A stretch of DNA of 64,000 bases, from positions 1 to 64,000 of IMG/VR virus record IMGVR_UViG_3300043444_000502; one strand, 5' to 3'. Positions 1 through 64,000 of this stretch are shown one piece after another. Origin of the DNA: a virus (lineage: Duplodnaviria; Heunggongvirae; Uroviricota; Caudoviricetes). The position numbers were made by a program, and so were the translations under genes. Below the pieces are notes generated by a model. It did not search any database and was not told the origin of the DNA. It was given only the letters and a program-made list of their open reading frames with translations. How positions within the stretch are numbered: the first letter of the stretch is position 1; every line of letters starts with the position of its first letter.

Positions 1-61
1 AGACGATTCCGTGAGAAGTGCTAGAAGCAAACGTTCATGACATCCCAGTGTAATTCAATAT

Positions 62-148
62 GGTGAATTGGCAGAGAGGCTTATTGCGTTTGTTTGCTAA
101 ACAAAAGATCCTCAACGGGGTCCATAGGTTCGAATCCTATATTCACCA
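62..148 (+). tRNA. tRNA-Ser: tRNA-Ser(GCT), class II (long variable arm)
   Basis: hand-folded: acceptor GGTGAAT/ATTCACC, anticodon stem TTTGT/ACAAA, loop TTGCTAA, T-arm ATAGGTTCGAATCCTAT. Confidence 0.7.
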
Positions 149-155
149 CCATTTT

Positions 156-227
156 GGGCTGTTAGTGATAATGGGAGCACGTCGGCTTTGCACGTCGAAG
201 GTAAGAGTTCGATTCTCTTACGGTCCA
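156..227 (+). tRNA. tRNA-Ala: tRNA-Ala(TGC)
   Basis: acceptor GGGCTGT/ACGGTCC with G3.U70, anticodon stem TCGGC/GTCGA, loop TTTGCAC, T-loop TTCGATT, CCA encoded. Confidence 0.7.
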
Positions 228-236
228 CCAAAATAT

Positions 237-307
237 ATCTCAGTAGTGTAATGGCAGCATCACAGTCTCCAAAACTGTTGGTCGGGGTTCGAGTCCCTGC
301 TGGGATG
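237..307 (+). tRNA. tRNA-Trp: tRNA-Trp(CCA)
   Basis: acceptor ATCTCAG/CTGGGAT, anticodon stem ACAGT/ACTGT, loop CTCCAAA, T-arm CGGGGTTCGAGTCCCTG. Confidence 0.7.
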
Positions 308-372
308 CCAATCAATCACGTGGGTAGCAAGAAAAGATAGGTTAAATTCTACACCTGCGTGGCTCAATTAAT

Positions 373-447
373 CTCTGTGTAATGTCAATCTGGTAGACGG
401 CTCGGTTTGGAACTGAGAGGCTGTAGGTTCGAATCCTACCATGGAGA
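373..447 (+). tRNA. tRNA-Pro: tRNA-Pro(TGG)? (A37; isotype less certain)
   Basis: acceptor CTCTGTG/CATGGAG, anticodon stem CTCGG/CTGAG, loop TTTGGAA, T-arm GTAGGTTCGAATCCTAC. Confidence 0.55.
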
Positions 448-455
448 CCAAATAT

Positions 456-527
456 GCTTCCGTAGCTCAGAGGAAGAGCACAGTCTTGATAAGGCTGGGG
501 TCGACATTTCGAAATTGTCCGGGAGTA
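456..527 (+). tRNA. tRNA-Ile: tRNA-Ile(GAT)
   Basis: acceptor GCTTCCG/CGGGAGT, D-arm GCTCAGAGGAAGAGC, anticodon stem CAGTC/GGCTG, loop TTGATAA. Confidence 0.7.
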
Positions 528-540
528 CCATTTTTAATGT

Positions 541-586
541 ATCATATAATATACATTATGAGCGTTTATGTATATTATATGATACA
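541..586. repeat. AT-rich perfect inverted repeat (ATCATATAATATACAT ... ATGTATATTATATGAT) between two tRNAs
   Basis: read directly from the sequence. Confidence 0.6.
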
Positions 587-590
587 TTAT

Positions 591-665
591 GGTGCGGTGG
601 CCGAGTGGTCCAAGGCAACGGATTGCAAATCCGTAAAATCGTCAGTTCAAATCTGACTCGCACCT
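591..665 (+). tRNA. tRNA-Cys: tRNA-Cys(GCA)
   Basis: acceptor GGTGCGG/TCGCACC, anticodon stem ACGGA/TCCGT, loop TTGCAAA, T-arm GTCAGTTCAAATCTGAC. Confidence 0.65.
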
Positions 666-674
666 CCAAATAAT

Positions 675-747
675 GCGGCTATAGTCTAATGGATAAGGCA
701 ACGGTCTTCTACACCGTCAGATGTGGGTTCGACTCCTGCTAGCCGCG
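675..747 (+). tRNA. tRNA-Arg: tRNA-Arg(TCT)
   Basis: acceptor GCGGCTA/TAGCCGC, anticodon stem ACGGT/ACCGT, loop CTTCTAC, T-loop TTCGACT. Confidence 0.7.
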
Positions 748-770
748 CCAAATTATTTTTAGAAAAACTA

Positions 771-799
771 TGTACAAACAACTTTAGTTGTGGTATAAT
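771..799 (+). promoter_or_regulatory. sigma70-type early promoter: TGTACA-N17-(TGG)TATAAT
   Basis: -35 771-776, extended -10 791-799; upstream of tRNA-Leu. Confidence 0.55.
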
Positions 800-814
800 A
801 GATGTAAGTTAAAT

Positions 815-894
815 GCGAGTGTGGTGAAATAGGTAAACACAGGAGACTTAAAATCTCCCGCTTCGGCTTGACGGTTCGATTCCGTCCACTCGCA
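815..894 (+). tRNA. tRNA-Leu: tRNA-Leu(TAA), class II
   Basis: acceptor GCGAGTG/CACTCGC, anticodon stem GGAGA/TCTCC, loop CTTAAAA, variable arm CGCTTCGGCTTG, T-loop TTCGATT. Confidence 0.7.
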
Positions 895-903
895 CCAATT
901 AAT

Positions 904-976
904 GCACGGTTCGTCTATCGGTTTAGGACACTAGCCTTTCACGTTAGTAAGACGGGTTCGATTCCCGTACCGTGTA
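904..976 (+). tRNA. tRNA-Glu: tRNA-Glu(TTC)
   Basis: acceptor GCACGGT/ACCGTGT, anticodon stem CTAGC/GTTAG, loop CTTTCAC, T-arm ACGGGTTCGATTCCCGT. Confidence 0.7.
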
Positions 977-1099
977 CCATTAATTAGGCTCTTTGTAAGC
1001 TCAGAGACCTGATCATGTGTTATGTAACTGTAGCAATAAACCGTAATCGATCGTAAAGCGTGTTGAACTACAGCAAATAGTGCAGAGAGTCTAATTAAT

Positions 1100-1174
1100 G
1101 GTTCGTTAGTATAGTTGGCCTAATATGCTTGCCTGTCACGCAAGAGATCACGGGTTCGAATCCCGTACGGACCG
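1100..1174 (+). tRNA. tRNA-Asp: tRNA-Asp(GTC)
   Basis: acceptor GGTTCGT/ACGGACC, anticodon stem CTTGC/GCAAG, loop CTGTCAC, T-arm ACGGGTTCGAATCCCGT. Confidence 0.7.
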
Positions 1175-1184
1175 CCAAATTAAT

Positions 1185-1252
1185 CGCGGAGAGTCAGGGT
1201 AGAGGAAAGTCTCATAAGCTTCTCCTAGAAGGTTCGAATCCTTCCTCCGCAA
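1185..1252 (+). tRNA. tRNA-fMet: tRNA-Met(CAT), initiator-like (C1.A72 mismatch), short D-arm
   Basis: acceptor CGCGGAG/CTCCGCA with unpaired C1-A72, anticodon loop CTCATAA, T-arm GAAGGTTCGAATCCTTC, ends AACCA. Confidence 0.5.
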
Positions 1253-1263
1253 CCAAGTTTTAT

Positions 1264-1337
1264 TGGCCTATAGCACAGTTGGTAGTTGCGCTTGACTGTT
1301 AATCAAGATGTCCGTGGTTCGAGCCCACGTAGGCCAG
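1264..1337 (+). tRNA. tRNA-Asn: tRNA-Asn(GTT)
   Basis: acceptor TGGCCTA/TAGGCCA, anticodon stem CTTGA/TCAAG, loop CTGTTAA, T-loop TTCGAGC. Confidence 0.7.
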
Positions 1338-1412
1338 CCAATTATGTCATGACTAATCTCAGGAACTCCCGTCCACCTGAGTTAAAATAACAAAAAAACG
1401 GGGCCAAATTTT

Positions 1413-1494
1413 GGAGATGTAGGAAAACTGGTAACCCCAGCTGACTGTAAATCAGCCGCCCCTGGCACTGTGTGTTCGACTCACACCGTCTCCA
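1413..1494 (+). tRNA. tRNA-Tyr: tRNA-Tyr(GTA), long variable arm
   Basis: acceptor GGAGATG/CGTCTCC, anticodon stem GCTGA/TCAGC, loop CTGTAAA, T-arm GTGTGTTCGACTCACAC. Confidence 0.7.
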
Positions 1495-1806
1495 CCAAGT
1501 TTTGTAAGTGTTAGCAAGAGAAAGACATCATATTCGAGTAGATGGCCATCGAAAGATTTGATAAAGCAATGAGGGGCGCAATACCCTAGCAAAAAATAGA
1601 AGCATTGGTTAAGTATCCCAAGTGACGTACCGAGTCCCAGCGCGCCTTGATAAATGGGTGAATGATGCATATAACGATGGTTGCATAACTTACAAATTTA
1701 ACAGACCCCGCATTGACCGGTGTGCGTAATCACCGGTCACCATATTTAAGCATACAGTGTGTCGGCTTGCTGATAAACTTTAAGTAGAGATTGTATGCTT
1801 AAATAT

Positions 1807-1878
1807 GGTAACGTAGCAAAGAGGCCTTGCACTTTCTTCATACGGAAGCTAACGCTGGTTCGAATCCAGCCGTTACCA
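1807..1878 (+). tRNA. tRNA-Met: tRNA-Met or Ile2 (CAT), elongator type
   Basis: acceptor GGTAACG/CGTTACC, D-stem GCAA/TTGC, anticodon stem CTTTC/GGAAG, loop TTCATAC, T-arm GCTGGTTCGAATCCAGC. Confidence 0.65.
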
Positions 1879-1897
1879 CCAAGATATATAATTATTT

Positions 1898-1968
1898 GCC
1901 CTATTAGTTTAATGGTAAAACATCGGTTTTGTAATCCGAGGCTTGCAGTTCGATTCTGTGATGGGGCA
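1898..1968 (+). tRNA. tRNA-Thr: tRNA-Thr(TGT)
   Basis: acceptor GCCCTAT/ATGGGGC, D-stem GTTT/AAAC, anticodon loop TTTGTAA (4-5 bp stem), T-loop TTCGATT. Confidence 0.6.
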
Positions 1969-1977
1969 CCAACTTTT

Positions 1978-2051
<74 letters not shown>

Positions 2052-2066
2052 CCAAAATGAGGATAT

Positions 2067-2708
2067 ATGGATATTCCATTATTTGAACAATCGGTTAGAC
2101 ATATTTTATTTCCAACAAAAATTTGGGAATATCAATTAGCTAATACATCTGAACTCGATGTGTATGCACAAAAATTTATTGATATTCGCGAAAAAGAAGG
2201 TGGAGGTTTATATTCTGGATTAGGTAATTGGGTAAGTCCAGATGATTTACACTTGAGAACAGATTGGCAACCTATTAAAGATATTTTTTTAAGTAGAGTT
2301 GCTGCAGCAGTTGATGACTTAGGTATTTTGCATGAAGATCTATACGTAAATTGCATGTGGGGAAATTCTCATATAGGATCAAGTCAACATCAAGTACATC
2401 ATCATCCTAATAGTATGTTTTCTGGAGTATTTTATCTAAGTGCTCCTGAAGGTTGTGGAAATTTATTTTTTAAAGATCCACGCGGACCTTTGGCAAATAC
2501 ATATGTGTTTGACTATAAGGAAGGTTATAATAATTTTGAAATATATAGATTTAAACCGACTAAAGGAAAAATTATTATTTTCCCAAGTTGGTTAGAACAC
2601 GGCACAGAACCAGGAGATTTTGAAGGAGAAAGAATCTCTTTAAGTTTTAACGTAATGGTAAAAACTAAAATTTCTAAACGATCTATTAAATGGAATTATT
2701 ATGACTGA
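2067..2708 (+). CDS. 2OG-Fe(II) oxygenase superfamily protein (TIGR02466-like)
   Basis: motifs HHHPNS ... FPSWLEHG; paralog of 7569 and 8201 ORFs. Confidence 0.6.
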   Translation: MDIPLFEQSVRHILFPTKIWEYQLANTSELDVYAQKFIDIREKEGGGLYSGLGNWVSPDDLHLRTDWQPIKDIFLSRVAAAVDDLGILHEDLYVNCMWGNSHIGSSQHQVHHHPNSMFSGVFYLSAPEGCGNLFFKDPRGPLANTYVFDYKEGYNNFEIYRFKPTKGKIIIFPSWLEHGTEPGDFEGERISLSFNVMVKTKISKRSIKWNYYD

Positions 2709-2865
2709 AGATAAAAAGTGCACATGTGGTCGTTCATTAACTAGCAAATGTGTTGGTTGGCACGATTTAACTGAAGAAGAGTGGAAACAAAAATTGCTTC
2801 AAGCTGTTCAAGCTTTAACTGGACGTGCTAAACAACGCGAAATAGAGAGAAAGAGAAAAAAATGA
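2701..2865 (+). CDS. small hypothetical protein (54 aa, Cys-x-Cys, basic C-terminus)
   Basis: ATG/stop overlaps neighbours (ATGA junction at 2862); not in the >=60 aa track. Confidence 0.3.
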   Translation: MTEDKKCTCGRSLTSKCVGWHDLTEEEWKQKLLQAVQALTGRAKQREIERKRKK

Positions 2866-3131
2866 GTGAAGGCGGAAAAGGTAGTAAACCAAGACCATTT
2901 AGCATTTCTCAAGATGAGTATGATGCTCGATGGGATGCAATCTTTCAACGTGATATTCCTAAAGAAGAGCGAGTTAGTACTAAGATCGAAGATGGTTTCG
3001 AACTAGAAAGCTTAGATCCAGATCAACGTTCATGGTATTATGACGAATATGGTGTTAAACGTAAAAAAGAAAAAGAAGAAGTAAAAATCAAAGCGACGAT
3101 CCTTGATGTAAAGCTTAAAGGATCTATCTAA
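2862..3131 (+). CDS. hypothetical protein
   Basis: ORF track; compact packing. Confidence 0.45.
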   Translation: MSEGGKGSKPRPFSISQDEYDARWDAIFQRDIPKEERVSTKIEDGFELESLDPDQRSWYYDEYGVKRKKEKEEVKIKATILDVKLKGSI

Positions 3132-3136
3132 AACAT

Positions 3137-3209
<73 letters not shown>

Positions 3210-3220
3210 CCAACAATATT

Positions 3221-3300
3221 GCGGATGTGGCGTAATTGGTAGCCGCAACGGTCTTAGAAGCCGTCGCTTCGGCGTGTGAGTTCGAGTCTCACCATCCGCA
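3221..3300 (+). tRNA. tRNA-Leu: tRNA-Leu(TAG), class II
   Basis: acceptor GCGGATG/CATCCGC, anticodon stem ACGGT/GCCGT, loop CTTAGAA, variable arm CGCTTCGGCG, T-arm GTGAGTTCGAGTCTCAC. Confidence 0.7.
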
Positions 3301-3396
3301 CCATTAAAAATTTCCCGATAAAGCTAATCTAGTGAAAGCGCTGGTCTGAAAAGCCAGAGAGTTTGGTGCGTAACCAAATGTCGGGACCACAAATAT

Positions 3397-3469
3397 ACCC
3401 CGTTGGTGAAATGGATGATCATACAACGCTACGAACGTTGAGGTAGAGGTTCGATTCCTTTACGGGGTA
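3397..3469 (+). tRNA. tRNA-Arg: tRNA-Arg(ACG)
   Basis: acceptor ACCCCGT/ACGGGGT, anticodon stem CAACG/CGTTG, loop CTACGAA, T-arm AGAGGTTCGATTCCTTT. Confidence 0.65.
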
Positions 3470-3478
3470 CCAGTTAAT

Positions 3479-3570
3479 GCTCCTGTAGTTTAATGGTAAA
3501 ACTCCAAGCTTATACCTTGGCGATGTCTCTAGATGAGGGAATGATGTGGGTTCGAATCCCGCCGGGAGTA
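3479..3570 (+). tRNA. atypical class II tRNA, 92 nt, anticodon reads TAT (identity unclear: Ile-UAU-like anticodon on a Leu/Ser-like long-arm scaffold)
   Basis: acceptor GCTCCTG/CGGGAGT, D-stem GTTT/AAAC, anticodon stem CCAAG/CTTGG, loop CTTATAC, 25-nt variable region, T-arm GTGGGTTCGAATCCCGC, CCA encoded. Confidence 0.5.
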
Positions 3571-3574
3571 CCAA

Positions 3575-3620
3575 AGTTCTATATGTACAACATGTTAAAA
3601 ATATGGTATAATATACCTAT
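3575..3620 (+). repeat. 47-nt element AGTTCTATATGTACA(A/G)CATGT(T)AAAAATATGGTATAATATA(C)CCTAT, copy 1
   Basis: near-identical copy at 10625-10670 with three differences. Confidence 0.7.
3584..3612 (+). promoter_or_regulatory. early promoter TGTACA-N17-TGGTATAAT
   Basis: part of the 47-nt element duplicated at 10625-10670. Confidence 0.6.
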
Positions 3621-3638
3621 AATTTGAAAGGATATAAT

Positions 3639-4223
3639 ATGCAAGTGAATCTTCGTAAAGCAAATGCAATTCAAGCCGAGATCAAAAAGGCGATTAGTGG
3701 CGTGAAAACAGAAGTAAATGTATCTGTTAGTGAGTTCACTGCAGATATTTCAAAAGCTGTTGCTGATGCTGCAACAGAATTCCTAAATGCTGTGAAGCGT
3801 AAGGAACAACTTAATACAGCATTGTTCGAAATTCGAGCAGCTGTAGGACGAGCAAATGCTCAAGCTGGTGTAGGTGATCTACTTGCAGAAGTAGAACGCA
3901 TTGATGGTAAGATGAATATCATCGCAGCAGTAGCAAATGCTCAAGTAGCAAAGTCTGTAGATGAACTTAAGGCTCGCGTAGAGAAGTTGAAATCTAATAG
4001 CACTGGCGAGAATTCTCGTCTAGCGTTATATGGTGATCGTTACAGTAGTGTAGAAACAAGCGTAGTTGCACAATCTGTGATCGATCAATTCAAAGCTGAA
4101 GTTAAAACACTGAAGCGTGCCAAACAAGATCTTCAAGATAAACTCTTGAATGTGAATGTTGGAACAACCATCACTCTGTCTGCGGACACAGTGAGAGTGT
4201 TAAAAGAGGAAGGTATCCTCTAA
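3639..4223 (+). CDS. hypothetical coiled-coil protein (track start 3624; RBS AAAGGA favours ATG 3639)
   Basis: early promoter at 3584-3612; Ala/Lys/Glu-rich heptad-like sequence. Confidence 0.5.
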   Translation: MQVNLRKANAIQAEIKKAISGVKTEVNVSVSEFTADISKAVADAATEFLNAVKRKEQLNTALFEIRAAVGRANAQAGVGDLLAEVERIDGKMNIIAAVANAQVAKSVDELKARVEKLKSNSTGENSRLALYGDRYSSVETSVVAQSVIDQFKAEVKTLKRAKQDLQDKLLNVNVGTTITLSADTVRVLKEEGIL

Positions 4224-4502
4224 TTTTTCGAGAGTAAGAAGGATAGGAAGTTATTGCATTTAAGGTAAGTTGCAACATTATCGAATTTGTGCTCGATAAT
4301 GCAGGATAAGTCTTGAAAACTTATTCCGACTAATCTCCGGCCAACTCATAGTTAGTTGCTCCCATCATACTGGACGTTAAGTCATTGCTTATTGATAATG
4401 GGATCTTAATACTTTGTGGCCTGCTTATTGTAATTTGCAAATTGCAGGTTGCTGAGCGACTTATCGCATAATGGAATTGATCTCTTACTCTCACCTTCTA
4501 AT

Positions 4503-4573
4503 GCGGGATTAGTTTAGTGGTAAAACGACATCCTTCCAAGTTGTAGTTGCGAGTTCGATTCTCGCATCCCGCT
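4503..4573 (+). tRNA. tRNA-Gly: tRNA-Gly(TCC)
   Basis: acceptor GCGGGAT/ATCCCGC, D-stem GTTT/AAAC, anticodon loop CTTCCAA, T-arm GCGAGTTCGATTCTCGC. Confidence 0.7.
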
Positions 4574-4577
4574 CCAA

Positions 4578-4814
4578 TTGATTATGTACAAAATATATTT
4601 TACAAACGAATACGGTGAAGATAGATCTTATAAAGAAGACTCTTTGTCAGAAGCATTAAAAATTGCTGAAGGACTTAGACGTAATCAAAGAAATAGCTTT
4701 GTTGTAATGACATCAGAGAATCCAAATTGTGTAGGTAAACAGGGTGTTGATAGTGTTGTTGAAGGTAAACTACCTGATGGCAACGATTATGAATGGAAGA
4801 AAAGACGAAAATGA
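4578..4814 (+). CDS. hypothetical protein
   Basis: ORF directly after tRNA-Gly. Confidence 0.4.
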   Translation: MIMYKIYFTNEYGEDRSYKEDSLSEALKIAEGLRRNQRNSFVVMTSENPNCVGKQGVDSVVEGKLPDGNDYEWKKRRK

Positions 4815-4852
4815 AACGAAAACGTAAATCAGAAAAAACCCGAAAGATGATG

Positions 4853-4924
4853 GGGGGTATAACTTAACGGCTAAAGTACCTGGCTTTTAACCAGATAATC
4901 AGAGTTCGATTCTCTGTGCCCCTA
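4853..4924 (+). tRNA. tRNA-Lys: tRNA-Lys(TTT)
   Basis: acceptor GGGGGTA/TGCCCCT, D-stem ACTT/AAGT, anticodon loop CTTTTAA, T-arm CAGAGTTCGATTCTCTG. Confidence 0.65.
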
Positions 4925-5047
4925 CCAAATCATTATAAGAGAGTAGATTGACGAGAACATCATACCACTGCAATGGAACTTGTTCAAGTCGGTTTGCAGA
5001 TCGAGCGGATCTATAAATTACCGTTCAGTCTATTCCCTTATAACGAT

Positions 5048-5119
5048 GGTGTTAGTAGTGTAGTGGCTGCACACTTGTCTGTGAAACAAGTAGAGAGGGT
5101 TCGATTCCCCCTTTCACCC
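5048..5119 (+). tRNA. tRNA-His: tRNA-His(GTG) with extra 5' G(-1)
   Basis: anticodon stem CTTGT/ACAAG, loop CTGTGAA, T-loop TTCGATT; acceptor has two T.T mismatches, so ends uncertain. Confidence 0.55.
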
Positions 5120-5129
5120 CAAAGAATTT

Positions 5130-5202
5130 GCCTGGTTGCGTAGAGAGGTGATACGTCTCCCTTACAAGGAGAGCGATGTTGGTTCGAGTCCAACACCAGG
5201 TA
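5130..5202 (+). tRNA. tRNA-Val: tRNA-Val(TAC)
   Basis: acceptor GCCTGGT/ACCAGGT, anticodon stem TCTCC/GGAGA, loop CTTACAA, T-arm GTTGGTTCGAGTCCAAC. Confidence 0.7.
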
Positions 5203-5225
5203 CCAGATTTGATATATAGTAGTAT

Positions 5226-5297
5226 GCTTCTATAACATAATGGCTAATGTGGACGTCTCTAAAACGTTTTATCTGAGTTCAATTCTCAGTAGAAGCA
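5226..5297 (+). tRNA. tRNA-Sup(CTA): suppressor-type tRNA, anticodon CTA (reads UAG amber), class I
   Basis: acceptor GCTTCTA/TAGAAGC, D-stem ACAT/ATGT, anticodon stem GACGT/ACGTT, loop CTCTAAA, T-arm CTGAGTTCAATTCTCAG, CCA encoded. Confidence 0.6.
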
Positions 5298-5411
5298 CCA
5301 ATTTTTATAAGGAGAAAATCTATGAAAGCGACGCATCTCTAGATTCAAAAGCCTCCGTGATGGTTCTTGTTGTTTAAAGGAAATCATTTTAAATTTAACA
5401 AGGAAAATCAC

Positions 5412-5783
5412 ATGTCTATTGAACTAAAAATTAAAGCAAAACATCTCGCACTTGAGCCAAACATTATTCGTCACGAAGAACGTAAACTCAAGGGGCAAAT
5501 TAAATACACAAACGGAACAGATCAATCGTTGATCTGGAAACTAAACAGTTTACAAAATCATCGTGTGTGTATTGTAAGGAATGAAGCAAGAGCTACTCAT
5601 CTTGCAAGAACGTTCATTGAAGGTAAGCCATATAGTTACGCTGAAAAGAAACGCAATGATGAGGGTTTATTTCAGTTGTATATTATCCCTCGTATCTTAG
5701 CTATGGTGCAACGATACGGTAAGGGTGAACAAAGGAGAATTACGGTTGACGTAATCAAAGAATGGTCTAAACTAGGAGTATAA
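5412..5783 (+). CDS. hypothetical protein (track start 5367; RBS AAGGA before ATG 5412)
   Basis: ORF track. Confidence 0.45.
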   Translation: MSIELKIKAKHLALEPNIIRHEERKLKGQIKYTNGTDQSLIWKLNSLQNHRVCIVRNEARATHLARTFIEGKPYSYAEKKRNDEGLFQLYIIPRILAMVQRYGKGEQRRITVDVIKEWSKLGV

Positions 5784-5784
5784 A

Positions 5785-6342
5785 ATGAATGTGCTGGCAC
5801 TTGACGTAGGTGGAATTCCACGTCAATGGTTAAATTTCGAACAAGCTATATTGTATCATGCTAAAGGCCAAGTTGCTTGGACACTTGGTGATACAGTTGC
5901 TAAGTTCAGAGGAGGTCTACAAAACGATGGTACAGAATCGTATTTAGAATCTCCTTCGATCATTGCTATTAAAGGCGGTGAGGGATTTAATCCTGCAAAA
6001 TTTGGTAAAGTTGTTTTAAGTAACAAAACACTATTTGCAAGAGATAGACATGTCTGCGCGTACTGTGGTAATCATTTTACTTCTAATCATCTTTCCCGTG
6101 ATCATATTGTTCCTGTGTCACGTGGCGGTGAGAATGTTTGGATGAATGTTGTAACTGCGTGTAAGAAATGTAACTCTGTGAAGAGTGACAAAACACTTAA
6201 AGAAGCTCGTATAGAATTGTTATACATTCCATACGAACCAAATCACTACGAACACATGATCCTTATGAATCGTAACATACTTGCAGATCAGATGGAATAT
6301 CTGTTAAGCGGTGTGCCAAAACATTCACGGGTTTTGTCTTAA
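5785..6342 (+). CDS. HNH endonuclease
   Basis: CAYCGN..H..RDHIVPVSRGG...ACKKCN zinc-HNH motif. Confidence 0.8.
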   Translation: MNVLALDVGGIPRQWLNFEQAILYHAKGQVAWTLGDTVAKFRGGLQNDGTESYLESPSIIAIKGGEGFNPAKFGKVVLSNKTLFARDRHVCAYCGNHFTSNHLSRDHIVPVSRGGENVWMNVVTACKKCNSVKSDKTLKEARIELLYIPYEPNHYEHMILMNRNILADQMEYLLSGVPKHSRVLS

Positions 6343-6350
6343 ATCAAATT

Positions 6351-6377
6351 TGGGGATCTCAGATCCCCATTTTTTAT
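6351..6377 (+). terminator. rho-independent terminator
   Basis: GGGGATCT/AGATCCCC hairpin + T-run after the HNH gene. Confidence 0.6.
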
Positions 6378-6390
6378 GATATATAATGAT

Positions 6391-6987
6391 ATGATTGAAA
6401 AGCCTATTATAATTGATGACGTCATCGACGTTTCATATCAAAATGTTCTTATAGAAGAATTCATACAAAAAGCTCCATGGTTTTTTGTAAACGATATTAC
6501 GTTTGCAAATGGTGCAAATCATAGAAAAACTCCAGCCTTTTCCCATTTGTTTACTGAATTTGGAAAATACCATGATGATCAATTTTTTCATATGGTAAGT
6601 CCAATTGCTTATGAAGCATGTAAACATATCAATTATAAAATCGATTTAGTTTATAAAGCTAGATCGTTTTTGCAACTTCCATTATCAGAACAATTTAAAT
6701 CGAAAGATATAGACGCACTACATGTGGATCAACCATTTCCACATCTCGTAGTGCTTTATTATTTGGTTGATTCAGATGGTGATACAATATTGGTTGATCA
6801 TAAACGTGAAGATGATGTAGATTATAATTTAGAAGCATACGATTTTAAAGAATTACTTCGAATTACACCAAAAAAAGGTCGTTGTGTTATCTTTGATGGT
6901 GATTATTATCATACCGCTGAACAACCAGTATATAATACAAGAGCTATTATAAATTTTAATTTACTTGGAAAATTTAAAGATGTTTAA
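6391..6987 (+). CDS. 2OG-Fe(II) oxygenase family protein, sub-family A paralog 1 (track start 6376)
   Basis: LHVDQP..H-x-D ... DGDYYHTAEQP; N-termini of the paralogs align from MIEKPIIIDDVI. Confidence 0.65.
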   Translation: MIEKPIIIDDVIDVSYQNVLIEEFIQKAPWFFVNDITFANGANHRKTPAFSHLFTEFGKYHDDQFFHMVSPIAYEACKHINYKIDLVYKARSFLQLPLSEQFKSKDIDALHVDQPFPHLVVLYYLVDSDGDTILVDHKREDDVDYNLEAYDFKELLRITPKKGRCVIFDGDYYHTAEQPVYNTRAIINFNLLGKFKDV

Positions 6988-7591
6988 AGAACCTATTGTC
7001 ATAGATAATGTCATTTCAAAACGATATCAAACTCATGTGCGTGATAGTTTATTAAGTGCAAATATCGAATGGTTTTATCAACCAGATATTACATATCCAA
7101 TGCATAAAATGCCTGAAGGTTTTATTCCAAAACCGGGTTTATCACATTTGTATTACGATAATGTTAGAAGCCAAAATCCGCTTAGTCCATGGTTTCATAT
7201 GATTTGGCCTATCGCATTAGAAGCATGTGATAAAATGAATATTGTATTCGATGAATTAATGCGCGCTCGTTCATTTTTACATTTCCCTACAGATCCAAAT
7301 AGTAAACTACTTAATCATCCACACATTGATTATGAAATTCCACATTTAGTTTTATTATATTATGTTAATGATAGCGATGGTCCAACGGTTTTATATAATG
7401 AAACACTCGTTGATATTAAAGAAAAGGATTTGTCACTTGATAAACTTACTGTGAAAATGGAAGTAGAACCACGTCAAGGGCGAATGGTTATTTTTGATGG
7501 ACACACATATCATAGTAGCACACAACCTACAAAATCATCTCGATGTATTATTAATTATAATTTATTAGGTGCAAAATATGCAACTAACTAA
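6980..7591 (+). CDS. 2OG-Fe(II) oxygenase family protein, sub-family A paralog 2 (track start 6965)
   Basis: PHIDYEIPH ... FDGHTYHSS; paralog of the 6391 ORF. Confidence 0.65.
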   Translation: MFKEPIVIDNVISKRYQTHVRDSLLSANIEWFYQPDITYPMHKMPEGFIPKPGLSHLYYDNVRSQNPLSPWFHMIWPIALEACDKMNIVFDELMRARSFLHFPTDPNSKLLNHPHIDYEIPHLVLLYYVNDSDGPTVLYNETLVDIKEKDLSLDKLTVKMEVEPRQGRMVIFDGHTYHSSTQPTKSSRCIINYNLLGAKYATN

Positions 7592-8213
7592 TGCGTTTGA
7601 AGTTCCGATTTTGTATCATAAACAAAAATTACAATCACATGATACAATAAAACAATGGATTTTAAACATGTATTCGAAATCTCCTGTAATGGATGGAAAC
7701 TTTTATGGGACAGGATTTACAACTCATTTCTATAATGACTTTACTAGCGAATTACATGTATTAGATGAATTTTTTCCATTGCGCAATCACATTTTGCAAA
7801 AAGCATCAGAATATGCGATGGAACGAATTGTTAAACTAAAATCGATGGGATGCGAAGTACAATCAGATCCTCGTTTAAAGATTAAAAAAATGTGGTTTAA
7901 TGTTAATCCGAAACATGGTTATCAAGGTCGACATCATCATGGTGGATTTGTATTAGCTGGAACATATTATGTAAATGTACCACAATATTCCGGAGCAATT
8001 GAATTCACAGATCCAAATCCATTTTCATATTATAAAAACCAAAGTATGGGTCATCGTTGGTTATTGAATAATTATTATAGTGTAACACCAGAAGAAGGTG
8101 ATTTATTAATTTGGCCAGGTTATTTAGATCATGAAGTCAAAACTAATAAATCGAATGACTTAAGAATGACTGTATCATTTTGTTTAGATTGGGAGGAAGA
8201 ATGCCCGCAGTAA
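7569..8213 (+). CDS. 2OG-Fe(II) oxygenase superfamily protein (TIGR02466-like), sub-family B
   Basis: HHHGGF ... WPGYLDHEV; paralog of the 2067 and 8201 ORFs. Confidence 0.6.
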   Translation: MQNMQLTNAFEVPILYHKQKLQSHDTIKQWILNMYSKSPVMDGNFYGTGFTTHFYNDFTSELHVLDEFFPLRNHILQKASEYAMERIVKLKSMGCEVQSDPRLKIKKMWFNVNPKHGYQGRHHHGGFVLAGTYYVNVPQYSGAIEFTDPNPFSYYKNQSMGHRWLLNNYYSVTPEEGDLLIWPGYLDHEVKTNKSNDLRMTVSFCLDWEEECPQ

Positions 8214-8836
8214 TTTATCCTTTTGGACCAGGTTTATATAAAGCTCGTTTATCTGATGACGTATTACATATGCTACAAGAAGTAGTAGAACGTGTACGTA
8301 AAGATGATTCTTTGAATAGAAGTTATAAAGCTGGTCAATTTGTATATGGTAAAAATCCAATGATGGATTTTACACCTGAAGAATTTAAATTATTTGATTT
8401 AGAAATCAAACGACATATGCTATCATACTTTTTAGAAATGCGGAATACTATTCGCATGGATAAAGATATGTCTAAAAAATGTTTAGATGCTGTTAATACA
8501 ATGCGACCGCACAATGATCATGAAAATGAAGCTAGCATTTGGGCGAATATCCAACATGCAGGTGATATGCATCCAATTCATAATCATCCAGGTGATATTT
8601 CATTTGTAACATATATTAAAGTTCCAGAATTAACTGAAGAAGATAAATTCAGAAGCGGAGGTATGGTTGCATGGACATATGGAGAATATATGGAATTTTC
8701 TAATGATATGTTTGCGCATCAACCTGAGGTTGGAGAAATTTTTATTTTTCCACCAAAATGTAGACACTTTGTTTGGCCATTTAGTAATAAAGATGGAGAA
8801 CGCATTTCTGTAGCAGGTAATTATGAATTTGCCTAA
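8201..8836 (+). CDS. 2OG-Fe(II) oxygenase superfamily protein (TIGR02466-like), sub-family B (track start 8180)
   Basis: HNHPGD ... FPPKCRHFVWP ... GERISVAGNYEF. Confidence 0.6.
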   Translation: MPAVIYPFGPGLYKARLSDDVLHMLQEVVERVRKDDSLNRSYKAGQFVYGKNPMMDFTPEEFKLFDLEIKRHMLSYFLEMRNTIRMDKDMSKKCLDAVNTMRPHNDHENEASIWANIQHAGDMHPIHNHPGDISFVTYIKVPELTEEDKFRSGGMVAWTYGEYMEFSNDMFAHQPEVGEIFIFPPKCRHFVWPFSNKDGERISVAGNYEFA

Positions 8837-9440
8837 TGACGTAATAGTATTAGATGATTTCTTACCTAAAGCTTTTGTTGAACGATATGCTCAACGAGTT
8901 TTAGATAAAGATTTCAATTGGTTTTATTTAGAAAATATTACTAGAAGCAATATTCCTAGAACATATAAATCAATTGATAATATTGAATGGCATGATACAG
9001 ATGGTTTATCACATTCTGTATTTCACGATAAAGAATGGTATGATCCATATTGGTCATTACAACATTCTTTGTTTATATGCGAAATGTTTGCAGAAAAAAC
9101 GGGTTGGAATTTTGATAGACTATATCGAATGAAAATTAATCAATTGATGATTACACCAAAATATGAAATTAATTTTCCTCATGTGGACGCAGAACATCCT
9201 CATGATGTTTTATTATATTACATTAATGATAGCGATGGAGAAACTATTCTTTATGATAAAATGTGGGAACCATCACACAATAATACAGAAGTAGAATTGA
9301 AAGAAATTTTACGAATTCCCCCAAAAGCAGGAAGATGCATTAAATTTAATGGTTTGCGTTATCATAGTAGTTCAACACCTGTTAAAACAAAAAGACGTTT
9401 AGCACTTAATATGAATTTAGGATACACACATGGAATATAA
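8823..9440 (+). CDS. 2OG-Fe(II) oxygenase family protein, sub-family A paralog 3
   Basis: PHVDAEHPHDVLLYYINDSDG ... NGLRYHSS. Confidence 0.65.
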   Translation: MNLPNDVIVLDDFLPKAFVERYAQRVLDKDFNWFYLENITRSNIPRTYKSIDNIEWHDTDGLSHSVFHDKEWYDPYWSLQHSLFICEMFAEKTGWNFDRLYRMKINQLMITPKYEINFPHVDAEHPHDVLLYYINDSDGETILYDKMWEPSHNNTEVELKEILRIPPKAGRCIKFNGLRYHSSSTPVKTKRRLALNMNLGYTHGI

Positions 9441-10080
9441 CGATATTATTGTAAGAGATGGATTAGTTCCGAAATATTTGCAACGAAGATTTTATGATGC
9501 TGTAACAGATCGCAATCTCCATTGGATGGATTTTGATCATGAAGTATCTTCAGGCGATTATTGGAAAGGTCGTAATTATTTGTGTGATGGTTTAAATATT
9601 AAACCATCACCGTGTTTAGTTAAATTAGCATTTACTGGTGGAGCACGAGGACCAAATGATCCAGAAATGATTCATGAACCAGAATGTTTTTACTATATGG
9701 GATTGTTCATTCTTGATCTTTTAGCTGAGAACGAAGGTTGGAATGTGAAACGCATTCTTCGCATGAAGATCAACAAACAAGTTCCTATGCATGGTTTTAC
9801 AGAAAACGATTGTAATGGAATTCATACAGATACAGAAATTCCACATAAAACACTAGTGTATTATATCAATGATAGCGATGGTGATACAATTATTATGAAT
9901 GAAAAATTTCAACCATCGCATAATGTACCAGGATGCGATATTAATACTACTATTGCAACACGTGTAACACCTATGCAAGGTAGAATTGCATGTTTTGACG
10001 GATTACGTTATCATGCTCCTAGTAATCCAATTAATTCTAAATCTCGATACCTTTTAAACATTAACTTTGTGACTGAATAA
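9430..10080 (+). CDS. 2OG-Fe(II) oxygenase family protein, sub-family A paralog 4
   Basis: IHTDTEIPH ... YYINDSDGDT ... DGLRYHAPS. Confidence 0.65.
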   Translation: MEYNDIIVRDGLVPKYLQRRFYDAVTDRNLHWMDFDHEVSSGDYWKGRNYLCDGLNIKPSPCLVKLAFTGGARGPNDPEMIHEPECFYYMGLFILDLLAENEGWNVKRILRMKINKQVPMHGFTENDCNGIHTDTEIPHKTLVYYINDSDGDTIIMNEKFQPSHNVPGCDINTTIATRVTPMQGRIACFDGLRYHAPSNPINSKSRYLLNINFVTE

Positions 10081-10625
10081 TGAAAAATTATATTTCCGTA
10101 TATGAAAACGTTTTAGACGAAACATTTTGCAAACTACTAATTGATAAGTTTGAACGAAATAAACAAATTCAAGTGCGTAGAGATGATGTTTATAAAACAT
10201 TTTTTGAAATTAATTTTGCACAATATCCAATTTTTGCAGAAGAACAAAATCATATTCTTTCACAAGTACAACCATTTGTTAGAAAATACTGTGAAGATTG
10301 GGGGATTAAATTCTTCCCAGATAAAATTGGATTTGAACAAGTTCGTATGAAAAAATACGAAATTGGAGGCAAAGATGAATTTAGAGAACACGTCGATGTA
10401 GGAGATTATGCGTCTGCACGTAGATTTCTTGTAATGTTCTTTTATCTCAATAATGTTGCAGAAGGTGGAGAAACTGCTTTTATTGGTATTGATGACAATA
10501 AAAGAATTCAACCTAAAACTGGCAGCATATTAATTTTCCCTCCAATGTGGACACATCCTCATGCTGGTTTGCCGCCAATTTCTAATCCAAAATATATTGC
10601 AGGAACATATTTGCATTATACTTAA
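10080..10625 (+). CDS. prolyl 4-hydroxylase-like 2OG-Fe(II) oxygenase, sub-family C
   Basis: EHVDVGD ... AEGGETAF ... WTHPHAG; paralog of the 15431 ORF. Confidence 0.65.
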   Translation: MKNYISVYENVLDETFCKLLIDKFERNKQIQVRRDDVYKTFFEINFAQYPIFAEEQNHILSQVQPFVRKYCEDWGIKFFPDKIGFEQVRMKKYEIGGKDEFREHVDVGDYASARRFLVMFFYLNNVAEGGETAFIGIDDNKRIQPKTGSILIFPPMWTHPHAGLPPISNPKYIAGTYLHYT

Positions 10626-10670
10626 GTTCTATATGTACAGCATGTAAAAAATATGGTATAATATAACCTA
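10625..10670 (+). repeat. 47-nt promoter-containing element, copy 2
   Basis: near-identical to 3575-3620. Confidence 0.7.
10634..10662 (+). promoter_or_regulatory. early promoter TGTACA-N17-TGGTATAAT
   Basis: duplicate of the 3575-3620 element. Confidence 0.6.
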
Positions 10671-10691
10671 TATTATGTAAGAGGTGTTTTT

Positions 10692-11618
10692 ATGAAAGTT
10701 GCAATTGCTAGTGATGTCCACCTTGAATTCGGTCCATTGAACTTGGAGAATTCTGAGAGTGCTGACGTACTTGTTTTAAGTGGCGATATTTGTACTGCTA
10801 AAGATCTTGATTATAGTGGTGCAATGTATGGTGATTTGCCTAATAGCGAACGTGCTGGTCGTATGCATGACTTCTTTAAGCAAGCATCAAAAGAATTTAA
10901 ACATGTCGTGTATGTAATGGGTAACCATGAACACTATAACTATGATTTTAAATACACTGCATCTAAAATCAAAAGTGAATTAGCTCATTATGAAAACATT
11001 TATGTTTTAGATCGTGAAGTAAAAGTTATTGATGATGTGACTTTTGTTGGCGGTACAATGTGGACTGATATGAATAAGCGTGATCCACTTACACTACATC
11101 ATATGACTAGAATGATGAATGACTTCCGTTGTGTTACTAATAGCAATCGTCAAGTTTATCGCACTGTCCCATTGTATGAGTACAATGAAGATGGTAGTCT
11201 TAAGAAAGACGAAAAAGGTAATATGATTGAAGTTGGTACAAAGAAAAAAGCTTATGACGCAATGTTTTCACCTGAAGATGCTGCTGATGAGTTTGATAAG
11301 TTTGTGCAATATCTTCAAGTTGTAACTGCATTTCTTGGTGAAAATCCAAAGAAATATGTAGTATGTACTCATCATAGCCCAAGTCATAAGTCATGTCATC
11401 CACGTTATAAACATGATGCAATTATGAATGGTGGTTACCATAGCGATCTAGAAGAGTTTATCATGGATCGTCCTAACATCAAACTGTGGACTCATGGTCA
11501 TACACATGAAGACTTTGATTATATGGTTGGTGAAACACGAGTAGTATGTAATCCACGTGGTTATATTAACTATGAAGCGCGTGCTGATAATTGGAAATTG
11601 AAAGTAGTGGAGATCTAA
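10692..11618 (+). CDS. calcineurin-like metallophosphoesterase
   Basis: DVHLEF .. LSGDI .. GNHEHY .. GHTHED motifs; early promoter at 10634-10662. Confidence 0.7.
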   Translation: MKVAIASDVHLEFGPLNLENSESADVLVLSGDICTAKDLDYSGAMYGDLPNSERAGRMHDFFKQASKEFKHVVYVMGNHEHYNYDFKYTASKIKSELAHYENIYVLDREVKVIDDVTFVGGTMWTDMNKRDPLTLHHMTRMMNDFRCVTNSNRQVYRTVPLYEYNEDGSLKKDEKGNMIEVGTKKKAYDAMFSPEDAADEFDKFVQYLQVVTAFLGENPKKYVVCTHHSPSHKSCHPRYKHDAIMNGGYHSDLEEFIMDRPNIKLWTHGHTHEDFDYMVGETRVVCNPRGYINYEARADNWKLKVVEI

Positions 11619-11818
11619 TGTTTAAAGATAAACCATTGCGCGAATGCAGCAATTTTTATGGTGAAAATCGTAGACGTGCTACAGTGTATCAAGACTTAGT
11701 TACACGTGAATATATTGTTGAACGTACTCATGAAGGATTTTCAAATGGATTCACAAATCGTTATGATAATTTAGTTGACGCAGAAAATTCTGCAGAAGAT
11801 TGGGTGATGGCACAATGA
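11591..11818 (+). CDS. hypothetical protein
   Basis: ORF track. Confidence 0.35.
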   Translation: MEIESSGDLMFKDKPLRECSNFYGENRRRATVYQDLVTREYIVERTHEGFSNGFTNRYDNLVDAENSAEDWVMAQ

Positions 11819-12345
11819 GAGAAGAACTAGACGCAAAACTAGTAGAGAAGTATCCACTACTATTTAAAGATCGTAATGCACCAATGACTCAAACATGTAT
11901 GTGTTGGGGATTTTGTTGTGGTGATGGTTGGTATCATTTGATTGACACTCTTTGCGCATTACTTTATTCTGATTATAATCAAGCAAAAGATCGATATGAA
12001 AGTGCTAAAGAATACTTTGACAAAGATGGTAAATGGCCGTGGGGTAAAGAAATTACTGCTGAAGAAGTAGAAGAAAAACGATTGGCAATGGAAGAGGAAG
12101 CACTTAAAGTTCCAGTCGTTTCTCAAGTCAAAGAAAAGTTTGGTGGTCTACGATTCTATGTTCAAGCAGCAACTGAAAAACACTACAATTATATCACCTT
12201 TGCTGAAAGTATGAGTTATCGTACATGTGAAGTGTGCGGTGCACCAGGTAAACGTTATGTCGATGGATGGCACCAAACTTTATGTGAAACACATGCTAAA
12301 CAGGAATCACGCAATGAAACATATGATGAAGAGTTGGATTCTTGA
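11815..12345 (+). CDS. hypothetical Cys-rich protein (track start 11800)
   Basis: ATGA overlap with the upstream stop. Confidence 0.45.
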   Translation: MREELDAKLVEKYPLLFKDRNAPMTQTCMCWGFCCGDGWYHLIDTLCALLYSDYNQAKDRYESAKEYFDKDGKWPWGKEITAEEVEEKRLAMEEEALKVPVVSQVKEKFGGLRFYVQAATEKHYNYITFAESMSYRTCEVCGAPGKRYVDGWHQTLCETHAKQESRNETYDEELDS

Positions 12346-12760
12346 AGTAGAAGAACTTCCTGATGGAGAAAAGTTTATCTCATTAAATGATGAGATTCTT
12401 GCTGAAACTGGATGGAAAGAAGGCACAGTAATTGAGTGGATTGATAACCATGATGGAAGTTGGACTATGCGAGAGAAAGAAGAAACTGAACTTATAATGG
12501 TTGAAGCTGTATCATCATTCCGTATGCGTTATGTTGTAGAAGTACCTAAAGGAAAATCTGAATGGGCGCTTGATACAGTAACATGTCAAGAAGCAAAAGA
12601 GTTTTCACAAGAACATATTGGTGAGCAAATCGTATCTCATCGAATTGTAAGTAAAGAAGAAGCAATTGCGATTAGCGATGTAGATAATCATTATTGCAAA
12701 GATTGGTCTGAACAACAAAAGATTGATGCATTTATTACACTAAGGAAAGATTATGAGTGA
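12317..12760 (+). CDS. hypothetical protein (track start 12227 gives a 119-nt overlap; AGGA-N8-ATG at 12317 preferred)
   Basis: ORF track plus RBS. Confidence 0.4.
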   Translation, partial: KHMMKSWILEVEELPDGEKFISLNDEILAETGWKEGTVIEWIDNHDGSWTMREKEETELIMVEAVSSFRMRYVVEVPKGKSEWALDTVTCQEAKEFSQEHIGEQIVSHRIVSKEEAIAISDVDNHYCKDWSEQQKIDAFITLRKDYE

Positions 12761-12977
12761 TGGTATTAAACGGATGTATGAAGATGCGTATGAAGCAGCT
12801 CATAAAGTAGCAGTTGAACGAATCAAGAATAAAGATCCAGAAGAATTGTATTTACTTTTAAAAGATCTTCAGAGCGATATTCAACATCTTGGTTATGATG
12901 ATAGTCTTCAACTTACTCGCAATCAATGGTCAACGTTTAGTAGAATTCAGGCAACAATTAAAGATTTAATGAAATGA
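12753..12977 (+). CDS. hypothetical protein
   Basis: ORF track. Confidence 0.4.
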   Translation: MSDGIKRMYEDAYEAAHKVAVERIKNKDPEELYLLLKDLQSDIQHLGYDDSLQLTRNQWSTFSRIQATIKDLMK

Positions 12978-13738
12978 AAGTTTATCTTGGAAAACCAAAT
13001 AATTGGTTTGGACCTTATCAACTTGCAGAATTACTTTGCTTTTGGGTAAAAGAAGTCGAAGATGAATGGGGAATTAAAGATAAACCAGATTGGGTACATA
13101 AATTTGGTGAATTCCTTGCTCATGGTTTTCATAAAGAAACCGAAGAACAAAAAAGAAGTTGGTCAAGAGAACGTCCAAAAACATATCTTTATAAGTTTTT
13201 AGAATGGGTACACTCTAAGAAGATTGAAAAGAAATACATTAAGATTGATTATTGGGATACATGGTCAATGGACCATACACTATCACCAATCATTCTTGCA
13301 ATGCTTAAGCAATTAAAAGAAACAAAGCATGGTTCAGGTTTCATTGATTTAGAAGATGTACCAGAATCTATGCGTTTGACAAGCACTGAAGAATATGATG
13401 CACAATCAACATTTGAATTCTATAATGATCCAGATTTGACACGACAAAACATTCAGTGTAGTGTACATGAAAGATATGAATGGGCTCTCGATGAAATGAT
13501 CTTTGCATTCGAACATCTCGTTGATGATTCATGGGAAGACAAATATCGTAGTGGCGAAATGGATCATTATTCAGAACCATGTGAATGGGATGAAAATGGC
13601 AAAGTCAAAATGTATCAGATGAAAGAAGGACCTAATCATACTTACAAATGTGATTATGATGGACTTCGAGCAGAATGGGAACGAGTGGACAATGGCCTTC
13701 GTTTATTTGGTAAGTACTTTAGAACTTTATGGGATTAA
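12974..13738 (+). CDS. hypothetical protein
   Basis: ORF track. Confidence 0.5.
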   Translation: MKVYLGKPNNWFGPYQLAELLCFWVKEVEDEWGIKDKPDWVHKFGEFLAHGFHKETEEQKRSWSRERPKTYLYKFLEWVHSKKIEKKYIKIDYWDTWSMDHTLSPIILAMLKQLKETKHGSGFIDLEDVPESMRLTSTEEYDAQSTFEFYNDPDLTRQNIQCSVHERYEWALDEMIFAFEHLVDDSWEDKYRSGEMDHYSEPCEWDENGKVKMYQMKEGPNHTYKCDYDGLRAEWERVDNGLRLFGKYFRTLWD

Positions 13739-13923
13739 TTATGCAGTATATTATTATGATCATTATTGTGTTAGCAGTTATTATTGGTAGTCCAATTGCA
13801 TCTATTTTATCTGTTAACACACTATTTAATTTAGCAATTCCAGTAACTATTGAAACTTGGTTTGCATCATTTTGGTTAACTAGCATTTTGGGTAGTGCTG
13901 TAATTAAAACACGAGCAAAATAA
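13729..13923 (+). CDS. small membrane protein (2 TM)
   Basis: hydrophobic segments. Confidence 0.4.
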   Translation: MGLIMQYIIMIIIVLAVIIGSPIASILSVNTLFNLAIPVTIETWFASFWLTSILGSAVIKTRAK

Positions 13924-14252
13924 TGGAATTTTTTATAATTGGATTTTTAATTGGGTTTTTCCTAGCATTTGCTATTATTCATTTTATTGCAAATTATGTT
14001 AGAAAAAAACGTGCAGACATTTTAGAAAAAGTTACAAATGATGCAATAAAAACCTTGAAAAAAACTATTATTCCTTCAAAAATTGAAGAACAAAATGGTA
14101 TGTTATTTTTATATAATTCAGAGGATAACACTTATTTAGCACAAGGTACATCATTAGAAGAGTTAGAATTGAACGTTAAAACTCGATTTCCAGATAAATT
14201 ATTTAACGTTCCTCAATCTGAAATAGACAAATATAAAAAGGAAACTATATGA
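13923..14252 (+). CDS. membrane protein (N-terminal TM)
   Basis: FFIIGFLIGFFLAFAIIHFIA. Confidence 0.45.
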   Translation: MEFFIIGFLIGFFLAFAIIHFIANYVRKKRADILEKVTNDAIKTLKKTIIPSKIEEQNGMLFLYNSEDNTYLAQGTSLEELELNVKTRFPDKLFNVPQSEIDKYKKETI

Positions 14253-14518
14253 ATACTCGATTATTTTATTCTGTCTTAATTAGCGTTACAATTATTATTT
14301 CTTCTTTGATTGTGTGGGGTATTTTAACTACACAATGGAAAACTGAAACTATTAAAATGTCTTTAGAAAAAGGACAAAATCCATTATACGCTATGTGTGC
14401 AATGGATAGTCAATCAGAATTGTGCAAATCTATGGTAACTGCAATGTCATTAAGTGGTCAATTTAAAGACACTTCTGCCCCGCAACCACAATCAGCTGCA
14501 TCAACCCCTAAAAAATAA
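14249..14518 (+). CDS. membrane protein (N-terminal TM)
   Basis: LFYSVLISVTIIISSLIVWGIL. Confidence 0.45.
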   Translation: MNTRLFYSVLISVTIIISSLIVWGILTTQWKTETIKMSLEKGQNPLYAMCAMDSQSELCKSMVTAMSLSGQFKDTSAPQPQSAASTPKK

Positions 14519-14545
14519 TATAAATACATTTTTTAAGGAAATAAA

Positions 14546-14809
14546 ATGCCAGGAATCGCAAGAGTTGGAGTTGATACCGCTGGTGGAACTATCACTGGTA
14601 ATTTAGCTCCTAATGTTAATATAAATGGAAGTCCAATAGTAGTAAAGGGTGCAACCGTTCAAGGTCATGGTCTTGGACCTCATGCATCTCCAACTATGGA
14701 TGGTTGTAGTTCTACAGTATTTGCAAATGGAATTCCAGTTTGTAGAGAAGGTGATGCAGCTACTTGCGGTCATCCAGCAACTGGATCAGGAAGCGTTAAT
14801 GCCGGATAA
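14546..14809 (+). CDS. PAAR-repeat spike-tip protein (T4 gp5.4-like)
   Basis: MPGIARVGVD..NINGSPIVVKG ... VFANGIPVCREGD..TCGHPATGSG. Confidence 0.75.
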   Translation: MPGIARVGVDTAGGTITGNLAPNVNINGSPIVVKGATVQGHGLGPHASPTMDGCSSTVFANGIPVCREGDAATCGHPATGSGSVNAG

Positions 14810-15428
14810 TATATTTGAATGCGATTTTTCTGAAGAGAAACTTATATCATTATTGCCAAATGCAAAAAATCATAAAAAATGGTTTAATGAATTAAAAACG
14901 CTTTTACCGCAATTTGAAATAAATACTACTAAACGTTTAGCGGCATTTATTTCTCAAACCTCATATGAATCTATAGGTTATACAGTATTTAAAGAAAATT
15001 TAAATTATAACGCAAATACTTTATTAACCATTTGGAATAATAAATTTACTCCAGAATCTGCACAAGCATATAGTAGAAAACAAGAAGCAATTGCTAATAG
15101 AGTATATGCAAATAGAATGGGGAATGGCAATGAAGAAAGCGGAGATGGTTGGAAATACCGCGGCCGTGGATTAATTCAAATTACTGGAAAAGACGCATAT
15201 AATAAATTTGCATCTTATATTGGAATGGATTTGGATGATACAATAGATTATTTAGAAACAACACATGGCGTAATACATGTTTCATGTTGGTTGTGGAAAA
15301 ATATGAATTTAAATGATTTTGTAGATGCAAATGATATGGTTAGCTTAATTCAAAGATTGACTCATGGTTTAATTGATGTCGATAAGCGAATTGAAGAATA
15401 TAATAAAATGATTAATATAATAGGATAA
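14799..15428 (+). CDS. GH19-like peptidoglycan hydrolase (lysozyme/chitinase class I fold); track start 14649 is an out-of-frame N-extension
   Basis: AFISQTSYES ... YRGRGLIQITGK; ATG overlaps the PAAR stop (ATGCCGGATAA); paralog of the 18109 ORF. Confidence 0.7.
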   Translation: MPDNIFECDFSEEKLISLLPNAKNHKKWFNELKTLLPQFEINTTKRLAAFISQTSYESIGYTVFKENLNYNANTLLTIWNNKFTPESAQAYSRKQEAIANRVYANRMGNGNEESGDGWKYRGRGLIQITGKDAYNKFASYIGMDLDDTIDYLETTHGVIHVSCWLWKNMNLNDFVDANDMVSLIQRLTHGLIDVDKRIEEYNKMINIIG

Positions 15429-15430
15429 GT

Positions 15431-16033
15431 ATGCAAAGCGATATTCGCGATTTTATTGGTGTATTTGATGACGCTCTTCCAGAAACTGTATGTGAAGAAT
15501 TAATAAAACATTATCATTATGTTGATCAATGGGCTTTAACTGATAAACGCACATTTGATCGCCAAGAAGCTGAACACATTGGAAAAACGTATAAAGATGA
15601 TAAAACATACTTTATGCATGAAGAACATTTAGATGAAATAAAGTTAATCAATTCTTGGCTAGCTGGTGTAATGAATAAAGCAATTAGATCTTGCATTGAA
15701 GAATACAATAAAAAATATGATGTATTATTAAATAGAGGTTATGGTTTATGGGGACATCGTCTTCAAAAAACTGGAATCGGTGCAGGTTATCACGTATGGC
15801 ATTACGAAAATAGCGGTAAAGAAGATAGTGATAGAATTTTAGCTATATTAGTATATCTTAATGACGTTGAAGAAGGCGGAGAAACAGAATTCCTTTATTA
15901 TCCTCGCCGCGTTAAACCTAAAAAAGGTAGAATCGTTATTTTCCCAGTAGGATATACTCATACACATCGTGGCAATCCTCCAATTTCTAATGAAAAATAT
16001 TTAGTTGCCACATGGACAAACAACGTAAACTGA
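15431..16033 (+). CDS. prolyl 4-hydroxylase-like 2OG-Fe(II) oxygenase
   Basis: GYHVWHYEN ... VEEGGETEF ... YTHTHRG. Confidence 0.65.
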   Translation: MQSDIRDFIGVFDDALPETVCEELIKHYHYVDQWALTDKRTFDRQEAEHIGKTYKDDKTYFMHEEHLDEIKLINSWLAGVMNKAIRSCIEEYNKKYDVLLNRGYGLWGHRLQKTGIGAGYHVWHYENSGKEDSDRILAILVYLNDVEEGGETEFLYYPRRVKPKKGRIVIFPVGYTHTHRGNPPISNEKYLVATWTNNVN

Positions 16034-16156
16034 TTGATGGTTCATTAGTAAACGAATTAGACGAAGCAAAAACTTTAACTGTTTACACTAAATGTCCAGA
16101 GAAATGGATGTTAGTCGATATGGAAACTGGAGAAGTTTACATCGGTTATTCTTCTG

Positions 16157-16390
16157 ATGGTAAAAACGATTGGAAGAAAGATGTGTAATTGTTTATTCTG
16201 GGCTTTATGGATGAAATTCAGGTGGGGTGGACAAATCAAATGGCATAAAAGTCGTACATGGTTTGGGTTTCATAACACATGGATAAATCCTAAAGGTGTA
16301 GAATGGGAATACACATTAGAGAAAGTTAAACGACATTCAATATGGTATATTCCAATATGCTATAAAGGTGTTGTAAAGAAATTGTTGTAA
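16157..16390 (+). CDS. hypothetical Trp/Lys-rich small protein (doubtful)
   Basis: ORF track only; abuts the tmRNA. Confidence 0.25.
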   Translation: MVKTIGRKMCNCLFWALWMKFRWGGQIKWHKSRTWFGFHNTWINPKGVEWEYTLEKVKRHSIWYIPICYKGVVKKLL

Positions 16391-16391
16391 T

Positions 16392-16445
16392 CCCTTCAAA
16401 GCGAAGGACTTCTGGACGCGGGTTCGACTCCCGCCTCCTCCACCA
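16392..16445 (+). ncRNA. ssrA: tmRNA (ssrA) acceptor piece of a circularly permuted two-piece tmRNA: T-arm + 3' acceptor strand + CCA
   Basis: GGACGCGGGTTCGACTCCCGCCTCCTCCACCA matches the conserved tmRNA 3' end; CTCCTCC pairs with GGGGGAG at 16534-16540 including G3.U70. Confidence 0.8.
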
Positions 16446-16533
16446 AAAGTATACTTAAATCTGTAAAAAGATCGGGATTGGTAAGCCGGAACCTCTACTT
16501 AGTAAGTTCATTTCACCTTAGTATACTTCTGAT

Positions 16534-16723
16534 GGGGGAGCCATGGTTTCGACAGGGGTAGATAGTAGAGACGGCAACACGGTAGGCGATGACCGTAAAT
16601 CAAGCAAATAACGTAAATGCAAACGATAGCGCATACGCTTTAGCAGCCTAAGAAACTAGCTAAGCTGAGGTAACTATACCTTATAATCAAAAATAGTAAA
16701 GGCTCCTTCGGGAGCCTTTTTTT
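16534..16723 (+). ncRNA. ssrA: tmRNA (ssrA) coding piece: 5' acceptor strand GGGGGAGCCATGGTTTCGACAGGGG, tag ORF 16604-16651 encoding ANNVNANDSAYALAA-stop, 3' terminator hairpin
   Basis: conserved tmRNA 5' motif (GGGG..GGnTTCGACnGGG); tag ends YALAA + TAA; located 3' of the acceptor piece, i.e. a permuted gene order. Confidence 0.8.
16701..16723 (+). terminator. rho-independent terminator (3' end of tmRNA)
   Basis: GGCTCC-TTCG-GGAGCC + T7. Confidence 0.7.
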
Positions 16724-16726
16724 ACG

Positions 16727-16734
16727 TATAAATA
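16727..16734 (+). promoter_or_regulatory. T4-type late promoter TATAAATA
   Basis: upstream of the tail-fibre gene. Confidence 0.55.
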
Positions 16735-16770
16735 GATTAGGAATACAACCATTCATGGACGATCTATTAT

Positions 16771-18006
16771 ATGCCAACAATTTTAAAATTTAGAAAATAT
16801 AGCAATGCTGGTAGTCAAACTATTACTGGCGCATTAGCTGAACTTACTGTTGATACAGACAAACAATCAATTCGCGTGCATGATGGAAATACTGCAGGCG
16901 GATCATTACTTGCAACTGAAGATCATGTAGCAAGTAGAGAAAGCGCAATTCGTAATGACATTTATGTAGAATTTGATACTAGCACAGAAGTTGACAATAA
17001 AGATGCAACAACATTAGCAAGCGCTAATCAGTATACAGATGACATATTAAATACTTCATATTCTACAACAATTGTTGTAGATCAAAAAGATGCTGCAACA
17101 CTCGCATCAGCAGAATCATATACAGATGGTAGAGAAACAGCAATTAGAAGCGATTTAGCAGGTTTAATTTCTAATTATGATACCTCTATTCAAGTTGATG
17201 GTAAAATTGCTAATGCGCTTATTCCATATAATACTGCGTTAGAAGTAGATGGTAAAATTGATGTTGCAATTAATGATCTAATTGGTGGTGCACCAGGCAC
17301 ATTAAATACATTAAACGAAATTGCAGTTGCATTAGGTAATGACGAAAATTATGCAGCATCAATTACGACTGCATTATCAACTAAAGCTCCATTAGAATCC
17401 CCAATATTCACAGGAATTCCAACAGCTCCAACTCCTGTGAATGCTACAAATGATACACAACTAGCAACAACTGCATTTGTGCAATCTGTATTAGATCAAA
17501 CACTAAGAGCGATGTTTCCAACAGGCATTATTACTTTATGGGAAGGTAGCGTAGCATCTATTCCATCAGGATATGTTTTATGCGATGGCACAAATGGTAC
17601 TCCGAATTTAACTGATAAATTTGTATCGGGCGCAGGTAACACATATGTTCCAGGAGATACAGGCGGTGCAGATTTTATTTCATTAACTAACAATGAATTG
17701 CCTACACATAATCATACAGGAACCGTTGATTCTAATGGAGCACATACTCATTTTGTAATTAATACTGATATTGTTACAGCGGGTTCTGAAATTACTTCAT
17801 CAAACTCAGTTGCTGATAATGGAAACTTAGGTACTGCATTTAGTTATAACTTAGGTGGATCTACAACAACACCAACAGCTGGTTTATCATCATCAAATGG
17901 TGCACATACACATACATTTACAACAGATGATACTGGTACTGGTCAACCATTTGATATTAGGCCACAATATTATTCATTGTGTTATATTATGCGTAAATGG
18001 TCTTAA
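16771..18006 (+). CDS. tail fibre protein with HxH metal-binding tip motifs
   Basis: late promoter TATAAATA at 16727; NGAHTHFV and NGAHTHTFT as in T4 gp12/gp37 tips; Gly/Thr/Ser-rich. Confidence 0.6.
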   Translation: MPTILKFRKYSNAGSQTITGALAELTVDTDKQSIRVHDGNTAGGSLLATEDHVASRESAIRNDIYVEFDTSTEVDNKDATTLASANQYTDDILNTSYSTTIVVDQKDAATLASAESYTDGRETAIRSDLAGLISNYDTSIQVDGKIANALIPYNTALEVDGKIDVAINDLIGGAPGTLNTLNEIAVALGNDENYAASITTALSTKAPLESPIFTGIPTAPTPVNATNDTQLATTAFVQSVLDQTLRAMFPTGIITLWEGSVASIPSGYVLCDGTNGTPNLTDKFVSGAGNTYVPGDTGGADFISLTNNELPTHNHTGTVDSNGAHTHFVINTDIVTAGSEITSSNSVADNGNLGTAFSYNLGGSTTTPTAGLSSSNGAHTHTFTTDDTGTGQPFDIRPQYYSLCYIMRKWS

Positions 18007-18027
18007 CTTAACGCAACACACAAAAAA

Positions 18028-18050
18028 GGGCTCTTTCGAGCCCTTTTTTT
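18028..18050 (+). terminator. rho-independent terminator
   Basis: GGGCTC-TTTC-GAGCCC + T7. Confidence 0.7.
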
Positions 18051-18057
18051 ATAAATA
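18050..18057 (+). promoter_or_regulatory. T4-type late promoter TATAAATA
   Basis: upstream of the endolysin; follows a terminator. Confidence 0.55.
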
Positions 18058-18108
18058 GAATTATGTCAATTGACATGATCTTATATTTAAACAACACTTG
18101 GAGTGAGA

Positions 18109-18732
18109 ATGGAATTAACATTACAACAACTAAAGCAGTTACTTCCAAAGAACCCATACGTTGACCATTGGCATCATGCATTATCGCAGTTGCTACCAGA
18201 TTATGAAATAAACACACCACAGCGTATTGCAGCATTCATTGCTCAATGTGCTCATGAATCAGGTGGGTTTATGGTTCTTAAGGAAAATTTAAATTATAAA
18301 GCTGCTACACTTCGCAAGATCTTTCCGAAGTATTTCCCTACAGATGCTATGGCTGCAGAATATGCTGCAAAACCAAATAAACAAGAAGCTATTGCTAATC
18401 TTGTTTACGCCAATCGTATGGGTAATGGTGGTCCAGAAACTGGTGACGGATATCGCTATTGCGGTAGAGGTTTAATTCAATTAACTGGCAAAACTAATTA
18501 TACGTGGTTTGCAGCGTCACTTGGAATTCCAGTTGAAGAAGCTGCTGAATATCTACAAACATTTGAAGGTGCTGCACAATCTGCATGTTGGTTCTGGGAA
18601 ACCAATAATTTAAATAGATTTGCAGATACGAATGATATCAAAGGATTGACTAAAGCCATTAATGGCGGTTATATCGGACTTGAAGATCGCATTAAACATT
18701 ATGAGCATGCGTTACACGTTTTAGGAGTGTAA
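18109..18732 (+). CDS. GH19-like endolysin (track start 18103 is GTG)
   Basis: AQCAHESGGF ... CGRGLIQLTGK; late promoter at 18050. Confidence 0.75.
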   Translation: MELTLQQLKQLLPKNPYVDHWHHALSQLLPDYEINTPQRIAAFIAQCAHESGGFMVLKENLNYKAATLRKIFPKYFPTDAMAAEYAAKPNKQEAIANLVYANRMGNGGPETGDGYRYCGRGLIQLTGKTNYTWFAASLGIPVEEAAEYLQTFEGAAQSACWFWETNNLNRFADTNDIKGLTKAINGGYIGLEDRIKHYEHALHVLGV

Positions 18733-18733
18733 T

Positions 18734-19012
18734 ATGAATGATCGTAAATTAGTTAAATGGTTATTGTTATTGTTGCTATTACCATTAGGATTAGCAATGT
18801 GTAGTAAAGAAGAGTATCGTTATCCTTGTCAAAACCCAGAAAATTGGGATAAAGATTTTTGTAAAATGCCTTTATGTGATGTGAATAGAACTTGTCCAGA
18901 ACACATCTTTAAAGGTCAACGCGACCCGCGATTAGGACCACCAAAAGATGATATTAAACCAAATCAAGCAGTACCTGTTACACCTGCTCAAGGAGCCAAC
19001 TGTGGAAAATAA
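18734..19012 (+). CDS. secreted Cys-rich lipoprotein (o-spanin-like)
   Basis: signal peptide LLLLLPLGLAMC, eight Cys, directly follows the endolysin. Confidence 0.5.
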   Translation: MNDRKLVKWLLLLLLLPLGLAMCSKEEYRYPCQNPENWDKDFCKMPLCDVNRTCPEHIFKGQRDPRLGPPKDDIKPNQAVPVTPAQGANCGK

Positions 19013-19040
19013 CACATTCGTTTACACAGAAGAACAATTG

Positions 19041-19457
19041 ATGGCTCGTTTAAAGTTTTTTATTGGCATTTGCCTTTCATTAACTTTATTCGGCATCGTA
19101 TTCGTTGTTCTTTATTCATTAATTTTTGTTACACAACCATTAAATGCAATCAGTCCAATTGACCAAAAGTTCTTTGAATTAATTGTACCTATTGCTACAT
19201 TCTTAACTGGTACTTTATCAGGCATTATGCTTGCTGGTACTAAGAAAGAAGATCAAGAAGCAATGCTTCAAGCTCAAAAAATGGCTAATGACAATTTCGA
19301 AGCAACAAAGAAGATGATGACGGCACCTCCGCCGCCACAAGCTCCTGTAGTTGTTCAACCGGTTTTTCAAGCACCACCAGCAAACTTCACACCACAAGTT
19401 GTGATGAGTTCTAATGGTAAACCAATGCCTGTACAACCAGATCATCCAGAGATTTAA
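19041..19457 (+). CDS. membrane protein with Pro-rich periplasmic tail (i-spanin-like?); track start 18948
   Basis: TM FFIGICLSLTLFGIVFVVLY; PPPPQAPVVVQP. Confidence 0.4.
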   Translation: MARLKFFIGICLSLTLFGIVFVVLYSLIFVTQPLNAISPIDQKFFELIVPIATFLTGTLSGIMLAGTKKEDQEAMLQAQKMANDNFEATKKMMTAPPPPQAPVVVQPVFQAPPANFTPQVVMSSNGKPMPVQPDHPEI

Positions 19458-19458
19458 T

Positions 19459-19686
19459 ATGAGCTTCTTAAAAAGTATGCTTGAAGATGGAGTTAATCAT
19501 TCGTGGAGTTCTAAGCGAGTGATTACATTTCTTGCATTCATTTTAGTTGCAATATCATTCATAGCTGATCAATTCACGCCATATAAAGCAACTAAGGAAT
19601 TGTTTGATGCAATCATCTACTTAGTAATTGCTGGTTTGGGTTTTACAGCGTCAGAAAAATTTATAAAGAAAGAAACGGAAAAATGA
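19459..19686 (+). CDS. two-TM small membrane protein (holin-like); track start 19414
   Basis: VITFLAFILVAISFIA and IIYLVIAGLGF. Confidence 0.4.
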   Translation: MSFLKSMLEDGVNHSWSSKRVITFLAFILVAISFIADQFTPYKATKELFDAIIYLVIAGLGFTASEKFIKKETEK

Positions 19687-19859
19687 AAAACTTATTAGCA
19701 TTAGTAGTTGCAACAATGATGTCTTTTAGTGTTGTAGCTGCTGAAAAAGAAAAGGTTTGTATTGATGTTAAAGATGCTAAAACTGGCAAAGTTAAACAAG
19801 AATGCAAATTGATGAAAAAGCACAAAAAACTTGAGGGAACAGAAGTTCCTAAGAAATAA
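19683..19859 (+). CDS. small secreted protein (58 aa)
   Basis: signal peptide MKNLLALVVATMMSFSVVAA; below the track cut-off. Confidence 0.3.
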   Translation: MKNLLALVVATMMSFSVVAAEKEKVCIDVKDAKTGKVKQECKLMKKHKKLEGTEVPKK

Positions 19860-19860
19860 A

Positions 19861-19886
19861 AAAAGGGACCGCAAGGTCCCTTTTTA
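19861..19886. terminator. bidirectional terminator between convergent genes
   Basis: AAAAAGGGACCGCAAGGTCCCTTTTT. Confidence 0.65.
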
Positions 19887-19898
19887 GTTTTAGCAGTA

Positions 19899-20378
19899 TT
19901 ACTTACCTGCTAATGGATTGTCCAATGCTTTTTGAATCTTATTGTCAATCTCTTTACGTAATGTACGAACGTCTTGTTCTGTTTCACGTTGTGCTTGTTT
20001 AGAACTACGTTCAACACTTTCAACAACACCTTCTAAACGACGGATGTCATTTTTAAGATCGTTCTTAATATCACGTGTGTAGTCAGAAGACTTTTGTGAA
20101 TTCTCTTCAACAATAGCTAACTTCTTTTCAATTTCTGTAAGATCTGGTGCTACATACTTTTCAATCTTAGTCTTCATATCTTGGTATGATTTGTAGACTT
20201 CAAAAGCTCCATATAAGCCGCCAAGAATAGATGATACTAATGTAAATGCTACCATTAGTTTTGCTGGTGTAAATTCATATCCACCAATGCTAATAACAGT
20301 ATCTTTACTAGCATACTTCTTTACTGCTGCTTCGGCTTCGTCAATTTTAGCGTTGACGTCTTTAATTTCTTCTGCCAT
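19899..20378 (-). CDS. membrane-anchored coiled-coil protein
   Basis: TM LMVAFTLVSSILGGLYGAF; convergent on the terminator at 19861-19886. Confidence 0.5.
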   Translation of the reverse strand: MAEEIKDVNAKIDEAEAAVKKYASKDTVISIGGYEFTPAKLMVAFTLVSSILGGLYGAFEVYKSYQDMKTKIEKYVAPDLTEIEKKLAIVEENSQKSSDYTRDIKNDLKNDIRRLEGVVESVERSSKQAQRETEQDVRTLRKEIDNKIQKALDNPLAGK

Positions 20379-20379
20379 T

Positions 20380-22185
20380 TTAATTTCCTCTGTTGTATTG
20401 TGAATCTACTAATTCGCTGTGTAGTTTATCTGATGGACCCATAAGTCCGCGAGATACCCATTTATTATCAACATTACGTTGATTTGCATAAACAATATAT
20501 GGTTTATAACCAACCACATCTTGCATCATTACTTTACCATAAGCATCAAATCCAGGTGTATATCCCATTGCTGCAATGACTACATTTTGTACTTGCTTTT
20601 GAGATTCCATATCAGCGACTTTACCCATAGTAGAAGCTAAGTTCTTGCCATCTTCAATCGCCTTTGCTTTTACTGCTGCTTCACGTTTTGCTTGAAGTTC
20701 TTGTCTTGCTGTTGGAGCAGTTGGTTTCGTCTCTGTCGAAGTATTCGAAGCAGTTGTAGACGATGATACACTTGAGCTAGAAGCATCAGATTTTTTTTCC
20801 TCTTTAGTTTCTGTCTTAGTTTCAATCGCTGCAGCAACAGTCGTAGTTGTATTAGCTTGTTGTGAAACGCTAGATGTTACAGACACAGGTGAAACCGATG
20901 TTGTGCTTGTAGCAGATGTTGATGATGAACTCGGTGAAATAACAGCATCAACTGTAGCATCACCTGTAGTAGATACTGATGTAGTCACTGTGCCATCTGA
21001 ACTGATAGTTGGCGTTGCAGTTGTTGTGCTAACTGCTGCAACTGTAGAAGTTGATGGACTAGAATTACTTGTTGTAGTAGTCGTAGGGGTATTAACTCTT
21101 AAGAGTGCTTGTTGGGTGGCGTAAGCTGTAGCATAATTAGGACAAGTTGTTGAGTAAAGTCCATTAAGAGAGCACTGTTGTGCAAAATACGCTTCTGCAT
21201 ATCCTGGACAAGAAGTTGAGTATAGCGCATTCGCTGAGCATTGCTGATTGAAGTATGCACTTTCATATCCCTCGCATGTAGTTGAGTAAAGTGGATTAAC
21301 TGAACATTGATAACTTAAATATGCTTGAGCATAACCTGGACAGTTTACATCGTATAATGAATTTAATGTGCACTGTTGTGTATAGTATGCGCTAGCATAA
21401 CCTGGACAACTTGGATTGTATAACGCACTAATATTACATTGTGCCGTAAAATATCCTGGACACGTTGGTGATGACAATGGATTAACTGTGCACATATCTG
21501 TACCTGTAAATCCACCAGTAGTATTCCAACTAACACCACCAGTAGTAGTATTAATTGTCAAGCCTTGTCCATGATATGCTTGAAAGTATTCTCCACGTGA
21601 TAAATCACCTGACATACCAGATGTCACAGCATTCCATTGTACTAACGCTCCAGCGATTCTAGTATCAACAACGCCAACGGAATTAATCTTAATCTCAAAA
21701 CTATTACCACCGTTTGCATTACAACATTGACTCACATTATACCAACCATAAGTCATGGAATTTGTTTCTCTAAGATACCAATTACTTCCAACTCCTGGAT
21801 GTGCATATAGATCACTATGTAAACCATAGATTGTGTAATTGTATGCTGAATTTGTAGTTGTAGTTAAATCAACACCAGAACAACAACCGTGATTGAGTGA
21901 TGGTTGAAATGCTACAAACCCATTAGATGACATCCATGAATTAGTGAACGTTTGACCCCAGAATGGAAAATTGAAACCGAGTGGAACGTTTCTAACTTCA
22001 TCGTCCCCCATAGTTACGTTTGTAGCAGCTGGATTTGTTCGTATATCAGTGAGTGGAAGTGCATTAACCCCAGTGGCCGCAGTTATTGATAAACCGGGCG
22101 CACCAGGAATAGGTAAAGTCACAATTTCAGCTGAAACCGTGATTGAACATATTAATAGTAATAATGCAATGAAGAAGTTCTTCAT
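20380..22185 (-). CDS. secreted protein with six tandem ~20-aa Cys repeats (C..LY..CPGY..AY..QQC) and a Thr/Ser-rich linker
   Basis: signal peptide MKNFFIALLLLICSITVSA; repeats within nt ~21120-21480. Confidence 0.6.
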   Translation of the reverse strand: MKNFFIALLLLICSITVSAEIVTLPIPGAPGLSITAATGVNALPLTDIRTNPAATNVTMGDDEVRNVPLGFNFPFWGQTFTNSWMSSNGFVAFQPSLNHGCCSGVDLTTTTNSAYNYTIYGLHSDLYAHPGVGSNWYLRETNSMTYGWYNVSQCCNANGGNSFEIKINSVGVVDTRIAGALVQWNAVTSGMSGDLSRGEYFQAYHGQGLTINTTTGGVSWNTTGGFTGTDMCTVNPLSSPTCPGYFTAQCNISALYNPSCPGYASAYYTQQCTLNSLYDVNCPGYAQAYLSYQCSVNPLYSTTCEGYESAYFNQQCSANALYSTSCPGYAEAYFAQQCSLNGLYSTTCPNYATAYATQQALLRVNTPTTTTTSNSSPSTSTVAAVSTTTATPTISSDGTVTTSVSTTGDATVDAVISPSSSSTSATSTTSVSPVSVTSSVSQQANTTTTVAAAIETKTETKEEKKSDASSSSVSSSTTASNTSTETKPTAPTARQELQAKREAAVKAKAIEDGKNLASTMGKVADMESQKQVQNVVIAAMGYTPGFDAYGKVMMQDVVGYKPYIVYANQRNVDNKWVSRGLMGPSDKLHSELVDSQYNRGN

Positions 22186-22709
22186 TACTTCTTCTCTTCG
22201 CCAGTTTCTCTAATTGGTTGCTCTTTAGCTTTTTCTTTTGATTGAACGATTGTATCATCATCTTTGATACGACCTTTGTCTCTCCAGATTTGCTTAGCAG
22301 ATTCACCAATTTTACCTTGAACAGGACATGGTGTACCAGCATCGATCATAGCTTGGAAAACTCGATCATCTTGGCATAATGTTGCTACAGCTGCAACTTT
22401 CATGCCCATATCATAAAGGTTTTTAGATAATTTAATACGTTCACAGTTCATATCTCGTACAGTTGTACCAAGAGAAATACCAAGAATCTGTGTCTGTACT
22501 GCACCACTTGCTGCTGTGGCACATACGTCATTGTTAATAGTCGTGATTGCAGGTGCCACTGCTGTAGGTGGCGGAGATTTTACTGTTGTTGTGCTATTTG
22601 AAGTAGAATCGGTATATGATCTACTAGTCGAGTCAGTTACGATAGGCTCAGCTATCGCATTTAATGTAGTCATAACAAAAAGCGACATCACACATAGCTT
22701 TTTGTACAT
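22185..22709 (-). CDS. secreted Thr-rich protein with Cys-containing C-terminal domain
   Basis: signal peptide MYKKLCVMSLFVMTTLNAIA. Confidence 0.5.
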   Translation of the reverse strand: MYKKLCVMSLFVMTTLNAIAEPIVTDSTSRSYTDSTSNSTTTVKSPPPTAVAPAITTINNDVCATAASGAVQTQILGISLGTTVRDMNCERIKLSKNLYDMGMKVAAVATLCQDDRVFQAMIDAGTPCPVQGKIGESAKQIWRDKGRIKDDDTIVQSKEKAKEQPIRETGEEKK

Positions 22710-22759
22710 GGCTTTTTCCTTAAACGGTTAAAACACAAGGAGAACATTCTCCTCTCTCT

Positions 22760-22771
22760 TATTTATAAATA
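22760..22771. promoter_or_regulatory. palindromic TATTTATAAATA: back-to-back late-promoter motifs in a divergent intergenic region
   Basis: reads TATAAATA on both strands. Confidence 0.4.
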
Positions 22772-22801
22772 ATAGCATATAAACATTGATCTGGATCAAA
22801 G

Positions 22802-23080
22802 ATGAACAAAACAAATATTCAAGAAATAGACTTCGATTTTGGTTTCACTGCTGTTGATGAAGAAGAACTAGAAGCAGTTCAACAAGTTACTGCTCAAGCA
22901 GAAGTTGCAACAAGTGAAATGGAAGAACTTAAACAAAAACTTATCATGCTTCGTACAGCAATAGAACCTTTACTAAAAAATTTAGAAGCAAATCCAGAGA
23001 AAGCTTATATCCATTGGCCTGATCGTACGTCAAAAGTTAAAGCTTTTAGATCAAAATTGGATAGTATACAAAAGTTATAA
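22802..23080 (+). CDS. hypothetical acidic coiled-coil protein
   Basis: ORF track; late promoter palindrome at 22760. Confidence 0.45.
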   Translation: MNKTNIQEIDFDFGFTAVDEEELEAVQQVTAQAEVATSEMEELKQKLIMLRTAIEPLLKNLEANPEKAYIHWPDRTSKVKAFRSKLDSIQKL

Positions 23081-23110
23081 CTGTCTCCAGTTCTAATGTT
23101 TTCCGTGCAA

Positions 23111-23135
23111 GCCAATGATTTCATTGGCTTTTTTT
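23111..23135 (+). terminator. rho-independent terminator
   Basis: GCCAATGA/TCATTGGC + T7. Confidence 0.6.
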
Positions 23136-23190
23136 ACGATTCCACCATGTGAAAAAGCGAAAAAAAGTGCGAAAAAAGTGCCCCAGGCTA

Positions 23191-23219
23191 TGTACAAACA
23201 GCAAGAAATAGGGTATAAT
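23191..23219 (+). promoter_or_regulatory. early promoter TGTACA-N17-TATAAT
   Basis: same spacing as the others, GGG instead of TGG. Confidence 0.45.
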
Positions 23220-23403
23220 GGTTCCATAAATTGAATAAAGGAATAAATGATGTATATGATAATTGATAAAAACACTAAACGAGACATGCTATTATGTCGT
23301 ACTGTTATGGCTTTGAAATCTGCTTTAGAAAGCGTTGATCTTGAAGCAGTCGAAATTAAGATTGTAAATTCTTGCGTAATTAATGATCCGATGGAGCAAT
23401 AAG

Positions 23404-23748
23404 ATGTTTACATTAAATGATGGAATTCAAAAAGCTGTCGATGCAATGCAAAAAAGTTACATCGACATGTACAAAGCTCGTGCTGATGACAATGCAGCTC
23501 GCAAAGAATATGCAACTGAACAAGTTGAAAAGTTTATCAGAACGACTCGTGTTGATGTTGGTCGTAACTACACAAAAGTTAGCGCTGATGGCAGTGTTAA
23601 GTTTTTCGTAGTCAATAAACCAACTAAAGGCTTCAAAGTTGGAGACGTTTTGAAAGCAGCAACTTGGCGTGCACCAGCAACTAACTTTGCACGTGGCAAT
23701 GTATGTGAAGGCAAATTTGATATCACTTGGACAGGAGTACGTTACTAA
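23404..23748 (+). CDS. hypothetical protein (track start 23383; GGAG RBS before ATG 23404)
   Basis: promoter at 23191-23219. Confidence 0.5.
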   Translation: MFTLNDGIQKAVDAMQKSYIDMYKARADDNAARKEYATEQVEKFIRTTRVDVGRNYTKVSADGSVKFFVVNKPTKGFKVGDVLKAATWRAPATNFARGNVCEGKFDITWTGVRY

Positions 23749-23903
23749 TGATTAGATTCGTGATTGGTTTTCTGATGGTTTTTGGCGCAGTTGGTGGCAT
23801 GGAAAATGGCACAGATGCACAATTGCCTACTCAACTTGCCTTGGCACTAAGCGGTCTTTTGCTTATGTACTTTGGTTCTAATAAATTACGTGAAAAATTT
23901 TAA
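23748..23903 (+). CDS. small membrane protein (51 aa)
   Basis: TAATG overlap; hydrophobic. Confidence 0.3.
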   Translation: MIRFVIGFLMVFGAVGGMENGTDAQLPTQLALALSGLLLMYFGSNKLREKF

Positions 23904-23913
23904 GGGGGCCCAG

Positions 23914-23942
23914 TTTACAAGCATGTAAATTTGTGGTATAAT
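23914..23942 (+). promoter_or_regulatory. early promoter TTTACA-N17-TGGTATAAT
   Basis: consensus match. Confidence 0.6.
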
Positions 23943-24092
23943 ATATCATGACTAAACGAAAAGTAACTCGCAAAGCAAATCCTGTAGCTAAGGATCTGCG
24001 TACACCGAAGTACCGTATGCGTGTAGTCATGAGCAAGAAAATGACGTATAATCGTCAAGCGACAAAATGTGAAACTGAAAAGGAGTTAAATT

Positions 24093-24587
24093 ATGGGTCG
24101 TAAAGCACGTGTGTATGATGCAGAATTCGTTAAAACTTTTGAAAGCAAGTTTTATGCTGCACATCCTGAAGTTAAAAATGGTGGCACTTTCCAATGGAAA
24201 GATGCAATTAAAGTAATTCGCGCGATGGGTTTGAATCCTCGCAATGGTGATGAATATCCTTTCTATTTCTTCACTAATCAAGTAACCAAAGGCGTTTATA
24301 AAATGCCAACGAAAGGTGCTTTGATCAAAGGTACGCCTGAAGCAGATGCTGCTCTCGCACCTAAAACAAAAGTAAAGGCTACTAAAGCCACAGTGTCGAC
24401 GGTTAAATCGTCTGCACCAAAAGTTAAAGTTGCAAAAGTCTCCGCAACCAAAGTTGCCGCAAAGCGTGCAGCTAAGGAAGACAGCGACATCGGTACCGGT
24501 GGTTTCGATGATTCAGTTGGCTATGATGACGTAGTGTCTCTGCGCAACGAATTCGGTCTTGGTGATTTCCGCAATTCAATGGACTAA
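24093..24587 (+). CDS. basic Lys/Ala-rich protein (histone-H1-like low-complexity tail)
   Basis: KTKVKATKATVSTVKSSAPKVKVAKVSATKVAAKRAAK; early promoter at 23914. Confidence 0.5.
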   Translation: MGRKARVYDAEFVKTFESKFYAAHPEVKNGGTFQWKDAIKVIRAMGLNPRNGDEYPFYFFTNQVTKGVYKMPTKGALIKGTPEADAALAPKTKVKATKATVSTVKSSAPKVKVAKVSATKVAAKRAAKEDSDIGTGGFDDSVGYDDVVSLRNEFGLGDFRNSMD

Positions 24588-24687
24588 GCATCTCCTTTCC
24601 TAAAAGGCTTAGACTGACCACCACATTCGTGAGAATCTGGCTATATAGGTCGCCGCATAGAGTAAGCGGCTTTTTTGAAGGAACTAT

Positions 24688-24864
24688 ATGATTCGTTTGG
24701 TATTGATTTTCGCGCTGTTGTTTATCATCTTCTATGGTGGTATTGCAACAGCAATCAAAATGAGTGGTAAAGAGAAGTGGGCTTTTACAAAGATCTCTCT
24801 TTACAGTTTGACTTGTGCAGTGTTGACGGTAGTCACAATGACTGCAATCGTTATCATGTTTTAA
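24688..24864 (+). CDS. small two-TM membrane protein (58 aa)
   Basis: below the track cut-off; precedes the SPFH gene. Confidence 0.3.
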   Translation: MIRLVLIFALLFIIFYGGIATAIKMSGKEKWAFTKISLYSLTCAVLTVVTMTAIVIMF

Positions 24865-24877
24865 TTAAGGATATATT

Positions 24878-25681
24878 ATGAATCGCACTTTTAAATTGGC
24901 TGCAATCGTTGCTGCAATGACTATCGCTCTTCCCGCATGTACTCGTATTGAAACTGGTGAAGTTGGTGTACGAGTTGGTTTCGACAAACAGGTTAAGCAA
25001 GGAGAACTCTTGCCTGGTTCATTTAATCAAGTTCTCATCGGTGATGTAATCACTTTCCCAATTAAGGACGTTGCTGTCAAAGTTGAAGACATGACTCCTA
25101 TCGCAAAAGACAACTCAACTATGAAGGACTTTGATGCAGTTGTAATCTACAACATCAATCCTCAGCAAGTCGCAGAGTTGTATTCAACTAAGTCACAAAG
25201 CTTCCACGTAAAGCATAATGGTGACACATATCTCATGTATAACTACATCTTTAATGCTGCACGTAATGGCATTTATAAATCTGCTCGTAAGTATGAAGCA
25301 TTGGACATGAATGATGCACGTGCTGCAATGGAACAACAAATTCGCGAAGAAATTCAACGAAGTTTAGCCGAAGAAAAACTTGATGGTGCCATCACCATTG
25401 GTCAAGTGCTTGTTCGTAACGTAGTTCCTGCTGATAGCGTTGTAGAATCTGCTAATGCGTTGGTTCGTTCTAAGAATGAATTCAAGCAAAAGGAAGTAGA
25501 AGTTGCAACTGCTAAGAAAGAAGCAGAACGTATGGCAGCTTTGTCTAATCAAGGTTCTCAGTCTATCGCTTACATGAATGCTCAAGCTGCATTGAACATC
25601 TCTGAAGGTATTAAAAACGGCAAGGTTCAAACAATTGTTGTACCATCTAATATGACTGGTCTCATGATCAATGGAAAATAA
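24878..25681 (+). CDS. SPFH/band-7 (prohibitin/HflK-like) domain lipoprotein
   Basis: lipobox ALPAC; SPFH core followed by Ala/Glu/Lys coiled coil. Confidence 0.65.
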   Translation: MNRTFKLAAIVAAMTIALPACTRIETGEVGVRVGFDKQVKQGELLPGSFNQVLIGDVITFPIKDVAVKVEDMTPIAKDNSTMKDFDAVVIYNINPQQVAELYSTKSQSFHVKHNGDTYLMYNYIFNAARNGIYKSARKYEALDMNDARAAMEQQIREEIQRSLAEEKLDGAITIGQVLVRNVVPADSVVESANALVRSKNEFKQKEVEVATAKKEAERMAALSNQGSQSIAYMNAQAALNISEGIKNGKVQTIVVPSNMTGLMINGK

Positions 25682-25928
25682 TATGACATTTAATAAAGAA
25701 GACATTAAGAACACACTACGCAGTGGTATTCATCAAGTAGTGTTTACGAAGAAAGATGGATCTGAACGTGCAATGATGTGTACGCTTAGTGAATCTATTA
25801 TTCCACAAGAACACAAACCTAAAGAAGGTAGCACACATAAAGCGAATGATTCTGTGCTTGCAGTGTTCGATGTAGAAAAACAAGGATGGCGATCATTCAC
25901 AATCGCTGACGTAAAGAGTGTACAATAA
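25671..25928 (+). CDS. hypothetical protein
   Basis: ORF track. Confidence 0.45.
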   Translation: MENNMTFNKEDIKNTLRSGIHQVVFTKKDGSERAMMCTLSESIIPQEHKPKEGSTHKANDSVLAVFDVEKQGWRSFTIADVKSVQ

Positions 25929-25947
25929 TAGTTCGTTGTGGTATAAT
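25919..25947 (+). promoter_or_regulatory. early promoter TGTACA-N17-TGGTATAAT
   Basis: consensus match. Confidence 0.6.
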
Positions 25948-25964
25948 ACTACAATGGAGGAAAT

Positions 25965-27161
25965 ATGGCAACAGTAAAAATTAATGGCAAGGCGTTTAAA
26001 GCGCCAAAGAAACGTATCACAAACCCGTTGTTGCTTGATGAAAAGTACACTGGTGAGGAACCTATTTTTACTGGTGTCGAATTTAAGGATGAAAGTGATC
26101 GACGTATTAAGTTGATGCAAGCATTCTTCTATTACAACTATTTCAATAGTGGTAAACACTTTAAGAAAGATCTAATCAAATATGCTAAAGACGAACTTAA
26201 GTTTAGTAAAGACAAACTTGAATTGTTGGATAGTGCGCCTGATTGGACTACTGAACTACAATCTGGAGCTCTTCTCCGTATGCGTAGCCGTGGTCTTATT
26301 CTACGCGATCGCGAGTTTGAATACATAAAAAACAACCTTGAAAAGATGATGCTTGCGGCAATTCGCAAGGTCAAAGAAGATGCTGTAGAAGAAGCAAAAG
26401 ATGCAGCCAATGGGCATGTCAAGCGTGAAGTAATCTCTGTGCAAGAACGTCTACGAATGAAGGTAGATGCTACTGTGCTTGGTGATCTTGAAGACATGCT
26501 TGATCAATGGATCATGGGAGAATCTCCTTCGATTGACATCTATGAAGCTATGAAAGCAGCCATTTTACCTGCTATGGCATCAAAACACATCATCGATTGG
26601 GCTAATAGACACCTTGTGGAGATGCAAGGTGCTATAAATAAGATAGATCCTCAGTTAGTTGAGGGTTATTCTCATCTTACAGCAAAGCGTAAGAAAGAAT
26701 TTGTATCATGGTTCGAGGGTATTATTGCTGACGCTCAGCGGTTTGGTACTAACACTAAAACTGTCCGCAAAGCCCGTACGAAAAAACCCGTATCTCTCGA
26801 GAAACAAATCTCGAAGCTCAAATACTTGAAGGAGTCGCCCGAGCATAAACTAGTTTCGATCAATCCGTCTCTGATAATCGGTGCAACCGAGTTGTGGACT
26901 TACAATGTAAAGTACAAAGCTCTTACGCGCTATATCGCTGAGTCAGGTCTTGGGTTTGAAATCAAGGGCACTTCCCTTCTTAAGTTCAATACTTCCGAAT
27001 CCCAAACACGCGCATTGCGCAAACCTGAACAAACGTTGTCAGAGGTGCTGTCGTCTTCAAAAACGAAAGCAGCCAAACTATTTGCTTCATTAACTACGAA
27101 GCCTAAAGAACCAAATGGACGGATCAACGAAGATACGATCATTTTAAAGGTAACTAAATGA
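25965..27161 (+). CDS. hypothetical early protein
   Basis: early promoter at 25919-25947; 398 aa. Confidence 0.55.
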   Translation: MATVKINGKAFKAPKKRITNPLLLDEKYTGEEPIFTGVEFKDESDRRIKLMQAFFYYNYFNSGKHFKKDLIKYAKDELKFSKDKLELLDSAPDWTTELQSGALLRMRSRGLILRDREFEYIKNNLEKMMLAAIRKVKEDAVEEAKDAANGHVKREVISVQERLRMKVDATVLGDLEDMLDQWIMGESPSIDIYEAMKAAILPAMASKHIIDWANRHLVEMQGAINKIDPQLVEGYSHLTAKRKKEFVSWFEGIIADAQRFGTNTKTVRKARTKKPVSLEKQISKLKYLKESPEHKLVSINPSLIIGATELWTYNVKYKALTRYIAESGLGFEIKGTSLLKFNTSESQTRALRKPEQTLSEVLSSSKTKAAKLFASLTTKPKEPNGRINEDTIILKVTK

Positions 27162-27679
27162 CAGAAATATTAGTCTCAATCACAGTGTGGTTACAAAGTT
27201 TAATTAATCCTATTCCACTAAATGAGCAAGACGTATATTGTTTAACACGAAACGCATATTATGAAGCTAAAGGCGATTCGGAAATGTCACAAATTGCAGT
27301 GACTCATGTAGTTTTAAATAGAATGCATGATCCGAATTTCCCTAAAAACACATGTGATGTTGTATATCAAAAAACAAAACATGATGGAAAAACAACTTGC
27401 CAATTTAGTTGGCATTGTGATCGTCGATTAATGGGTAATATTAAAGACGAAAGAGGTTGGAATGAATCTTACAATGCAGTGAAAACTGCTCTTAAGATGT
27501 ATTATTATAAAGGTGTTGATATAACACAAGGAGCCACGTTTTATCATGCTACGTATGTAAATCCTGGATGGCGAGGTGTGGAAAAGGTAACATCAATTGG
27601 TAGTCACATATATTATAGGAAAAATGAATGTCAGAACAACCAGAAGGTGTGTACACAAAAAAATCGTTCAGCGAGTTAA
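27158..27679 (+). CDS. SleB/Hydrolase_2-like cell-wall hydrolase
   Basis: LTRNAYYEAKGDS .. QIAVTHVVLNR .. GATFYHATYVNPGW. Confidence 0.65.
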   Translation: MTEILVSITVWLQSLINPIPLNEQDVYCLTRNAYYEAKGDSEMSQIAVTHVVLNRMHDPNFPKNTCDVVYQKTKHDGKTTCQFSWHCDRRLMGNIKDERGWNESYNAVKTALKMYYYKGVDITQGATFYHATYVNPGWRGVEKVTSIGSHIYYRKNECQNNQKVCTQKNRSAS

Positions 27680-27864
27680 TTGAAAAACTAGTACGCGAAA
27701 AACGTGGATCTTATTTGGAAACAATCATTGACGTTTGTAAAGAACGTATGATTGATCCAGAAGATATTGCAAAATTAGTGAGTAATCCTATTAAAGCTAA
27801 ATTAGAAGCTGAAGGGATGAATCTTGGTTATTTAAAGAAAAAGAATGAACTTACGTTCGACTGA
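27628..27864 (+). CDS. small acidic protein; positionally equivalent to T4 gp33 (late transcription accessory factor)
   Basis: synteny 33-59-32 only. Confidence 0.3.
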   Translation: MSEQPEGVYTKKSFSELIEKLVREKRGSYLETIIDVCKERMIDPEDIAKLVSNPIKAKLEAEGMNLGYLKKKNELTFD

Positions 27865-28465
27865 TCCATTTGAAGCATATAAAATCTATGTAGCTATGAA
27901 GTTACACTTTGAGTCTAATTCATATGATTTTATAAAATATAATGGTAAGACTAGTGTAACACCTAAATCATTTTTTGCAAGACGCGATAAGTTTTTCTTC
28001 GCTAAAGTTGTTAAACGTTATGGCCTTGATGAGTTAAAGTTATTCTATGCAGTTAACTTCGCTCATCATGGCACAAAATGGATTGGCAATCTAAACGAAG
28101 ATATTGCTGATGATACATACAAAGAATATAAAGCTTTGATGGAATCATTCACATATCGCTTTAAAAATGATATAGATAGAATTATATCGACAAATGATTT
28201 TAAAAGTTTATTCACAGTTGAAGATGGTCAACATCCAAAATTGGTGAAAATGTTACTTCAACAACAAGTATCATTGGAAACTTTTATTGTTATGAATCGA
28301 TATATTGGGTTCATGCAAAAATTTGATCAAGAGATAAAAGATCCATTAATTTGGCCAGATCTCTCGAGAAAAATTAAAAAATATGCACCCTTTATCACGG
28401 TGAATAACGAAAAAACTAAAACTGTTCTCATTGAGTGTTTACAAAATAGTGCAGTTGTGGTATAA
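27845..28465 (+). CDS. gp59: gp59-like helicase loader
   Basis: YKIYVAMKLHF..YDFIKYNGKTS..ARRDKFFFAKVVKRYGLDELKLFYAVNF resembles T4 gp59. Confidence 0.75.
   Translation: MNLRSTDPFEAYKIYVAMKLHFESNSYDFIKYNGKTSVTPKSFFARRDKFFFAKVVKRYGLDELKLFYAVNFAHHGTKWIGNLNEDIADDTYKEYKALMESFTYRFKNDIDRIISTNDFKSLFTVEDGQHPKLVKMLLQQQVSLETFIVMNRYIGFMQKFDQEIKDPLIWPDLSRKIKKYAPFITVNNEKTKTVLIECLQNSAVVV
28437..28465 (+). promoter_or_regulatory. early promoter TTTACA-N17-TGGTATAAT upstream of gp32
   Basis: consensus match. Confidence 0.6.
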
Positions 28466-28510
28466 TAGTTATTCCATACAATGTTAATACGCTAATATAA
28501 GGAAAATACA

Positions 28511-29413
28511 ATGTCTTTAGCAAATCTCAAAGCGCAACGCGCATCCTCTATCAATAAACTTGTCGCAGCAGCGGAAAAAGTAGGTGGAGGTCAACAACAA
28601 CAATCTTATGAAGACAATCGCATGTGGAAACCAGAAGTTGACAAAGCCGGTAACGGTTTTGCAGTTATTCGTTTCTTACCTGCACCTGAAGGTGATGATT
28701 ATCCATGGGCTCGTTATTGGGACCACGGTTTCCAAGGTCCTGGTGGTTGGTACATCGAAAAGTCTCTCACATCAATCGGTCAAAATGATCCAGTCGGTGA
28801 ATTGAATTCCAAACTTTGGAATAGTGGTTTAGAATCTGACAAAGATATTGCTCGTAAACAGAAGCGTCGTCTTCATTACGTATCTAATATTCTTGTTGTA
28901 TCTGATCCTGCTCATCCCGAAAATGAAGGAAAAGTTTTCCTATTCCAATATGGTAAGAAAATTTATGACAAGATGATGGATGTTATGCAACCTCAATTCC
29001 AAGATGAAGAACCTATTAATCCGTTCGATCTTTGGGAAGGTGCAAACTTCAAACTTAAGATTCGTAATGTTGAAGGTTATCGTAACTATGATAAATCAGA
29101 ATTCGACAAAGTAACAGCTGTTGCTAATGGCGATGAAGATGAACTCGAGAAGATTTATAGCAAATGTTATTCATTGAAGGAATTCACTGATCCATCTAAA
29201 TATAAATCATACGATGAATTGAAGGCAAAGTTAGAGCGTGTTCTTGGTGGTTCTGCACCTCGCACTACTGCTGAATCAATTACGCTTGATGAGTCTGCTG
29301 CTGCACCAACAGCTCGTACTGCTGCACCAAAATTTGCACCAGTCGAATCTATGGATGATAGCGGTGATGACGAAACGTTGAGTTACTTTAGCAAACTAGC
29401 TTCTGAAGCTTAA
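28511..29413 (+). CDS. gp32: gp32 single-stranded DNA-binding protein
   Basis: AVIRFLPAPEGDD, PENEGKVFLFQYGKKIYDKMMDVM, WEGANFKLKIRNVEGYRNYD and acidic C-terminus, all closely matching T4 gp32; early promoter at 28437. Confidence 0.95.
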   Translation: MSLANLKAQRASSINKLVAAAEKVGGGQQQQSYEDNRMWKPEVDKAGNGFAVIRFLPAPEGDDYPWARYWDHGFQGPGGWYIEKSLTSIGQNDPVGELNSKLWNSGLESDKDIARKQKRRLHYVSNILVVSDPAHPENEGKVFLFQYGKKIYDKMMDVMQPQFQDEEPINPFDLWEGANFKLKIRNVEGYRNYDKSEFDKVTAVANGDEDELEKIYSKCYSLKEFTDPSKYKSYDELKAKLERVLGGSAPRTTAESITLDESAAAPTARTAAPKFAPVESMDDSGDDETLSYFSKLASEA

Positions 29414-29420
29414 ACATGGA

Positions 29421-29447
29421 TGAGGGCTTCGGCCCTCATTTTTTTAT
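29421..29447 (+). terminator. rho-independent terminator after gp32
   Basis: TGAGGGC-TTCG-GCCCTCA + T8. Confidence 0.7.
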
Positions 29448-30168
29448 GATTTTTATTAAACCAAAACAAATAATTATTGATGCGTTTACTATTAATAGTG
29501 GCATTCATAATTATTTTTCACCATCTAAAGCAACAGATTTTCTGCCTCAATGGTGGAAAAATCTACCAAAATCAATTGCGATTAATAAGCATGATATGAC
29601 AGTTGATTATGCTACTATGAAACAATGTGATGGTTTCATAGAACAATATAAAAATTCTTTTATTGTTCCGTTGTGGTCAGATTTAATTATTAAAACATAT
29701 AACGATGGTAGATGGCAATATATGTTTTCAACTGAAGATACTCCATCTATGCAAGAACATCGTGAATATATGACGCGTGATGTTACTGAATTTAATAATA
29801 TCATTCAATTAAAATTACCTACTCCTTGGTTATTTGTGGAAAAAACTGGTGTAAAGTTTCAATTACACGAACCATTTTGGAATAGAATACATAAATTAAA
29901 CGAAATTCGTACTGCACCAGGAATTTTGAACTTTAAAGATCAAAATGCAGTTGTTAATGTATTCTTGGCAGAAAAAATAAATAAAGAAATTCATATGAAT
30001 AGCGGAGATCCATTATTAATGTTTACTCCTTTATCTGACAAAAACATTAAAATAAAATCACATGTAGTTGATGAAGGAGAATGGAAACGTATACATGATA
30101 AAACGATGTATGTGTCATCGTTTAGCGGTTTCTATAAAAAGAATAAAATTCGATGTCCATTTAAATAA
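29447..30168 (+). CDS. hypothetical protein (track start 29416 lies inside the gp32 terminator hairpin)
   Basis: ORF track. Confidence 0.45.
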
Positions 30169-30509
30169 TGCCTGGAGTTTATAAAGAAAAAATATGTCCT
30201 AATTGCAATAAGGTACATAGAAAACGTGGACCGAATTGCTCACAGGCGTGCGCAAATTCTGTGCGAGAAATTAGTGACAAAACTAAATTGATTCATTCTC
30301 ATAACGCGAAAGAATGGAAGAAAACACCTGAAGGTGTTGCGAGCACAAAGAAGTTTGCTCGCGATATTGCTAAACATAAACAAAACGAAGAACGTAGATC
30401 ACGCGGCGAATATGTGTTAGAAGATGATGATTGGTATGTAGTACCAGAATACGGTGATAAAGAAGACATTAACGATAATGATAATTGGCAAGAAGTAGAT
30501 GGATGGTAA
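30168..30509 (+). CDS. zinc-ribbon protein
   Basis: CPNCNKVHRKRGPNCSQAC. Confidence 0.45.
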   Translation: MPGVYKEKICPNCNKVHRKRGPNCSQACANSVREISDKTKLIHSHNAKEWKKTPEGVASTKKFARDIAKHKQNEERRSRGEYVLEDDDWYVVPEYGDKEDINDNDNWQEVDGW

Positions 30510-30720
30510 TATGATTCAGAAAAAAGAAAAACTTAAAGAACAATGTGATATTTTAGTTGGTTCATTACTTGGTCATAACGCTGATTTGTGTGACATGTGG
30601 TGGAAAACACAAAATCAAGCATTCAATTTTAAATCACCACAAGAAGTTTTTGATGGAGACGGTGCGTCAGAAGTTTATAATTATTTGATGCATCATGCAT
30701 TCGTTGGCGGTGGATCATGA
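30499..30720 (+). CDS. hypothetical protein
   Basis: ORF track. Confidence 0.4.
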   Translation: MDGNMIQKKEKLKEQCDILVGSLLGHNADLCDMWWKTQNQAFNFKSPQEVFDGDGASEVYNYLMHHAFVGGGS

Positions 30721-31004
30721 CAGACGAAGAAGCATTATCATTCTATGAAGAGCTCAAACAATTTTACGGTGATCATTTAGCTAATTTTGAGCATGAACCA
30801 AGAAGATTCGCACATCAAATTAAATTGTATCGCTATTATAAGGAAAGATAATGGAAGACACTGACATGTATCTCGAAAAAATCCGAGATCCAGGTATGCC
30901 AACATATACCTATTTTTTTAAAATAGGTGAAAGAATTGTTAGTCCTTATTTTAATAGCGAACAAGAAGCAATAGATTGGAAACATGCTGCAAATTAAATA
31001 ACTG

Positions 31005-31033
31005 TTTACAGCAAAGAAAAACCGTGGTATAAT
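31005..31033 (+). promoter_or_regulatory. early promoter TTTACA-N17-TGGTATAAT embedded in a terminator hairpin
   Basis: consensus match; see hairpin 31016-31051. Confidence 0.55.
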
Positions 31034-31065
31034 AGATCATATCACGGTTTTTTTACGCTCATAAT

Positions 31066-31344
31066 ATGTTAACATTATTCACTAATAAAGAATCAGAAGC
31101 ACATGCATTGCCTCAAGATAATCTCGAGGATGTGATGATGGAACTATTGCGATACGGACAACCACGTGTTGGTGTGTACAGCTCGAACGGAACTTGGAGT
31201 TGCCACATTGAAATGAACACAATGACTGTTGGTTCTGACTTCACTGTTCGATCAGATCATGGTATGCCAACACCATTATCAGCAGCTAAGCAATGTTTGG
31301 AGCGTGTAACGAAAGCAGTAGCTGTGTATAAGGCGATCGCATGA
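31066..31344 (+). CDS. hypothetical protein
   Basis: early promoter at 31005-31033. Confidence 0.45.
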   Translation: MLTLFTNKESEAHALPQDNLEDVMMELLRYGQPRVGVYSSNGTWSCHIEMNTMTVGSDFTVRSDHGMPTPLSAAKQCLERVTKAVAVYKAIA

Positions 31345-31607
31345 AGTATGTAATCGCTGGCTCAAAGAATGAGTATGATACATTCATTCGCGAATACAAA
31401 TTGAATCCTAATGAATACAAATATGTGTATGATGCAATTAGTATTAGAGGAACAAGAGATCCACATGGGTTTTTGATTGGATCATGGAGAAACAGAGACG
31501 ACATAAGTGAAATTGTAGAGACTATATGGTTATGCATGCGCACACCAAATAAAGAGTTTGATAAAATTTTGGCAGAGTTTAGGTCACATAAAAGAGAGGT
31601 ATATTGA
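31341..31607 (+). CDS. hypothetical protein
   Basis: ORF track; ATGA overlap. Confidence 0.4.
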   Translation: MKYVIAGSKNEYDTFIREYKLNPNEYKYVYDAISIRGTRDPHGFLIGSWRNRDDISEIVETIWLCMRTPNKEFDKILAEFRSHKREVY

Positions 31608-31813
31608 TGACTATTCGAGAACTTACATTGCGCGAGATGATAATTGAGCGCATCCTTTTTGCGGTTGATGAGGACATTCTCGAAGAGATGTATCATACAA
31701 CTGAAGATGAGTTACAACACATGAGCGATCATGATTTGATTGACTTATATGAAGATGTTGTATTTGATACTGGACATGCAAGTGGATTAATGGATGCAGA
31801 CGATGAACGATAA
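31604..31813 (+). CDS. hypothetical acidic protein
   Basis: ORF track. Confidence 0.4.
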   Translation: MMTIRELTLREMIIERILFAVDEDILEEMYHTTEDELQHMSDHDLIDLYEDVVFDTGHASGLMDADDER

Positions 31814-32078
31814 AGTGAATGAGATTTATGCAATCACTCAAGAAGAGTGCGCAGAGGTCGTACAAGCAATTAGTAAAGCGATGAGATTTGGATTAGACTC
31901 ATCACATAAAGGTCGTACAAATCGAGATCATCTTGAAGAAGAAGTCGGTGATTTATTGTGTATGATTGATCTATTAGTTGAGAATGGTGTATGTGATATG
32001 GTTTCAGTATTAGAAGCAAGTAAACGTAAACGTGATAAACTTAAACAATGGAGCACGATTTTTAAGGAACAAGAATGA
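31794..32078 (+). CDS. MazG-like NTP pyrophosphohydrolase (small)
   Basis: EECAEVVQA ... EEEVGDLLCMIDLL. Confidence 0.5.
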   Translation: MQTMNDKVNEIYAITQEECAEVVQAISKAMRFGLDSSHKGRTNRDHLEEEVGDLLCMIDLLVENGVCDMVSVLEASKRKRDKLKQWSTIFKEQE

Positions 32079-32467
32079 ATCTCAATGAATATCACGTGAA
32101 CAATGAAATGGTATTAGCTAATAATGACGTACATTATTTAGCTAAAGATGTGGCAGAAAAACAAGCAAAAGATTCGTATCTCACTGTTGGTAAATGGTTT
32201 AGATCATTATCTCAAAATGATATTAACGAAATAATGGATATGGCAGACAATGATATTGAATCGTTAATTTTGATTACAATGATGCTATCTAGATCTGAAG
32301 GAGTATACATCAATGATGATTTAGAATTGCATGAATGTGTGAATATGTTAGCAGCATTTGGTGCTGTGGCATCGCTTGATCGAAAAGGTTTGGCACATGC
32401 ATATTATGATAATTTTTCTTTTGGTTTAGATATGAGAAAAGCGGAAATTGCTCGGGCGATTAAGTGA
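32075..32467 (+). CDS. hypothetical protein
   Basis: ORF track. Confidence 0.4.
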   Translation: MNLNEYHVNNEMVLANNDVHYLAKDVAEKQAKDSYLTVGKWFRSLSQNDINEIMDMADNDIESLILITMMLSRSEGVYINDDLELHECVNMLAAFGAVASLDRKGLAHAYYDNFSFGLDMRKAEIARAIK

Positions 32468-32760
32468 TGGGAAATTTAACAGAATATTTTAATAATCGCA
32501 AATTACATACACCAATTTATGAAATCGGTGATCGTGTACGAGGCATTGTGAATGGAATTCCAATTTCTGGCACAGTAGGTAATGATACGCTTGTATCGCT
32601 CGAAGAAGGACCATATGTATTAGTACACCTTGATTTACCCGTAAATGGATCCACAATCATGAAGTGTAAACATAAAGATATTGGTATATTAGAGAAGTTT
32701 AAATTTAATATGAAGGATAATAATGAAGTGGTTAAGAAACAAAAAGGCAAATCTAGGTGA
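32464..32760 (+). CDS. hypothetical protein
   Basis: ORF track. Confidence 0.4.
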   Translation: MMGNLTEYFNNRKLHTPIYEIGDRVRGIVNGIPISGTVGNDTLVSLEEGPYVLVHLDLPVNGSTIMKCKHKDIGILEKFKFNMKDNNEVVKKQKGKSR

Positions 32761-32926
32761 TCAACGCGAAGTAATTCGCTTCGCCTTTTTGCCGGTATTT
32801 TCAGACGATTACATTATATGGATGGAAAAATATATTTCGATCGAAGAATATAATCGTTGGATTATCGATGAAATGCATGGATACGTAGAAAGTTGGCAAG
32901 TTAAAGAACGAAAGGCTTTTGTATGA
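32723..32926 (+). CDS. hypothetical protein
   Basis: ORF track. Confidence 0.35.
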   Translation: MKWLRNKKANLGDQREVIRFAFLPVFSDDYIIWMEKYISIEEYNRWIIDEMHGYVESWQVKERKAFV

Positions 32927-33120
32927 AAGCATATATTCACACAGAGGATATTGACCGAATCAAAGCGCTGATGGAAACAGTTGATTATGATGGTAACTTT
33001 GAGATCGAGATCGATGAATCCTCAGGCATTGGAAGGACAGTCACAGTCCATGTACCATACTCAGTCAACTCTTTGCGTGGTACATTTTCTTATATTATTT
33101 CAAATGTGGAGAATTGGTAA
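32923..33120 (+). CDS. hypothetical protein
   Basis: ORF track. Confidence 0.35.
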   Translation: MKAYIHTEDIDRIKALMETVDYDGNFEIEIDESSGIGRTVTVHVPYSVNSLRGTFSYIISNVENW

Positions 33121-33629
33121 TGAGTAACTATGAAAAACACGCAATGATGGAATTCCGTGCTGCGGGATGGGTGGATGAGAATGGCAATTACATCGATGAG
33201 ATGCAAGAGATGATTTGTAAGCATGTGCTTGCATTGCTTAAAGTGTTTGATGGTGAGGGACACAGCGGATCTTCTGCACCGTATGCGATCAACCTATTCT
33301 CAAAGCTTGCTAAGTTTGATCCTGTGGTGCCACTGACTGGTGAGGATTGGGAATGGAATGAAGTAAGTGAACGAATGGGTAGTAAGTGTTGGCAAAATAA
33401 ACGATGTGGTAAGGTGTTCAAAGATGAAGATGGACGAGCATACGATATCGATGGAAAAGTTTTTTGGGAGTGGAGTGGCACCAAAGAAGATCCATTCAAG
33501 TCACACTACACATGCAGAGAGTCTCGTGTCTATGTAGATTTCCCCTACATGCCAAAGACTGAGTATGTGTATCGATACTCAGACGCCGAACCACCATGCC
33601 TTCCACAAACTGAGGAGGGTTTTCTATGA
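33114..33629 (+). CDS. hypothetical protein
   Basis: ORF track. Confidence 0.45.
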   Translation: MVMSNYEKHAMMEFRAAGWVDENGNYIDEMQEMICKHVLALLKVFDGEGHSGSSAPYAINLFSKLAKFDPVVPLTGEDWEWNEVSERMGSKCWQNKRCGKVFKDEDGRAYDIDGKVFWEWSGTKEDPFKSHYTCRESRVYVDFPYMPKTEYVYRYSDAEPPCLPQTEEGFL

Positions 33630-33789
33630 GTTACGTATTGATCGCAATGTGGTTTAATAGTGCAGGAATGCAAGTGTCAATGACTGAGGTATCATCTGCA
33701 TCGACATGTTATGAGGCTAAGGCACAAATCGAGTCATATTTTAAAGCAACAAAGGATCGTACTAACATGCAAGTGTTGTGCGTTAAAAA

Positions 33790-34128
33790 ATGAACGAAGA
33801 AGTATGTAAGCGCGAACTAAATTGGTGGGAACATTACCCACTCCATCAACTTTGGTGCAATGATTTATGTCCTCTTGTGCCACGTTTCCATTACCGTCCC
33901 AAGGATGAGTGGAATGCGACAGATTTTGGTGTGCATTGGCTTATCTTCCATGTGTGGACACTATCACACGTAAGCTTTCAGTTTGACTTGGAAATCTCGC
34001 CATCTTGTATTGGTTTTGGCTTCATTCTCCCGTATCTTCGTGTCTTTGTTGGTCCTCGTCACATGCATGGACGTGTCAACCAGTTTTTCTATAAGTACCT
34101 CACTCGTAAAGGGACTTCAGGATGGTGA
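33790..34128 (+). CDS. hypothetical Trp/His-rich protein in the GC-richer island
   Basis: ORF track; competing frames exist. Confidence 0.25.
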   Translation: MNEEVCKRELNWWEHYPLHQLWCNDLCPLVPRFHYRPKDEWNATDFGVHWLIFHVWTLSHVSFQFDLEISPSCIGFGFILPYLRVFVGPRHMHGRVNQFFYKYLTRKGTSGW

Positions 34129-34939
34129 CATTGTTATTGATGCTGAAGATCACACTCAGTTTATTCTTTACGATGGCCACAGGTGTGTTCATAGGTAATA
34201 CATTTTGGAACTATAATATCGCTATCATGCCTTGGTGGTTCAAATATTCCCTCGGGTTTGTAGCACTATCATTCTTCATTAGTCTATTCGCCTTGGTAAT
34301 GATGGGAATTTGGAGTATCCAACTATGAGGAAATGGTGTGAGAGGTGTAATAAGTATCACAATGCCGAATCCGTGGACCCCGAGAAGATCGCACGAGATC
34401 ATGCACAAGAGTTAGCTGATGAGATTGACCGTATGGTCATGGAGAAGATTAAGAATGAAAAACAAGATCGAGTACGATAACACCACATCCCTCACCCACT
34501 TCATGGATCTATTCACGATCAATAGACTCGAGAGGACTATCTACTTTGAAGAGAATTGCACGCCTCAAAATGTGCAACTTATTGAGTCATGTAAGGTAGT
34601 CATCGATCACTTGAAAGCAGTATGGGGAATAGAATGACTGAGTTCGAACAAGACTGTATCCACCATTATGGGAAGATCCTCACGGGGAAATACAAGCACT
34701 ATTGCTGTGAATGGGATTTTCTCCCGATAGATGAGACATGCCAAGAATTTTTTGCATGTGCATGTTTTGAGGATGATAAGGAATGAGATATGCAATTATG
34801 TTTGGGATACTCATCACGTTCGTGTCATGCACGCAGATCCAAGTTCATTGTCCGCACAACACAAAGTGCTATGCCACTGGGACTGTATACACATTCTGAT
34901 AATAGTCTACCGTTTTGCATGTAATACTATCTTCCTACA

Positions 34940-34992
34940 TGTACAAACCCATCCCATTTGATAGAATAGGTCCTAACAAATCAACAAAAGGA
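34940..34992 (+). promoter_or_regulatory. promoter TGTACA-N16-TAGAAT plus conserved 22-nt leader TCCTAACAAATCAACAAAAGGA
   Basis: the same module recurs at 36164-36217. Confidence 0.45.
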
Positions 34993-35000
34993 CTAAGAAA

Positions 35001-35186
35001 ATGTACGGATACCTGCAAAGCTCATATGAACAAGACTTGGAAGTAGTGAAGGCCAAACTCGCAGAGGAAGGCATCACAGTCTACACAACATACAAAGCCA
35101 ATCACTGTGTTGGCGTATCATATGGACGAGTCAGTGCATACTATATCGTTCGAAATGGAAAGGTTGTAGATGTCCAGATTGACTGA
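35001..35186 (+). CDS. hypothetical small protein
   Basis: preceded by the promoter+leader module 34940-34992. Confidence 0.35.
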   Translation: MYGYLQSSYEQDLEVVKAKLAEEGITVYTTYKANHCVGVSYGRVSAYYIVRNGKVVDVQID

Positions 35187-35249
35187 ATTCCTTGCTAAAC
35201 TCGCCTCTGACAAAGAGATCATGAACATATTGAAAAGAATGGCTAACAA

Positions 35250-35486
35250 ATGAACACTCGTACCCTCTATTCCCTCGAACTTGATATTTGTGCAGAATAT
35301 CCCTTAACTGATCTTGCTAATGACATGTCCACATACGCATTAGTATGCCAATTGATCAATGCCAATGGACCAGGAGGAGGAAACCCCGTATATCGTTTCT
35401 CATCATACAATAAAGACGACCTACTCGCCTTCGCAGAGGCATGTGGATATGAAGATGCAGAGGAATTCCTTGAGGTGACAGTATGA
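35250..35486 (+). CDS. hypothetical small protein
   Basis: ORF track. Confidence 0.3.
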   Translation: MNTRTLYSLELDICAEYPLTDLANDMSTYALVCQLINANGPGGGNPVYRFSSYNKDDLLAFAEACGYEDAEEFLEVTV

Positions 35487-35552
35487 TCACAACATTCATA
35501 CTTTCCTCTATCGTCTACATCTCAATGTTCTTCCACATGATTAAAGGACTAT

Positions 35553-35789
35553 ATGTATAACAAAAAGAAATGGGTAATCGCCTTCCCCGGTGAATTCGGT
35601 CAAGATGTACAAGAGACATGGACAGAGGACCAAATACTAAAATCGTATTGGACATATTGGGCAACAAAGATGATCGATGCGGGTAAGGGAGATCTAATAG
35701 ACAAGAAGAGATGCATCGATGATTGGGTCACAGTGCATTGGGCAATAGAATTAGATAGTAAAAACTACCAAGATTTTGGTAGTAACTGA
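35553..35789 (+). CDS. hypothetical small protein
   Basis: ORF track. Confidence 0.3.
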   Translation: MYNKKKWVIAFPGEFGQDVQETWTEDQILKSYWTYWATKMIDAGKGDLIDKKRCIDDWVTVHWAIELDSKNYQDFGSN

Positions 35790-36163
35790 GGCACGCGAAA
35801 AGGGCACATATGAATAAATGGATAGATTGGATACACGAAAATTTGTGGAATATTATTTTTGTTGTGTGGTTCCTCTCATCGGTGCTAGAATTCACGGGGT
35901 TTGTGATAGATGTGAAGCATAGTGACACAGAAACCAAAGTATCTGTAGAGACGCCGATCAAGGAACAGAAACCTAAGGCTACAGATGCTTAAAGCATCAT
36001 CAGAATCCACTCCCACGCCACCCACAGAGACCAAAGGCTTGAATTCCACCTGGTGATAAATCACCCTACATGGTGATAAACCGAAAATAGTTGAAAAATA
36101 TTTTATCCAATCCGGTCAATGACTTACACGGACGGTCTTGGATCTGGGCGACGGGAGGGCCTA

Positions 36164-36217
36164 TGTACAACTGCGAAAAATCAGTATAGAATCTATCCTA
36201 ACAAATCAACAAAAGGA
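36164..36217 (+). promoter_or_regulatory. promoter TGTACA-N17-TAGAAT plus conserved leader TCCTAACAAATCAACAAAAGGA
   Basis: duplicate of the 34940-34992 module; precedes the ATPase gene. Confidence 0.45.
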
Positions 36218-36225
36218 TTAGATAG

Positions 36226-37155
36226 ATGAAAAAAGACGTTTCGGTGATTATTAGCTTTGATAAGGCTGTTGGCAAGTTCAAATGCTCTATCAATGGTCAA
36301 AAGTTTACCACTACAAAGCAATCTTACATCGAATACATGTTCAAGCAAATCACTGGCGAAAAGGCTTCGTTTAAGGATATCGAGGCGATGCAAAAGCCTG
36401 CAGTCTCAGAGAAGTTTGGCATTAATCAGCGATTTGGCTTCGTGGAAAAGATCGTTGGAATGGTCGCCACTGGCGTTCAACCTTCTACTGTGATCACTGG
36501 TCAAGGCGGTCTCGGCAAGACATACACTGTTATGAAGCAATTGAAGGCCTCTGGTCTTGAGGACTACAATGAATTGATCCAACGCTTGCCTTCTGGTTCT
36601 ACTATTCAGATGTCCAAAGTCTTTGTTACGATCAAAGGCTATTCTACTCCTAAGGGTTTGTATCGCACTCTGTTTGAAAATCAAAATGCTACGATTGTGT
36701 TCGATGACTGTGACTCGATCCTTAAAGATCCTGTGGCCTTGAACTTGTTGAAGGGCGCCTTGGATAGTTACTCTAAGCGAATCATCTCTTGGAATTCTGA
36801 AGGTTTTGGCAAAGACGACGAATTGCCTCGTTCATTTGAGTTCAAAGGTCGTATTGTGTTCATCTCGAACATGGACCAAGACAAGATTGATCAAGCTATC
36901 CGTAGCCGTTCCATGATGATTGACTTGTCCATGACAGATGAACAGAAGATCGACCGTATGGAACACATTGCTCAGTCCGATGAATTCTTGCCTGAATACG
37001 AAGCAGACGTGAAAGCAGATGCACTTGCTTTGATCCGCGAAGTTAAGGACGAATGCAAAGAAATCTCTCTCCGTACATTGATTTCTGTTGCTAAGATTCG
37101 TGCAGCAAATCCAAAAGATTATAAGGATTTGGCTACATATGTTTTGACGAATTAA
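36226..37155 (+). CDS. P-loop AAA-type ATPase
   Basis: Walker A GQGGLGKT, Walker B IVFDDCD; preceded by the promoter+leader module 36164-36217 and palindromic operator-like sites. Confidence 0.6.
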   Translation: MKKDVSVIISFDKAVGKFKCSINGQKFTTTKQSYIEYMFKQITGEKASFKDIEAMQKPAVSEKFGINQRFGFVEKIVGMVATGVQPSTVITGQGGLGKTYTVMKQLKASGLEDYNELIQRLPSGSTIQMSKVFVTIKGYSTPKGLYRTLFENQNATIVFDDCDSILKDPVALNLLKGALDSYSKRIISWNSEGFGKDDELPRSFEFKGRIVFISNMDQDKIDQAIRSRSMMIDLSMTDEQKIDRMEHIAQSDEFLPEYEADVKADALALIREVKDECKEISLRTLISVAKIRAANPKDYKDLATYVLTN

Positions 37156-37186
37156 TTCGTCTTTTTGACTAACTAATTTGTTTATA

Positions 37187-37245
37187 GACTGGCTGGCTGT
37201 CAGTTTTCTAGAAAAACAGTAACGGACCAGCCAGTCTCTTTTATT
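37187..37245 (+). terminator. long inverted repeat / terminator-like structure after the ATPase gene
   Basis: GACTGGCTGG ... CCAGCCAGTC with nested palindrome TTTTCTAGAAAA, then T-rich. Confidence 0.4.
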
Positions 37246-37257
37246 TGGAGATAAGAA

Positions 37258-37439
37258 TGATAGACAGCAGACCAGCTACCAATCGGATGATCCGATTGAT
37301 GGATGAGGGTATACTGACACCGGAATGGGTAGCAGTCACCTGCCTAGGATACATGTCAGAGGATGATGTAGCCGATATGATGAAACAGAATGATCTATCA
37401 GATCTATTGGATGAGGACACAGACTATGAATCCGAATGA
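37258..37439 (+). CDS. hypothetical small acidic protein (track start 37245)
   Basis: ORF track. Confidence 0.3.
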
Positions 37440-37623
37440 GAGACCAAATTATCAGAACTCTATCAGATGGAATCAGTCGTATGGTGGATGGAGAAAGAGA
37501 CAAATTATCCAACAGACATTAGATGATCTACATACCCAACAGATGGACATGATAGACGCCGCAGTAGAGGTATCAGATCTGAAAGATGCAAAGGAGATTT
37601 TAGATTGGATTAGAAAGAAATAA
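37390..37623 (+). CDS. hypothetical protein
   Basis: ORF track. Confidence 0.3.
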   Translation: MIYQIYWMRTQTMNPNERPNYQNSIRWNQSYGGWRKRQIIQQTLDDLHTQQMDMIDAAVEVSDLKDAKEILDWIRKK

Positions 37624-37833
37624 AAAGGCAGAATAGTAAGGGCAGAATATTATTATAAGGTTCCATACTATTAGGTACCATCTATTGGTTACCCTTTCGG
37701 TTTAGCCGTATGCCTTCGTTTGCGTGTCCAGAAAAAAATCCCCCTGGGGCAGAATATTCCCCCAAGATGACAGTCTTCCCCAAGATGATAATAAGTAGTA
37801 TGGACACTATGTTGATTAACACAGAGGAATTAT

Positions 37834-38067
37834 ATGAGTTATATTACAGTAAATGTTGATGTGGATGTTGATCTATATGAGATTGATACAGAGGATCTAG
37901 TAGAGGAATTACAGCGGCGTGGGAAATCTGTGCCTGATAAGGATGGGATTGATCCATCAGATAATCATCTATTGGTTCAGGAGATATATCAGCTAAAACG
38001 TTTAGGGAAAGATTATAGTCGACAGTTAGATGATTTAATCTACAACGTCGTTGGTAGAATATTATAA
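37834..38067 (+). CDS. hypothetical protein
   Basis: ORF track; ends at the convergent terminator. Confidence 0.35.
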   Translation: MSYITVNVDVDVDLYEIDTEDLVEELQRRGKSVPDKDGIDPSDNHLLVQEIYQLKRLGKDYSRQLDDLIYNVVGRIL

Positions 38068-38068
38068 A

Positions 38069-38090
38069 AAAAGGGACCAATTGGTCCCTA
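38069..38090. terminator. bidirectional terminator between convergent + and - operons
   Basis: AAAAAAGGGACCAATTGGTCCCTAATTT. Confidence 0.6.
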
Positions 38091-38134
38091 ATTTATATCC
38101 CCCAAAAAAAGTCGTGGGGGTCCTCTGCCTGTTA

Positions 38135-38485
38135 TTAGATGGTCACGGTTTTCTTCACCTTAATAATAACAGTACCATATCCATCAAATACAAATCTAAA
38201 TGGATATTCTTTATACGTAGCATCAATAAAATCAATATACTTCCAATGCCCGGTGCCTGATAAGTAATAACTACCCTCTAGATCACCATTCTCAACACGA
38301 TGTACATCAACAGATTTGTTTGGCTTACATGCCCAATACATTTCTTTAATTTCAGCCGAGGATACCGTCTCTCCTGCCTCAGCTAATTCTGATAAAGCTA
38401 AATCTATAGTACCACCAGAGGAAGAACTAGCATATACTTTAATAACTGCTTCATTACCACTATTCTTTAAAACATACTTTTCCAT
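38135..38485 (-). CDS. hypothetical structural-module protein
   Basis: ORF track; last gene of the minus-strand baseplate operon. Confidence 0.45.
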   Translation of the reverse strand: MEKYVLKNSGNEAVIKVYASSSSGGTIDLALSELAEAGETVSSAEIKEMYWACKPNKSVDVHRVENGDLEGSYYLSGTGHWKYIDFIDATYKEYPFRFVFDGYGTVIIKVKKTVTI

Positions 38486-38488
38486 CTA

Positions 38489-40042
38489 TTAAGCTCCCAT
38501 AAATGCGCCACCGCGAGCGTACATATCTTCGTCATCAAACTTAGTAGTCTTAGCACCAATGACTGCAGTTGTTCCGCCCTTATTATTGTTAACAACAGTA
38601 GTACTACCAGCATTAACTGCTGCAGCACCAGCCTGTGCAATTTCTTTCCCTTTTTGCTCTGCCTGAAGATCAGCCTGTTGACCAGTTGCTTCCTTCAACA
38701 TCTCTCCAGTCTTAGGATCCAAACCTGCATATTCATACACTGAATCAGGGATAGCCTTCGCAACTAGATTAGCAGGATCATACCACTTAGCATCTGATTT
38801 TGGCTTTGGCAGAATTAAACGAAGAATCTTTTTAAAGAAACCTTGAATCCAATCACCAACAGATTTTAATTGATCCAAAGCTTTCCCAGGATCTGTAAAC
38901 AGATTAACAATGAAATCTTTAATGCCTCTAATTAAATTAAAGAATCCGTCACAAATATCACTAATAATCTGAGAGAAAGAGAATGAATCTAGAATGGCTG
39001 CAGCATTATCAAATCCAAAGAACTTCAGAATCCAACTTACACCGTCTTTTAATAAATCAAAAATAGATCCAAATAAACCAGTCAATAATCCCTTAAGACC
39101 GCCAAATACTGCTCCTAAGATCTTGTCAAGAATAGAACCCTCGGTTTTTTTCCATCCATCAATTGCACCTTGTACTGTATCCCATAATGACATAATAACC
39201 TGAATTGGCCACGCAAGTTTACCTAACAATTTACCAATTGTAGGGAAAAATTTTGCTAATGGTTTAAAGAAGTCAAAGAATTTAGATACACCTTTGAGAG
39301 CATCATCCAAAAATCCTCCGCCTCCGCCTTTGAATATGGCTAAAATAGGTTCAAACATCATACCAAATACTTTACCTAAACGGCCAAGCGTTTTAGTGAT
39401 TGTACTAAATATTCCGCCAAACATATTATCAATAAACTTAAATGCCTTTTTACCTTGATTAATAAGTTTACCGATTAGACTCTCTTCGCTAAAGAAGTTC
39501 TTAATCCAACCCCACAATTTACCAAATGTATCACCTACAACAGTTTTAACCCGCATGAATGTATTTCTAATAACATTCCATACATCTGCAATAATATTAT
39601 TGATACCTAATTTAGCTCCAATTTTCTTTAAAAATTTTGTGTAGTCTTTTACATATTGTACTACAAACGCTAAACCGCCAACAATTAAACCTCTAATAAG
39701 AGTACCAGCGAGTCCTAGCCAAGAAAATTCTCCCTTAGCTTTTTCTGGTTTCTTTTCTTCAGTCTTTGGTTTCTTCTTAATTTCCTCAAGAAGTTTTTCC
39801 ATCAAAGTTTGATGCTCTTTATCTGTTTCAAGACTTTTCATGCGCTCACCAATCATATGATCTTTGAGCGCAATTAAACCTTCAGTCATATCAGCAATAT
39901 TATTAGCAATATTATGTAATATGAAATTTTGAGCAACAACAAGTTCTCCTTGATCAGTTGCAAGTGCATTTTGTTTTTGCACTTCACTGATAAGAGCTCC
40001 AATGTTTTCCTTTGACGTTACGTACTTAGCGCCTTTACTCAT
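38489..40042 (-). CDS. tape-measure/baseplate-hub-like protein (T4 gp29-like by position): N-terminal coiled coil, then repeated Gly-rich amphipathic/TM-like segments
   Basis: 517 aa; repeated F..G..G motifs; lies between a gp48/54-family gene and the operon end. Confidence 0.45.
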   Translation of the reverse strand: MSKGAKYVTSKENIGALISEVQKQNALATDQGELVVAQNFILHNIANNIADMTEGLIALKDHMIGERMKSLETDKEHQTLMEKLLEEIKKKPKTEEKKPEKAKGEFSWLGLAGTLIRGLIVGGLAFVVQYVKDYTKFLKKIGAKLGINNIIADVWNVIRNTFMRVKTVVGDTFGKLWGWIKNFFSEESLIGKLINQGKKAFKFIDNMFGGIFSTITKTLGRLGKVFGMMFEPILAIFKGGGGGFLDDALKGVSKFFDFFKPLAKFFPTIGKLLGKLAWPIQVIMSLWDTVQGAIDGWKKTEGSILDKILGAVFGGLKGLLTGLFGSIFDLLKDGVSWILKFFGFDNAAAILDSFSFSQIISDICDGFFNLIRGIKDFIVNLFTDPGKALDQLKSVGDWIQGFFKKILRLILPKPKSDAKWYDPANLVAKAIPDSVYEYAGLDPKTGEMLKEATGQQADLQAEQKGKEIAQAGAAAVNAGSTTVVNNNKGGTTAVIGAKTTKFDDEDMYARGGAFMGA

Positions 40043-40238
40043 GGTTCCTAAACCCTATATTTTGCATTCTGTTGACGAATGCGTTCGTTTTCTTCTTTTA
40101 CGTGTTCAACCAACATAGCAACATAGATTTCTCTCTCCCATGGCAACATCTCGTTTAATTCGGTCAGACTATAATGATGGTGTTGCATCATAATGAAATT
40201 TCCTTGATAATGGTTAATCAAGGAATCATGTGAGAGAG

Positions 40239-40961
40239 CTAGCCGAAAAAACTTTGTAATCCCTCAACTGTTAAGTGATTATCTGTACCACATTTTTCGC
40301 ACTTAAAGTCTACTTCTTTAGATAGACGTGGAATTCCATCTAAAAATTTCTGAATCTTCATAAATTGATTAGAATTTAATGATTCAACAAATTGATCAAT
40401 GTCTTTCTTTTCCAAATTAGATGCTTCATATATCTTTTCAGCATCGAAAATTGCTTCAATGCATGATGTGATAATCGCAAATGTATTTTCTACTTCAGTT
40501 TTTCCATTATTAACAATTGAATTTACTGCAGCAGTTGTTGGATATCGCATGATAACACCAACATTATCTGTGATCATAATTTTAGGATCTACAGTTTTAG
40601 ATGTATCGATATCAATTTCATCTAAATTGATTGCAACATCGTTTGGTGCATCACATGATTTACACTTAAACCCAACGTGAGAAGCTTCACCTACTGATTT
40701 TGCTCTTAATTTTAAAAATAAGAACTCTAATTCAGCTGTTGGAAGTTTTCTAACATCAACTTTTTCAAATGTGCAAGCTTTAATAATATCTTGTACAGCT
40801 TTCAAAATGATTTTTTCATCTTGACTTTCTAATGCAAGCATTAGTGTTTTTTCTTCTTTAACAAGATATGGACGATATTCTACAACCTGTTTACTAACTG
40901 GTAATGTCACCTCATATTTCGGTGTGTTTAATACAATAGGTAAAGACATAATATACTCCAA
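40239..40961 (-). CDS. hypothetical baseplate-module protein with two CxxC zinc-ribbon motifs
   Basis: CKSCDAP and CEKCGTD. Confidence 0.45.
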   Translation of the reverse strand: MEYIMSLPIVLNTPKYEVTLPVSKQVVEYRPYLVKEEKTLMLALESQDEKIILKAVQDIIKACTFEKVDVRKLPTAELEFLFLKLRAKSVGEASHVGFKCKSCDAPNDVAINLDEIDIDTSKTVDPKIMITDNVGVIMRYPTTAAVNSIVNNGKTEVENTFAIITSCIEAIFDAEKIYEASNLEKKDIDQFVESLNSNQFMKIQKFLDGIPRLSKEVDFKCEKCGTDNHLTVEGLQSFFG

Positions 40962-40970
40962 AAATAAAAA

Positions 40971-41612
40971 TTAAAGACCAAAAGTTCTTCCAACTGACCC
41001 CAAAAGAACTTTGCCTTTCGAAAGAACTGATTCTACGAAACCCTCTTCGCTCCAATCTTCGTATGATAACGTAATTGATAGCTTTTGCGTCTGATTTTCA
41101 CCACTATTTGTTAACTCATATGATGTTATAGTAGTAGGAAACGCGTTTTTTAGTGAAATTGAATAAACTGGAACGTTTCTTTGATCCAATTGTTGAATAA
41201 TAACGTCAGTTACGAAATCTGAACGATATTTTGCGATCATTCTATTTCTATCAAACATTCTATTAAACCAATTTTCGAAATATTTCTTCATAAAATGATC
41301 ATTTGTGATATGGAACGTCATTGTTACGTCATCATTGATGTATCCATATGGAATTTTCATCGGTAAAATGTTTGTAGCAAGATCTGCCGTCGCAATTTGA
41401 CGTCCTGGAAGAGTTACACTATCACATAAGATAGAAACATCTCTTGGATCATTAATAAATGGTTGTTTTGTGCCTTGACCAAATGCTCGAGCGATTAAAT
41501 TTTGTGGATCAATCGAAATTAATGGTAATGGCATATAAACAGCAAATCGATTTGATGGAGCAAGTCCACCGCGCTTACCGATTACTGATTTAAATTGATC
41601 TATTGTTGACAT
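40971..41612 (-). CDS. tail-tube-fold protein of the gp19/gp48/gp54 family (baseplate-tail tube junction)
   Basis: C-terminus PTTITSYELTNSGENQTQKLSITLSYEDWSEE resembles T4 gp19 ...EIQTFEVTLALDYWE. Confidence 0.55.
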   Translation of the reverse strand: MSTIDQFKSVIGKRGGLAPSNRFAVYMPLPLISIDPQNLIARAFGQGTKQPFINDPRDVSILCDSVTLPGRQIATADLATNILPMKIPYGYINDDVTMTFHITNDHFMKKYFENWFNRMFDRNRMIAKYRSDFVTDVIIQQLDQRNVPVYSISLKNAFPTTITSYELTNSGENQTQKLSITLSYEDWSEEGFVESVLSKGKVLLGSVGRTFGL

Positions 41613-42217
41613 TATGCTCTATATCCTGTAATTTGTCGCTTGGATTCTCTCCAAACCTTTGTTTTATGTGCGCCAATAAATTTTTCAGTTGGTAAAAATA
41701 TGGAAATTTCCCATTCTGAAGATGGGATAAGCATAATTCTAGATTCAATTTGTGAAAATAAATAATGTTTAAAACATGGCGCAAATGCTTTTAATCTACC
41801 TACTGAAGTAAGCATATCATAATTAAAACGCATTTTTGTTGTTTCATCCCATGCAGTATTATTGACATTATCAGTCAATTTATCTAATAAACGTGCACGT
41901 GTTATTGGATGAAGATAGTGTAAGTTTAAACCATAAAAACCGCCGGCAGCAGGACCAACAGCAACAATTAATGGGAATCTATCCCAATAAGGTAAAGTAT
42001 CTGCATTTTTTGCATCATACAAAAATTGATACATGAAACCCGGTTTGAAGGTAGTTTTTTTATAAAAATGTGGATCTTTTAAAAATTGTAATGCGTTAAC
42101 ATTACCCTTTAGATCTTTTACCTTTTGCTGAAACCATTTATGAGACGCAGCAGTACGTTCTGGCACATTAATGCCATTGCGAACTTTATCGTATAATGAT
42201 GTTGATTTTGTAGCCAT
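41612..42217 (-). CDS. conserved virion-assembly protein (gp2- or gp53-like by position)
   Basis: synteny only. Confidence 0.35.
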   Translation of the reverse strand: MATKSTSLYDKVRNGINVPERTAASHKWFQQKVKDLKGNVNALQFLKDPHFYKKTTFKPGFMYQFLYDAKNADTLPYWDRFPLIVAVGPAAGGFYGLNLHYLHPITRARLLDKLTDNVNNTAWDETTKMRFNYDMLTSVGRLKAFAPCFKHYLFSQIESRIMLIPSSEWEISIFLPTEKFIGAHKTKVWRESKRQITGYRA

Positions 42218-42225
42218 AGTCCTAT

Positions 42226-42723
42226 TTATGTAAGTAATTTAATACCTAGAGCTTTAATTGTGTCTTCAGTCCAAATTACAAATGAATAGTTTCTATCTAG
42301 AGCATACTTTTCTGCTGCTTTCCACTTACATTGATTTTTAACATATGTTCTAGCTTCTTCTAAATATTTTTTAGTTTGTCTAGATGGCTTTTTTGGAGGA
42401 ATAGTTTGTGATTTTGGCTTAATTTCAACTAAAAATGTGCCTTCTTTCGTTGTAAATTTTAAATCAACGAAATAACGATGCCATTTTCTATCCAATTCAA
42501 AATAATATGGCACAACTGTTTCTTCAGAAGACCATTTTAACACTTGATCATTTTCATCACACCACCTGAAAACTTGTCGTTCCCACAATGATCTATAAAT
42601 GACGTTTTTAAAATCTCCGTCATATTTCGCTGGGTTTTTAACCCTATAAAAACCTTTGTATGTTGCCATATAAATAGTATGGTCCGTATCTATAAAAATA
42701 AGAGAGTCATAGGATGCCTTCAT
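42226..42723 (-). CDS. gp4: head completion protein, gp4-like
   Basis: KYDGDFKNVIYRSLWERQVFRWCDENDQVLKWSSEETVVPYY...VEIKP resembles T4 gp4. Confidence 0.55.
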   Translation of the reverse strand: MKASYDSLIFIDTDHTIYMATYKGFYRVKNPAKYDGDFKNVIYRSLWERQVFRWCDENDQVLKWSSEETVVPYYFELDRKWHRYFVDLKFTTKEGTFLVEIKPKSQTIPPKKPSRQTKKYLEEARTYVKNQCKWKAAEKYALDRNYSFVIWTEDTIKALGIKLLT

Positions 42724-43631
42724 TCGACAGTTTAATCAAAGATGCAACCTCATCTGTCCAAAGCGTAATTTCTAAAGCTTTGGGATTTGATATTTTCAAA
42801 AATCCATTTGGTAGTGAAGCACCGCGCTTACGCTATCCGCTTAGTGATGTCAATAAACATCAAAACGTTGTAAAGTTTGAAGCTTTAACACGTATTAAGA
42901 AAAGCAGTGTATTGGATTTCAGAGTTCCACAGTTTGCAAAAAGTTCACTTGGATCAGTAGTTTTATATATGCCAACTGGTATTAGCGTTGGTGATAACCT
43001 ATCTTATGATAATGCTGATACTGGTTTAGGCGGAGAATTTTTCCAAGCTGCAGGTTCTGCATCATCTCCTGGTGAAGCGATTGGAACAATTAAACAAAAC
43101 GGCGGTGGATTAATCGACAGCGTCGGTGCAAAAGTTGTAGGAGCTGCAAGCCAAAGCAAAAGTATGGCAGGTCTCACTGGTGAAGCTGCAACGCAAGCTG
43201 CTTTAAATAAAGGTGAAGTAGTTAATCCACATACGCAAATGTTATTTAAAGCTCCACAACTTCGCCAATTTCAATTTAGTTTCAAGATGATTCCGCGTTC
43301 ACGTGCAGAAGCTAGGGAAATTATTAAAATTGTACAGTTCTTCCGAGTTGCTGCATATCCAGAGCTTGGAAGCGGTGGAACAGGTCAAGGTGTTGATATG
43401 TCAACATTCAAATTCCCTGATGTGTTTAAAATTACATATTTGACAAATGGAAAAGAAAATAAAAACATTGTTAAAATTATGGAATCTTATTTAACTGCAG
43501 TAAACGTAAATTACAACTCATCATCACCGACGTTCTATGAAGATGGTATGCCATCTGAAGTTGATTTACAATTGACTTTCCAAGAAAGCAAGGCAATTAA
43601 TAGAAATCTAATTTTGACTGAAGGATATTAA
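42714..43631 (+). CDS. baseplate-tail tube initiator, gp54/gp48-family
   Basis: C-terminal ...MPSEVDLQLTFQESKAI similar to the gp19-fold terminus; divergent from the gp4 gene. Confidence 0.45.
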   Translation: MPSFDSLIKDATSSVQSVISKALGFDIFKNPFGSEAPRLRYPLSDVNKHQNVVKFEALTRIKKSSVLDFRVPQFAKSSLGSVVLYMPTGISVGDNLSYDNADTGLGGEFFQAAGSASSPGEAIGTIKQNGGGLIDSVGAKVVGAASQSKSMAGLTGEAATQAALNKGEVVNPHTQMLFKAPQLRQFQFSFKMIPRSRAEAREIIKIVQFFRVAAYPELGSGGTGQGVDMSTFKFPDVFKITYLTNGKENKNIVKIMESYLTAVNVNYNSSSPTFYEDGMPSEVDLQLTFQESKAINRNLILTEGY

Positions 43632-43632
43632 T

Positions 43633-44358
43633 ATGTCATATTATTTTCAAGGATTTCCTTCAGCATATTATGATGTGCTAGCTAATGGTAAAAAAGTAGA
43701 AATTGTTGATATTTTTAGAACTGTTAGATTGAAAAAAGGTTTACGCGATGATGTTTTATTATATAAATCATATGATATACAAGATAATGAAAGACCAGAT
43801 CACGTTTCTATAAAATTGTATGGTTCTGCAGATTATTATTGGACATTTTTTATGATTAATGAAAATTTAGTTAATGTCTATAAAGATTGGCCATTAGGAC
43901 GCGCAGAATTAGAACATAAAATAGATGTTAAGTATACCGGTTACGTATTAAAAACAACAGAAGATTTTTCTACTAAATTTAAAGTTGGAGAAACAATCAA
44001 AGGCGCACAATCTTTTTGTACTGCAACAATTGTTGAAAAAGATATGACAACTGGAGTCATAAAGATCGATAATATTTCATCGCTTGATGGATTTAGACCA
44101 AGTGAATTAATTGTTGGTTTAACATCAAATGATGCTATAACAATTACTGGACAAGTTAAATTTAAAGAAGCTCCACATCATTATGAAAAAGTGGATGGTA
44201 CATATGCAATGCCAAACGATATTGGTGCATATCCAGTTACATTTGAAGAATGGGAAAGAATATTAAATGAAGAAAAAACAAAAATTAGAGTTATTCGTCC
44301 AGAATATATTTCTTTAGTATCTCAAGAATTTTTTAATCAAATTAATCCAGAAGAATAA
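43633..44358 (+). CDS. hypothetical baseplate-module protein
   Basis: ORF track; tightly packed. Confidence 0.45.
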   Translation: MSYYFQGFPSAYYDVLANGKKVEIVDIFRTVRLKKGLRDDVLLYKSYDIQDNERPDHVSIKLYGSADYYWTFFMINENLVNVYKDWPLGRAELEHKIDVKYTGYVLKTTEDFSTKFKVGETIKGAQSFCTATIVEKDMTTGVIKIDNISSLDGFRPSELIVGLTSNDAITITGQVKFKEAPHHYEKVDGTYAMPNDIGAYPVTFEEWERILNEEKTKIRVIRPEYISLVSQEFFNQINPEE

Positions 44359-44360
44359 TT

Positions 44361-45617
44361 ATGGCATTAGGAAGATTTGACTATGCGATAGAATCTGTAA
44401 AGCTTCTATCATCTACAGGTGAATCACTAGAAATGAAAGATCTAGTGATATCGCTCGATATCTATGAATCATTATTATCTCCTTATATTAAAGTTGAATT
44501 AGGTGTTGTTGATGCCGCAAACTTTATTGAAACAGCACCTATTATTGGACAAGAAAAAGTTGAATTAACTTTCACTGAAGGCGGTAAAAGAATTAAGAAA
44601 ACGTTATATGTCGGCGGAATTGATGGTTATGTTAGACCAAATAATCAAGCTGCAACATATACACTGAAATTAATTACTCCTGAGCAAATGATGAATGGAT
44701 TATTATTAGTATCACAGGCTTATAGTGGTACAGTTTCTAAAGCTATTGATGGTATTGTAACAGATTATTTAAAAAGTAAAGTAAAAACGCTTGAAGAAAC
44801 AAATGGTAATTATAAAGTAATTATTCCTAATTGGAATCCATTTAAAGCTATTGATTGGTTACAGCGTAGAGCTATTACTGCTAAGCAAATTCCATTTGCT
44901 TTTTATGAAACTTATATGGATGGGTTTGCATTAGAATCATATGAAACAATGTTTAAAAAACCAACATATGCAAAGTTTGTACATAAAGGTGGAAATCAGG
45001 GCAAAGATGATGCTGAATCATTAAAAGCATCATATAATGTTGCAATTGATTATGATTTGCGAGATTATTCTAACACATATAAACAAGTTCTAACTGGTGC
45101 TTTTGGTAGTGGTATGCATACAGTTGATATTGCAAGTAGAGAATACAAATTCTTAAAGTATGATTATATGGAAGACTTTAAGAAAAAACCTAGAATGGAT
45201 AAAGTTCCATTTATTAATGAAGATTTTAAAATTGATAATAAGTCATTGAATCAATATGATTCTATTCATAGTATTGCAAACAAAAATCAATTTTCATTTG
45301 AAGACTCGTTGCAAAATTATAATAATGAAGTTCAGTTTACTAAATTAGAAGCTGATCCATTTGTACAACAATTAACATTAACTAAAATGAATATCACAGT
45401 ACGCGGAAGAACTGATTTAACTCCTGGTAAAATGATTGAATTTGAAGTTGATAGAGATAAACCGATTGTGCATGGAAATATTAAAGATTCTAACGAATAC
45501 ATTTCTGGAAAATATTTAGTTATGAATGTTCGTCACAAGATGGTTGATGGTAAGTATACTATTGTTATGGATTGTGTACGTGATTCTTTAGGCAAAAAAG
45601 TTAAAAAGCGTGGATAA
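44361..45617 (+). CDS. gp27: baseplate hub subunit, gp27-like
   Basis: 418 aa directly upstream of the gp5-like spike, as in T4 (27 then 5). Confidence 0.5.
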   Translation: MALGRFDYAIESVKLLSSTGESLEMKDLVISLDIYESLLSPYIKVELGVVDAANFIETAPIIGQEKVELTFTEGGKRIKKTLYVGGIDGYVRPNNQAATYTLKLITPEQMMNGLLLVSQAYSGTVSKAIDGIVTDYLKSKVKTLEETNGNYKVIIPNWNPFKAIDWLQRRAITAKQIPFAFYETYMDGFALESYETMFKKPTYAKFVHKGGNQGKDDAESLKASYNVAIDYDLRDYSNTYKQVLTGAFGSGMHTVDIASREYKFLKYDYMEDFKKKPRMDKVPFINEDFKIDNKSLNQYDSIHSIANKNQFSFEDSLQNYNNEVQFTKLEADPFVQQLTLTKMNITVRGRTDLTPGKMIEFEVDRDKPIVHGNIKDSNEYISGKYLVMNVRHKMVDGKYTIVMDCVRDSLGKKVKKRG

Positions 45618-45620
45618 ATT

Positions 45621-46937
45621 ATGAAAAATTATATGAATTGGTTTACTGGTGTAGTAGAAGATAGACAAGATCCTATGGAAATGGGTCGTGTACGCGTTCG
45701 TATCTTTGGTTTGCATACAGATGACACAAATAAAATTAAAGTTGGTGATTTACCATGGGCTCATACATTAATGCCAACAACATCTGCTAGTATTTCAGGT
45801 GTTGGTTTTTCTCCAACTGGTTTAGTGCAAGGTTCTTGGGTTGTAGGGTTTTTTGCAGATGGTGAAAATTGCCAAGATCCTATCATATTGGGTTCCATTC
45901 ATGGACACCCAACGCAGAGTACTGATGATAGAAGAGCTTTTAAAGATCCTGATGGGTCATATCCACGATGGTTAAACGATAGCGATACTAGTTTTTGTGC
46001 ACGTTCAAAATGGAAAGAACATACATCATATCAAGTTAGATATGCAGCGCAAGTAAAGGGAATTGAAAAGGCAACTAAACCGCAATTACAAACAATTGTA
46101 TCAGAACATACTGAAGAAGAAACGCGTTCTACATGGGATGAACCAGAACCAAGAAGAGGATTTCCGGGTTTTTATCCAAATATTCATACGTATGAATCTG
46201 AAAGCGGAATTGTAAAAGAATATGATGATAGTCCTAATGGAATTAGAATTACAGAATATCATCCAGCTGGTACATTTTATGAAATTTTGCCAGACGGAGA
46301 TAAAGTAACTAAAGTATCTGGTGATAATTGGGAAATTATTGTTGCATCAGATAATATTCTAGTTCGCGGAAATCAAACTATTACTATTGAAGGTGATGCA
46401 CGTCATTTAGTAAAAGGCGATTATGTTATGGAAGTTATGGGAGATTATAACTTAAAAGTACATGGCAATCGCTTTAGTAAAGTTACAAAAAATGATGCCA
46501 TGGAAGTAGTTGGCAATTTTAACTTAAATGTGAAACAAGATTTTTTAACACGCGTCGGCGGCAATCAACAATTATTGATTGATAAAAATAAAACTGAAGT
46601 TATTGGTGGAAAATCACAATTAACTGTAACTGGTTCTGTTGATCAAATTTATTTAGACACATTAAGTACATTTTCAAATGGTGCACAATCTGTTTCTACA
46701 AATTCAACTCAACAATTCTTATCGAAAGACGGTTTAGAATTTGGTTCTCAAGCCGATTGGAATTTAAAATGTAATGCAAATCTAACTATTACTACTGTTG
46801 GTAATTTTACAATTGAAACTGATGGAAATTATACAGCGCATGCAAAACAAGGTGCAGCATTAACATCTGATACAACTACTAATATTACATCAACTGGTAA
46901 TTTTAAAATTACTGCTAATAAGATTGATCTTAACTAA
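45621..46937 (+). CDS. gp5: baseplate central spike, gp5-like (OB domain + beta-helix, no lysozyme domain)
   Basis: GRVRVRIFGLHTDD N-terminal OB motif; C-terminal VxGxxxxxV beta-helix repeats. Confidence 0.8.
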   Translation: MKNYMNWFTGVVEDRQDPMEMGRVRVRIFGLHTDDTNKIKVGDLPWAHTLMPTTSASISGVGFSPTGLVQGSWVVGFFADGENCQDPIILGSIHGHPTQSTDDRRAFKDPDGSYPRWLNDSDTSFCARSKWKEHTSYQVRYAAQVKGIEKATKPQLQTIVSEHTEEETRSTWDEPEPRRGFPGFYPNIHTYESESGIVKEYDDSPNGIRITEYHPAGTFYEILPDGDKVTKVSGDNWEIIVASDNILVRGNQTITIEGDARHLVKGDYVMEVMGDYNLKVHGNRFSKVTKNDAMEVVGNFNLNVKQDFLTRVGGNQQLLIDKNKTEVIGGKSQLTVTGSVDQIYLDTLSTFSNGAQSVSTNSTQQFLSKDGLEFGSQADWNLKCNANLTITTVGNFTIETDGNYTAHAKQGAALTSDTTTNITSTGNFKITANKIDLN

Positions 46938-46947
46938 GGAGAAATAA

Positions 46948-48324
46948 ATGAGTTTTTCACCATGTGGAATAAACGCTGCCTTAGATGAAGCTAAAGCAGG
47001 CATTGATAATTTAAAAGATAAAATTAAAGGCGGATTAGACGAGATCTCTGATGTTGGAGCGATGACGCAAAAAATCAAAGATAAATTAGCTGAAGTTAAT
47101 GTTCCACAAATTCCAGAAACAGATTTGCGTGCGGAATTAAGTAAATTGCCATATTTAACTCCTGAAGAATATACTAAAAAGGTTGCAGAATTAAAAAAGC
47201 AATTTGGCGAAGCTGTTCCAGATTTAGATTCTATTATTGGAAAAATTCCAAAACCTGTTGGTATGAATGCGGTTGGCGGAAAAGATATTTTTGCAGATTT
47301 ACAAAAAGCTTTGGGTGGTATTGGTAATATTTTCCAAACTGTACAAGAAAAATTATCTCAAACTTCCCTTGAATCAGTGGTTGATAATTTGTGTAATGAA
47401 AAGAAAGTAGATCCAGCAACTGGCAAAGAAGTACCTGCAGTTCCAAATATTATCGTCACACCAAAAATATTGACTGATAAATTTGGTAAACCAATTTATG
47501 AAGCTGATGGTACTCCAAAGGTAGAAAAAGACAAAAGTGGTAATGTTGTATATGCAAAACCTATTCCAAAACCTCCTGCTCCTGCAACGCCTAAAACAAA
47601 TCCAGTTGAAGAAAAAAAACCGGCTGAAGCACCAGCAAAGGGTTTTACATTTGAATTCACTGAAGCAAAATTAATTAAAGCTGCAGGTAAAAACGCGGGT
47701 CCATGGTTTGATACATTAAAAACATACTTGCCAAAATATAATATTACTACTCCAGAAAGAGTAGCTGCGTTTTTAGGTACATGTAAAACTGAGACCGGTT
47801 GGGTAAACTTGAAAGAAAAAACCGGTTATAATGCAGATTATTTGTATAATCATTTAAATGGTAAAAAGAAATTGCGTTTTCCAACCTTTGCTGATGCTGA
47901 AAAGGTAGCTGGTAAACCAAAGGAGATTGCAAATATCATTTATACAGTTGATAGACCAGCGTCACAATTATGTGGTGAGTTAGAACCAGATCATGGTTGG
48001 AAATATAGAGGTCGTGGTTTAATTCAACTAACATTTAAATCAGGTTATTTACAGTGCTCTAAAGCTTTATATGGTGATGATAGATTATGTCAAAATACTG
48101 AACAAGTAGCTGACGATAAGAATATTGCTGTTGAAACATCATGTTGGTTTTGGAAAACTAATAATTTGAATGATTGGTGTGATAAAAAAGCTTGGGGTGA
48201 TGTTCGTGCTATTGTAAACTCAGGTAGACCACTGAAAAAAGATAATCCTGACGGGAAGGGTATTCATGGATTTAAAGAATCTATGAAAAACATAGAAGAA
48301 GCATATAACGTACTGAAAGCATAA
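46948..48324 (+). CDS. tail-associated lysin: coiled-coil N-terminus + C-terminal GH19-like lysozyme domain
   Basis: AAFLGTCKTETGW ... YRGRGLIQLTFKSGY; paralog of the 14799 and 18109 ORFs. Confidence 0.7.
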   Translation: MSFSPCGINAALDEAKAGIDNLKDKIKGGLDEISDVGAMTQKIKDKLAEVNVPQIPETDLRAELSKLPYLTPEEYTKKVAELKKQFGEAVPDLDSIIGKIPKPVGMNAVGGKDIFADLQKALGGIGNIFQTVQEKLSQTSLESVVDNLCNEKKVDPATGKEVPAVPNIIVTPKILTDKFGKPIYEADGTPKVEKDKSGNVVYAKPIPKPPAPATPKTNPVEEKKPAEAPAKGFTFEFTEAKLIKAAGKNAGPWFDTLKTYLPKYNITTPERVAAFLGTCKTETGWVNLKEKTGYNADYLYNHLNGKKKLRFPTFADAEKVAGKPKEIANIIYTVDRPASQLCGELEPDHGWKYRGRGLIQLTFKSGYLQCSKALYGDDRLCQNTEQVADDKNIAVETSCWFWKTNNLNDWCDKKAWGDVRAIVNSGRPLKKDNPDGKGIHGFKESMKNIEEAYNVLKA

Positions 48325-48335
48325 TAAATAGAACC

Positions 48336-48782
48336 ATGCGTACACAAAATCTTTCAGATTTACCAATAGAACAGACAAATAAATCTGGATACTATTCAAG
48401 AGAATCTACATACTCAGATCTAGATCTTTTATTTAGACCAAATCCTGTTACTGGTGATATCAATCCAATTAGAGACACCGAAGCCGTAAAACGTTCGGTA
48501 ATTAATCTTGTCTTGACTAATTTTAATGAAAGACCATTTCAACCTGAAATTGGATCTGGTGTTAGAGGTTTATTATTTGAACCTGCAGATCCAATTACTA
48601 TGCATGACTTAGAAGAAGCTGTGCGTAGAACAATTGCTAACTTTGAACCAAGAGTTAGAATATTAGATATTAGCACAGAAGATCTTTCAGATGTTAATGC
48701 ATATAGCATGACACTAGAATTTCAGATCTTATCAACAGAACAAGTTACAACTACAACTATCGTATTAGAGAGACTAAGATAA
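48336..48782 (+). CDS. gp25: baseplate wedge protein gp25 (GPW/lysozyme-fold)
   Basis: overall similarity to T4 gp25. Confidence 0.85.
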   Translation: MRTQNLSDLPIEQTNKSGYYSRESTYSDLDLLFRPNPVTGDINPIRDTEAVKRSVINLVLTNFNERPFQPEIGSGVRGLLFEPADPITMHDLEEAVRRTIANFEPRVRILDISTEDLSDVNAYSMTLEFQILSTEQVTTTTIVLERLR

Positions 48783-50662
48783 TGGCGCTCAAAGTAACAG
48801 AATTAGATTTTTTCCAAATTAGGAACAATCTAAAAGATCATTTAAAATCTTTACAAGCTCAAGGCAAGTTTACAGACTATGATTTTGATGGATCAGGTAT
48901 GGCAATGCTTCTTGATCTGTTAGCATATAATACTCATTATAATGCTTTAAATGCAAACATGGCAATTAATGAGGTTTTTTTAGATACAGCAGAGCGTCGA
49001 GCAAATATTGTATCGCATGCTAAAATGCTTGGTTATGTACCTCGTTCTAGAACTGCGGCTTTTACGCATTTAAATTTAACAGTAAATGTTACTAGTCCAG
49101 TAAAACCTCAATCATTAACTCTAGATCGTGGAACAGAATTTACTACTATTATTGGTGATAAACAATATGTGTTCACAGCATTAGAATCGACTACTATTTC
49201 TCCAGTTAATGGAGTTTATACGTTTTCAAATATTAAAATTTCTCAAGGTAAACTAAGAAATTTTTCATATACAGTAGATTCTACTGATACGTCACAATAT
49301 TTCGAAATTCCAGATATTAATGTTGATAGAGATACCATTGTTGTAAAGGTAAAAGAAAATTCATCTGCGACAGCATATGATGTTTATACTCTTGCTAAAA
49401 ACTTTACGACTCTAAATTCTAAAACTAAAGCATTCTTCTTGCAAGAAGGTATCGATGGAAAATATGAAATTTATTTCGGCGATGGCATCGCTGGTAAAAA
49501 ATTAAATGGTGGCAATGTTATTCAAATTGAATGGTTAACAACAGATGGTCCGATCGCAAATGGAGCACAATCATTTACACTAGCTTCTACTATTCAAGGA
49601 TATTCAACATCTAATATTGATGTCCTTGCACGATCAGCTGGTGGTACTGATAGAGAAGAAAATGATTCTATTAGATTTAACGCTCCATTATCATATATTG
49701 CACAAAATAGAGTTGTTACACCAGATGATTATAAAGCTGCTATTTTAGAAAACTATAATAACGTTGAATCTATTGCAGTTTGGGGTGGAGAAAAAAATGA
49801 TCCGCCACAATATGGTAAAGCATATATCTCTATTAAACCAAAAAGCGGTGAAGTTTTAGATGATATTGAGAAAACGTATATTAAAGATAATATTTTAAAA
49901 TCACGTAATATTGTTTCTATTACTCCAGAAATTATTGATCCGGAATACACGTATTTAAAATTACAAGTATTCTTTAAATATAATCCAAGTTTAACTGATA
50001 AAACAGCGGGTGAGTTACAATCATTAGTTAGATCTATTGTTGATACATACAACAACACTGACTTAAAACAATTTGATGGTGTATTTAGATTATCAAAATT
50101 GACTAGATTAATCGATACTGCAGATGCATCTATTTTAAGTAGTAATATTCGTGTGTTTATGCAAAAACGTATTGTGCCTGATTTAGGTATTGCAAAGCGT
50201 TATCAATTAAATTTTTCTGCGCCTTTATATTCTTCTTCATCAAATGAAAGAGTATTGCAATCTTCAGCATTTACATATAACGGAATTACACAATATATTC
50301 ATGATAATCCTCAAACTATAGTAACTGATAGTGTGCACACTGATACTGATATGTCACATAAATTAGAAATGTATAGAGTTTCTAATAACATTGAATATGT
50401 AACTAATAATGATATGGGTTATATTATTACTGCACAAGGTTTAGTAGTTTTAAATGCATTTAATCCAGAAGCATATGAAGGTCAATATATGACTTTTACA
50501 GTTATGCCTGATACATTTGATATTGCACCTAAGAGAAATCAATTAGTAAAAATTGATATGGATTTAGTAGAGATTACTCCTCAAGTTGATACAATTGCAA
50601 CTGGTGGTACTCCAGGTGGTATCGACTATGTTCTCGTAACTCGCCACGAAGAAGGTTCTTAA
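48782..50662 (+). CDS. gp6: baseplate wedge protein gp6 (Baseplate_J)
   Basis: GSGMAMLLDLLAYNTHYNALNANMAINEVFLDTAERRANIVSHAKMLGYVP; 626 aa. Confidence 0.8.
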   Translation: MALKVTELDFFQIRNNLKDHLKSLQAQGKFTDYDFDGSGMAMLLDLLAYNTHYNALNANMAINEVFLDTAERRANIVSHAKMLGYVPRSRTAAFTHLNLTVNVTSPVKPQSLTLDRGTEFTTIIGDKQYVFTALESTTISPVNGVYTFSNIKISQGKLRNFSYTVDSTDTSQYFEIPDINVDRDTIVVKVKENSSATAYDVYTLAKNFTTLNSKTKAFFLQEGIDGKYEIYFGDGIAGKKLNGGNVIQIEWLTTDGPIANGAQSFTLASTIQGYSTSNIDVLARSAGGTDREENDSIRFNAPLSYIAQNRVVTPDDYKAAILENYNNVESIAVWGGEKNDPPQYGKAYISIKPKSGEVLDDIEKTYIKDNILKSRNIVSITPEIIDPEYTYLKLQVFFKYNPSLTDKTAGELQSLVRSIVDTYNNTDLKQFDGVFRLSKLTRLIDTADASILSSNIRVFMQKRIVPDLGIAKRYQLNFSAPLYSSSSNERVLQSSAFTYNGITQYIHDNPQTIVTDSVHTDTDMSHKLEMYRVSNNIEYVTNNDMGYIITAQGLVVLNAFNPEAYEGQYMTFTVMPDTFDIAPKRNQLVKIDMDLVEITPQVDTIATGGTPGGIDYVLVTRHEEGS

Positions 50663-50663
50663 T

Positions 50664-51722
50664 ATGTCTAAAAAGCTTTCTATTAATACACCAGATTATT
50701 ATGCTCTGAATTCTATTATTCCAGAACATTTATCTGGTAATGATCGCTTTTTGGAATTTATTGAAACATATTTAGAATGGCAACAAAATACTACTGTTTC
50801 TCCATCAAAAATTCTTAATGAGTTAGAAGAATCTAGAAATATAGATTTAGTCGCTGATGATTTCCTTGGATATTTACAAAGAGAATTTGCTGCGCCAATA
50901 CCAAATATTTCTAATGTAGATAGAAGAAAATTATATAAACAAGTAAACGACATTTATCGTGCTAAAGGTTCAATACCTTCATATGAAGCGCTATTTAATT
51001 TAATTTTCCAAGATGAAATTGAATTATATTTTCCACGTGTAGATATGTTAAAACCGTCTGATGGAAAATGGGATAATGTATCAAAGCGTTATTTAGATCA
51101 GAATGGATTTTGCTCAGATCGTAAAAAATTACAAGATAGTTATTATTATCAAGACTATTCTTATGTAATTAAAACTGGACAAACATATGAAAAATGGAAA
51201 GATATTGTAACAAAGATTTTACATCCTGCGGGATTTATTTTCTTTGGCCAAATTAAAATTATTAGTATTGCAAATAAACAGTCATTGAAAACTCCTGGTA
51301 TTCAACCGGGTCAATTGGCTGCAGAACCACCATTCTTACCGATTATTTTAGATAAAGTGGTTGTTACTCCTAAAGTTGTACAACGTACAACTAGTGTTAG
51401 TAGAGTTGCTCATTTACCAATTAATAAATTTGGTCCAACATATCTACATTTAGAACAAATCAAATTCTTATTGCGTGAACAGAACGTTAAATATGCTGAT
51501 TTAACGTTTGAGATTATTGAAACACCTGGCGGTGGTAAAACACATATATTACCTAATTTGACTGGTTCATTTGGTAATATTGGAGAAGGTTATTCTGATA
51601 CAACATTAGTGTTATCAGAATTCTTATCTACGGCTCCAGCAGATTTATCTGAAAACCCATCATTAGAAATAATTAATTTAGAAGAACCAACTGACATTAC
51701 TGTAACAGTTAGTTTGGACTAA
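50664..51722 (+). CDS. baseplate wedge protein, reduced gp7-like (P2 gpI-like)
   Basis: YRAKGSIPSYEALFNLIFQDEIELYFP and ILHPAGFIFFGQIKI resemble the T4 gp7 C-terminal region. Confidence 0.5.
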   Translation: MSKKLSINTPDYYALNSIIPEHLSGNDRFLEFIETYLEWQQNTTVSPSKILNELEESRNIDLVADDFLGYLQREFAAPIPNISNVDRRKLYKQVNDIYRAKGSIPSYEALFNLIFQDEIELYFPRVDMLKPSDGKWDNVSKRYLDQNGFCSDRKKLQDSYYYQDYSYVIKTGQTYEKWKDIVTKILHPAGFIFFGQIKIISIANKQSLKTPGIQPGQLAAEPPFLPIILDKVVVTPKVVQRTTSVSRVAHLPINKFGPTYLHLEQIKFLLREQNVKYADLTFEIIETPGGGKTHILPNLTGSFGNIGEGYSDTTLVLSEFLSTAPADLSENPSLEIINLEEPTDITVTVSLD

Positions 51723-51730
51723 TATAAATA
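51723..51730 (+). promoter_or_regulatory. T4-type late promoter TATAAATA
   Basis: upstream of gp8. Confidence 0.5.
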
Positions 51731-51763
51731 CAAGTATAATTCCAATTAAGGACACCTATAAAA

Positions 51764-53098
51764 ATGGCTGCAATTATTACATCAAAATTTCGTTTCCAAG
51801 CTGCTAAAAATTTGATTGCAGCTATTGGCGGTAACGGTGCACAAACACCTGAATCATATTATCTTTTTGTGGGACGTTCAATGCCTTGGACTGGTTCTGA
51901 TACTGCTCCAGCTTCTCCACAAGATAGATTATCTGATGAATTAGATGCTAAACAAAATATGTTAGCAATGAAGAAAATTTTACCTATCGGCGTTTCTCAT
52001 GCTATTCCACGTTATAACTGGGTTTCTGGTCAAACATATAGTGAATATGATGATCAAGATAGTTTATTATCAGCAAAACAATATTATGTTGTCACTGACG
52101 ATTTAAGCGTATATAAGTGTATTAAAGCTGGCACATCTGGTTCATTAATTCGTCCATCTGGTTCATCGCTTGAAGTTGGTAATGTATTAAGCGACGGTTA
52201 TCAATGGAAATATATGTTCACGTTGAGCGGGGGTGATGTAGCTAAATTTTTAACATCAACATTTATTTCATCTAAGACTCTAGAAGTAGACGATGAATCA
52301 ATTCAATGGGATGTTCAACAAGCTGCAATTCCAGGAGCAATTCATCGTATTAAAGTCACAAATGGTGGTTCTGGTTATAGTGCATCAAATAAACCAACGG
52401 TGACAATCACTGGAAATGGTACAGGTTGTGTTGTGCAACCAGATGATATTGTAATTAGCGGTGGTGCTATTACTGAAATATTGGTAAAAAATGCAAATGT
52501 TGGTACAGGATATTCACACGCAACTGTTAGCATTACTGGTGGAGTTGGTACAGGAGCTACTGCTCGCGCAGTTATTTCTCCAACTGGAGGACATGGTTCA
52601 GATCCAGTAACAGAATTATCATCATTTTACGTAATGATTGATGTGCAATTGGTTGCTGATGATGGTTCTGGAGATTTTATTGTTGATAATGAATTTAGAC
52701 AAATTGGTATTATTAGAAATCCAATTGAAACATCTACTGGTGATGTTGGTACAGCACCAACATATGATGCATTAACACAAATTCAGTTTACAGGTCTTGG
52801 TGGTGGTTCATCATTCGCTCGCGATACTATTATTGAAGGTCAAACATCTCTAGCGCGCGCATATATCGATAGCATAGATACAGATGTAATTCGTGTACAT
52901 CAAAATGATACTACAGGTTTTGGCACATTCCAAGTTGGAGAACAAATTCAAGTTGGTTCAGTATATGCTACAGTTGCAACTATTACTGCTCCTGAAATTG
53001 ATTCAAACAGCGGTGAAGTAGTATATTTAGAAAATATTGCGCCAGTTAATAGAAATTCTAACCAAACTGAAGACATCAAATTAGTTTTAGAACTATAA
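51764..53098 (+). CDS. gp8: baseplate wedge protein gp8
   Basis: IITSKFRFQAAKNLIAAIGG..YYLFVGRSMPW and GYQWKYMFTL match T4 gp8; late promoter at 51723. Confidence 0.7.
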   Translation: MAAIITSKFRFQAAKNLIAAIGGNGAQTPESYYLFVGRSMPWTGSDTAPASPQDRLSDELDAKQNMLAMKKILPIGVSHAIPRYNWVSGQTYSEYDDQDSLLSAKQYYVVTDDLSVYKCIKAGTSGSLIRPSGSSLEVGNVLSDGYQWKYMFTLSGGDVAKFLTSTFISSKTLEVDDESIQWDVQQAAIPGAIHRIKVTNGGSGYSASNKPTVTITGNGTGCVVQPDDIVISGGAITEILVKNANVGTGYSHATVSITGGVGTGATARAVISPTGGHGSDPVTELSSFYVMIDVQLVADDGSGDFIVDNEFRQIGIIRNPIETSTGDVGTAPTYDALTQIQFTGLGGGSSFARDTIIEGQTSLARAYIDSIDTDVIRVHQNDTTGFGTFQVGEQIQVGSVYATVATITAPEIDSNSGEVVYLENIAPVNRNSNQTEDIKLVLEL

Positions 53099-53120
53099 TT
53101 TATTTAAGGTTTAGTAAAAT

Positions 53121-56100
53121 ATGTCATTAAACATTTTCTCACAAGCTCCATATTATGATGATTATGATGAGAATAACAAATATTTAAGGGTCTTATTTAG
53201 ACCTGGTGTGTCATTACAAGTTCGAGAACTAAATCAACTTCAAACATATCTACAATCACAAATCGAAAGAATGGGTTTGCACTTCTTTAAAGAAGGTGCG
53301 ATGGTCATTCCTGGTCAATCTTCTGTAGATTTAGAAGCAACTTATTTAAAGTTAGAATCAGATACTAATGGCGTTGATATCAATACTATTTTAGATGATT
53401 TAAAAGGTTCGATTTTAGTAGGTGGAACTACTGGTGTTAAAGCTAAAGTTATTACAGCATCAGCTGAAACTAATACTGATCCAGTAACATTGTTCGTGCG
53501 TTACATTTCTTCTGGAGATGATAAACAAACAAAAGCTTTTCAGCCTGGCGAAGAATTGTCTACTGAATATGATGGACTTAAAGGTTCATATAGTTCAGTT
53601 AGTGGCACACAACGAACTGTACAGATCCGTTTAGGTTCTGGAAATATCGGTAAAGGTGCTATTGCATCTGTTGAACGTGGTATCTATTTCACTAAAGGTC
53701 AATTTGCTTTAGTTGATACGCAAACAATCATTTTACAAAAATATTCTAATACTCCTTCTTGCAGAGTAGGTCTTTCTATCGCAGAAAATATTATTACTGC
53801 AAACACAGATTTATATTTAAACGATAACGCTAATGGTACACCAAATGAAAATGCTCCAGGTGCTCATCGTTATCAAATCGTATTAACTTTATCAACACTA
53901 GATTTAGTATCTGTAAATGATTCAAATTTCATTGAATTAATTCGTGTTGATAATGGAACAATTCAATCTAAAGTTATTGACACAGAATATTCTATTTTAG
54001 CAAAAACTTTAGCACGTCGTACATATGATGAATCTGGACATTATACAGTTTCACCATTTAAAGTTTCTATTCGTGAACATCGTAACAATGATCGTGGTGA
54101 ATGGTCTGATGGTACATTATATGCGCTAGGAGATATCGTATCTAGTGGATCAAATTATTTTATAGCTTTAAGCGCTGGTACATCTGGACCAATTTCTCCA
54201 GGTACTCGCTTTGATTCAACTGATCCATATCAAACAATCAATGACGGTGTCTTAGATTGGAATTATACAGAAAACCCAGCATTTAATAGAGGTTACTTGT
54301 CGCCTGAGCGCGGCGGAGATGAAGGTTATGTTGCTGTTGCAATTGAACCAGGTAAAGCATATGTTCAAGGTTATGAAATTGAAAAAATTGCTACTGAATA
54401 TGTAAAAGTGCCTAAAGCACGTTCATTCGATCGAATTAACAACGATGCTATTCCAGTTTCATATGGTAATTACATTTATGTTACTAATGTGCATGGATTA
54501 CCAGATTGTTCATCATATCCTTTGATTGAATTATACAATCAAATGTTGCCGAGCGTAAATCCTCAAACTGCGGGTACAGGAACTAAAGTTGGTACTGCAA
54601 GAATTAGAGCATTTGAATTTGATAGCGGAATTCCTGGAACTACAACCGGTGTGTATAGAGCATACTTATTTGATGTTGCAATGAATCCTGGTTATTCATT
54701 TGATCGCGATGTAAAATCTATATTCTATAATACAGGAACGACAATTTTAAATATTGCTGCGAACGTGACCGGTGTTTATAGTTCTGCACTAAGCGGTTTT
54801 ATTAATGTTAATGGTACTGACCAAGTTACTGGCAATTCTGGTGCTAATTTCACGACTGATCTAAAAACTGGCGATTATATTATCGTTGAAACAGATGTCG
54901 GTAATGAAATACGCAGAGTTACAGTAAATAATTCTACTAGTTTAACAACTGATATTCCATTTGATGGTTCAGTATCTAATGCAGTGTATAAACGCGTAAT
55001 GACTGCAATTCAAGATCCTGGCAATCTTCCACTATTATTCCCTCTTGCATATTCATTTATTCGTAGAGTACGTGGTGGTAGCACAATCGTTAACGAAGAT
55101 GGTTCTATTACTTCTAACGATAATATTTTTGCTACTGTTTATACAACCACTCAAAGATTTGATGGTCAAACAGGCGTTGGTCAAACTTCACTAACAATTG
55201 CGGTTGGTTCTGCAATTAATGCAACTACACTTGGTACTGAATTTAATCCGTCTGCTAATAAGTATGATTATGTTGTAGTCAATAAAACTGATGGTGTGAT
55301 TGTTACTCCATCAGACATAGAATTACAAAATAATGGTGTTGAAGCACTTATTAGTGGTTTAGATTCAAGCAAATCATATTCTGTATTTGCTCCAGTTAGA
55401 AAATCTGATGCGGCTGGTCAAGAAAAGACAAAGAAATTACAAACTAATCAAACAATTGATTTCTTAAATCAAGTCGATGTAACGCCTATTAAACTTTCAT
55501 TGAAAAAGGCTGATGGATATCGCATCGTTGCTATTAAGATGGCAGATGGTTTTGGTACAGCATCATCTAATCCAGATACTACAACTGATATTACTAATTG
55601 GTATACATTTGATAATGGTCAACGAGATACACATTATGATGTTGCAACTATTACACGTAAAGATGGATATCCAGTTCCTACTGGTGCTGTAAGAGTTATC
55701 TTTGATTATTTCTCTCATAGCGCTGGTACAGCAGGTGACTATTTCACTGTTGGTTCATACTTAGCTGATTTACCATATCACAAAATTCCATATTACGTTT
55801 CATCTAATGGTGTAATTGCATTATCAGATGTGTTAGATTTCCGTCCACGTATCGGCGATATTGGTACATTATTTAATGGAACAGGTGCATCGGCTACTGA
55901 AGTTCCAAAAATTGGATTTGAAACTTCTACAAGTTATTCATACTATCTTCCACGTTCTGATAAATTGGCGTTAGACGTTGATGGTAAATTCTTTACCGTT
56001 GATGGTGTTCCAAGTTTATCTCCTGAAGAACCTAAAGATCCAAATCTTGGTATGCTTTTAGCTAAGATGCACTTTGCTGCGTATACCACTGTTCCAGAAA

Positions 56101-59100
56101 AAGGTTCAGTACAAATTGAAACAGTTGATACTAAACGTTATACAATGCGCGATATCGGCAAATTAGATAAGCGTATTGAAAATTTAGAATATTACACAGC
56201 GCTTTCATTGTTAGAACAAGAAACTAAATCATTAACAATTCAAGATGATGGTGGTTTAGATCGTTATAAAAATGGTTTTATCGTTGACAGTTTTAAAGGT
56301 CAGGATTTAGGCGATGTCGGTTCAGTAGATTATCGTTGTGCTATCGATATGAGCGCTCGAGAATTACGTCCATTCTATACAATGTCAAACGTTAATTTAC
56401 TTGAAGAACATCAAGACGATACAACACGTGCAGCTTCTGCATATGCTTTAACTGGTGATATTATTACATTACCATATACTCATGTAGAATTAATCAAGCA
56501 ACCATTTGCTTCTCGCACTGAAAATGTTAACCCATTTGCTATCTTCACATTCTTAGGTAGCATGAGTTTAAATCCTCCATCTGATGAGTGGTTTGAAGTT
56601 AATCGTCGTCCAGATATTATCAATAATGTTGAAGGTAATTTCTCTGCAGTTCAAACTGCAGCGGAAGCAACTGGAGTATTAGGTACAGTTTGGAACGCGT
56701 GGGAAACTAATTGGGTTGGACAAACACGTAATATCGATAGATTAGTCGTAACACGTGGTTTTGATAGTCGTGATTATGGTCTTGGTGCTGGACGTTGGAT
56801 GGATCGTCGCACATTCACTCAAGCTGAATTAGAAGCTATCGGCGGTGATGCAACATCATTTGGTAATGGTGCTGCTGGTGCACGTGTATTAACATTCCAA
56901 ACACAAGCTACAACAGTTGGCCAATCACGAACTGGTATTTCAACATCTGTAGTACCTAAAATTGATTATCAAGTATTAGAAGATCGTGTATTACAATCTG
57001 CTTTAATTCCTTATATTCGTTCTCGTGAATTATTATTTGTATGTAAAGGTTTAAAACCAAATACAAAACTAAAACCATTCTTCGATGATACAGATATTTC
57101 TCTATTCATTACTCCTGCAACTAAGATTGCGATCACTCCAACTATTAACAATCCAGCTGGCGATGATGGTAATGGTCAAGAATTCTTAACCGATATTAAT
57201 GTTGGTGGTGCAGCAGAAGAATATGCTCGTCAAGTTGATGGTAAAGCAGAAGCTTCATATAATAAAGGTGATGTCGTTTATGTTAAAGAACGTGCTGGAC
57301 AAACATATAGTAACCACGCTATTTCTCCAGCCACAGCAATTGCAGTTTTAACTGAAAAATCGGTTGAATTTAATAATAATACTAATTCATATCCACAAGC
57401 TGTATATGTCTTAAATATTAAAGGCGCATTCCAAAATGGAGACGTAATTAAAGGTTCTATTTCTGGCGCTGAATATACAATCGTTGATGATGTAGTAGTT
57501 AGCATTAAAGCTGGTGATATTGTGACTAACTTCAATGGTTCAGTTGCAGGTGTATTCTCTATTCCTAATAGCGATAGTATCCGTTTCCGTACAGGTATTC
57601 GTGACTTTAAATTGACTGATAGTAACGCTGGTGGTTTAGACTTTACTACTCAAGGTAGAACACAATATCGTGCACAAGGTATTTTAGAAACACGCCAAAA
57701 AACAATTAACGCGGTACGTAATGCTGAAATCGTTTCTAGACCAGTTAGCGAATCTCGCGTAACTGAAGTTTATTCTGATGAGCGTTTAGTACGTGATACT
57801 GGATGGTATGATCCATTAGCGCAAACATTCTTGGTACAATCTAATGGCGGTTCATTCTTAACTAAAGTTGATATTTTCTTTGCAACTAAAGATATTGGTA
57901 TTCCAGTAACTCTTCAAATTCGTGAAGTTATTAATGGATATCCAGGGTCTAAAGTTCTTCCGTTTTCTCGTGTAACATTAACACCAGATAAAGTCAATGT
58001 TGATGAAAGCGGTATGGAAAATGTTGCAACAACATTTAAGTTCGAATCTCCTGTATATCTACAAGATAATACCGAATATTGTATCGTTCTTCTATCAGAT
58101 TCAAACAACTATCGTGTTTGGATTTCACAACTTGGTGAGAAGAATATTGGCACAGATCGCTTTATCTCTGAACAACCATATGCTGGTGTATTGTTTAAAT
58201 CACAAAACGCTTCTACATGGACTGCTAACCAAGAACAAGATTTGAAATTTACAATTTGGGCTGCTGAATTTAATACAGCTTCACAACCAAATATTCTATT
58301 CAACAATGAACCGTTACCTCCTGTAATTTTAGGTGGAGATCCATTCCAAACAACAAATGGTTTATCTAAAGTTAGAGTATTACATCCTAATCATGGTATG
58401 TTAAACAATTCAATGGTTATTATTTCTAACGTTGAAGCTGGTACATACAATGGTATTGTTACAACAGTTCCTACTGTTTCTGAACCATATGGTACAGGAT
58501 TAAATGGTAAATTTACAATTTCTGATGCAGATTTAGATTCTTATATTATTGATGTTGGCACAAATGCTACATTAAGTGGTTTTGTAGGTGGATCATATGT
58601 TGTAGCTACTGAAAACGTTTCATTTGATGCAGTTAATTTAATTGCTCAAGCACAAACATTCTCTGAAACTACATTAGCATTTAGTGTTAATACAACTAAT
58701 GAACAATATAATAAGCAAACTGAAGAAGTTGCTTTAGTTCCTGCTTTAACAACATATTTTACAAATCCAAATGTTGTAGCATCTCAAGTTAACGAAAATG
58801 AATCAAGTTTAGCACAAACTAAATCATTAACATTACACGCTCGTTTAACATCTAAGAATAAAAATGTTTCTCCAGTGATTGATACTTCTCGTCTTTCATT
58901 AACTACTATTAAAAATAGAATTGATAATGAAAATGTGACTACTAAGAATATCGATATTATCGATGATAAAGTAGTATTAGACGCTGTAACAAATGTAACA
59001 TTTAATACATCTAGTCCAAATACAATTACAATTCCAGTTGCTGTTCAACCATATGCTCGTTCTATCAGGGTTGGTAAATATATTACTATCTCTGGAACAA

Positions 59101-59612
59101 CGAATAATAATACAGTTGATCCAATATTAGTAACTGCGGTTGCTGCAGATGGTTCTTCAATTACGATTGAAGGAAAAGATTTTGTAACTGAATCTCCAGC
59201 AAATACTACTATCAAAATGAAAGATAATTTCATTTCTGAAATTGCTCCATCTGGTGGTTCTGCTGCAGCTAAATATTTAACTAGAGTTATTAACTTGGAA
59301 AATCAGTCAACATTCTTAAAGATTATGTTTGCTGCAAATATTCCAGCTGTAACAGGTACTGACGTTGAAGTTTGGTATAAATTATTACCAGCTGGTTCAA
59401 CGACTGACATTAGTCAATTCAACTTTGTTCGTGCAACTGTTCCAGTAAAAGAAATGGTAAAAACATCAAATGCAAATACATTTACTGATGTAGAATTTGA
59501 TTTAACAGATTTACCAGCATATGACGCAGTTGTTGTAAAACTAGTTATGAAATCTGGTAATTCTGCACAAGTACCACGTATTAAAGATTTACGAGTTATT
59601 TGCTGTGCATAA
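53121..59612 (+). CDS. giant virion structural protein (2163 aa), baseplate or fibre component
   Basis: single uninterrupted ORF in the wedge/fibre position; only spurious antisense ORFs overlap. Confidence 0.7.
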   Translation: MSLNIFSQAPYYDDYDENNKYLRVLFRPGVSLQVRELNQLQTYLQSQIERMGLHFFKEGAMVIPGQSSVDLEATYLKLESDTNGVDINTILDDLKGSILVGGTTGVKAKVITASAETNTDPVTLFVRYISSGDDKQTKAFQPGEELSTEYDGLKGSYSSVSGTQRTVQIRLGSGNIGKGAIASVERGIYFTKGQFALVDTQTIILQKYSNTPSCRVGLSIAENIITANTDLYLNDNANGTPNENAPGAHRYQIVLTLSTLDLVSVNDSNFIELIRVDNGTIQSKVIDTEYSILAKTLARRTYDESGHYTVSPFKVSIREHRNNDRGEWSDGTLYALGDIVSSGSNYFIALSAGTSGPISPGTRFDSTDPYQTINDGVLDWNYTENPAFNRGYLSPERGGDEGYVAVAIEPGKAYVQGYEIEKIATEYVKVPKARSFDRINNDAIPVSYGNYIYVTNVHGLPDCSSYPLIELYNQMLPSVNPQTAGTGTKVGTARIRAFEFDSGIPGTTTGVYRAYLFDVAMNPGYSFDRDVKSIFYNTGTTILNIAANVTGVYSSALSGFINVNGTDQVTGNSGANFTTDLKTGDYIIVETDVGNEIRRVTVNNSTSLTTDIPFDGSVSNAVYKRVMTAIQDPGNLPLLFPLAYSFIRRVRGGSTIVNEDGSITSNDNIFATVYTTTQRFDGQTGVGQTSLTIAVGSAINATTLGTEFNPSANKYDYVVVNKTDGVIVTPSDIELQNNGVEALISGLDSSKSYSVFAPVRKSDAAGQEKTKKLQTNQTIDFLNQVDVTPIKLSLKKADGYRIVAIKMADGFGTASSNPDTTTDITNWYTFDNGQRDTHYDVATITRKDGYPVPTGAVRVIFDYFSHSAGTAGDYFTVGSYLADLPYHKIPYYVSSNGVIALSDVLDFRPRIGDIGTLFNGTGASATEVPKIGFETSTSYSYYLPRSDKLALDVDGKFFTVDGVPSLSPEEPKDPNLGMLLAKMHFAAYTTVPEKGSVQIETVDTKRYTMRDIGKLDKRIENLEYYTALSLLEQETKSLTIQDDGGLDRYKNGFIVDSFKGQDLGDVGSVDYRCAIDMSARELRPFYTMSNVNLLEEHQDDTTRAASAYALTGDIITLPYTHVELIKQPFASRTENVNPFAIFTFLGSMSLNPPSDEWFEVNRRPDIINNVEGNFSAVQTAAEATGVLGTVWNAWETNWVGQTRNIDRLVVTRGFDSRDYGLGAGRWMDRRTFTQAELEAIGGDATSFGNGAAGARVLTFQTQATTVGQSRTGISTSVVPKIDYQVLEDRVLQSALIPYIRSRELLFVCKGLKPNTKLKPFFDDTDISLFITPATKIAITPTINNPAGDDGNGQEFLTDINVGGAAEEYARQVDGKAEASYNKGDVVYVKERAGQTYSNHAISPATAIAVLTEKSVEFNNNTNSYPQAVYVLNIKGAFQNGDVIKGSISGAEYTIVDDVVVSIKAGDIVTNFNGSVAGVFSIPNSDSIRFRTGIRDFKLTDSNAGGLDFTTQGRTQYRAQGILETRQKTINAVRNAEIVSRPVSESRVTEVYSDERLVRDTGWYDPLAQTFLVQSNGGSFLTKVDIFFATKDIGIPVTLQIREVINGYPGSKVLPFSRVTLTPDKVNVDESGMENVATTFKFESPVYLQDNTEYCIVLLSDSNNYRVWISQLGEKNIGTDRFISEQPYAGVLFKSQNASTWTANQEQDLKFTIWAAEFNTASQPNILFNNEPLPPVILGGDPFQTTNGLSKVRVLHPNHGMLNNSMVIISNVEAGTYNGIVTTVPTVSEPYGTGLNGKFTISDADLDSYIIDVGTNATLSGFVGGSYVVATENVSFDAVNLIAQAQTFSETTLAFSVNTTNEQYNKQTEEVALVPALTTYFTNPNVVASQVNENESSLAQTKSLTLHARLTSKNKNVSPVIDTSRLSLTTIKNRIDNENVTTKNIDIIDDKVVLDAVTNVTFNTSSPNTITIPVAVQPYARSIRVGKYITISGTTNNNTVDPILVTAVAADGSSITIEGKDFVTESPANTTIKMKDNFISEIAPSGGSAAAKYLTRVINLENQSTFLKIMFAANIPAVTGTDVEVWYKLLPAGSTTDISQFNFVRATVPVKEMVKTSNANTFTDVEFDLTDLPAYDAVVVKLVMKSGNSAQVPRIKDLRVICCA

Positions 59613-59850
59613 TGATAGATTAGTAAAAGTCGAAAATGAAGCGGGTCTCTACAGAGATCCTGCTTCTGGCGCAATCATAAATACAAATGCTTCTGGCTTG
59701 AAAAATTATTTAGAAGCACGTAAACGTATGAATGATTCTAGATCAATTCTAGAGAAACATACTTCTGATATTGATAGTTTAAAGAATGATGTGTCAGAAA
59801 TTAAAAATATGTTAACAATTTTAATACAAAATTCTCAAAAGAGAGACTAA
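59605..59850 (+). CDS. hypothetical small coiled-coil protein
   Basis: ORF track. Confidence 0.4.
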   Translation: MHNDRLVKVENEAGLYRDPASGAIINTNASGLKNYLEARKRMNDSRSILEKHTSDIDSLKNDVSEIKNMLTILIQNSQKRD

Positions 59851-59853
59851 TAA

Positions 59854-60936
59854 ATGGCTATCATTAACGTAATTCAACAAGATACATTCAATACATGGAG
59901 ATTGAAAACTAATGCTATTGGCAATTTAGTTGGTGATGGAGATGTATTAGACACAGCTTCTACAAATTTAGTAGATGCCATTAATGAACTTCGCCTAGAT
60001 GTTGCACTAGGTGGTGTTATTGATACACGTGGAAATGTTTTTAAAGTTCAAGTTGATAATCCAGATTCGTATGAATTATCACTAGATGCAAATGGCAATC
60101 TTACTATTACTGGAACTTTATTTGGTACAGTTGAAGGTAATGTAACTGGTAATGTAACTGGTAATGTAACTGGTAACTTAACTGGTGAAGTAACAGGCAA
60201 TTCTTCAACAGCAACAAAATTAAAAACTCAAAGAACTATTAAAACTACTGGTGATGCAACATGGGAAGTTACATTTGATGGTTCTTCAAATGTTACAGCT
60301 GATATCACACTAGCTAATACAACTGTAACTGCTGGAACAGGTTTTACAAAATTTGATGTAGATTCTAAAGGTAGAATTATTAAAGCTGAAACTATTTTAG
60401 CATCAGATATTCATACTGTTTTAGGCTATACTACACTAAGTACAACTGGAAAAGCTGCAGATTCTGCTAAACTTAATGGCGCAGTCGAAGATGCTGCGGT
60501 TTCATTAAGTACAATTGCTAAACGAGATACAGCTGGTGATCTATGGGCAAATGTTTTTCATGGCACTTCAACATCAGCACGTTATGCTGACTTAGCCGAA
60601 ATTTATTCTACAGATTTAGAATACGCAATTGGTACAGTTATTGTTGCAGCTGTAGGTGGTGAAGTAGATGCTACTCAATCTTGGGAAGCTGGTCAATTAT
60701 CGATTGGTGTAATTTCAGAAAAGCCTGCATATCTAATGAATAAAGACGCCAATGGTCAAGCTGTTGCGCTTAAAGGACGAGTTCCAGTAAGAATTATTGG
60801 ACCTATTAAAAAAGGTCAAAGTATCATGTCTGGTCCAGATGGCACAGCAATTGCAGGTTCTATTAACCCAATTGGAAGTGCACTTAGTACTAATCTAGAA
60901 GTTGGTGAAAAATTAGTGGAGTGTGCTATTATATAA
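59854..60936 (+). CDS. tail fibre-like protein with GNVTG pentapeptide repeats
   Basis: GNVTGNVTGNVTGNLTGEVTGN. Confidence 0.55.
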   Translation: MAIINVIQQDTFNTWRLKTNAIGNLVGDGDVLDTASTNLVDAINELRLDVALGGVIDTRGNVFKVQVDNPDSYELSLDANGNLTITGTLFGTVEGNVTGNVTGNVTGNLTGEVTGNSSTATKLKTQRTIKTTGDATWEVTFDGSSNVTADITLANTTVTAGTGFTKFDVDSKGRIIKAETILASDIHTVLGYTTLSTTGKAADSAKLNGAVEDAAVSLSTIAKRDTAGDLWANVFHGTSTSARYADLAEIYSTDLEYAIGTVIVAAVGGEVDATQSWEAGQLSIGVISEKPAYLMNKDANGQAVALKGRVPVRIIGPIKKGQSIMSGPDGTAIAGSINPIGSALSTNLEVGEKLVECAII

Positions 60937-61431
60937 ATGATTACGCTTGATGAAATTGTTGGATTTATCCACAACCCTTTAGCATATCAACAAAAATTAG
61001 TATCAGTAATAAACAATAAGGGGGAGCAAATCCCCCTTAATTATTTCAATGAATTATATTCATACGATAATGCAACAATTAAGGTTGAAGGATTAGAACG
61101 TTATTCTGAAAATATTTGGAATAAATGCAAAAAATATGCTTTGAAATATAATCATAATGGCCCTATAACGTGTCATGGATTTATCGCTAAGCAAGATTCT
61201 CCATCATTTGGAATGCATATTGATCCAGATGATGTTATCATTTATTGTGTTGAAGGTATAAAAACACTAATTGTAAATAATGACTATATAATATTAAAAG
61301 CCGGTGATGAAATTCATATTCCAGCAAACACCGCACATCAAGCTTTAAATGAATATGCAGCTTTTACTCTAAGCTTTGGATTAGAGAAATATTTGAAAGA
61401 TAAAACCAATGAATTGGATGTTTTACCTTAA
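60937..61431 (+). CDS. cupin/JmjC-like Fe(II) oxygenase
   Basis: HIDPDD ... HIPANTAH double-stranded beta-helix metal site. Confidence 0.55.
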   Translation: MITLDEIVGFIHNPLAYQQKLVSVINNKGEQIPLNYFNELYSYDNATIKVEGLERYSENIWNKCKKYALKYNHNGPITCHGFIAKQDSPSFGMHIDPDDVIIYCVEGIKTLIVNNDYIILKAGDEIHIPANTAHQALNEYAAFTLSFGLEKYLKDKTNELDVLP

Positions 61432-62455
61432 AACTACTGAGACGTGTAATTTAAACTGTAAACATTGTTTTACCAATGGGACAAATGGTCCTAAAATTTA
61501 TTGGGACACATTTAAAGTTATTAATTGGTTATATAGATTTGCAACTCAACATTATAATAAAAATGATAGTGTTCACTGTGAATTTCACGGAGGAGAACCA
61601 TTTTTAGTGCCTCCTCGACAAATGCAGGAAGTTATTGATAAAACGCATTTCTTTTATGACAATATTACGTGGGGAGCAACCACTAATTTAGTTTTTAAAT
61701 TATATGATGAACATATTGATTTGATTAAGCGTTCATTCAATAATAGGATTGCAACTTCTTGGGATCCAAAAATAAGATTTGCAAATAATAAACAATATGA
61801 GTTATGGCATAATAACGTTAAAAAATTATTAGCTGCAGGTATTACTGTAAAATTATTCATAAGCGTAACACAAGATACAATAAATATTGATCCTAAAGTT
61901 ATGCTTAGGTGGATTAGAAGATTAGGTGTTCATGAGGTTAGTTTTGAAAGATTAACACACAATGGATCTGCAAATAAATTTCCAGATATATTTCCAAAAA
62001 ATATAGATCAAGATCAGTGGTTCTTAAAATTATATGAATCCAGTGAAAAACTTGGTGCCAGAGAATGGTTTAAAAACGAGTCTTTAGAAACGATCTATAG
62101 CAAATTTGAAACTGGTTTTACTTCTGGTGGTACATTTTGTAGAGATTGTGAAGAAAAGATTTTTACTATTAATGCTGATGGAACTATAGCTGGTTGTCCA
62201 AATTCAGCTCCAGAACAATCATTTGGACATATAGATGATTCAATAAAAGATCTTATAAATAGACCAATAAGATTAGAAAACATTGCATGTGAACGTAGTA
62301 GAAACCCCGCGTGTTATTCATGCGAAGTATTTGAATATTGCGGAGGTGATTGCCATCAATTGGCATGGCAAGATGACATATGCGGTGCACCAAAAAGCTT
62401 AATGAAACAACTTTCAAATAAGAAAAAAACCATATGGTTAATTAAGGAAATATAA
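61418..62455 (+). CDS. radical SAM enzyme with C-terminal SPASM domain (track start 61409)
   Basis: CNLNCKHCF CxxxCxxC cluster; C-terminal CRDCE...GCPN...CYSCEVFEYCGGDCH auxiliary-cluster motifs. Confidence 0.8.
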   Translation: MFYLKTTETCNLNCKHCFTNGTNGPKIYWDTFKVINWLYRFATQHYNKNDSVHCEFHGGEPFLVPPRQMQEVIDKTHFFYDNITWGATTNLVFKLYDEHIDLIKRSFNNRIATSWDPKIRFANNKQYELWHNNVKKLLAAGITVKLFISVTQDTINIDPKVMLRWIRRLGVHEVSFERLTHNGSANKFPDIFPKNIDQDQWFLKLYESSEKLGAREWFKNESLETIYSKFETGFTSGGTFCRDCEEKIFTINADGTIAGCPNSAPEQSFGHIDDSIKDLINRPIRLENIACERSRNPACYSCEVFEYCGGDCHQLAWQDDICGAPKSLMKQLSNKKKTIWLIKEI

Positions 62456-63030
62456 TGGCAACATTAAACGATCCAATTACCGCACAAAATATTATAGATC
62501 GATTTGCTGACTATGTACAAGCTACTGCTAATAGTGGTATTTCATGGGGAACAAATGCTATACCATCTGAAATTCCATCGTCGTATTTCGGAGGAGATAC
62601 TAGTGGAAAAGGACTTGAAACTGCAGTTATTAATAATGCAGGAATGGTAGTTGATAATACAGTTATTGCAAATAATGTATATGATGCACTTTTAGCTGAA
62701 ACCCGTAGATTTGCTAGAATTAGAAATTTAAGAGCTGTATTAGTAGTTGATGGTGGTGGAGGAAATACTGGTTCTAGACCTTCTCCTGGGGTAGTATATG
62801 ATTCTACAGCAGTTGCACATTTAAATGCTAATTATGATCAAACTTTAGGTTTACCCGATAGAGTTGACATTTATGAAGGCAATTTAATTACCAAAAATGG
62901 TTTAGAACAATTTTTTGATAATTTAAGAACTGAATATAATAGCGCTAGAGCTAATACAGCATATATTGAATATCATGTATGTCATGCATCGTGTCATTCA
63001 TCATGTCATAGTTCTAGAGGAAGAAGATAA
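62455..63030 (+). CDS. hypothetical protein with C-terminal CH-repeat tail (HVCHASCHSSCHSSRGRR)
   Basis: ATGG overlap with the radical-SAM stop; Cys-His triplet repeat. Confidence 0.5.
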   Translation: MATLNDPITAQNIIDRFADYVQATANSGISWGTNAIPSEIPSSYFGGDTSGKGLETAVINNAGMVVDNTVIANNVYDALLAETRRFARIRNLRAVLVVDGGGGNTGSRPSPGVVYDSTAVAHLNANYDQTLGLPDRVDIYEGNLITKNGLEQFFDNLRTEYNSARANTAYIEYHVCHASCHSSCHSSRGRR

Positions 63031-63032
63031 TA

Positions 63033-63698
63033 ATGAATATTGTGAAAACTATCGCGCCAATTTCTATTGAAGATTTGAAAAAATACTTTGTAGATAAATC
63101 TACATTCTATGTAATTGATTATAAAAATTCTACTTTACGCGGTACTAAATTATTAACATATTTGTCAAATTTAGATATACCATGTGATATTGACTATAGT
63201 GAATGCTCGCAACATGACATTGATGCATTATTAGTTGATTATCTAAATACTCAAATGATAGTAAATATTTCATCATTAGAAAAATCAATTACATTATTAT
63301 TGTGTGATTATAAAGATGGACGTATATCTGAATTTGCTGAAAATAATAAAGATATTATTGAGAAGTGGATATCTAAATTGGATAGTTTAACTCTTTATAA
63401 TATGTCTATTGTTTCATGTGAGCAATTTAAAGAATTTACAAATGCATTTTTAAAAGATGATAGCGATAGTTTAATTGGAATTAATTTTATTAGTCTATTG
63501 AAAAATCTAGAATTTTATGCATATTATGATACTCCTATTGATAAAAATAATTTAAAGTATTATAACCATTATTTCAACGATTACATGTTTAAAGGCAAAA
63601 ATTTATTTTCATATTGGGCTAATGAAAATAATCCATTGTTTTTATTGACATATGGAATCTCAGAAGGATTACTAACAAATGTTACACCTGTTCAATAA
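63033..63698 (+). CDS. hypothetical protein
   Basis: ORF track. Confidence 0.45.
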   Translation: MNIVKTIAPISIEDLKKYFVDKSTFYVIDYKNSTLRGTKLLTYLSNLDIPCDIDYSECSQHDIDALLVDYLNTQMIVNISSLEKSITLLLCDYKDGRISEFAENNKDIIEKWISKLDSLTLYNMSIVSCEQFKEFTNAFLKDDSDSLIGINFISLLKNLEFYAYYDTPIDKNNLKYYNHYFNDYMFKGKNLFSYWANENNPLFLLTYGISEGLLTNVTPVQ

Positions 63699-64000
63699 AG
63701 TTTATTTAGAATTTGATGATAAGATCGAAATGAATATCGATCGAGTTATCATATCAGAAAAATATGGTATTCCATTATTGGATGCATTAGATAAAGTCGC
63801 ATATGGTAAATTAATAACATACGGTAAAGACTTTGGAGATATTTTATCTAAGAATGGATTAAATAATTTTGCCGATTTAATTGAAAAATTAAAATTATAT
63901 GGTGATACTAGCGATAAAAAAATAATTGTATATTGTGATAAAGTTTCATATATTCAATTTATTTCAGTGTGGTTAAAAACAATTTGTCCTGAATTAACCG
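63678..64000 (+). CDS. hypothetical protein, 3'-truncated by the window edge
   Basis: open frame from ATG 63678 to the window end. Confidence 0.3.

What the first reader, a model, noticed from the sequence alone, without database searches (positions are those of the whole stretch)
5226..5297. Amber-suppressor-type tRNA (anticodon CUA) at the end of the tRNA array
A clean 72-nt class-I cloverleaf has the 7-nt anticodon loop CTCTAAA flanked by a perfect GACGT/ACGTT stem, with U33 and A37 in place. The anticodon is therefore CUA, which reads UAG. Genes in this window terminate almost exclusively with TAA or TGA, so TAG appears to be avoided. Phage suppressor tRNAs are associated with stop-codon reassignment or with manipulation of host termination. 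The amino-acid identity cannot be told by eye.
Basis: seen in the sequence. Interest (0 to 1): 0.6.

Follow-up and report, generated by a model that had tools for sequence, protein, structure and literature searches.

The report
Suppressor tRNA gating a neighbouring gene
The phage's stop-codon-reading tRNA is real, but it does not rewrite the genetic code: it appears to be the trigger of a small, widely conserved switch that lets the neighbouring gene be translated only when the stop codon TAG is being read through.

Summary
The tRNA(CUA) at 5226-5300 is confirmed: ARAGORN calls it, Rfam scores it 63.5 bits, and the cloverleaf covaries strongly across relatives.

The recoding interpretation is not supported. 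All genes in this T4-like window, late baseplate genes included, are intact under the standard code. No credible in-frame TAG exists in the window or 24 related loci, and relatives still end about 10% of genes in TAG.

The tRNA is the first part of a three-part cassette found in over 100 non-identical loci:
- the tRNA(CUA);
- a mini-ORF at 5322-5360, MKATHL-TAG-IQKPP-stop, whose post-TAG codons evolve as coding sequence and end in a Pro-Pro-stop or RxPP ribosome-arrest motif;
- a covarying hairpin (5357-5411) that sequesters the Shine-Dalgarno of a 123-aa gene of unknown function (5412-5783).

In one relative (L153) the tRNA anticodon is UCA and the leader stop is TGA.

Best model: read-through of the leader stop by the phage tRNA carries the ribosome to the arrest site, which melts the hairpin and switches on the gene.

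The cassette occurs in cultured phages of Synechococcus, Ruegeria and Stenotrophomonas. The phage Summit paper states that the purpose of its suppressor tRNA is unknown. I found no published natural precedent.

The parts
5226..5300 (+). tRNA with anticodon CUA (5259-5261). Features: G1-C72, A73, encoded CCA, loop C-U-CUA-A-A.
   Evidence: - ARAGORN.
- Rfam RF00005, 63.5 bits.
- Cloverleaf covariation, 0 of 500 shuffles.
- Across 74 unique homologues: loop Y-U-CUA-A-A in 73 of 74; G1-C72 and CCA in 74 of 74; A73 in 67.
5309..5314 (+). Shine-Dalgarno (AAGGAG) of the leader mini-ORF, 8 nt after the tRNA 3' end and 7 nt before the leader ATG.
   Evidence: Sequence. An in-frame ATG preceded by an SD-like motif is present in 77 of 84 unique relatives.
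5322..5360 (+). Leader mini-ORF: ATG AAA GCG ACG CAT CTC TAG(5340-5342) ATT CAA AAG CCT CCG TGA, that is MKATHL-[TAG]-IQKPP-stop. The in-frame amber codon is followed by a K-P-P-stop arrest-type motif (Pro-Pro at 5352-5357).
   Evidence: - The composite pattern occurs once in 64 kb on both strands, with 0.02 expected.
- It is present in 83 of 85 unique upstream sequences, plus 28 of 33 more distant ones.
- The TAG-to-PP distance is a multiple of 3 in 78 of 84.
- Pro codons use all four synonymous codons, and Arg uses CGA/CGT/CGC/AGA.
5357..5379 (+). 5' (anti-SD) arm of the hairpin. It overlaps the last base of the Pro codon and the leader stop codon; 5364-5368 (TTCTT) pairs with the SD.
   Evidence: - MFE fold: 21 bp, -17.2 kcal/mol, z = -3.4.
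- In 82 of 83 relatives the arm starts -3 to +4 nt from the end of the predicted A-site codon.
5387..5411 (+). 3' arm of the hairpin. It contains the Shine-Dalgarno of the 123-aa gene (AAGGA, 5400-5404) and runs to 1 nt before its ATG.
   Evidence: -.
- Alignment-free covariation: own arms -13.4 kcal/mol against -7.2 for swapped arms, in 83 of 83 sequences; 28 of 28 non-redundant representatives, p = 7e-9.
5412..5783 (+). ORF123, the regulated gene. It encodes a 123-aa basic (pI 10.0), all-helical protein of unknown function, and founds a family of at least 2,348 clusters at 50% identity.
   Evidence: - Homologues.
- No Pfam, PHROG or NCBIfam match.
- AF2 model with pLDDT 89: a long helical hairpin plus a small helical domain.
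- Only generic fold matches.
5785..6342 (+). HNH endonuclease gene, which starts 1 nt after ORF123's stop. It is context only, probably a mobile insertion, and not part of the conserved cassette.
   Evidence: Pfam HNH_5/HNH. In most relatives tRNA genes follow ORF123 instead.
6351..6377 (+). Intrinsic terminator (an 8-bp GC-rich stem plus a T run) that ends the tRNA-leader-ORF123-HNH unit. No terminator lies between the tRNA and ORF123.

Best explanation
**What it is.** The tRNA(CUA), the 12-codon leader and ORF123 form one regulatory cassette, a translational switch gated by amber suppression.

**How it works.**
- Ribosomes start on the leader.
- If release factor 1 wins at the in-frame UAG, they terminate 15-18 nt short of the hairpin. 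The hairpin stays closed and ORF123's ribosome-binding site is hidden.
- If the phage tRNA(CUA) decodes the UAG, the ribosome translates Ile-Gln-Lys-Pro-Pro and reaches the stop.
- The [R/K/H]-Pro-Pro-stop motif (R-x-Pro-Pro in some relatives) holds it there.
- The ribosome then covers the anti-SD strand, which begins inside or right after the A-site codon. ORF123's Shine-Dalgarno is freed and ORF123 is translated.
- ORF123 output therefore reports the balance of suppressor tRNA activity against RF1.

**Shown:** the tRNA, the leader with its coding-type conservation after the TAG, the covarying SD-sequestering hairpin, the fixed geometry, the near-obligate linkage of the three parts, and one anticodon/leader-stop co-switch.

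**Inferred:** that read-through, arrest and activation occur in vivo, and that activation is the direction of control.

**Unknown:** what ORF123 does. My guess is a translation- or tRNA-related factor that is needed, or tolerated, only when suppression is on.
For: **1. Linkage**
- tRNA(CUA) lies next to the ORF123 homologue in 24 of 24 IMG/VR loci despite very different surrounding tRNA sets.
- It is present in 70-72 of 73 metagenome loci with enough flank, and in 23 of 33 distant-branch loci within 1.5 kb.
- Cultured phages BUCT-ZZ01, DSS3_MAL1, DLP_5 and Summit have it too.
- L102 lacks both the tRNA and the leader.

**2. The TAG is translated through**
- Post-TAG codons show third-position variation only: Pro is CCA/CCT/CCG/CCC at both positions, and Arg is CGN or AGA.
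- TAG-to-PP spacing is a multiple of 3 in 78 of 84, with classes of 6, 9, 12, 15 and 18 nt.
- In L103 about 90 codons stay open after the TAG, up to APP-stop.
- The base after TAG is a purine in 73 of 76.

**3. Anticodon/stop covariation**
- L153 has tRNA(UCA) and the leader ML-TGA-VYAPP-stop.

**4. Arrest motif**
- Class 1 is [R/K/H]PP-stop.
- Class 2 is RGPP, RAPP, RSPP, RDPP or RPPP without a stop.
- RAPP and RGPP are strong, EF-P-resistant arrest cores that need little N-terminal context; RSPP and RDPP are permissive (PMC12992588).

**5. Hairpin**
- The SD is paired in 82 of 83 sequences.
- The arm starts -3 to +4 nt from the A-site codon in both classes.
- z = -2.3 to -5.3 against shuffles.
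- Own versus swapped arms: 83 of 83, p = 7e-9 on 28 representatives.
- Window hairpin: 21 bp, -17.2 kcal/mol.

**6. Specificity**
- The pattern occurs once per locus, with 0.02 expected.

**7. Transcription unit**
- No terminator lies between the tRNA and ORF123.
Against: - Nothing here is experimental. Read-through, arrest and SD unmasking are inferred from comparative sequence analysis.
- The class-1 motif ([R/K/H]-P-P-stop) is not itself a published arrest sequence. Slow termination after C-terminal Pro-Pro is established knowledge from E. coli, not tested here.
- The opal co-switch is a single locus.
- Some loci (L042, L114, L123, L126, L136, L167, L185, L188) have the leader but no suppressor tRNA within the sequence held. 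Linkage is therefore not absolute, or the tRNA lies elsewhere in those genomes.
- In a few loci (L007, L010, L024) the hairpin is weak in the simple duplex test.
- ORF123's function is unknown, so the biological purpose of the switch is open.
Confidence: 0.72

Rival explanations
1. General suppressor with a self-monitoring leader. The main job of the tRNA is to read UAG on many host or phage messages, for example to extend proteins, disturb host termination or counter a host defence. The leader and ORF123 are only an accessory feedback sensor that keeps suppression at a set level or handles its side effects.
For: - The window also encodes a two-piece tmRNA. Established E. coli work links suppressor tRNAs to more non-stop ribosomes and SsrA tagging.
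- TAG stops are somewhat rarer in the window than in Melnitz.
- Monitoring-substrate circuits such as SecM-SecA regulate the activity they sense (PMC7897499, listed).
Against: - No conserved read-through extension or in-frame TAG was found in any gene.
- The Summit authors searched 12 amber-terminated genes and found no target.
- The tRNA's acceptor-stem identity elements drift and the discriminator switches, which fits poorly with a tRNA whose inserted amino acid matters.
- The opal switch in L153 changed the leader together with the tRNA.
Confidence: 0.25
2. Physiological sensor. The tRNA is a constitutive component, and the variable that the switch reads is host RF1 activity or the charging level of the amino acid carried by the tRNA. 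ORF123 would then respond to host translational or nutritional state rather than to tRNA abundance.
For: - The same architecture senses the ratio of charged suppressor to RF1, whichever of the two varies.
- The RF2 gene's in-frame UGA is an established precedent for a stop codon used to sense a release factor.
- Relatives of this phage use a glutamine riboswitch on their tmRNA gene (PMC9004378).
Against: - The amino-acid identity is not conserved: A73, G73 and C73 all occur, pairs 2-71 and 3-70 vary freely, and the cultured-phage tRNAs are of visibly different sequence types. That argues against sensing one particular amino acid.
- There is no direct evidence on RF1.
Confidence: 0.2
3. Stop-codon reassignment (TAG read as an amino acid, code-15-like) in genes outside the window, as in crAss-like and other gut phages.
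For: - Phage suppressor tRNAs are associated with TAG recoding of late genes in gut phages (bioRxiv 10.1101/2021.08.26.457843, PMC9523058, PMC10607447).
- Only 64 kb of a genome of roughly 150-170 kb is in hand.
Against: - The window contains late structural genes (gp5, gp6, gp7 and gp53 homologues, tail fibre), all intact under code 11.
- TAG-as-sense adds no coding capacity.
- In about 400 kb of related loci every in-frame TAG is an artefact.
- TAG terminates about 8-10% of genes in relatives.
- The complete Summit genome has no target.
Confidence: 0.05
4. The leader stops at TAG, and the conserved sequence after it is an untranslated RNA or protein-binding element. On this view the tRNA's adjacency is a by-product of ORF123 sitting in a tRNA array.
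For: - ORF123 lies inside tRNA arrays, so some tRNA is always nearby.
- CCUCC-like Pro codons could act as anti-SD sequence; in DSS3_MAL1 they do pair with GGAG.
Against: - The neighbouring tRNA is specifically the CUA one in more than 100 loci, even in loci with only 2-5 tRNAs.
- Conservation shows codon periodicity and synonymous-only variation, with in-frame spacing in 78 of 84.
- CCA CCG, the commonest Pro pair, is not complementary to an SD.
- The UCA/TGA co-switch.
Confidence: 0.03

Closest known systems
RAPP/RAGP-type ribosome arrest peptides that unmask a downstream Shine-Dalgarno (SecM-secA, MifM-yidC2, ApdA/ApdP)
   Same: - A small upstream ORF on the same strand.
- A C-terminal Arg-x-Pro-Pro-type core; relatives have exactly RAPP, RGPP, RSPP and RDPP.
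- The arrested ribosome sits on a hairpin that hides the SD of the next gene.
   Different: - The leader is only 7-16 residues, with no signal or transmembrane segment, so arrest cannot be released by pulling force.
- Most leaders end [R/K/H]-Pro-Pro directly at a stop codon.
- Above all, an in-frame stop codon lies upstream of the arrest core, and a dedicated suppressor tRNA is encoded alongside. Reaching the arrest site is therefore what is regulated.
- Arrest was not tested here.
Suppressor tRNAs of stop-codon-recoded phages (crAss-like, Lak and other gut phages; genetic code 15)
   Same: A phage-encoded tRNA with anticodon CUA, found in a large phage that infects a standard-code host.
   Different: - There are no in-frame TAGs in protein genes, and TAG is still used as a terminator.
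- The only conserved TAG to be read through is in a 12-codon leader.
- The inserted amino acid appears unconstrained.
PepNL of E. coli (PMC11890864)
   Same: A tiny leader peptide whose regulatory arrest is coupled to stop-codon read-through by a tRNA.
   Different: - In PepNL the arrest is at the UGA itself and read-through by Trp-tRNA relieves it.
- Here read-through of an upstream UAG is needed to reach the arrest site, so the logic is opposite.
- Here the tRNA is a dedicated, co-encoded suppressor.
Synthetic amber-gated leader-peptide switch (UAG inserted in a tna/trp-type leader; reviewed in PMC6412442, section 6)
   Same: The design principle is the same: the target gene is expressed only if translation of a leader proceeds beyond an inserted UAG, which requires a suppressor tRNA.
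   Different: - That system is engineered, acts on transcription (Rho or attenuation), and uses an orthogonal tRNA/synthetase pair with an unnatural amino acid.
- This one is natural, translational (SD sequestration) and uses host charging.
AMD1 C-tail (eukaryotes; PMC13025110), and the in-frame UGA of the RF2 gene prfB
   Same: - AMD1: stop-codon read-through followed by an arrest at the next in-frame stop.
- prfB: an in-frame stop codon used as a sensor of termination efficiency.
   Different: - AMD1 read-through is spontaneous and represses its own mRNA.
- prfB uses frameshifting, not a suppressor tRNA.
- Neither has a dedicated tRNA or controls a separate downstream gene through an SD hairpin.

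Membership tests
Canonical elongator tRNA (Rfam RF00005) | A cloverleaf with a 7-bp acceptor stem, D arm with G18G19, 5-bp anticodon stem, 7-nt loop with U33 and a purine at 37, and a T arm with T-Psi-C; score above the curated threshold. | tested here: met
   - ARAGORN structure.
- 63.5 bits against a gathering score of 29, full-length match.
- 95.8% of cells paired, with 15 of 20 pairs compensatory across 20 homologues.
Nonsense-suppressor tRNA (amber) | Anticodon CUA placed at positions 34-36 by independent methods and conserved in relatives. | tested here: met
   - ARAGORN and the Infernal alignment agree.
- Loop Y-U-CUA-A-A in 73 of 74 unique homologues.
Nonsense-suppressor tRNA (amber) | The tRNA is aminoacylated and decodes UAG in vivo. 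| not testable with these tools
   Support is indirect only: coding-type conservation downstream of the leader TAG and the UCA/TGA co-switch in L153.
Phage stop-codon reassignment (code 15-like) | In-frame TAG codons within conserved protein genes, typically late genes. | tested here: not met
   - No gain in coding capacity with TAG as sense.
- Late genes are intact.
- All candidate in-frame TAGs are antisense or tRNA-overlap artefacts.
Phage stop-codon reassignment (code 15-like) | TAG abandoned as a terminator. | tested here: not met
   - TAG ends 2 of 67 ORFs in the window and 29 of 294 in relatives.
- It ends 25 of 304 ORFs of at least 100 aa.
- It ends 12 genes in phage Summit.
tRNA-Pyl (the label ARAGORN prints for any CUA anticodon) | One nucleotide between the acceptor and D stems, a small D loop without G18G19, and no T-Psi-C consensus. 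| tested here: not met
   There are two nucleotides (TA) at positions 8-9, an 8-nt D loop with GG, and a T loop TTCAATT.
tRNA-Pyl (the label ARAGORN prints for any CUA anticodon) | Accompanying pylS and pylBCD genes. | not tested
   No dedicated search was made. None of the window proteins I scanned matched such families, and the Summit paper reports no tRNA synthetase.
Arrest-peptide leader controlling a downstream gene by SD unmasking (SecM/MifM/ApdA type) | A small same-strand ORF immediately upstream that ends in an R-x-P-P / RAGP-like core. | tested here: met
   - RGPP, RAPP, RSPP, RDPP and RPPP occur in class-2 relatives.
- [R/K/H]-P-P-stop occurs in the window and in most relatives.
- The motifs were compared with PMC12992588.
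Arrest-peptide leader controlling a downstream gene by SD unmasking (SecM/MifM/ApdA type) | The SD of the regulated gene is sequestered in a helix that the arrested ribosome would occupy. | tested here: met
   - SD paired in 82 of 83 sequences, with the arm starting -3 to +4 nt from the A-site codon.
- Covariation in 83 of 83 sequences and 28 of 28 representatives.
- The window helix spans 5357-5411.
Arrest-peptide leader controlling a downstream gene by SD unmasking (SecM/MifM/ApdA type) | Demonstrated elongation or termination arrest (toeprint, peptidyl-tRNA accumulation). | not testable with these tools
   This needs in vitro translation or ribosome profiling.
Arrest-peptide leader controlling a downstream gene by SD unmasking (SecM/MifM/ApdA type) | An N-terminal export or insertion signal, so that arrest is released by the monitored machinery. 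| tested here: not met
   The leaders are 7-16 residues in all, with 1-10 variable residues before the TAG. There is no room for a signal sequence.
Transcription attenuation by a leader peptide (trp/tna type) | An intrinsic terminator or Rho site between the leader and the regulated gene. | tested here: not met
   No terminator-like site lies between 5300 and 5412, and the first is at 6351-6369. The helix covers the SD and is not followed by a T run. Rho dependence was not tested.

The most novel reading that the evidence does not exclude
The tRNA is not a general suppressor at all. It is a dedicated trans-acting translational activator whose only selected target is the leader stop codon.

On this reading, tRNA + stop-codon-gated arrest leader + ORF123 is a self-contained, horizontally mobile genetic switch. 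It is shared by unrelated phages (T4-like myoviruses, Delepquintavirus siphoviruses, jumbo phages) of cyanobacteria and of alpha-, beta- and gammaproteobacteria.

It can be re-keyed to another stop codon, as in the UCA/TGA pair of L153.

ORF123, a family of more than 2,000 clusters, would then be a new factor acting on termination, ribosome rescue or tRNA metabolism.
Probability: 0.4. Interest if true: 0.88.

Novelty: new variant of a known kind. Interest (0 to 1): 0.8.

Why it matters
Many phages that do not recode their genes nevertheless carry a suppressor tRNA, and nobody knows why. The Summit genome paper says so explicitly for a phage that turns out to carry this cassette.

This finding gives a concrete, testable answer: the tRNA's conserved target is a 12-codon leader that gates the next gene.

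If confirmed, it would be:
- the first natural example of a tRNA used as a specific gene-expression trigger through a programmed stop codon;
- a natural counterpart of synthetic amber-gated leader switches;
- a new input type for arrest-peptide riboregulation;
- a compact, portable and apparently re-keyable part for synthetic biology.

It also flags a very large uncharacterised protein family (ORF123) as probably linked to translation. And it warns annotators that a suppressor tRNA in a phage is not by itself evidence of an alternative genetic code.

Tried and rejected
- **Close relatives by DNA:** megablast of 4400-6400 against GenBank phages gave no hit, and blastn of the tRNA gave only one partial hit. 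An exact 27-mer of the tRNA was not found in IMG/VR.
- **Intra-array ORF:** the 194-aa ORF at 3639-4223 has no relatives in IMG/VR.
- **MAFFT plus RNAalifold on the leader region:** no structure was returned, because the hairpin loops are too variable to align. I replaced this with register-anchored folding, shuffles and an own-versus-swapped-arm test.
- **tRNA pair count:** my first attempt used a misregistered bracket string. I corrected it.
- **Amino-acid identity from similarity to about 450 array tRNAs:** no family stands out. Best matches are 0.55-0.69 identity and scattered over Phe, Leu, Cys, Thr, Arg and Lys.
- **Identity from homologous positions of in-frame TAGs:** the apparent TAG = Gln signal turned out to be the antisense of Leu codons in a plus-strand TROVE/vWA gene.
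- **Backup stops after TAG:** no enrichment (p = 0.24).
- **More opal-type cassettes:** the nearest relatives of L153 are all CUA/TAG. The extra tRNA(UCA) calls in L063, L065 and L076 are not followed by TGA leaders.
- **Rfam:** no family covers the leader or hairpin.
Full report
**1. The observation**

The sequence at 5226-5300 (+) is a tRNA gene.
- ARAGORN draws a standard class-I cloverleaf: 7-bp acceptor stem, G18G19, loop C-U-CUA-A-A, T-loop TTCAATT, A73 and an encoded CCA.
- The Rfam tRNA model matches it end to end at 63.5 bits, against a threshold of 29. That ranks fifth among 26 tRNAs in the window.
- Both methods place the anticodon at CTA (5259-5261).
- ARAGORN's 'tRNA-Pyl' label only reflects the anticodon. 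The pyrrolysine-tRNA hallmarks are absent.

The gene is the last member of a tRNA array that fills 62-5300 and continues upstream of the window.

**2. Context**

The window is part of an uncultured T4-like myovirus.
- It has gp5-, gp6-, gp7- and gp53-like baseplate genes, tail-fibre genes and many 2OG-Fe(II) oxygenases, at about 35% G+C.
- The nearest cultured relatives are only about 40% identical in gp6. They are Methylophilales phage Melnitz and the pelagimyophages.
- Melnitz has four tRNAs and no suppressor.

**3. It is not recoding**

- Under the standard code, ORFs cover 56.1 kb of the 64 kb. Treating TAG as sense adds 0.5 kb.
- The late structural genes are uninterrupted.
- I screened the window plus 24 related 20-kb loci for in-frame TAGs aligned to residues in homologues. 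Many TAG-to-Gln, Lys or Glu matches appeared at first. These are the antisense reading of Leu codons (CTA against CTG, TTG, CTT, CTC) of plus-strand genes such as a TROVE/vWA protein, or they overlap tRNA genes.
- TAG is rare as a terminator in the window: 2 of 67 ORFs, with only the gp53-like gene convincing, and its read-through would add 6 residues.
- Relatives that carry the same tRNA still end about 10% of ORFs in TAG, against 12.5-15.7% in Melnitz.
- TAG-terminated genes have no closer backup stops than others (p = 0.24).

**4. What the tRNA is linked to**

Searching IMG/VR with the small ORF just downstream (5412-5783, 'ORF123') returned 24 loci at 42-76% identity.
- Every one has a tRNA(CUA) beside that ORF. 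In 23 it lies about 110-190 nt upstream on the same strand.
- The surrounding tRNA complement ranges from 2 to 35 genes and differs in order.
- The tRNAs are very divergent in all four stems but keep the CUA loop, G1-C72 and the encoded CCA, and nearly always A73.
- The cloverleaf is supported by compensatory changes in 15 of 20 pairs, with 0 of 500 shuffles and slid controls at 36-44% paired against 95.8%.

**5. The leader**

Between the tRNA and ORF123 there is a Shine-Dalgarno (5309-5314) and a mini-ORF (5322-5360): ATG AAA GCG ACG CAT CTC TAG ATT CAA AAG CCT CCG TGA.

The same design is in essentially every relative:
- a start codon, 1-10 variable codons, an in-frame TAG, 2-6 codons, then Pro-Pro;
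- with 80 metagenome loci and one 156-kb contig from a marine MAG added, 83 of 85 unique upstream sequences have it;
- in a further, more distant sample 28 of 33 have it.

The part after the TAG evolves as coding sequence:
- both Pro positions use all four CCN codons, while the first two bases never change;
- Arg is CGA, CGT, CGC or AGA;
- in a frame-blind test the nearest upstream TAG lies a multiple of three from the Pro-Pro codons in 78 of 84 sequences, with spacings of 6, 9, 12, 15 and 18 nt;
- in L103 the TAG is the fourth codon of an ORF of about 95 codons that stays open to ...APP-stop.

The composite pattern occurs once in the window (0.02 expected) and once per related locus, always here.

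**6. The arrest motif**

Two classes occur after the TAG.
- **Class 1** covers the window and most relatives: [R/K/H]-Pro-Pro followed directly by a stop. Examples are IRPP, IQKPP, TYKPP, NMHPP and VFRPP.
- **Class 2** has R-x-Pro-Pro without an immediate stop: RGPP, RAPP, RSPP, RDPP and RPPP.

RAPP and RGPP are the cores of the ApdA, ApdP and SecM-like arrest peptides. They are resistant to EF-P and need little N-terminal context, and RSPP and RDPP are arrest-permissive (PMC12992588; PMC10951233, listed).

In class 1 the basic residue sits two positions before the P-site Pro, as Arg does in RAPP, with a release factor in place of Pro-tRNA in the A site. That C-terminal Pro-Pro slows termination is established knowledge from E. 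coli. It was not tested here.

**7. The hairpin**

In the window, 5357-5379 pairs with 5387-5411: 21 bp, -17.2 kcal/mol, z = -3.4.
- The leader stop codon pairs with 5408-5410.
- TTCTT (5364-5368) pairs with the AAGGA Shine-Dalgarno (5400-5404).
- The helix ends one base before ORF123's ATG.

Every relative folds the same way.
- The SD is paired in 82 of 83 sequences.
- The 5' arm begins -3 to +4 nt from the end of the predicted A-site codon in both leader classes.
- The duplex beats shuffles, with z = -2.3 to -5.3 in most.
- MAFFT could not align the variable loops, so I tested covariation without an alignment. Each locus's own arms pair at -13.4 kcal/mol on average, against -7.2 for arms swapped between divergent loci. 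The own pairing is better in 83 of 83 sequences and in 28 of 28 strictly non-redundant representatives (p = 7e-9).

A ribosome terminating at the TAG is 15-21 nt upstream and should not reach the helix. One held at Pro-Pro-stop must open the arm that covers the SD.

No terminator separates the tRNA from ORF123. The first is at 6351-6369, after an HNH gene.

**8. Anticodon and leader stop switch together**

In L153, a 64-kb viral contig, the upstream tRNA has anticodon UCA. It scores 48.5 bits in Rfam and has the same G1-C72, A73 and CCA architecture. The leader there is ATG TTG TGA GTA TAC GCG CCA CCT TAA, followed by the usual anti-SD helix.

Its nearest relatives are all CUA/TAG. The switch needs three coordinated substitutions. 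It is a single case.

Conversely, L102 lacks both the tRNA and the leader, and ORF123 there has an exposed SD.

**9. The tRNA's identity**

- It clusters with no isoacceptor family.
- Across 74 unique sequences the decoding end is fixed while pairs 2-71 and 3-70 vary freely. The discriminator is A in 67, G in 6 and C in 1.
- The suppressors of the cultured phages are of visibly different sequence types.

My inference is that decoding the stop matters, and the inserted amino acid does not.

**10. ORF123**

- It is 123 aa with pI 10.0.
- The AF2 model is confident (pLDDT 89): a long antiparallel helical hairpin plus a small helical domain.
- It has no Pfam, PHROG or NCBIfam match, no PDB sequence match, and only generic fold matches.
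- The family is large: 441 close homologues, and 2,348 clusters at 50% identity. All are small stand-alone proteins.
- Its function is unknown.

**11. Cultured carriers and prior art**

| Phage | Host | Arrangement |
|---|---|---|
| BUCT-ZZ01 | S. elongatus PCC 7942 | tRNA(CUA), then MGGDAS-TAG-INLKPP-stop |
| DSS3_MAL1 | not stated in the record; the name points to Ruegeria pomeroyi DSS-3 | tRNA(CUA), then MKS-TAG-IRPPP-stop |
| DLP_5, DLP_3, Summit | Stenotrophomonas maltophilia (siphoviruses) | MK-TAG-VYKPP-stop, then ORF, then tRNA(CUA) directly after the ORF (6-7 nt) |

Literature searches found no natural system of this design. The nearest concepts are:
- PepNL, where an arrest at UGA is relieved by read-through;
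- AMD1;
- the RF2 gene;
- an engineered UAG-in-leader switch.

**12. Verdict**

- The recoding reading is not supported.
- The best explanation is a stop-codon-gated arrest-peptide switch in which the co-encoded suppressor tRNA turns on ORF123.
- The architecture is shown by comparative evidence. The mechanism is inferred and directly testable in cultured phages.

Noticed in passing
window 16333-16742 (+): A phage-encoded two-piece (permuted) tmRNA with tag peptide ANDSAYALAA. Rfam scores: beta_tmRNA 158.7 bits, tmRNA_permuted 154.6 bits. The closest relative, L007, has one too (tag ANDSQFALAA, 16049-16438). It may be functionally connected to the suppressor, since read-through produces non-stop ribosomes, but co-occurrence was seen only in these two loci.
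   Followed up: partly
window 3314-3389 (+): A tRNA found by Rfam (47.2 bits) but missed by ARAGORN at default settings. At a lower threshold it is tRNA-Phe(GAA) with C1-G72, a 3-bp D stem and a non-canonical T loop (TGCGTAA in place of TTCRANN).
   Followed up: partly
window 3479-3573 (+); also L001 6713-6807, L002 8419-8513, L007 8028-8122, L023 3729-3824: tRNA-Ile(UAU) is unusually long (92-96 nt) in the window and in several relatives, which implies a conserved insertion of about 20 nt (a long extra arm or a small intron).
   Followed up: no
L004 10977-12443; L010 1316-2749; L063 and L065 downstream of the tRNAs: A Ro60-like (TROVE + vWA) protein gene often lies a few hundred bases downstream of the cassette in relatives. 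Its codon usage creates long stop-free antisense ORFs whose TAGs align with Gln in homologues, a trap for recoding screens.
   Followed up: partly
window 6376-10080 and 2067-2708, 15431-16033 (+): A run of at least six tandem, similar-sized (about 200-218 aa) ORFs directly downstream of the cassette, plus two more elsewhere. Several match 2OG-Fe(II) oxygenase families.
   Followed up: no
window 5785-6342 and 6351-6369 (+): An HNH endonuclease gene starts 1 nt after the ORF123 stop and is followed by a strong intrinsic terminator. It is absent at this position in most relatives, so it is probably a mobile insertion.
   Followed up: partly
L072, L073, L075, L079 (between tRNA(CUA) and leader); L103 1190-1480: Insertions within the cassette. 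In one clade a small Cys-rich (rubredoxin-like) ORF sits between the tRNA and the leader. In L103 the leader itself is expanded to about 95 codons while keeping TAG as codon 4 and APP-stop at the end.
   Followed up: partly
L063 2053-2125, L065 2396-2469, L076 2544-2621: ARAGORN also calls tRNAs with anticodon UCA in three loci that have the CUA cassette. The calls look marginal (odd acceptor ends) and no TGA-type leader follows them.
   Followed up: partly
L001 6818-6894, 7021-7097, 8533-8609, and many other loci: Several tRNA-Leu genes in these arrays are only 77-78 nt long, so they lack the long variable arm expected of bacterial tRNA-Leu.
   Followed up: no
window 53121-59612 (+): A 2,163-aa protein in the baseplate/tail module that matches only PHROG families of unknown function (phrog_358, bit score 1738).
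   Followed up: no

Follow-up and report, generated by a model that had tools for sequence, protein, structure and literature searches.

The question raised by the present locus is whether the GH19 muramidase encoded directly behind a PAAR cone rides on the spike tip, as the first-pass annotation had suggested, or is an enzyme of another kind that merely shares a transcription unit with it. The locus lies in a 64,000-nucleotide stretch of DNA, hereafter the window, which belongs to an uncultured T4-like myophage (a 246-kb JGI contig) related to the Methylophilales phage Melnitz and to pelagimyophages. A DNA-level search found no close cultured relatives, the matches being short and 66–77% identical. 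All features described below lie on the + strand of the window. The reading that we prefer, with a probability of about 0.6, is that the PAAR gene is the head of a late transcription unit and that the GH19 gene behind it (copy 1) encodes a redundant, diverged accessory muramidase rather than tip cargo.

The PAAR gene (14546..14809) runs from an ATG at 14546 to a TAA at 14807–14809 and is preceded by a Shine-Dalgarno sequence, AAGGA (14535..14539), read from the sequence. Its 87-aa product contains three PAAR-like repeats (GIARVGVD, PIVVKGA and PVCREGD) and ends with CGHPATGSGSVNAG; the repeats, the stop codon and the next ATG at 14799 are as first described. The PAAR identity is confirmed by profile searches. 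The Pfam PAAR_motif profile (PF05488) scores 35.7 bits against a cut-off of 27 over residues 11–75, PHROG 281 is matched with E = 1.2e-14, and the phiKZ gp163.1 spike tip (PDB 6p1z) aligns with residues 1–86, over the full length, with E = 1.3e-13. A T6SS PAAR protein (4jiw) is matched with E = 1.9e-8. H41, H46, C66, C74 and H75 are identical in 6p1z, and by analogy with known PAAR structures these positions would bind Zn. The protein is a bare cone that stops where the PAAR fold ends, without a recruiting tail, and it is the only PAAR protein of the window. It probably closes off the gp5 beta-helix at its blunt end, as a functional analogue of T4 gp5.4.

The gene for the central spike protein gp5 (45621..46937) is located about 31 kb downstream of PAAR, in agreement with the distance of some 30 kb given earlier. 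The gp5 protein consists of an OB domain and a C-terminal beta-helix (Gp5_OB, 95.2 bits; Gp5_trimer_C, 38.1 bits); Pfam gives these two domains alone, and a lysozyme domain is absent. The HxH apex motif has been linked to tip proteins by a rule (PMC12407873). This motif is absent near the gp5 C-terminus, and the spike should therefore carry a tip encoded as a separate protein. A homologue of the PAAR gene lies between gp5 and gp25 in about 14 T4-like contigs that are more distant, and in many related ones it follows gp5 directly.

A T4-type late promoter box, TATAAATA (14519..14526), precedes the PAAR start codon by 19 nt. The total of this motif in the window is at chance level (9 found versus 10.2 expected), and 7 of the 9 boxes are placed 19–51 nt upstream of a same-strand start codon, including that of the baseplate operon at 42669. 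The PAAR box is kept about 30 nt upstream of PAAR in the relatives L004, L011, L020, L046, L083, L222, L223 and L225, with varying flanks. The conserved feature of the locus appears to be this late promoter, which would drive PAAR and the genes behind it. The presumed late unit would extend from the promoter at 14519 through PAAR, GH19 copy 1, a 2OG-Fe(II) oxygenase gene (15431..16033; PF13640, 50.1 bits), a 58-aa ORF (16012..16188) and a permuted (two-piece) tmRNA gene (16333..16742) to a terminator-like hairpin at 16698–16719. The oxygenase gene starts 3 nt past the copy 1 stop and its product is 88–92% identical in L004 and L223; the 58-aa ORF overlaps the end of the oxygenase gene and is kept in relatives. 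The tmRNA gene scores 158.7 bits with Rfam beta_tmRNA and 154.6 bits with tmRNA_permuted, and its tag peptide according to ARAGORN is ANDSAYALAA. A second late promoter box (16727–16734) is followed by a tail-collar fibre gene (16771–18006). Upstream of PAAR, three small membrane proteins of 64, 109 and 89 aa are encoded (13729..14518), and in most syntenic relatives examined these genes stand ahead of PAAR.

GH19 copy 1 (14799..15428) encodes a divergent muramidase of 209 aa that contains SQTSYES and YRGRGLIQITGK. The proposed GH19 identity holds: the Pfam Glyco_hydro_19 profile (PF00182) scores 27.5 bits against a cut-off of 25.5, PHROG 181 (endolysin) is matched with E = 1e-57, and the GH19 endolysins 8p8e and 9eoi are matched in the PDB with E = 1.4e-31 and E = 3.4e-30, respectively. 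The AlphaFold model has a pLDDT of 95.3 and fits 9eoi with a TM score of 0.89 and an rmsd of 2.2. Copy 1 retains E57 (14967–14969), E66 (14994–14996) and T129, and the aligned residues are 100% conserved in 123 homologues. From general GH19 knowledge, we take E57 and E66 to be the catalytic Glu pair and T129 to be the water-positioning Ser/Thr. Lys68 was dropped as a guide to the GH19 catalytic residues, since it pertains to GH24. Neither the alignment nor the model reveals an extra docking domain relative to ordinary endolysins, and no holin or spanin candidate adjoins copy 1 downstream.

The copy 1 ATG lies 8 nt before the PAAR stop codon, producing an 11-nt overlap, and its Shine-Dalgarno sequence AGGAAG (14788..14793) falls within the 3' end of PAAR, 5 nt ahead of the ATG. 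Homologues of copy 1 begin at the same place in the alignment, supporting the start at 14799. This arrangement had been interpreted as translational coupling. The overlap is real. Of the window's 71 pairs of same-strand neighbours, counted from crude gene calls, 31 overlap, 42 overlap or lie within 10 nt of each other, and four overlap by exactly 11 nt. Because overlap is common in the window, that between PAAR and GH19 is not distinctive, and it was rejected as a sign of functional coupling. We read it as ordinary phage gene packing and not as a sign of a complex.

Three GH19 genes are present in the window (14799–15428, 18109–18732 and 46948–48324), the first being copy 1. Copy 2 starts with an ATG at 18109, ends at 18732 and encodes 207 aa; a third late promoter box (18050–18057) lies upstream of it. 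It keeps the family consensus, with changes at only 2 of 71 near-invariant columns (at least 90% conserved), whereas copy 1 departs at 16 of 71, including H56Y, N133A, S161V, N188T, G189H, G193D and D196K. By analogy with plant GH19 chitinases, N133 and N188 are presumably substrate-groove residues. Behind copy 2 are genes for a lipoprotein-like 92-aa protein (18734–19012), a 2-TM 169-aa protein (18948–19457) and a 2-TM 90-aa protein (19414–19686), with topologies read from the sequence. None of the three has a Pfam match, and the one match of the 169-aa protein is to a PHROG without an assigned function; PHROG and Pfam scans likewise gave no known function for the small membrane proteins and the lipoprotein-like protein. 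Homologues of the 92-aa and 169-aa proteins are encoded directly 5' of GH19 in L084, L087, L088, L089 and L093, and topology together with this conserved linkage suggests that the three are putative lysis accessory genes. Copy 2 groups with GH19 genes adjoining LysC-like and holin-like genes and is the probable main endolysin. For the next-closest GH19 genes, the linked genes encode homologues of the lipoprotein-like and 2-TM proteins flanking copy 2, and a PAAR gene lies within 5 kb of only 4 of 80 related GH19 loci. These lipoprotein-like and 2-TM proteins, not PAAR, appear to be the conserved partners of the GH19 family.

Copy 3 (46948..48324) encodes 458 aa, comprising an orphan N-terminal domain of about 230 aa and a GH19 domain, and fills the slot between gp5 and gp25 (48336–48782) in the baseplate operon. 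The order gp5, GH19 copy 3, gp25 is also found in the relative L160. The N-terminal domain has no match in cultured phages and only three homologues, all fragments, among 5.8 billion proteins. Because it is placed between a lysozyme-less gp5 and gp25, copy 3 is a better candidate for a spike-associated tail lysozyme than copy 1, and it is probably the tail-associated lysozyme.

Relatives of the phage present the PAAR–GH19 locus in different states. In L004, L222, L225 and L226, the order is PAAR, a 204-aa protein, GH19, 2OG oxygenase and fibre, and a second GH19 is absent. In L046, L011, L020 and L083, PAAR (108 aa) is followed by a 139-aa tail-fibre fragment, read directly in L046, and then by GH19. 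An unrelated gene, either the tail-fibre fragment or the 204-aa protein, parts PAAR from GH19 in seven relatives; only a Shine-Dalgarno sequence stands between this intervening gene and GH19, and no separate late box was found directly 5' of the position-1 GH19. The window represents the state with both free GH19 copies (1 and 2). In the closest relative, L223, whose PAAR, 2OG oxygenase and free GH19 are 82%, 92% and 94% identical to PAAR, the oxygenase and copy 2 of the window, PAAR is followed after 23 nt by the 2OG oxygenase gene, with no GH19 beside PAAR. The oxygenase gene is followed by the fibre gene, the counterpart of copy 2, which is the only free GH19 found on the 10-kb locus of L223, and the genes for lipoprotein-like and TM proteins. 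L224 also has PAAR directly followed by the 2OG oxygenase, without GH19 between them.

Elsewhere in the PAAR family, the tip is tied to a peptidoglycan hydrolase in another way, an observation that favours the earlier reading: 13 of 65 related PAAR loci (including L005, L007 and L013) encode PAAR-linker-CHAP fusions. Because these fusions occur in other marine phage contigs, tip-borne lysins exist in this PAAR family. In L034, gp5-OB is fused to a VgrG3-like lysin domain, and the two kinds of fusion together indicate that spike lysins are modular in these phages.

Copy 1 is strongly diverged. In a set of 5.8 billion proteins, its best homologue other than itself shares only 50% identity with it. 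It averages 46.8% identity to outgroup members of the family, versus 62% for its positional orthologues. In GC content it ranks 4th lowest of 58 genes, and the share of amino acids from AT-rich codons is 0.35, compared with 0.25–0.28 in the other free GH19 copies compared. GC content was set aside as proof of foreign origin, the signals being weak (z = -1.3 for copy 1 and +0.9 for copy 2). Copy 1 could have entered this genome as a foreign gene, from a lineage not yet sampled, instead of having diverged in place as an orthologue. Population variants across samples amount to 4 differences in 2.7 kb, of which copy 1 has one synonymous and one non-synonymous, and a selection analysis based on them was discarded because they are too few. 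The sole amino-acid polymorphism in these 2.7 kb is G110S in copy 1, at an invariant glycine. Of 3000 neutral simulations that went down to 50% identity, only 1 still had the ORF open. Together with the model pLDDT of 95, these simulations indicate that copy 1 is still under selection.

In the preferred reading, copy 1 would be the positional descendant of the single endolysin carried behind PAAR in relatives. The lineage also has the consensus-like copy 2, with its own late promoter and lysis-type membrane partners, and we propose that copy 1 therefore became redundant. Copy 1 would then have diverged fast, including at substrate-groove residues, while it is predicted to remain a folded enzyme with an intact catalytic centre, and in the sister phage L223 it would have been deleted. 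The direct 11-nt overlap would have arisen through loss of the gene that separates PAAR and GH19 in other relatives. Copy 1 most likely works at lysis, as a soluble accessory muramidase produced late. Both its endolysin role and its redundancy are presumed from these patterns. An open frame and catalytic residues retained despite heavy divergence also fit a newly acquired function, perhaps one in the virion.

The first alternative places copy 1 in the virion, attached non-covalently to the PAAR tip or the nearby spike, with coupled translation and T6SS-style delivery into the periplasm. Copy 1 would be co-transcribed with PAAR from the late promoter and overlaps it by 11 nt, but neighbouring genes of this genome overlap as a rule. 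The gp5 protein lacks a lysozyme domain of its own, but copy 3, beside gp5 in the baseplate operon, probably already fills the tail-lysozyme niche. The PAAR-CHAP and gp5-OB fusions described above provide natural precedents, and a further one comes from bacteria, in which 10% of PAAR-linked toxins have their gene immediately behind that of PAAR (PMC8651086). In V. cholerae, PAAR2 carries the hydrolase TseH (PMC8406194), and the T6SS effector TseP (PDB 8xcl) matches the copy 1 model with E = 3.5e-8 and a TM score of 0.80. The likeness to T6SS cargo-effector pairs noted at the outset is thus real insofar as a hydrolase gene stands immediately behind PAAR, but it does not extend to a recruiting tail or an adaptor, nor is the pairing kept in relatives. 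The PAAR homologues of L011, L020 and L046 bear a 21-aa tail, a point in favour of this alternative, whereas the PAAR of the window is the bare cone; no Pfam match to T6SS adaptor families was found among the neighbours of PAAR examined, and no adaptor or immunity gene was seen beside PAAR and copy 1. Copy 1 is divergent yet under selection, also in favour of this alternative, but it has no docking domain added to the layout of ordinary endolysins. Direct PAAR coupling is unique to the lineage in which copy 1 diverged, and this alternative would also predict that coincidence. However, the PAAR of L223 has no adjoining GH19, unrelated genes part PAAR from GH19 in seven relatives, and a 23-kDa globule on the needle point would presumably blunt the needle. 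Taken with the 4 of 80 loci, these points do not support the proposal that the lysozyme rides on the spike tip, and we regard it as unlikely.

A related alternative is that copy 1, freed once copy 2 took over lysis, was re-purposed as a virion lysin docking on the PAAR-capped tip. Loss of the intervening gene, translational coupling and a remodelled substrate groove would then be parts of the new role. We consider this reading rather improbable.

A functionless remnant heading for deletion, redundant with copy 2 and adjacent to PAAR without meaning, is a doubtful explanation as well. Deletion of copy 1 in L223, changes at 16 of 71 near-invariant positions (the strictly conserved N133 and N188 among them), low GC with amino acids skewed to AT-rich codons, and G110S at an invariant glycine are all what would be expected of a decaying gene. 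However, an open frame of unchanged length (209 aa) with E57, E66 and T129 kept is very improbable for a gene evolving neutrally (1 of 3000), the fold prediction is of high confidence, and a good Shine-Dalgarno sequence is retained. A covalent PAAR–GH19 fusion produced by a programmed +1 frameshift near the PAAR end, like the natural PAAR-CHAP fusions, is very improbable and was rejected: no stop codon interrupts the GH19 frame in the 51 codons that precede ATG 14799, a stretch covering most of PAAR, and +1-frame stop-free runs that long make up 2.5% of those in the window, but this mildly unusual run is explained by the Gly/Ala-rich, GC-richer PAAR gene (43.6% GC), no slippery or RF2-like shift site was seen by eye in the overlap, and a canonical Shine-Dalgarno sequence and ATG stand exactly where homologues start.

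The locus has annotation value, as it places a spike-tip gene far from the baseplate genes in this marine T4-like clade, at the head of a probable late operon that also expresses an endolysin-type GH19 gene. The states seen among relatives form a three-state series, with one endolysin behind PAAR, then two with the old one diverging, then the old one deleted, and this series documents lysis-gene replacement within a lineage of phages. The peptidoglycan hydrolase associated with the spike seems to be swappable, being a separate GH19 here, a VgrG3-like domain on the gp5 of L034 and CHAP on PAAR in L005, L007 and L013. If tip-borne lysins are real, phages would share a strategy of tip diversification with type VI secretion systems.

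Among known systems, the PAAR protein most resembles phiKZ gp163.1 (6P1Z/6P20), with which it shares the His/Cys positions; it is a single-domain cone, about 87 aa long, built from three PAAR repeats. The PAAR gene of the window differs from those of phiKZ gp163.1 and T4 gp5.4 in lying 31 kb from gp5, in a variable region, and in heading an operon with a lysin, an oxygenase and tmRNA. T4 gene 5.4 is expressed late (PMC12407873), and the presumed late timing of the PAAR gene would be a further likeness. Copy 1 resembles the single-domain GH19 endolysins 9EOI (Pseudomonas), KTN6 gp46 (8P8E) and SPN1S (4OK7) in fold (TM 0.84–0.89) and length, in its catalytic Glu residues nine positions apart and conserved Thr, and in lacking a signal sequence and a cell-wall-binding domain. 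It differs from them in having 16 of 71 family positions changed, in being one of three GH19 genes, and in its absence from L223.

The T4 gp5 tail lysozyme and the gpe endolysin are a paralogue pair. The window likewise appears to use one lysozyme fold for a putative spike-linked enzyme (copy 3) and for free enzymes (copies 1 and 2). However, that fold is GH19 and not GH24, there are two free copies instead of one, and copy 3 forms a polypeptide of its own, bearing an orphan N-terminal domain, whereas the T4 lysozyme domain is inserted in gp5. In RB43, orf205w encodes a large non-PAAR protein in the gp5.1–5.4 slot and has been proposed as the spike tip (PMC12407873). Both phages thus have a large gene in place of a small tip gene directly behind gp5, but RB43 has no gp5.4 or PAAR gene anywhere, whereas the phage studied here has a PAAR gene elsewhere and a slot protein that carries GH19. 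In the V. cholerae PAAR2–TseH system, a PAAR gene is also followed immediately by a peptidoglycan hydrolase gene, but PAAR2 has 176 aa and needs its C-terminal tail for TseH (PMC8406194), whereas the PAAR of the window has 87 aa and is tail-less. The PAAR–GH19 pairing also differs from T6SS PAAR/cargo pairs in not being conserved in relatives. The effector TseP (8XCL) resembles the copy 1 model structurally. If copy 1 were re-purposed after all, it would be a non-covalent counterpart of the PAAR-CHAP tips and a phage analogue of PAAR2–TseH.

The PAAR gene and the lysozyme gene behind it lie on the + strand with the coordinates and overlap given in the first-pass annotation. The 87-aa PAAR ORF runs from ATG 14546 to TAA 14807-14809, and the 209-aa ORF of GH19 copy 1 (ATG 14799 to 15428) starts inside its end, giving an 11-nt overlap, with the Shine-Dalgarno sequence AGGAAG ending 5 nt before the start. 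The PAAR protein scores 35.7 bits against Pfam PAAR_motif (threshold 27) and aligns over its full length with the phiKZ PAAR spike tip 6p1z (E=1.3e-13), in which the His/Cys positions H41, H46, C66, C74 and H75 are identical. Copy 1 matches Pfam GH19 (27.5 bits; threshold 25.5), PHROG 181 "endolysin" (E=1e-57) and solved GH19 endolysins (E=1e-31 to 1e-23). Its AlphaFold model (pLDDT 95.3) superimposes on GH19 endolysin 9EOI with a TM score of 0.89, and E57, E66 and T129 align with residues invariant across 123 homologues. Because PAAR scores in profile searches and the catalytic residues of copy 1 are in place, the observation of a PAAR-GH19 gene pair stands, and copy 1 is a GH19 muramidase as judged from sequence and predicted fold. 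A 246,141-bp JGI contig encodes the identical protein, and a version with at most one amino-acid change is found on contigs of two further sequencing runs.

No further PAAR gene is present within the window. A homologous PAAR gene in 65 IMG/VR loci defined the comparison set; in about 14 of these, more distant T4-like contigs, it lies between gp5 and gp25, which supports a spike-tip role. Three small membrane proteins (64, 109 and 89 aa; 13729-14518) are encoded 5' of PAAR in the window and in most syntenic relatives examined. The window gp5 (45621-46937) consists of the OB domain and beta-helix alone, without a lysozyme domain and with no HxH apex motif near its C-terminus. Because a gp5 lacking this apex is expected to have a separate tip protein (PMC12407873), such a protein is expected here.

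The window contains not one but three GH19 genes. Copy 3 (46948-48324, + strand; 458 aa) joins an orphan N-terminal half of ~230 aa to a GH19 C-terminal half and lies inside the baseplate operon, between gp5 and gp25 (gp25 starts at 48336; region 45621-48782). The same order, again with no PAAR in it, is found in the relative L160. Because copy 3 adjoins a gp5 without lysozyme and this order is repeated, it is the obvious candidate for a tail-associated lysozyme. Copy 2 (ATG 18109-18732, + strand) keeps the family consensus and is followed at 18734-19686 by genes for a Cys-rich, lipoprotein-like protein of 92 aa and two 2-TM proteins of 169 and 90 aa, which are candidate spanin- or holin-type proteins. 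Homologues of the lipoprotein-like and 169-aa proteins are encoded directly upstream of GH19 in the next-closest GH19 loci (L084, L087, L088, L089 and L093), and further family members adjoin LysC-like and holin-like genes. Because the membrane proteins after copy 2 match no family of known function, we infer rather than assign that this GH19 family serves as endolysins, with copy 2 as the main one in this phage. Copy 2 groups with the GH19 genes of other phages and not with the clade's own genes at the place behind PAAR (position 1), suggesting acquisition rather than local duplication.

The T4 late-promoter box, TATAAATA, occurs nine times in the window vs 10.2 expected by chance, and seven of the nine boxes sit 19-51 nt ahead of a start codon on the same strand. 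These seven stand at 14519 (before PAAR), 16727 (fibre gene), 18050 (copy 2), 42669 (baseplate operon) and 51723 (gene at 51764) and, as a pair serving two divergent genes, around 22760. The box at 22760 heads the operon of a 601-aa protein (20380-22185, - strand) with a signal-peptide-like N-terminus, a Ser/Thr-rich region, a run of Cys-containing repeats (...NPSCPGYA.AY..QQC...) and no Pfam match. The PAAR box is kept in eight relatives, and no box lies directly ahead of the position-1 GH19 gene in relatives, so that this gene would be served by the PAAR promoter and its adjacency to PAAR would be an inherited operon arrangement. PAAR is a structural gene, and its late promoter is thus predicted to drive a lysis enzyme as well. 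The proposed transcription unit would run from PAAR through copy 1, a 2OG oxygenase gene, a 58-aa ORF and a tmRNA to a hairpin at 16698. The tmRNA (16333-16742), at the end of this operon just before the fibre-gene late promoter, is a permuted (two-piece) phage tmRNA of betaproteobacterial type with the tag ANDSAYALAA; Melnitz-like phages are known to carry tmRNAs (PMC9004378). The oxygenase gene (15431-16033) is one of a series of seven or eight paralogues, each of ~200 aa, the others at 5785-10625; it and 10080-10625, at least, are 2OG-Fe(II) oxygenase-like, and the paralogue count varies among relatives. Positions 62-5297 carry 25 tRNA genes in an array (matches at the Rfam gathering threshold).

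In relatives, the Shine-Dalgarno sequence of PAAR is sequestered in a strong hairpin that begins with the last bases of TATAAATA and reaches the AU of the start codon. This hairpin is stable in L011:5970-6009, L020:5066-5105, L046:5969-6009 and L083:4223-4264 (-13.6 to -14.8 kcal/mol; z scores of roughly -4 to -5), weaker in L004:5966-6009 (-8.2 kcal/mol, z -1.6) and essentially lost in the window (-1.4 kcal/mol). Compensatory changes (C-G, G-C, U-A) occur among the relatives.

The baseplate proteins share ~40% identity with their counterparts in Methylophilales phage Melnitz and pelagimyophages, and at the DNA level there is no close cultured phage. GH19 lies near PAAR in the window's own clade only, in several arrangements; from the GH19 side, PAAR is within 5 kb in only 4 of 80 loci. 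Four relatives (L004, L222, L225 and L226) have PAAR, an unrelated 204-aa protein, GH19, 2OG oxygenase and fibre in this order, and carry no second GH19. Another four (L046, L011, L020 and L083) have a 108-aa PAAR and a gap of 430-460 bp before GH19; in L046 this gap encodes an N-terminal tail-fibre fragment of 139 aa. In L223 and L224, the oxygenase gene follows PAAR after 23 nt and there is no GH19 at this site. L223, with 82% identity in PAAR and 92% in the oxygenase, is the nearest of the relatives; farther along, it carries a GH19 94% identical to copy 2, with lipoprotein-like and TM genes. Both copies are present in the window, where copy 1 directly adjoins PAAR.

We therefore favour, with a probability of roughly 60%, an accessory, partly redundant endolysin as the role of copy 1, explained by operon structure and redundancy. 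The earlier suggestion that the lysozyme rides on the spike tip as cargo is not borne out by the comparison, because the pairing is missing in the sister phage and broken up by other genes in the remaining relatives. Neither a recruiting tail on PAAR nor a docking extension on copy 1 is present, copy 3 already adjoins gp5, and gene overlap is normal spacing here, 42 of 71 neighbour pairs in the window overlapping or lying at most 10 nt apart. V. cholerae PAAR2, in contrast, has the recruiting tail that it requires to carry TseH (PMC8406194). Tip carriage is thus unlikely, although copy 1 would be expressed late together with PAAR, gp5 lacks its own lysozyme, copy 1 diverged under continued selection, and lysins are joined to the tip or spike elsewhere. 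In 13 of the 65 PAAR loci, PAAR is connected via a ~110-aa linker to a CHAP peptidoglycan-hydrolase domain (L013:6001-6963, L005:5061-6026 and L007:3599-4582; also L006, L008, L012, L014-L018, L021 and L067). The PAAR part is 66-72% identical to the window PAAR, and in L013 and L005 both Pfam domains pass their thresholds. An unfused 87-aa PAAR occurs in sister loci (L022-L030) in the same nrdA-nrdB-glutaredoxin context, and the fusion is absent among 50,697 cultured phage records. These proteins may be spike tips to which a lysin is covalently joined. In L034 (2690-5999), a T4-like contig that is more distant, the spike is split: one protein combines the Gp5 OB domain with a C-terminal (lysin) domain like that of T6SS VgrG3 (181 bits), and behind it come a 741-aa protein and then PAAR. 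Together, the fusions and this spike indicate that tip- or spike-linked lysins are real and modular in these phages.

Of 71 near-invariant columns, copy 1 is off consensus at 16 and copy 2 at 2; the changes in copy 1 include H56Y, N133A, N188T and G189H. Against other family members, copy 1 averages 46.8% identity and its positional orthologues 62%, and among 5.8 billion proteins the closest match to copy 1 other than itself reaches 50%. The gene is AT-rich (GC fourth-lowest of 58 genes), and amino acids with AT-rich codons are enriched. Between samples, the sole amino-acid difference across 2.7 kb is G110S in copy 1 (L079:1084-1713; equivalent to window 15126-15128), at a glycine invariant in the GH19 family. 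However, a functionless remnant is quite improbable, because the frame stayed open in only 1 of 3000 neutral simulations that started from the gene of a relative and ran to 50% identity, and the fold is confidently predicted; these models indicate that copy 1 is not a dead gene. A frameshift yielding a PAAR-GH19 fusion is so improbable that it can be set aside.

The slot between gp5 and gp25 that holds PAAR in the distant contigs is the position of T4 gene 5.4. In RB43, orf205w fills the gene 5.4 slot, and copy 3 of the window, placed between gp5 and gp25, recalls this arrangement. The T4 lysozyme gene e is translatable only from late transcripts that start inside the 5' arm of its hairpin, and the layout of the PAAR hairpin in the relatives resembles that of gene e.

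Follow-up and report, generated by a model that had tools for sequence, protein, structure and literature searches.

The window, by which we mean the whole 64,000-nt stretch of viral DNA that was analysed, very probably carries a functional phage-encoded ssrA gene; judging from its sequence and from those of its relatives, the gene is circularly permuted (two-piece) and belongs to the beta subtype. The elements of a phage two-piece tmRNA match in the window far beyond chance, and the gene, as we read it from these comparisons, is evidently genuine, intact and selected.

Detection and limits of the gene

The original prediction had proposed a complete two-piece tmRNA gene within a phage genome, and we found that the programs it had suggested bear this out. 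ARAGORN calls a permuted tmRNA (tmRNA*) at 16353-16742 with the tag ANDSAYALAA. In Rfam 15, the beta_tmRNA model RF01850 matches 16333-16721 over model positions 1-331 of 331 (158.7 bits, E = 5e-49), and the tmRNA_permuted model RF04321 matches 16383-16651 over its full length (154.6 bits, E = 9e-31); both lie above the gathering scores, which are 84 for RF01850 and 47 for RF04321. Two outcomes had been named as evidence against the gene, an absent covariance-model hit and P1, P2 and pseudoknot pairings that do not form; we examined both and found that two models match and that the pairings form.

The gene runs on the plus strand in the permuted order: an acceptor piece whose CCA ends at 16445, a spacer, and a coding piece that begins with G1 at 16534 and holds the tag at 16619-16651. 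The predicted gene start at 16392 has to be moved, as the Rfam alignment places the 5' strand of P2, and with it the start of the gene, at about 16383, which is 9 nt further upstream.

Compensatory evolution maintains the helices within and between the two pieces

To lay out the two pieces we used the Rfam alignments. In the acceptor piece (16383-16445), the outer P2 5' strand UGUUG (16383-16387) and the inner P2 5' strand ACUUCUG (16408-16414) are followed by the T-stem and loop (16418-16434), the acceptor-stem 3' strand CUCCUCC (16435-16441) and the discriminator A with an encoded CCA (16442-16445). The conserved tmRNA 3' end predicted for this piece is present, and its proposed position of 16412-16445 is off by 2 nt, with GGACGCGGGTTCGACTCCCGCCTCCTCCACCA located at 16414-16445. 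The 5' part of the coding piece (16534-16595) opens with the conserved 5' end GGGGGAGCCATGGTTTCGACAGGGG exactly where it was predicted (16534-16558). It contains the acceptor-stem 5' strand GGGGGAG (16534-16540), in which G3 lies opposite U70, the conserved linker CCAUGGUUUCGA, the inner P2 3' strand CAGGGGU (16553-16559), the outer P2 3' strand GG+CAACA (16573-16579) and a hairpin, CGGU-AGGCGAUG-ACCG (16580-16595). The predicted acceptor stem, GGGGGAG with CTCCTCC, does pair, and the alanine identity elements, namely the G3.U70 pair, A73 and the encoded CCA, are all intact.

To examine these helices across the family, we aligned 54 distinct related viral sequences with the variable spacer spliced out, took the structure from Rfam and counted the pairs. 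In this alignment, 96.9% of cells are paired, as compared to 85.1% in shuffles and 39-58% when the partners are slid, and 16 pairs have changed on both sides. The covariation score is 0.326 as compared to 0.101 in shuffles, and none of 500 shuffles reached it. In the acceptor stem (7 bp), three pairs show compensatory changes and G3.U70 is present in all 54 sequences. In the T-stem, four of the five pairs covary and 100% of cells are paired; in the inner P2 helix, five of the seven pairs covary and 99% of cells are paired; the outer P2 helix is invariant and 100% paired. A minimum free energy (MFE) fold of the whole precursor recovers the same helices independently. The tRNA-like domain and the helices between the two pieces are thus maintained by compensatory evolution.

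The middle part of P2 reads less clearly. Pair 20:95 between the pieces shows two-sided (compensatory) changes and pair 19:96 one-sided changes in the alignment, and in the window sequence the middle helix is imperfect, with non-canonical positions. A competing local hairpin, CCUUC/GAAGG (16393-16407), is 98% paired in the family with almost no informative variation. From these sequences, the register of middle P2, as a helix between the pieces or as a local hairpin, is ambiguous. Between P2 and the resume codon, inspection by eye found no pseudoknot of the PK1 type, the hairpin at 16580-16595 being the only structure there, and no convincing pairing partner for the AGGCGAUG loop, whose sequence is fixed by the pattern used to search for relatives. 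The pattern by which the relatives were collected lies within the 16573-16600 hairpin, so part of the conservation seen in this hairpin follows from the sampling.

The spacer resembles a conserved processing substrate

An 88-nt spacer (16446-16533) separates the two pieces. In the MFE fold, a 9-bp stem (16447-16455 with 16520-16528) closes the spacer and stacks on the acceptor stem, and an unpaired CUGAU leader (16529-16533) stands ahead of G1. Among 75 family members, the spacers are 26-196 nt long (median 80), which brackets the length in the window, and the same two features recur: the closing stem begins directly 3' of CCA in 71 of the 75 spacers, and an unpaired UGAU is found immediately 5' of G1 in 59. 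The spacer stem and the UGAU leader together look like a conserved processing substrate.

Relatives fix the tag, which is followed by a pseudoknot and a terminator

As predicted, there is an open frame that closes with YALAA-TAA at 16651, with a terminator downstream. The proposed 15-residue tag ANNVNANDSAYALAA, which would begin at the GCA at 16604, did not hold up. Relatives place the tag 17, 18 or 19 nt from the hairpin, so that the upstream GCA is often out of frame, and in five unique family sequences (L011, L013, L097, L109 and L113) an in-frame TAA lies between the two GCAs. Because this spacing breaks the frame and these stops interrupt it, the GCA at 16604 is not the resume codon; the resume codon is the GCA at 16619-16621, which follows UAAAU, and the tag is ANDSAYALAA (16619-16651, with the TAA stop at 16649-16651), in agreement with ARAGORN and with the Rfam alignment. 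The resume context UAAAU|GCA AAC GAU is conserved in the family.

When we compared 37 distinct 10-codon tags, we found that A1, N2, A9 and A10 are invariant while the codons for them vary: Ala9 and Ala10 use all four Ala codons, and position 8 uses five Leu codons. Variability is 0.39 at third codon positions as compared to 0.17 at first and 0.13 at second positions. As read from these tags, the frame is under protein-level selection, and the third-position variability together with the synonymous turnover of Ala and Leu codons indicates that it is translated in the family. Many family members (for example L032, L072, L088, L047 and L016) carry tags of 23-33 residues, such as ANADTFDFSAMSFTGNTVRGAANESRFALAA and AKASTGEVTVSGKNVKFSARTAKAESFAV, in place of the 10-residue AND..ALAA form, and some tags end in FAV or LAV and not in LAA.

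A topology search places an H-type pseudoknot after the tag (16666-16697), of which the Rfam beta model also recovers stem 2 with its loop. Stem 1, UGAGGU/ACCUUA, pairs 16666-16671 with 16678-16683; stem 2, ACUAU/AUAGU, pairs 16673-16677 with 16693-16697; and the A-rich loop 3, UAAUCAAAA, spans 16684-16692. In the family, the topology search found a candidate pseudoknot in 74 of 87 tails, most with the same arrangement and with very different (covarying) stem-2 sequences, and the scores are mostly 11-16 paired positions as compared to mostly 10 or fewer in shuffled tails. A terminator scan places a strong intrinsic terminator directly downstream (16698-16726), with a 9-bp stem (AAAGGCUCC/GGAGCCUUU), a UUCG loop and a U7 tract; it matches the terminal hairpin of the RF01850 model and is identical in the relative L101.

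Transcription in the window probably starts upstream

Upstream of the tmRNA lies a 77-aa ORF (16157-16390, plus strand) whose TAA stop codon (16388-16390) falls inside the first helix of the tmRNA gene. A homologue that is 69% identical occurs in L001, where it is about 9 kb upstream of the tmRNA and not adjacent to it. Many relatives have the conserved AGAATTGTTGTAA immediately next to the stop codon of an ORF. A promoter scan found no sigma-70-like promoter upstream of the tmRNA on the plus strand of the window, including after the 77-aa ORF, and transcription from an own promoter is not supported for this copy. Several relatives have a canonical TTGACA-17-TATAAT promoter with the -10 box ending 7-10 nt 5' of the tmRNA gene. 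For the window, co-transcription with the upstream genes is the likeliest arrangement. The 8 nt with which the gene begins, TGTTGTAA (16383-16390), also stand as a duplicate 12 nt further upstream, at 16371-16378, and relatives read ...TAAAGAATTGTTGTAA at the site of this duplication (16371-16390 in the window).

The gene lies in a large T4-like phage genome

By exact protein match, the window is part of a 246-kb (246,141-bp) JGI metagenome contig of a T4-like phage, and its proteins are also matched on other assemblies. The window, with a G+C content of about 35%, codes for T4-type baseplate proteins gp5 and gp6, wedge proteins, a tail fibre, a tape-measure-like protein, gp59, gp32, a cell-wall hydrolase and several 2OG-Fe(II) oxygenases; a 78-aa ORF ahead of gp59 is annotated through its exact-protein match as a gp33-type late-transcription coactivator. 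The tmRNA gene is followed directly by the tail-fibre gene and, about 10 kb downstream, by the gp33-gp59-gp32 module. On either side, the annotated ORFs are phage genes: a 2OG oxygenase, the 77-aa ORF, the tail fibre and GH19-like proteins, with no integrase among them.

With the 14 kb around the gene as query, megablast matched none of 50,697 phage records, and blastn of the tmRNA against phage records returned only matches of 37-72 nt in the tRNA-like domain; therefore, no deposited phage is a close relative. Among cultured phages, gp6 is most similar to that of the Melnitz phages, which infect OM43 (40% identity), followed by Mosig and HTVC008M, which infect Pelagibacter (38%). We found no smpB in the 64-kb window, out of the 246-kb contig, or in related loci by tblastn with an E. 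coli SmpB query, which is a weak negative.

A tRNA island opens the window (62-5300), with 24 tRNAs called by ARAGORN and one found by Rfam only at 3314-3386 (47.2 bits). One of these, tRNA-Ile(UAU) at 3479-3573, is unusually long (95 nt). At the end of the island (5226-5300) lies a tRNA with a CUA anticodon, an amber suppressor, which ARAGORN labels 'tRNA-Pyl' and which matches the Rfam tRNA model at 63.5 bits. Window ORFs that are 100 aa or longer end least often in TAG (5, with 50 TAA and 9 TGA). That suppressor read-through is linked to a need for ribosome rescue is speculation.

The tmRNA belongs to a large family of uncultured viruses

To collect relatives, we scanned IMG/VR with a degenerate pattern based on the post-P2 hairpin, which returned at least 119 stretches. 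At least 119 IMG/VR viral contigs thus carry the same tmRNA family; all 119 listed stretches match the window tmRNA at 72-81% identity, and ARAGORN calls a permuted tmRNA in 105 of them. Protein genes are common with the window in 71 of 120 loci, with a recurrent one-strand order of GH19-like protein, tmRNA, cell-wall hydrolase, gp33, gp59 and gp32, and the junction of 2OG oxygenase, tmRNA and tail fibre is also found in the independent contigs L090 and L101. Of the 119 listed viral loci, 75 contain a particular 36-mer; in 185,579 species-representative genomes of bacteria and archaea, it has a single match, which falls on a MAG contig with phage genes in common with the window. From these comparisons, the tmRNA family looks phage-resident and not freshly captured.

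The closest tmRNA relative among the matches listed, L101, also carries a GOLLD RNA (RF02032, 187.5 bits, 562-1022) that holds an embedded tRNA and sits inside the tRNA island of that contig. In the window, no GOLLD match reaches the gathering score.

The subtype is beta and does not indicate the host

The prediction had likened the permuted arrangement to that of alphaproteobacteria and cyanobacteria. We found that neither of the corresponding models (RF01849 and RF01851) scores best and that a third lineage, beta_tmRNA, wins: RF01850 is the clan member retained by competition in the window, and the alphaproteobacterial and cyanobacterial models are not kept. The 16 sources searched include 13 relatives from IMG/VR and MAGs, and RF01850 is best for all of these as well. 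As a positive control, the Melnitz ssrA was reported as RF01849 by the same tool.

Much of the window tmRNA resembles the RF01850 model, including a multi-part P2, the T-arm, the acceptor stem, a hairpin after P2, the terminator, a 3' hairpin with a CCUU..A.CAA loop, the resume context and a tag that starts with AND. It differs from the model in that it is phage-encoded, has a spacer of 88 nt where the consensus has about 30 nt and has non-canonical positions in middle P2. It also contains the family-specific GGCAACACGGTAGGCGATGACCGTAAATCAAGCAAA, which is essentially absent from bacterial species genomes.

The prediction also held that the arrangement hints at the host clade, and cultured phages contradict this. 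The Melnitz phage of OM43 carries an alpha-type tmRNA, even though OM43 lies on a host branch with beta-type two-piece tmRNAs (PMC9004378), whereas phages of Xanthomonas, Pseudomonas and Alcaligenes carry the beta type. With alpha in a phage of OM43 and beta in phages of these three hosts, the type is no guide to the host, and phage tmRNA type is not a reliable host indicator.

The three beta-type tmRNAs are found in Xanthomonas phage XacN1 (L122, 37177-37596, 107.8 bits to RF01850), Pseudomonas phage PA_L9 (L123, 80285-80669, 101 bits) and Alcaligenes phage vB_Af_QDWS595 (L124, 55007-55354, minus strand, 93.8 bits). In each, RF01850 is the best clan model, RF04321 also matches and the gene, which lies beside a tRNA cluster, has no annotated feature; in XacN1, two genes annotated 'tRNA-Sup' (suppressor) lie about 1.1 kb upstream. 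Only the tRNA-like domain of these tmRNAs is like that of the window (78-95% over 37-72 nt), and their carriers, a jumbo phage (XacN1), a Samunavirus (PA_L9) and a member of the Schitoviridae (QDWS595), belong to families unrelated to the window phage.

Closest by gp6 are Melnitz, Mosig and HTVC008M, which like the window phage are T4-like marine or aquatic myophages with a complete permuted tmRNA and tags ending in ALAA. All of them have the tmRNA among early/replication genes, not far from those for the cell-wall hydrolase, gp33, gp59 and gp32. In contrast to the beta tmRNA of the window, that of Melnitz belongs to the alpha type (106.7 bits to RF01849) and is joined to a glutamine riboswitch (52.8 bits to RF01739), in agreement with the published description (PMC9004378), and the two tmRNAs have no detectable nucleotide similarity. 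No riboswitch reaches the Rfam gathering score anywhere in the window, and the 13 relatives from IMG/VR and MAGs likewise gave no RF01739 match at that score.

The novelty that the prediction implied was misplaced, as two-piece tmRNAs of marine and aquatic phages have already been published. Buchholz et al. 2022 reported 53 in a set of 18,146 phage genomes, of which 50 are marine or aquatic cases, and named cyanophages, Caulobacter phages and pelagimyophages as carriers (PMC9004378). The tmRNA database lists 79 bacteriophage sequences (PMC11915505), and one-piece tmRNAs of mycobacteriophages and Bacillus phage G have long been listed (PMC4131195). The mycobacteriophages of cluster C (Bxz1 and relatives) and phage G are likewise large, tRNA-rich phages with a phage ssrA (PMC4131195), although their tmRNAs are one-piece with the standard gene order while that of the window is permuted. 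A phage-encoded circularly permuted tmRNA as such is therefore already known; specific here are the beta subtype in a jumbo T4-like phage related to Melnitz and the pelagimyophages, and the large, coherent uncultured family.

Proposed maturation and function

The tmRNA biology behind the maturation and function proposed here is reportedly that of Keiler, Shapiro and Williams in 2000 and of Sharkady and Williams in 2004. The gene would be transcribed as one precursor, in the window phage probably by read-through from the upstream ORF and in some relatives from an own sigma-70 promoter. RNase P would cut after the UGAU leader to generate G1, the spacer hairpin would be removed and the acceptor piece trimmed back to CCA, and P1 and P2 would then hold the two RNAs together. 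Host AlaRS would charge the tmRNA, and host SmpB and EF-Tu would bring it to ribosomes stalled on non-stop mRNAs; given that no smpB was found, the RNA would have to rely on host SmpB, with which it is putatively compatible. Translation would restart at the GCA at 16619 and add (A)ANDSAYALAA, the first Ala coming from the tmRNA itself, to give AANDSAYALAA. The E. coli tag is AANDENYALAA, and by likeness to it AANDSAYALAA presumably retains the residues used by SspB (AAND..Y) and by ClpX (LAA-COOH). In the course of infection, such an RNA may free ribosomes and allow truncated proteins to be recycled, for example while host mRNA is being degraded.

Other explanations for the gene were weighed against this one. 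The RNA could instead be a decoy that blocks host trans-translation by titrating SmpB or AlaRS, as proposed for the molecule of mycobacteriophage DS6A that consists of a tRNA-like domain (TLD) only. TLD-only tmRNA strongly inhibits endogenous tmRNA (PMC4131195; PMC11915505), and the weak tblastn search of the window and related loci detected no phage smpB, as a decoy would allow; however, a decoy needs no selected tag, resume context or pseudoknot, and here an intact tag frame shows protein-level selection over 37 distinct 10-codon tags while the resume context and the pseudoknot after the tag are conserved, so we consider a decoy very unlikely. A host ssrA captured recently and carried as a neutral passenger (moron), with a type that reports the host lineage, would account for the best model being a bacterial family, beta_tmRNA, and for the nearest cultured phages infecting OM43, a host that the Melnitz paper assigns to the branch with two-piece tmRNAs of the beta type (PMC9004378). 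Against it stand the age and residence of the family in phages, with at least 119 viral contigs at 72-81% identity and many of them in a conserved T4-like neighbourhood, the near-absence of the 36-mer (in 75 of the 119 listed loci) from 185,579 genomes, where its one occurrence is on the MAG contig with phage genes, and the decoupling of type and host among cultured phages; we give recent capture little credence.

Even less probable, to the point of being hardly credible, is that the gene is an attP-type fragment, the scar of prophage integration into ssrA or a chimera of bacterial and phage DNA made in assembly. tmRNA genes are common integration sites and ssrA fragments do occur in prophages (PMC9004378), but in the window the gene is complete in its two halves, its tag, its pseudoknot and its terminator, and no integrase is found among the annotated flanking ORFs, in keeping with the prediction that this is no attP or ssrA fragment. 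An assembly chimera is excluded because the independent contigs L090 and L101 share the junctions of the window; the window proteins also lie on the 246-kb contig and on other assemblies.

Returning to a functional phage two-piece tmRNA, we can offer a broader reading only tentatively and regard it as rather doubtful: that a beta tmRNA lineage has been kept and diversified within T4-like (and other) phages, apart from host ssrA, and is functionally linked to the phage translation toolkit. As part of this reading, the lineage would have its own conserved precursor architecture (the spacer stem and the UGAU leader) and tags that range from the 10-residue AND..ALAA form to 23-33 residues. The link to the toolkit could lie in the rescue of ribosomes that reach mRNA 3' ends through the amber-suppressor tRNA (5226-5300) or through phage-induced mRNA decay, or it could lie in countering host defences that cleave tRNA or mRNA. 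Were such a phage-resident lineage to exist, the family would be a good system for asking what trans-translation gives a virus.

The window adds a well-supported case, with a large uncultured family behind it, of big aquatic phages that carry their own ribosome-rescue RNA beside their tRNA sets. It also teaches that the subtype of a phage tmRNA is unfit for host prediction, that tag boundaries should be set from relatives and not from the longest open frame, and that beta permuted tmRNAs are present yet unannotated in the deposited genomes of XacN1, PA_L9 and QDWS595.

Other features of the window

The 2OG-Fe(II) oxygenases number at least seven paralogues, encoded at 2067-2708, 6376-10625 and 15431-16033; they match PF13640 or PF13759, two of them only below the Pfam cut-off. 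Five of these oxygenases lie in a head-to-tail array of about seven ORFs of 180-218 aa (6.4-10.6 kb), which is also found in L090; two ORFs of the array, at 8823-10080, are without a Pfam hit and yet cross-match other array members. An HNH endonuclease is encoded at 5785-6342. A GH19/chitinase-like domain (PHROG 181 'endolysin') occurs in three proteins (14649-15428, 18103-18732 and 46948-48324), two of which are encoded 1-1.4 kb to either side of the tmRNA gene, and one of the three is fused to a baseplate-region protein. Directly 3' of the baseplate wedge genes lies an ORF of 2163 aa (53121-59612).
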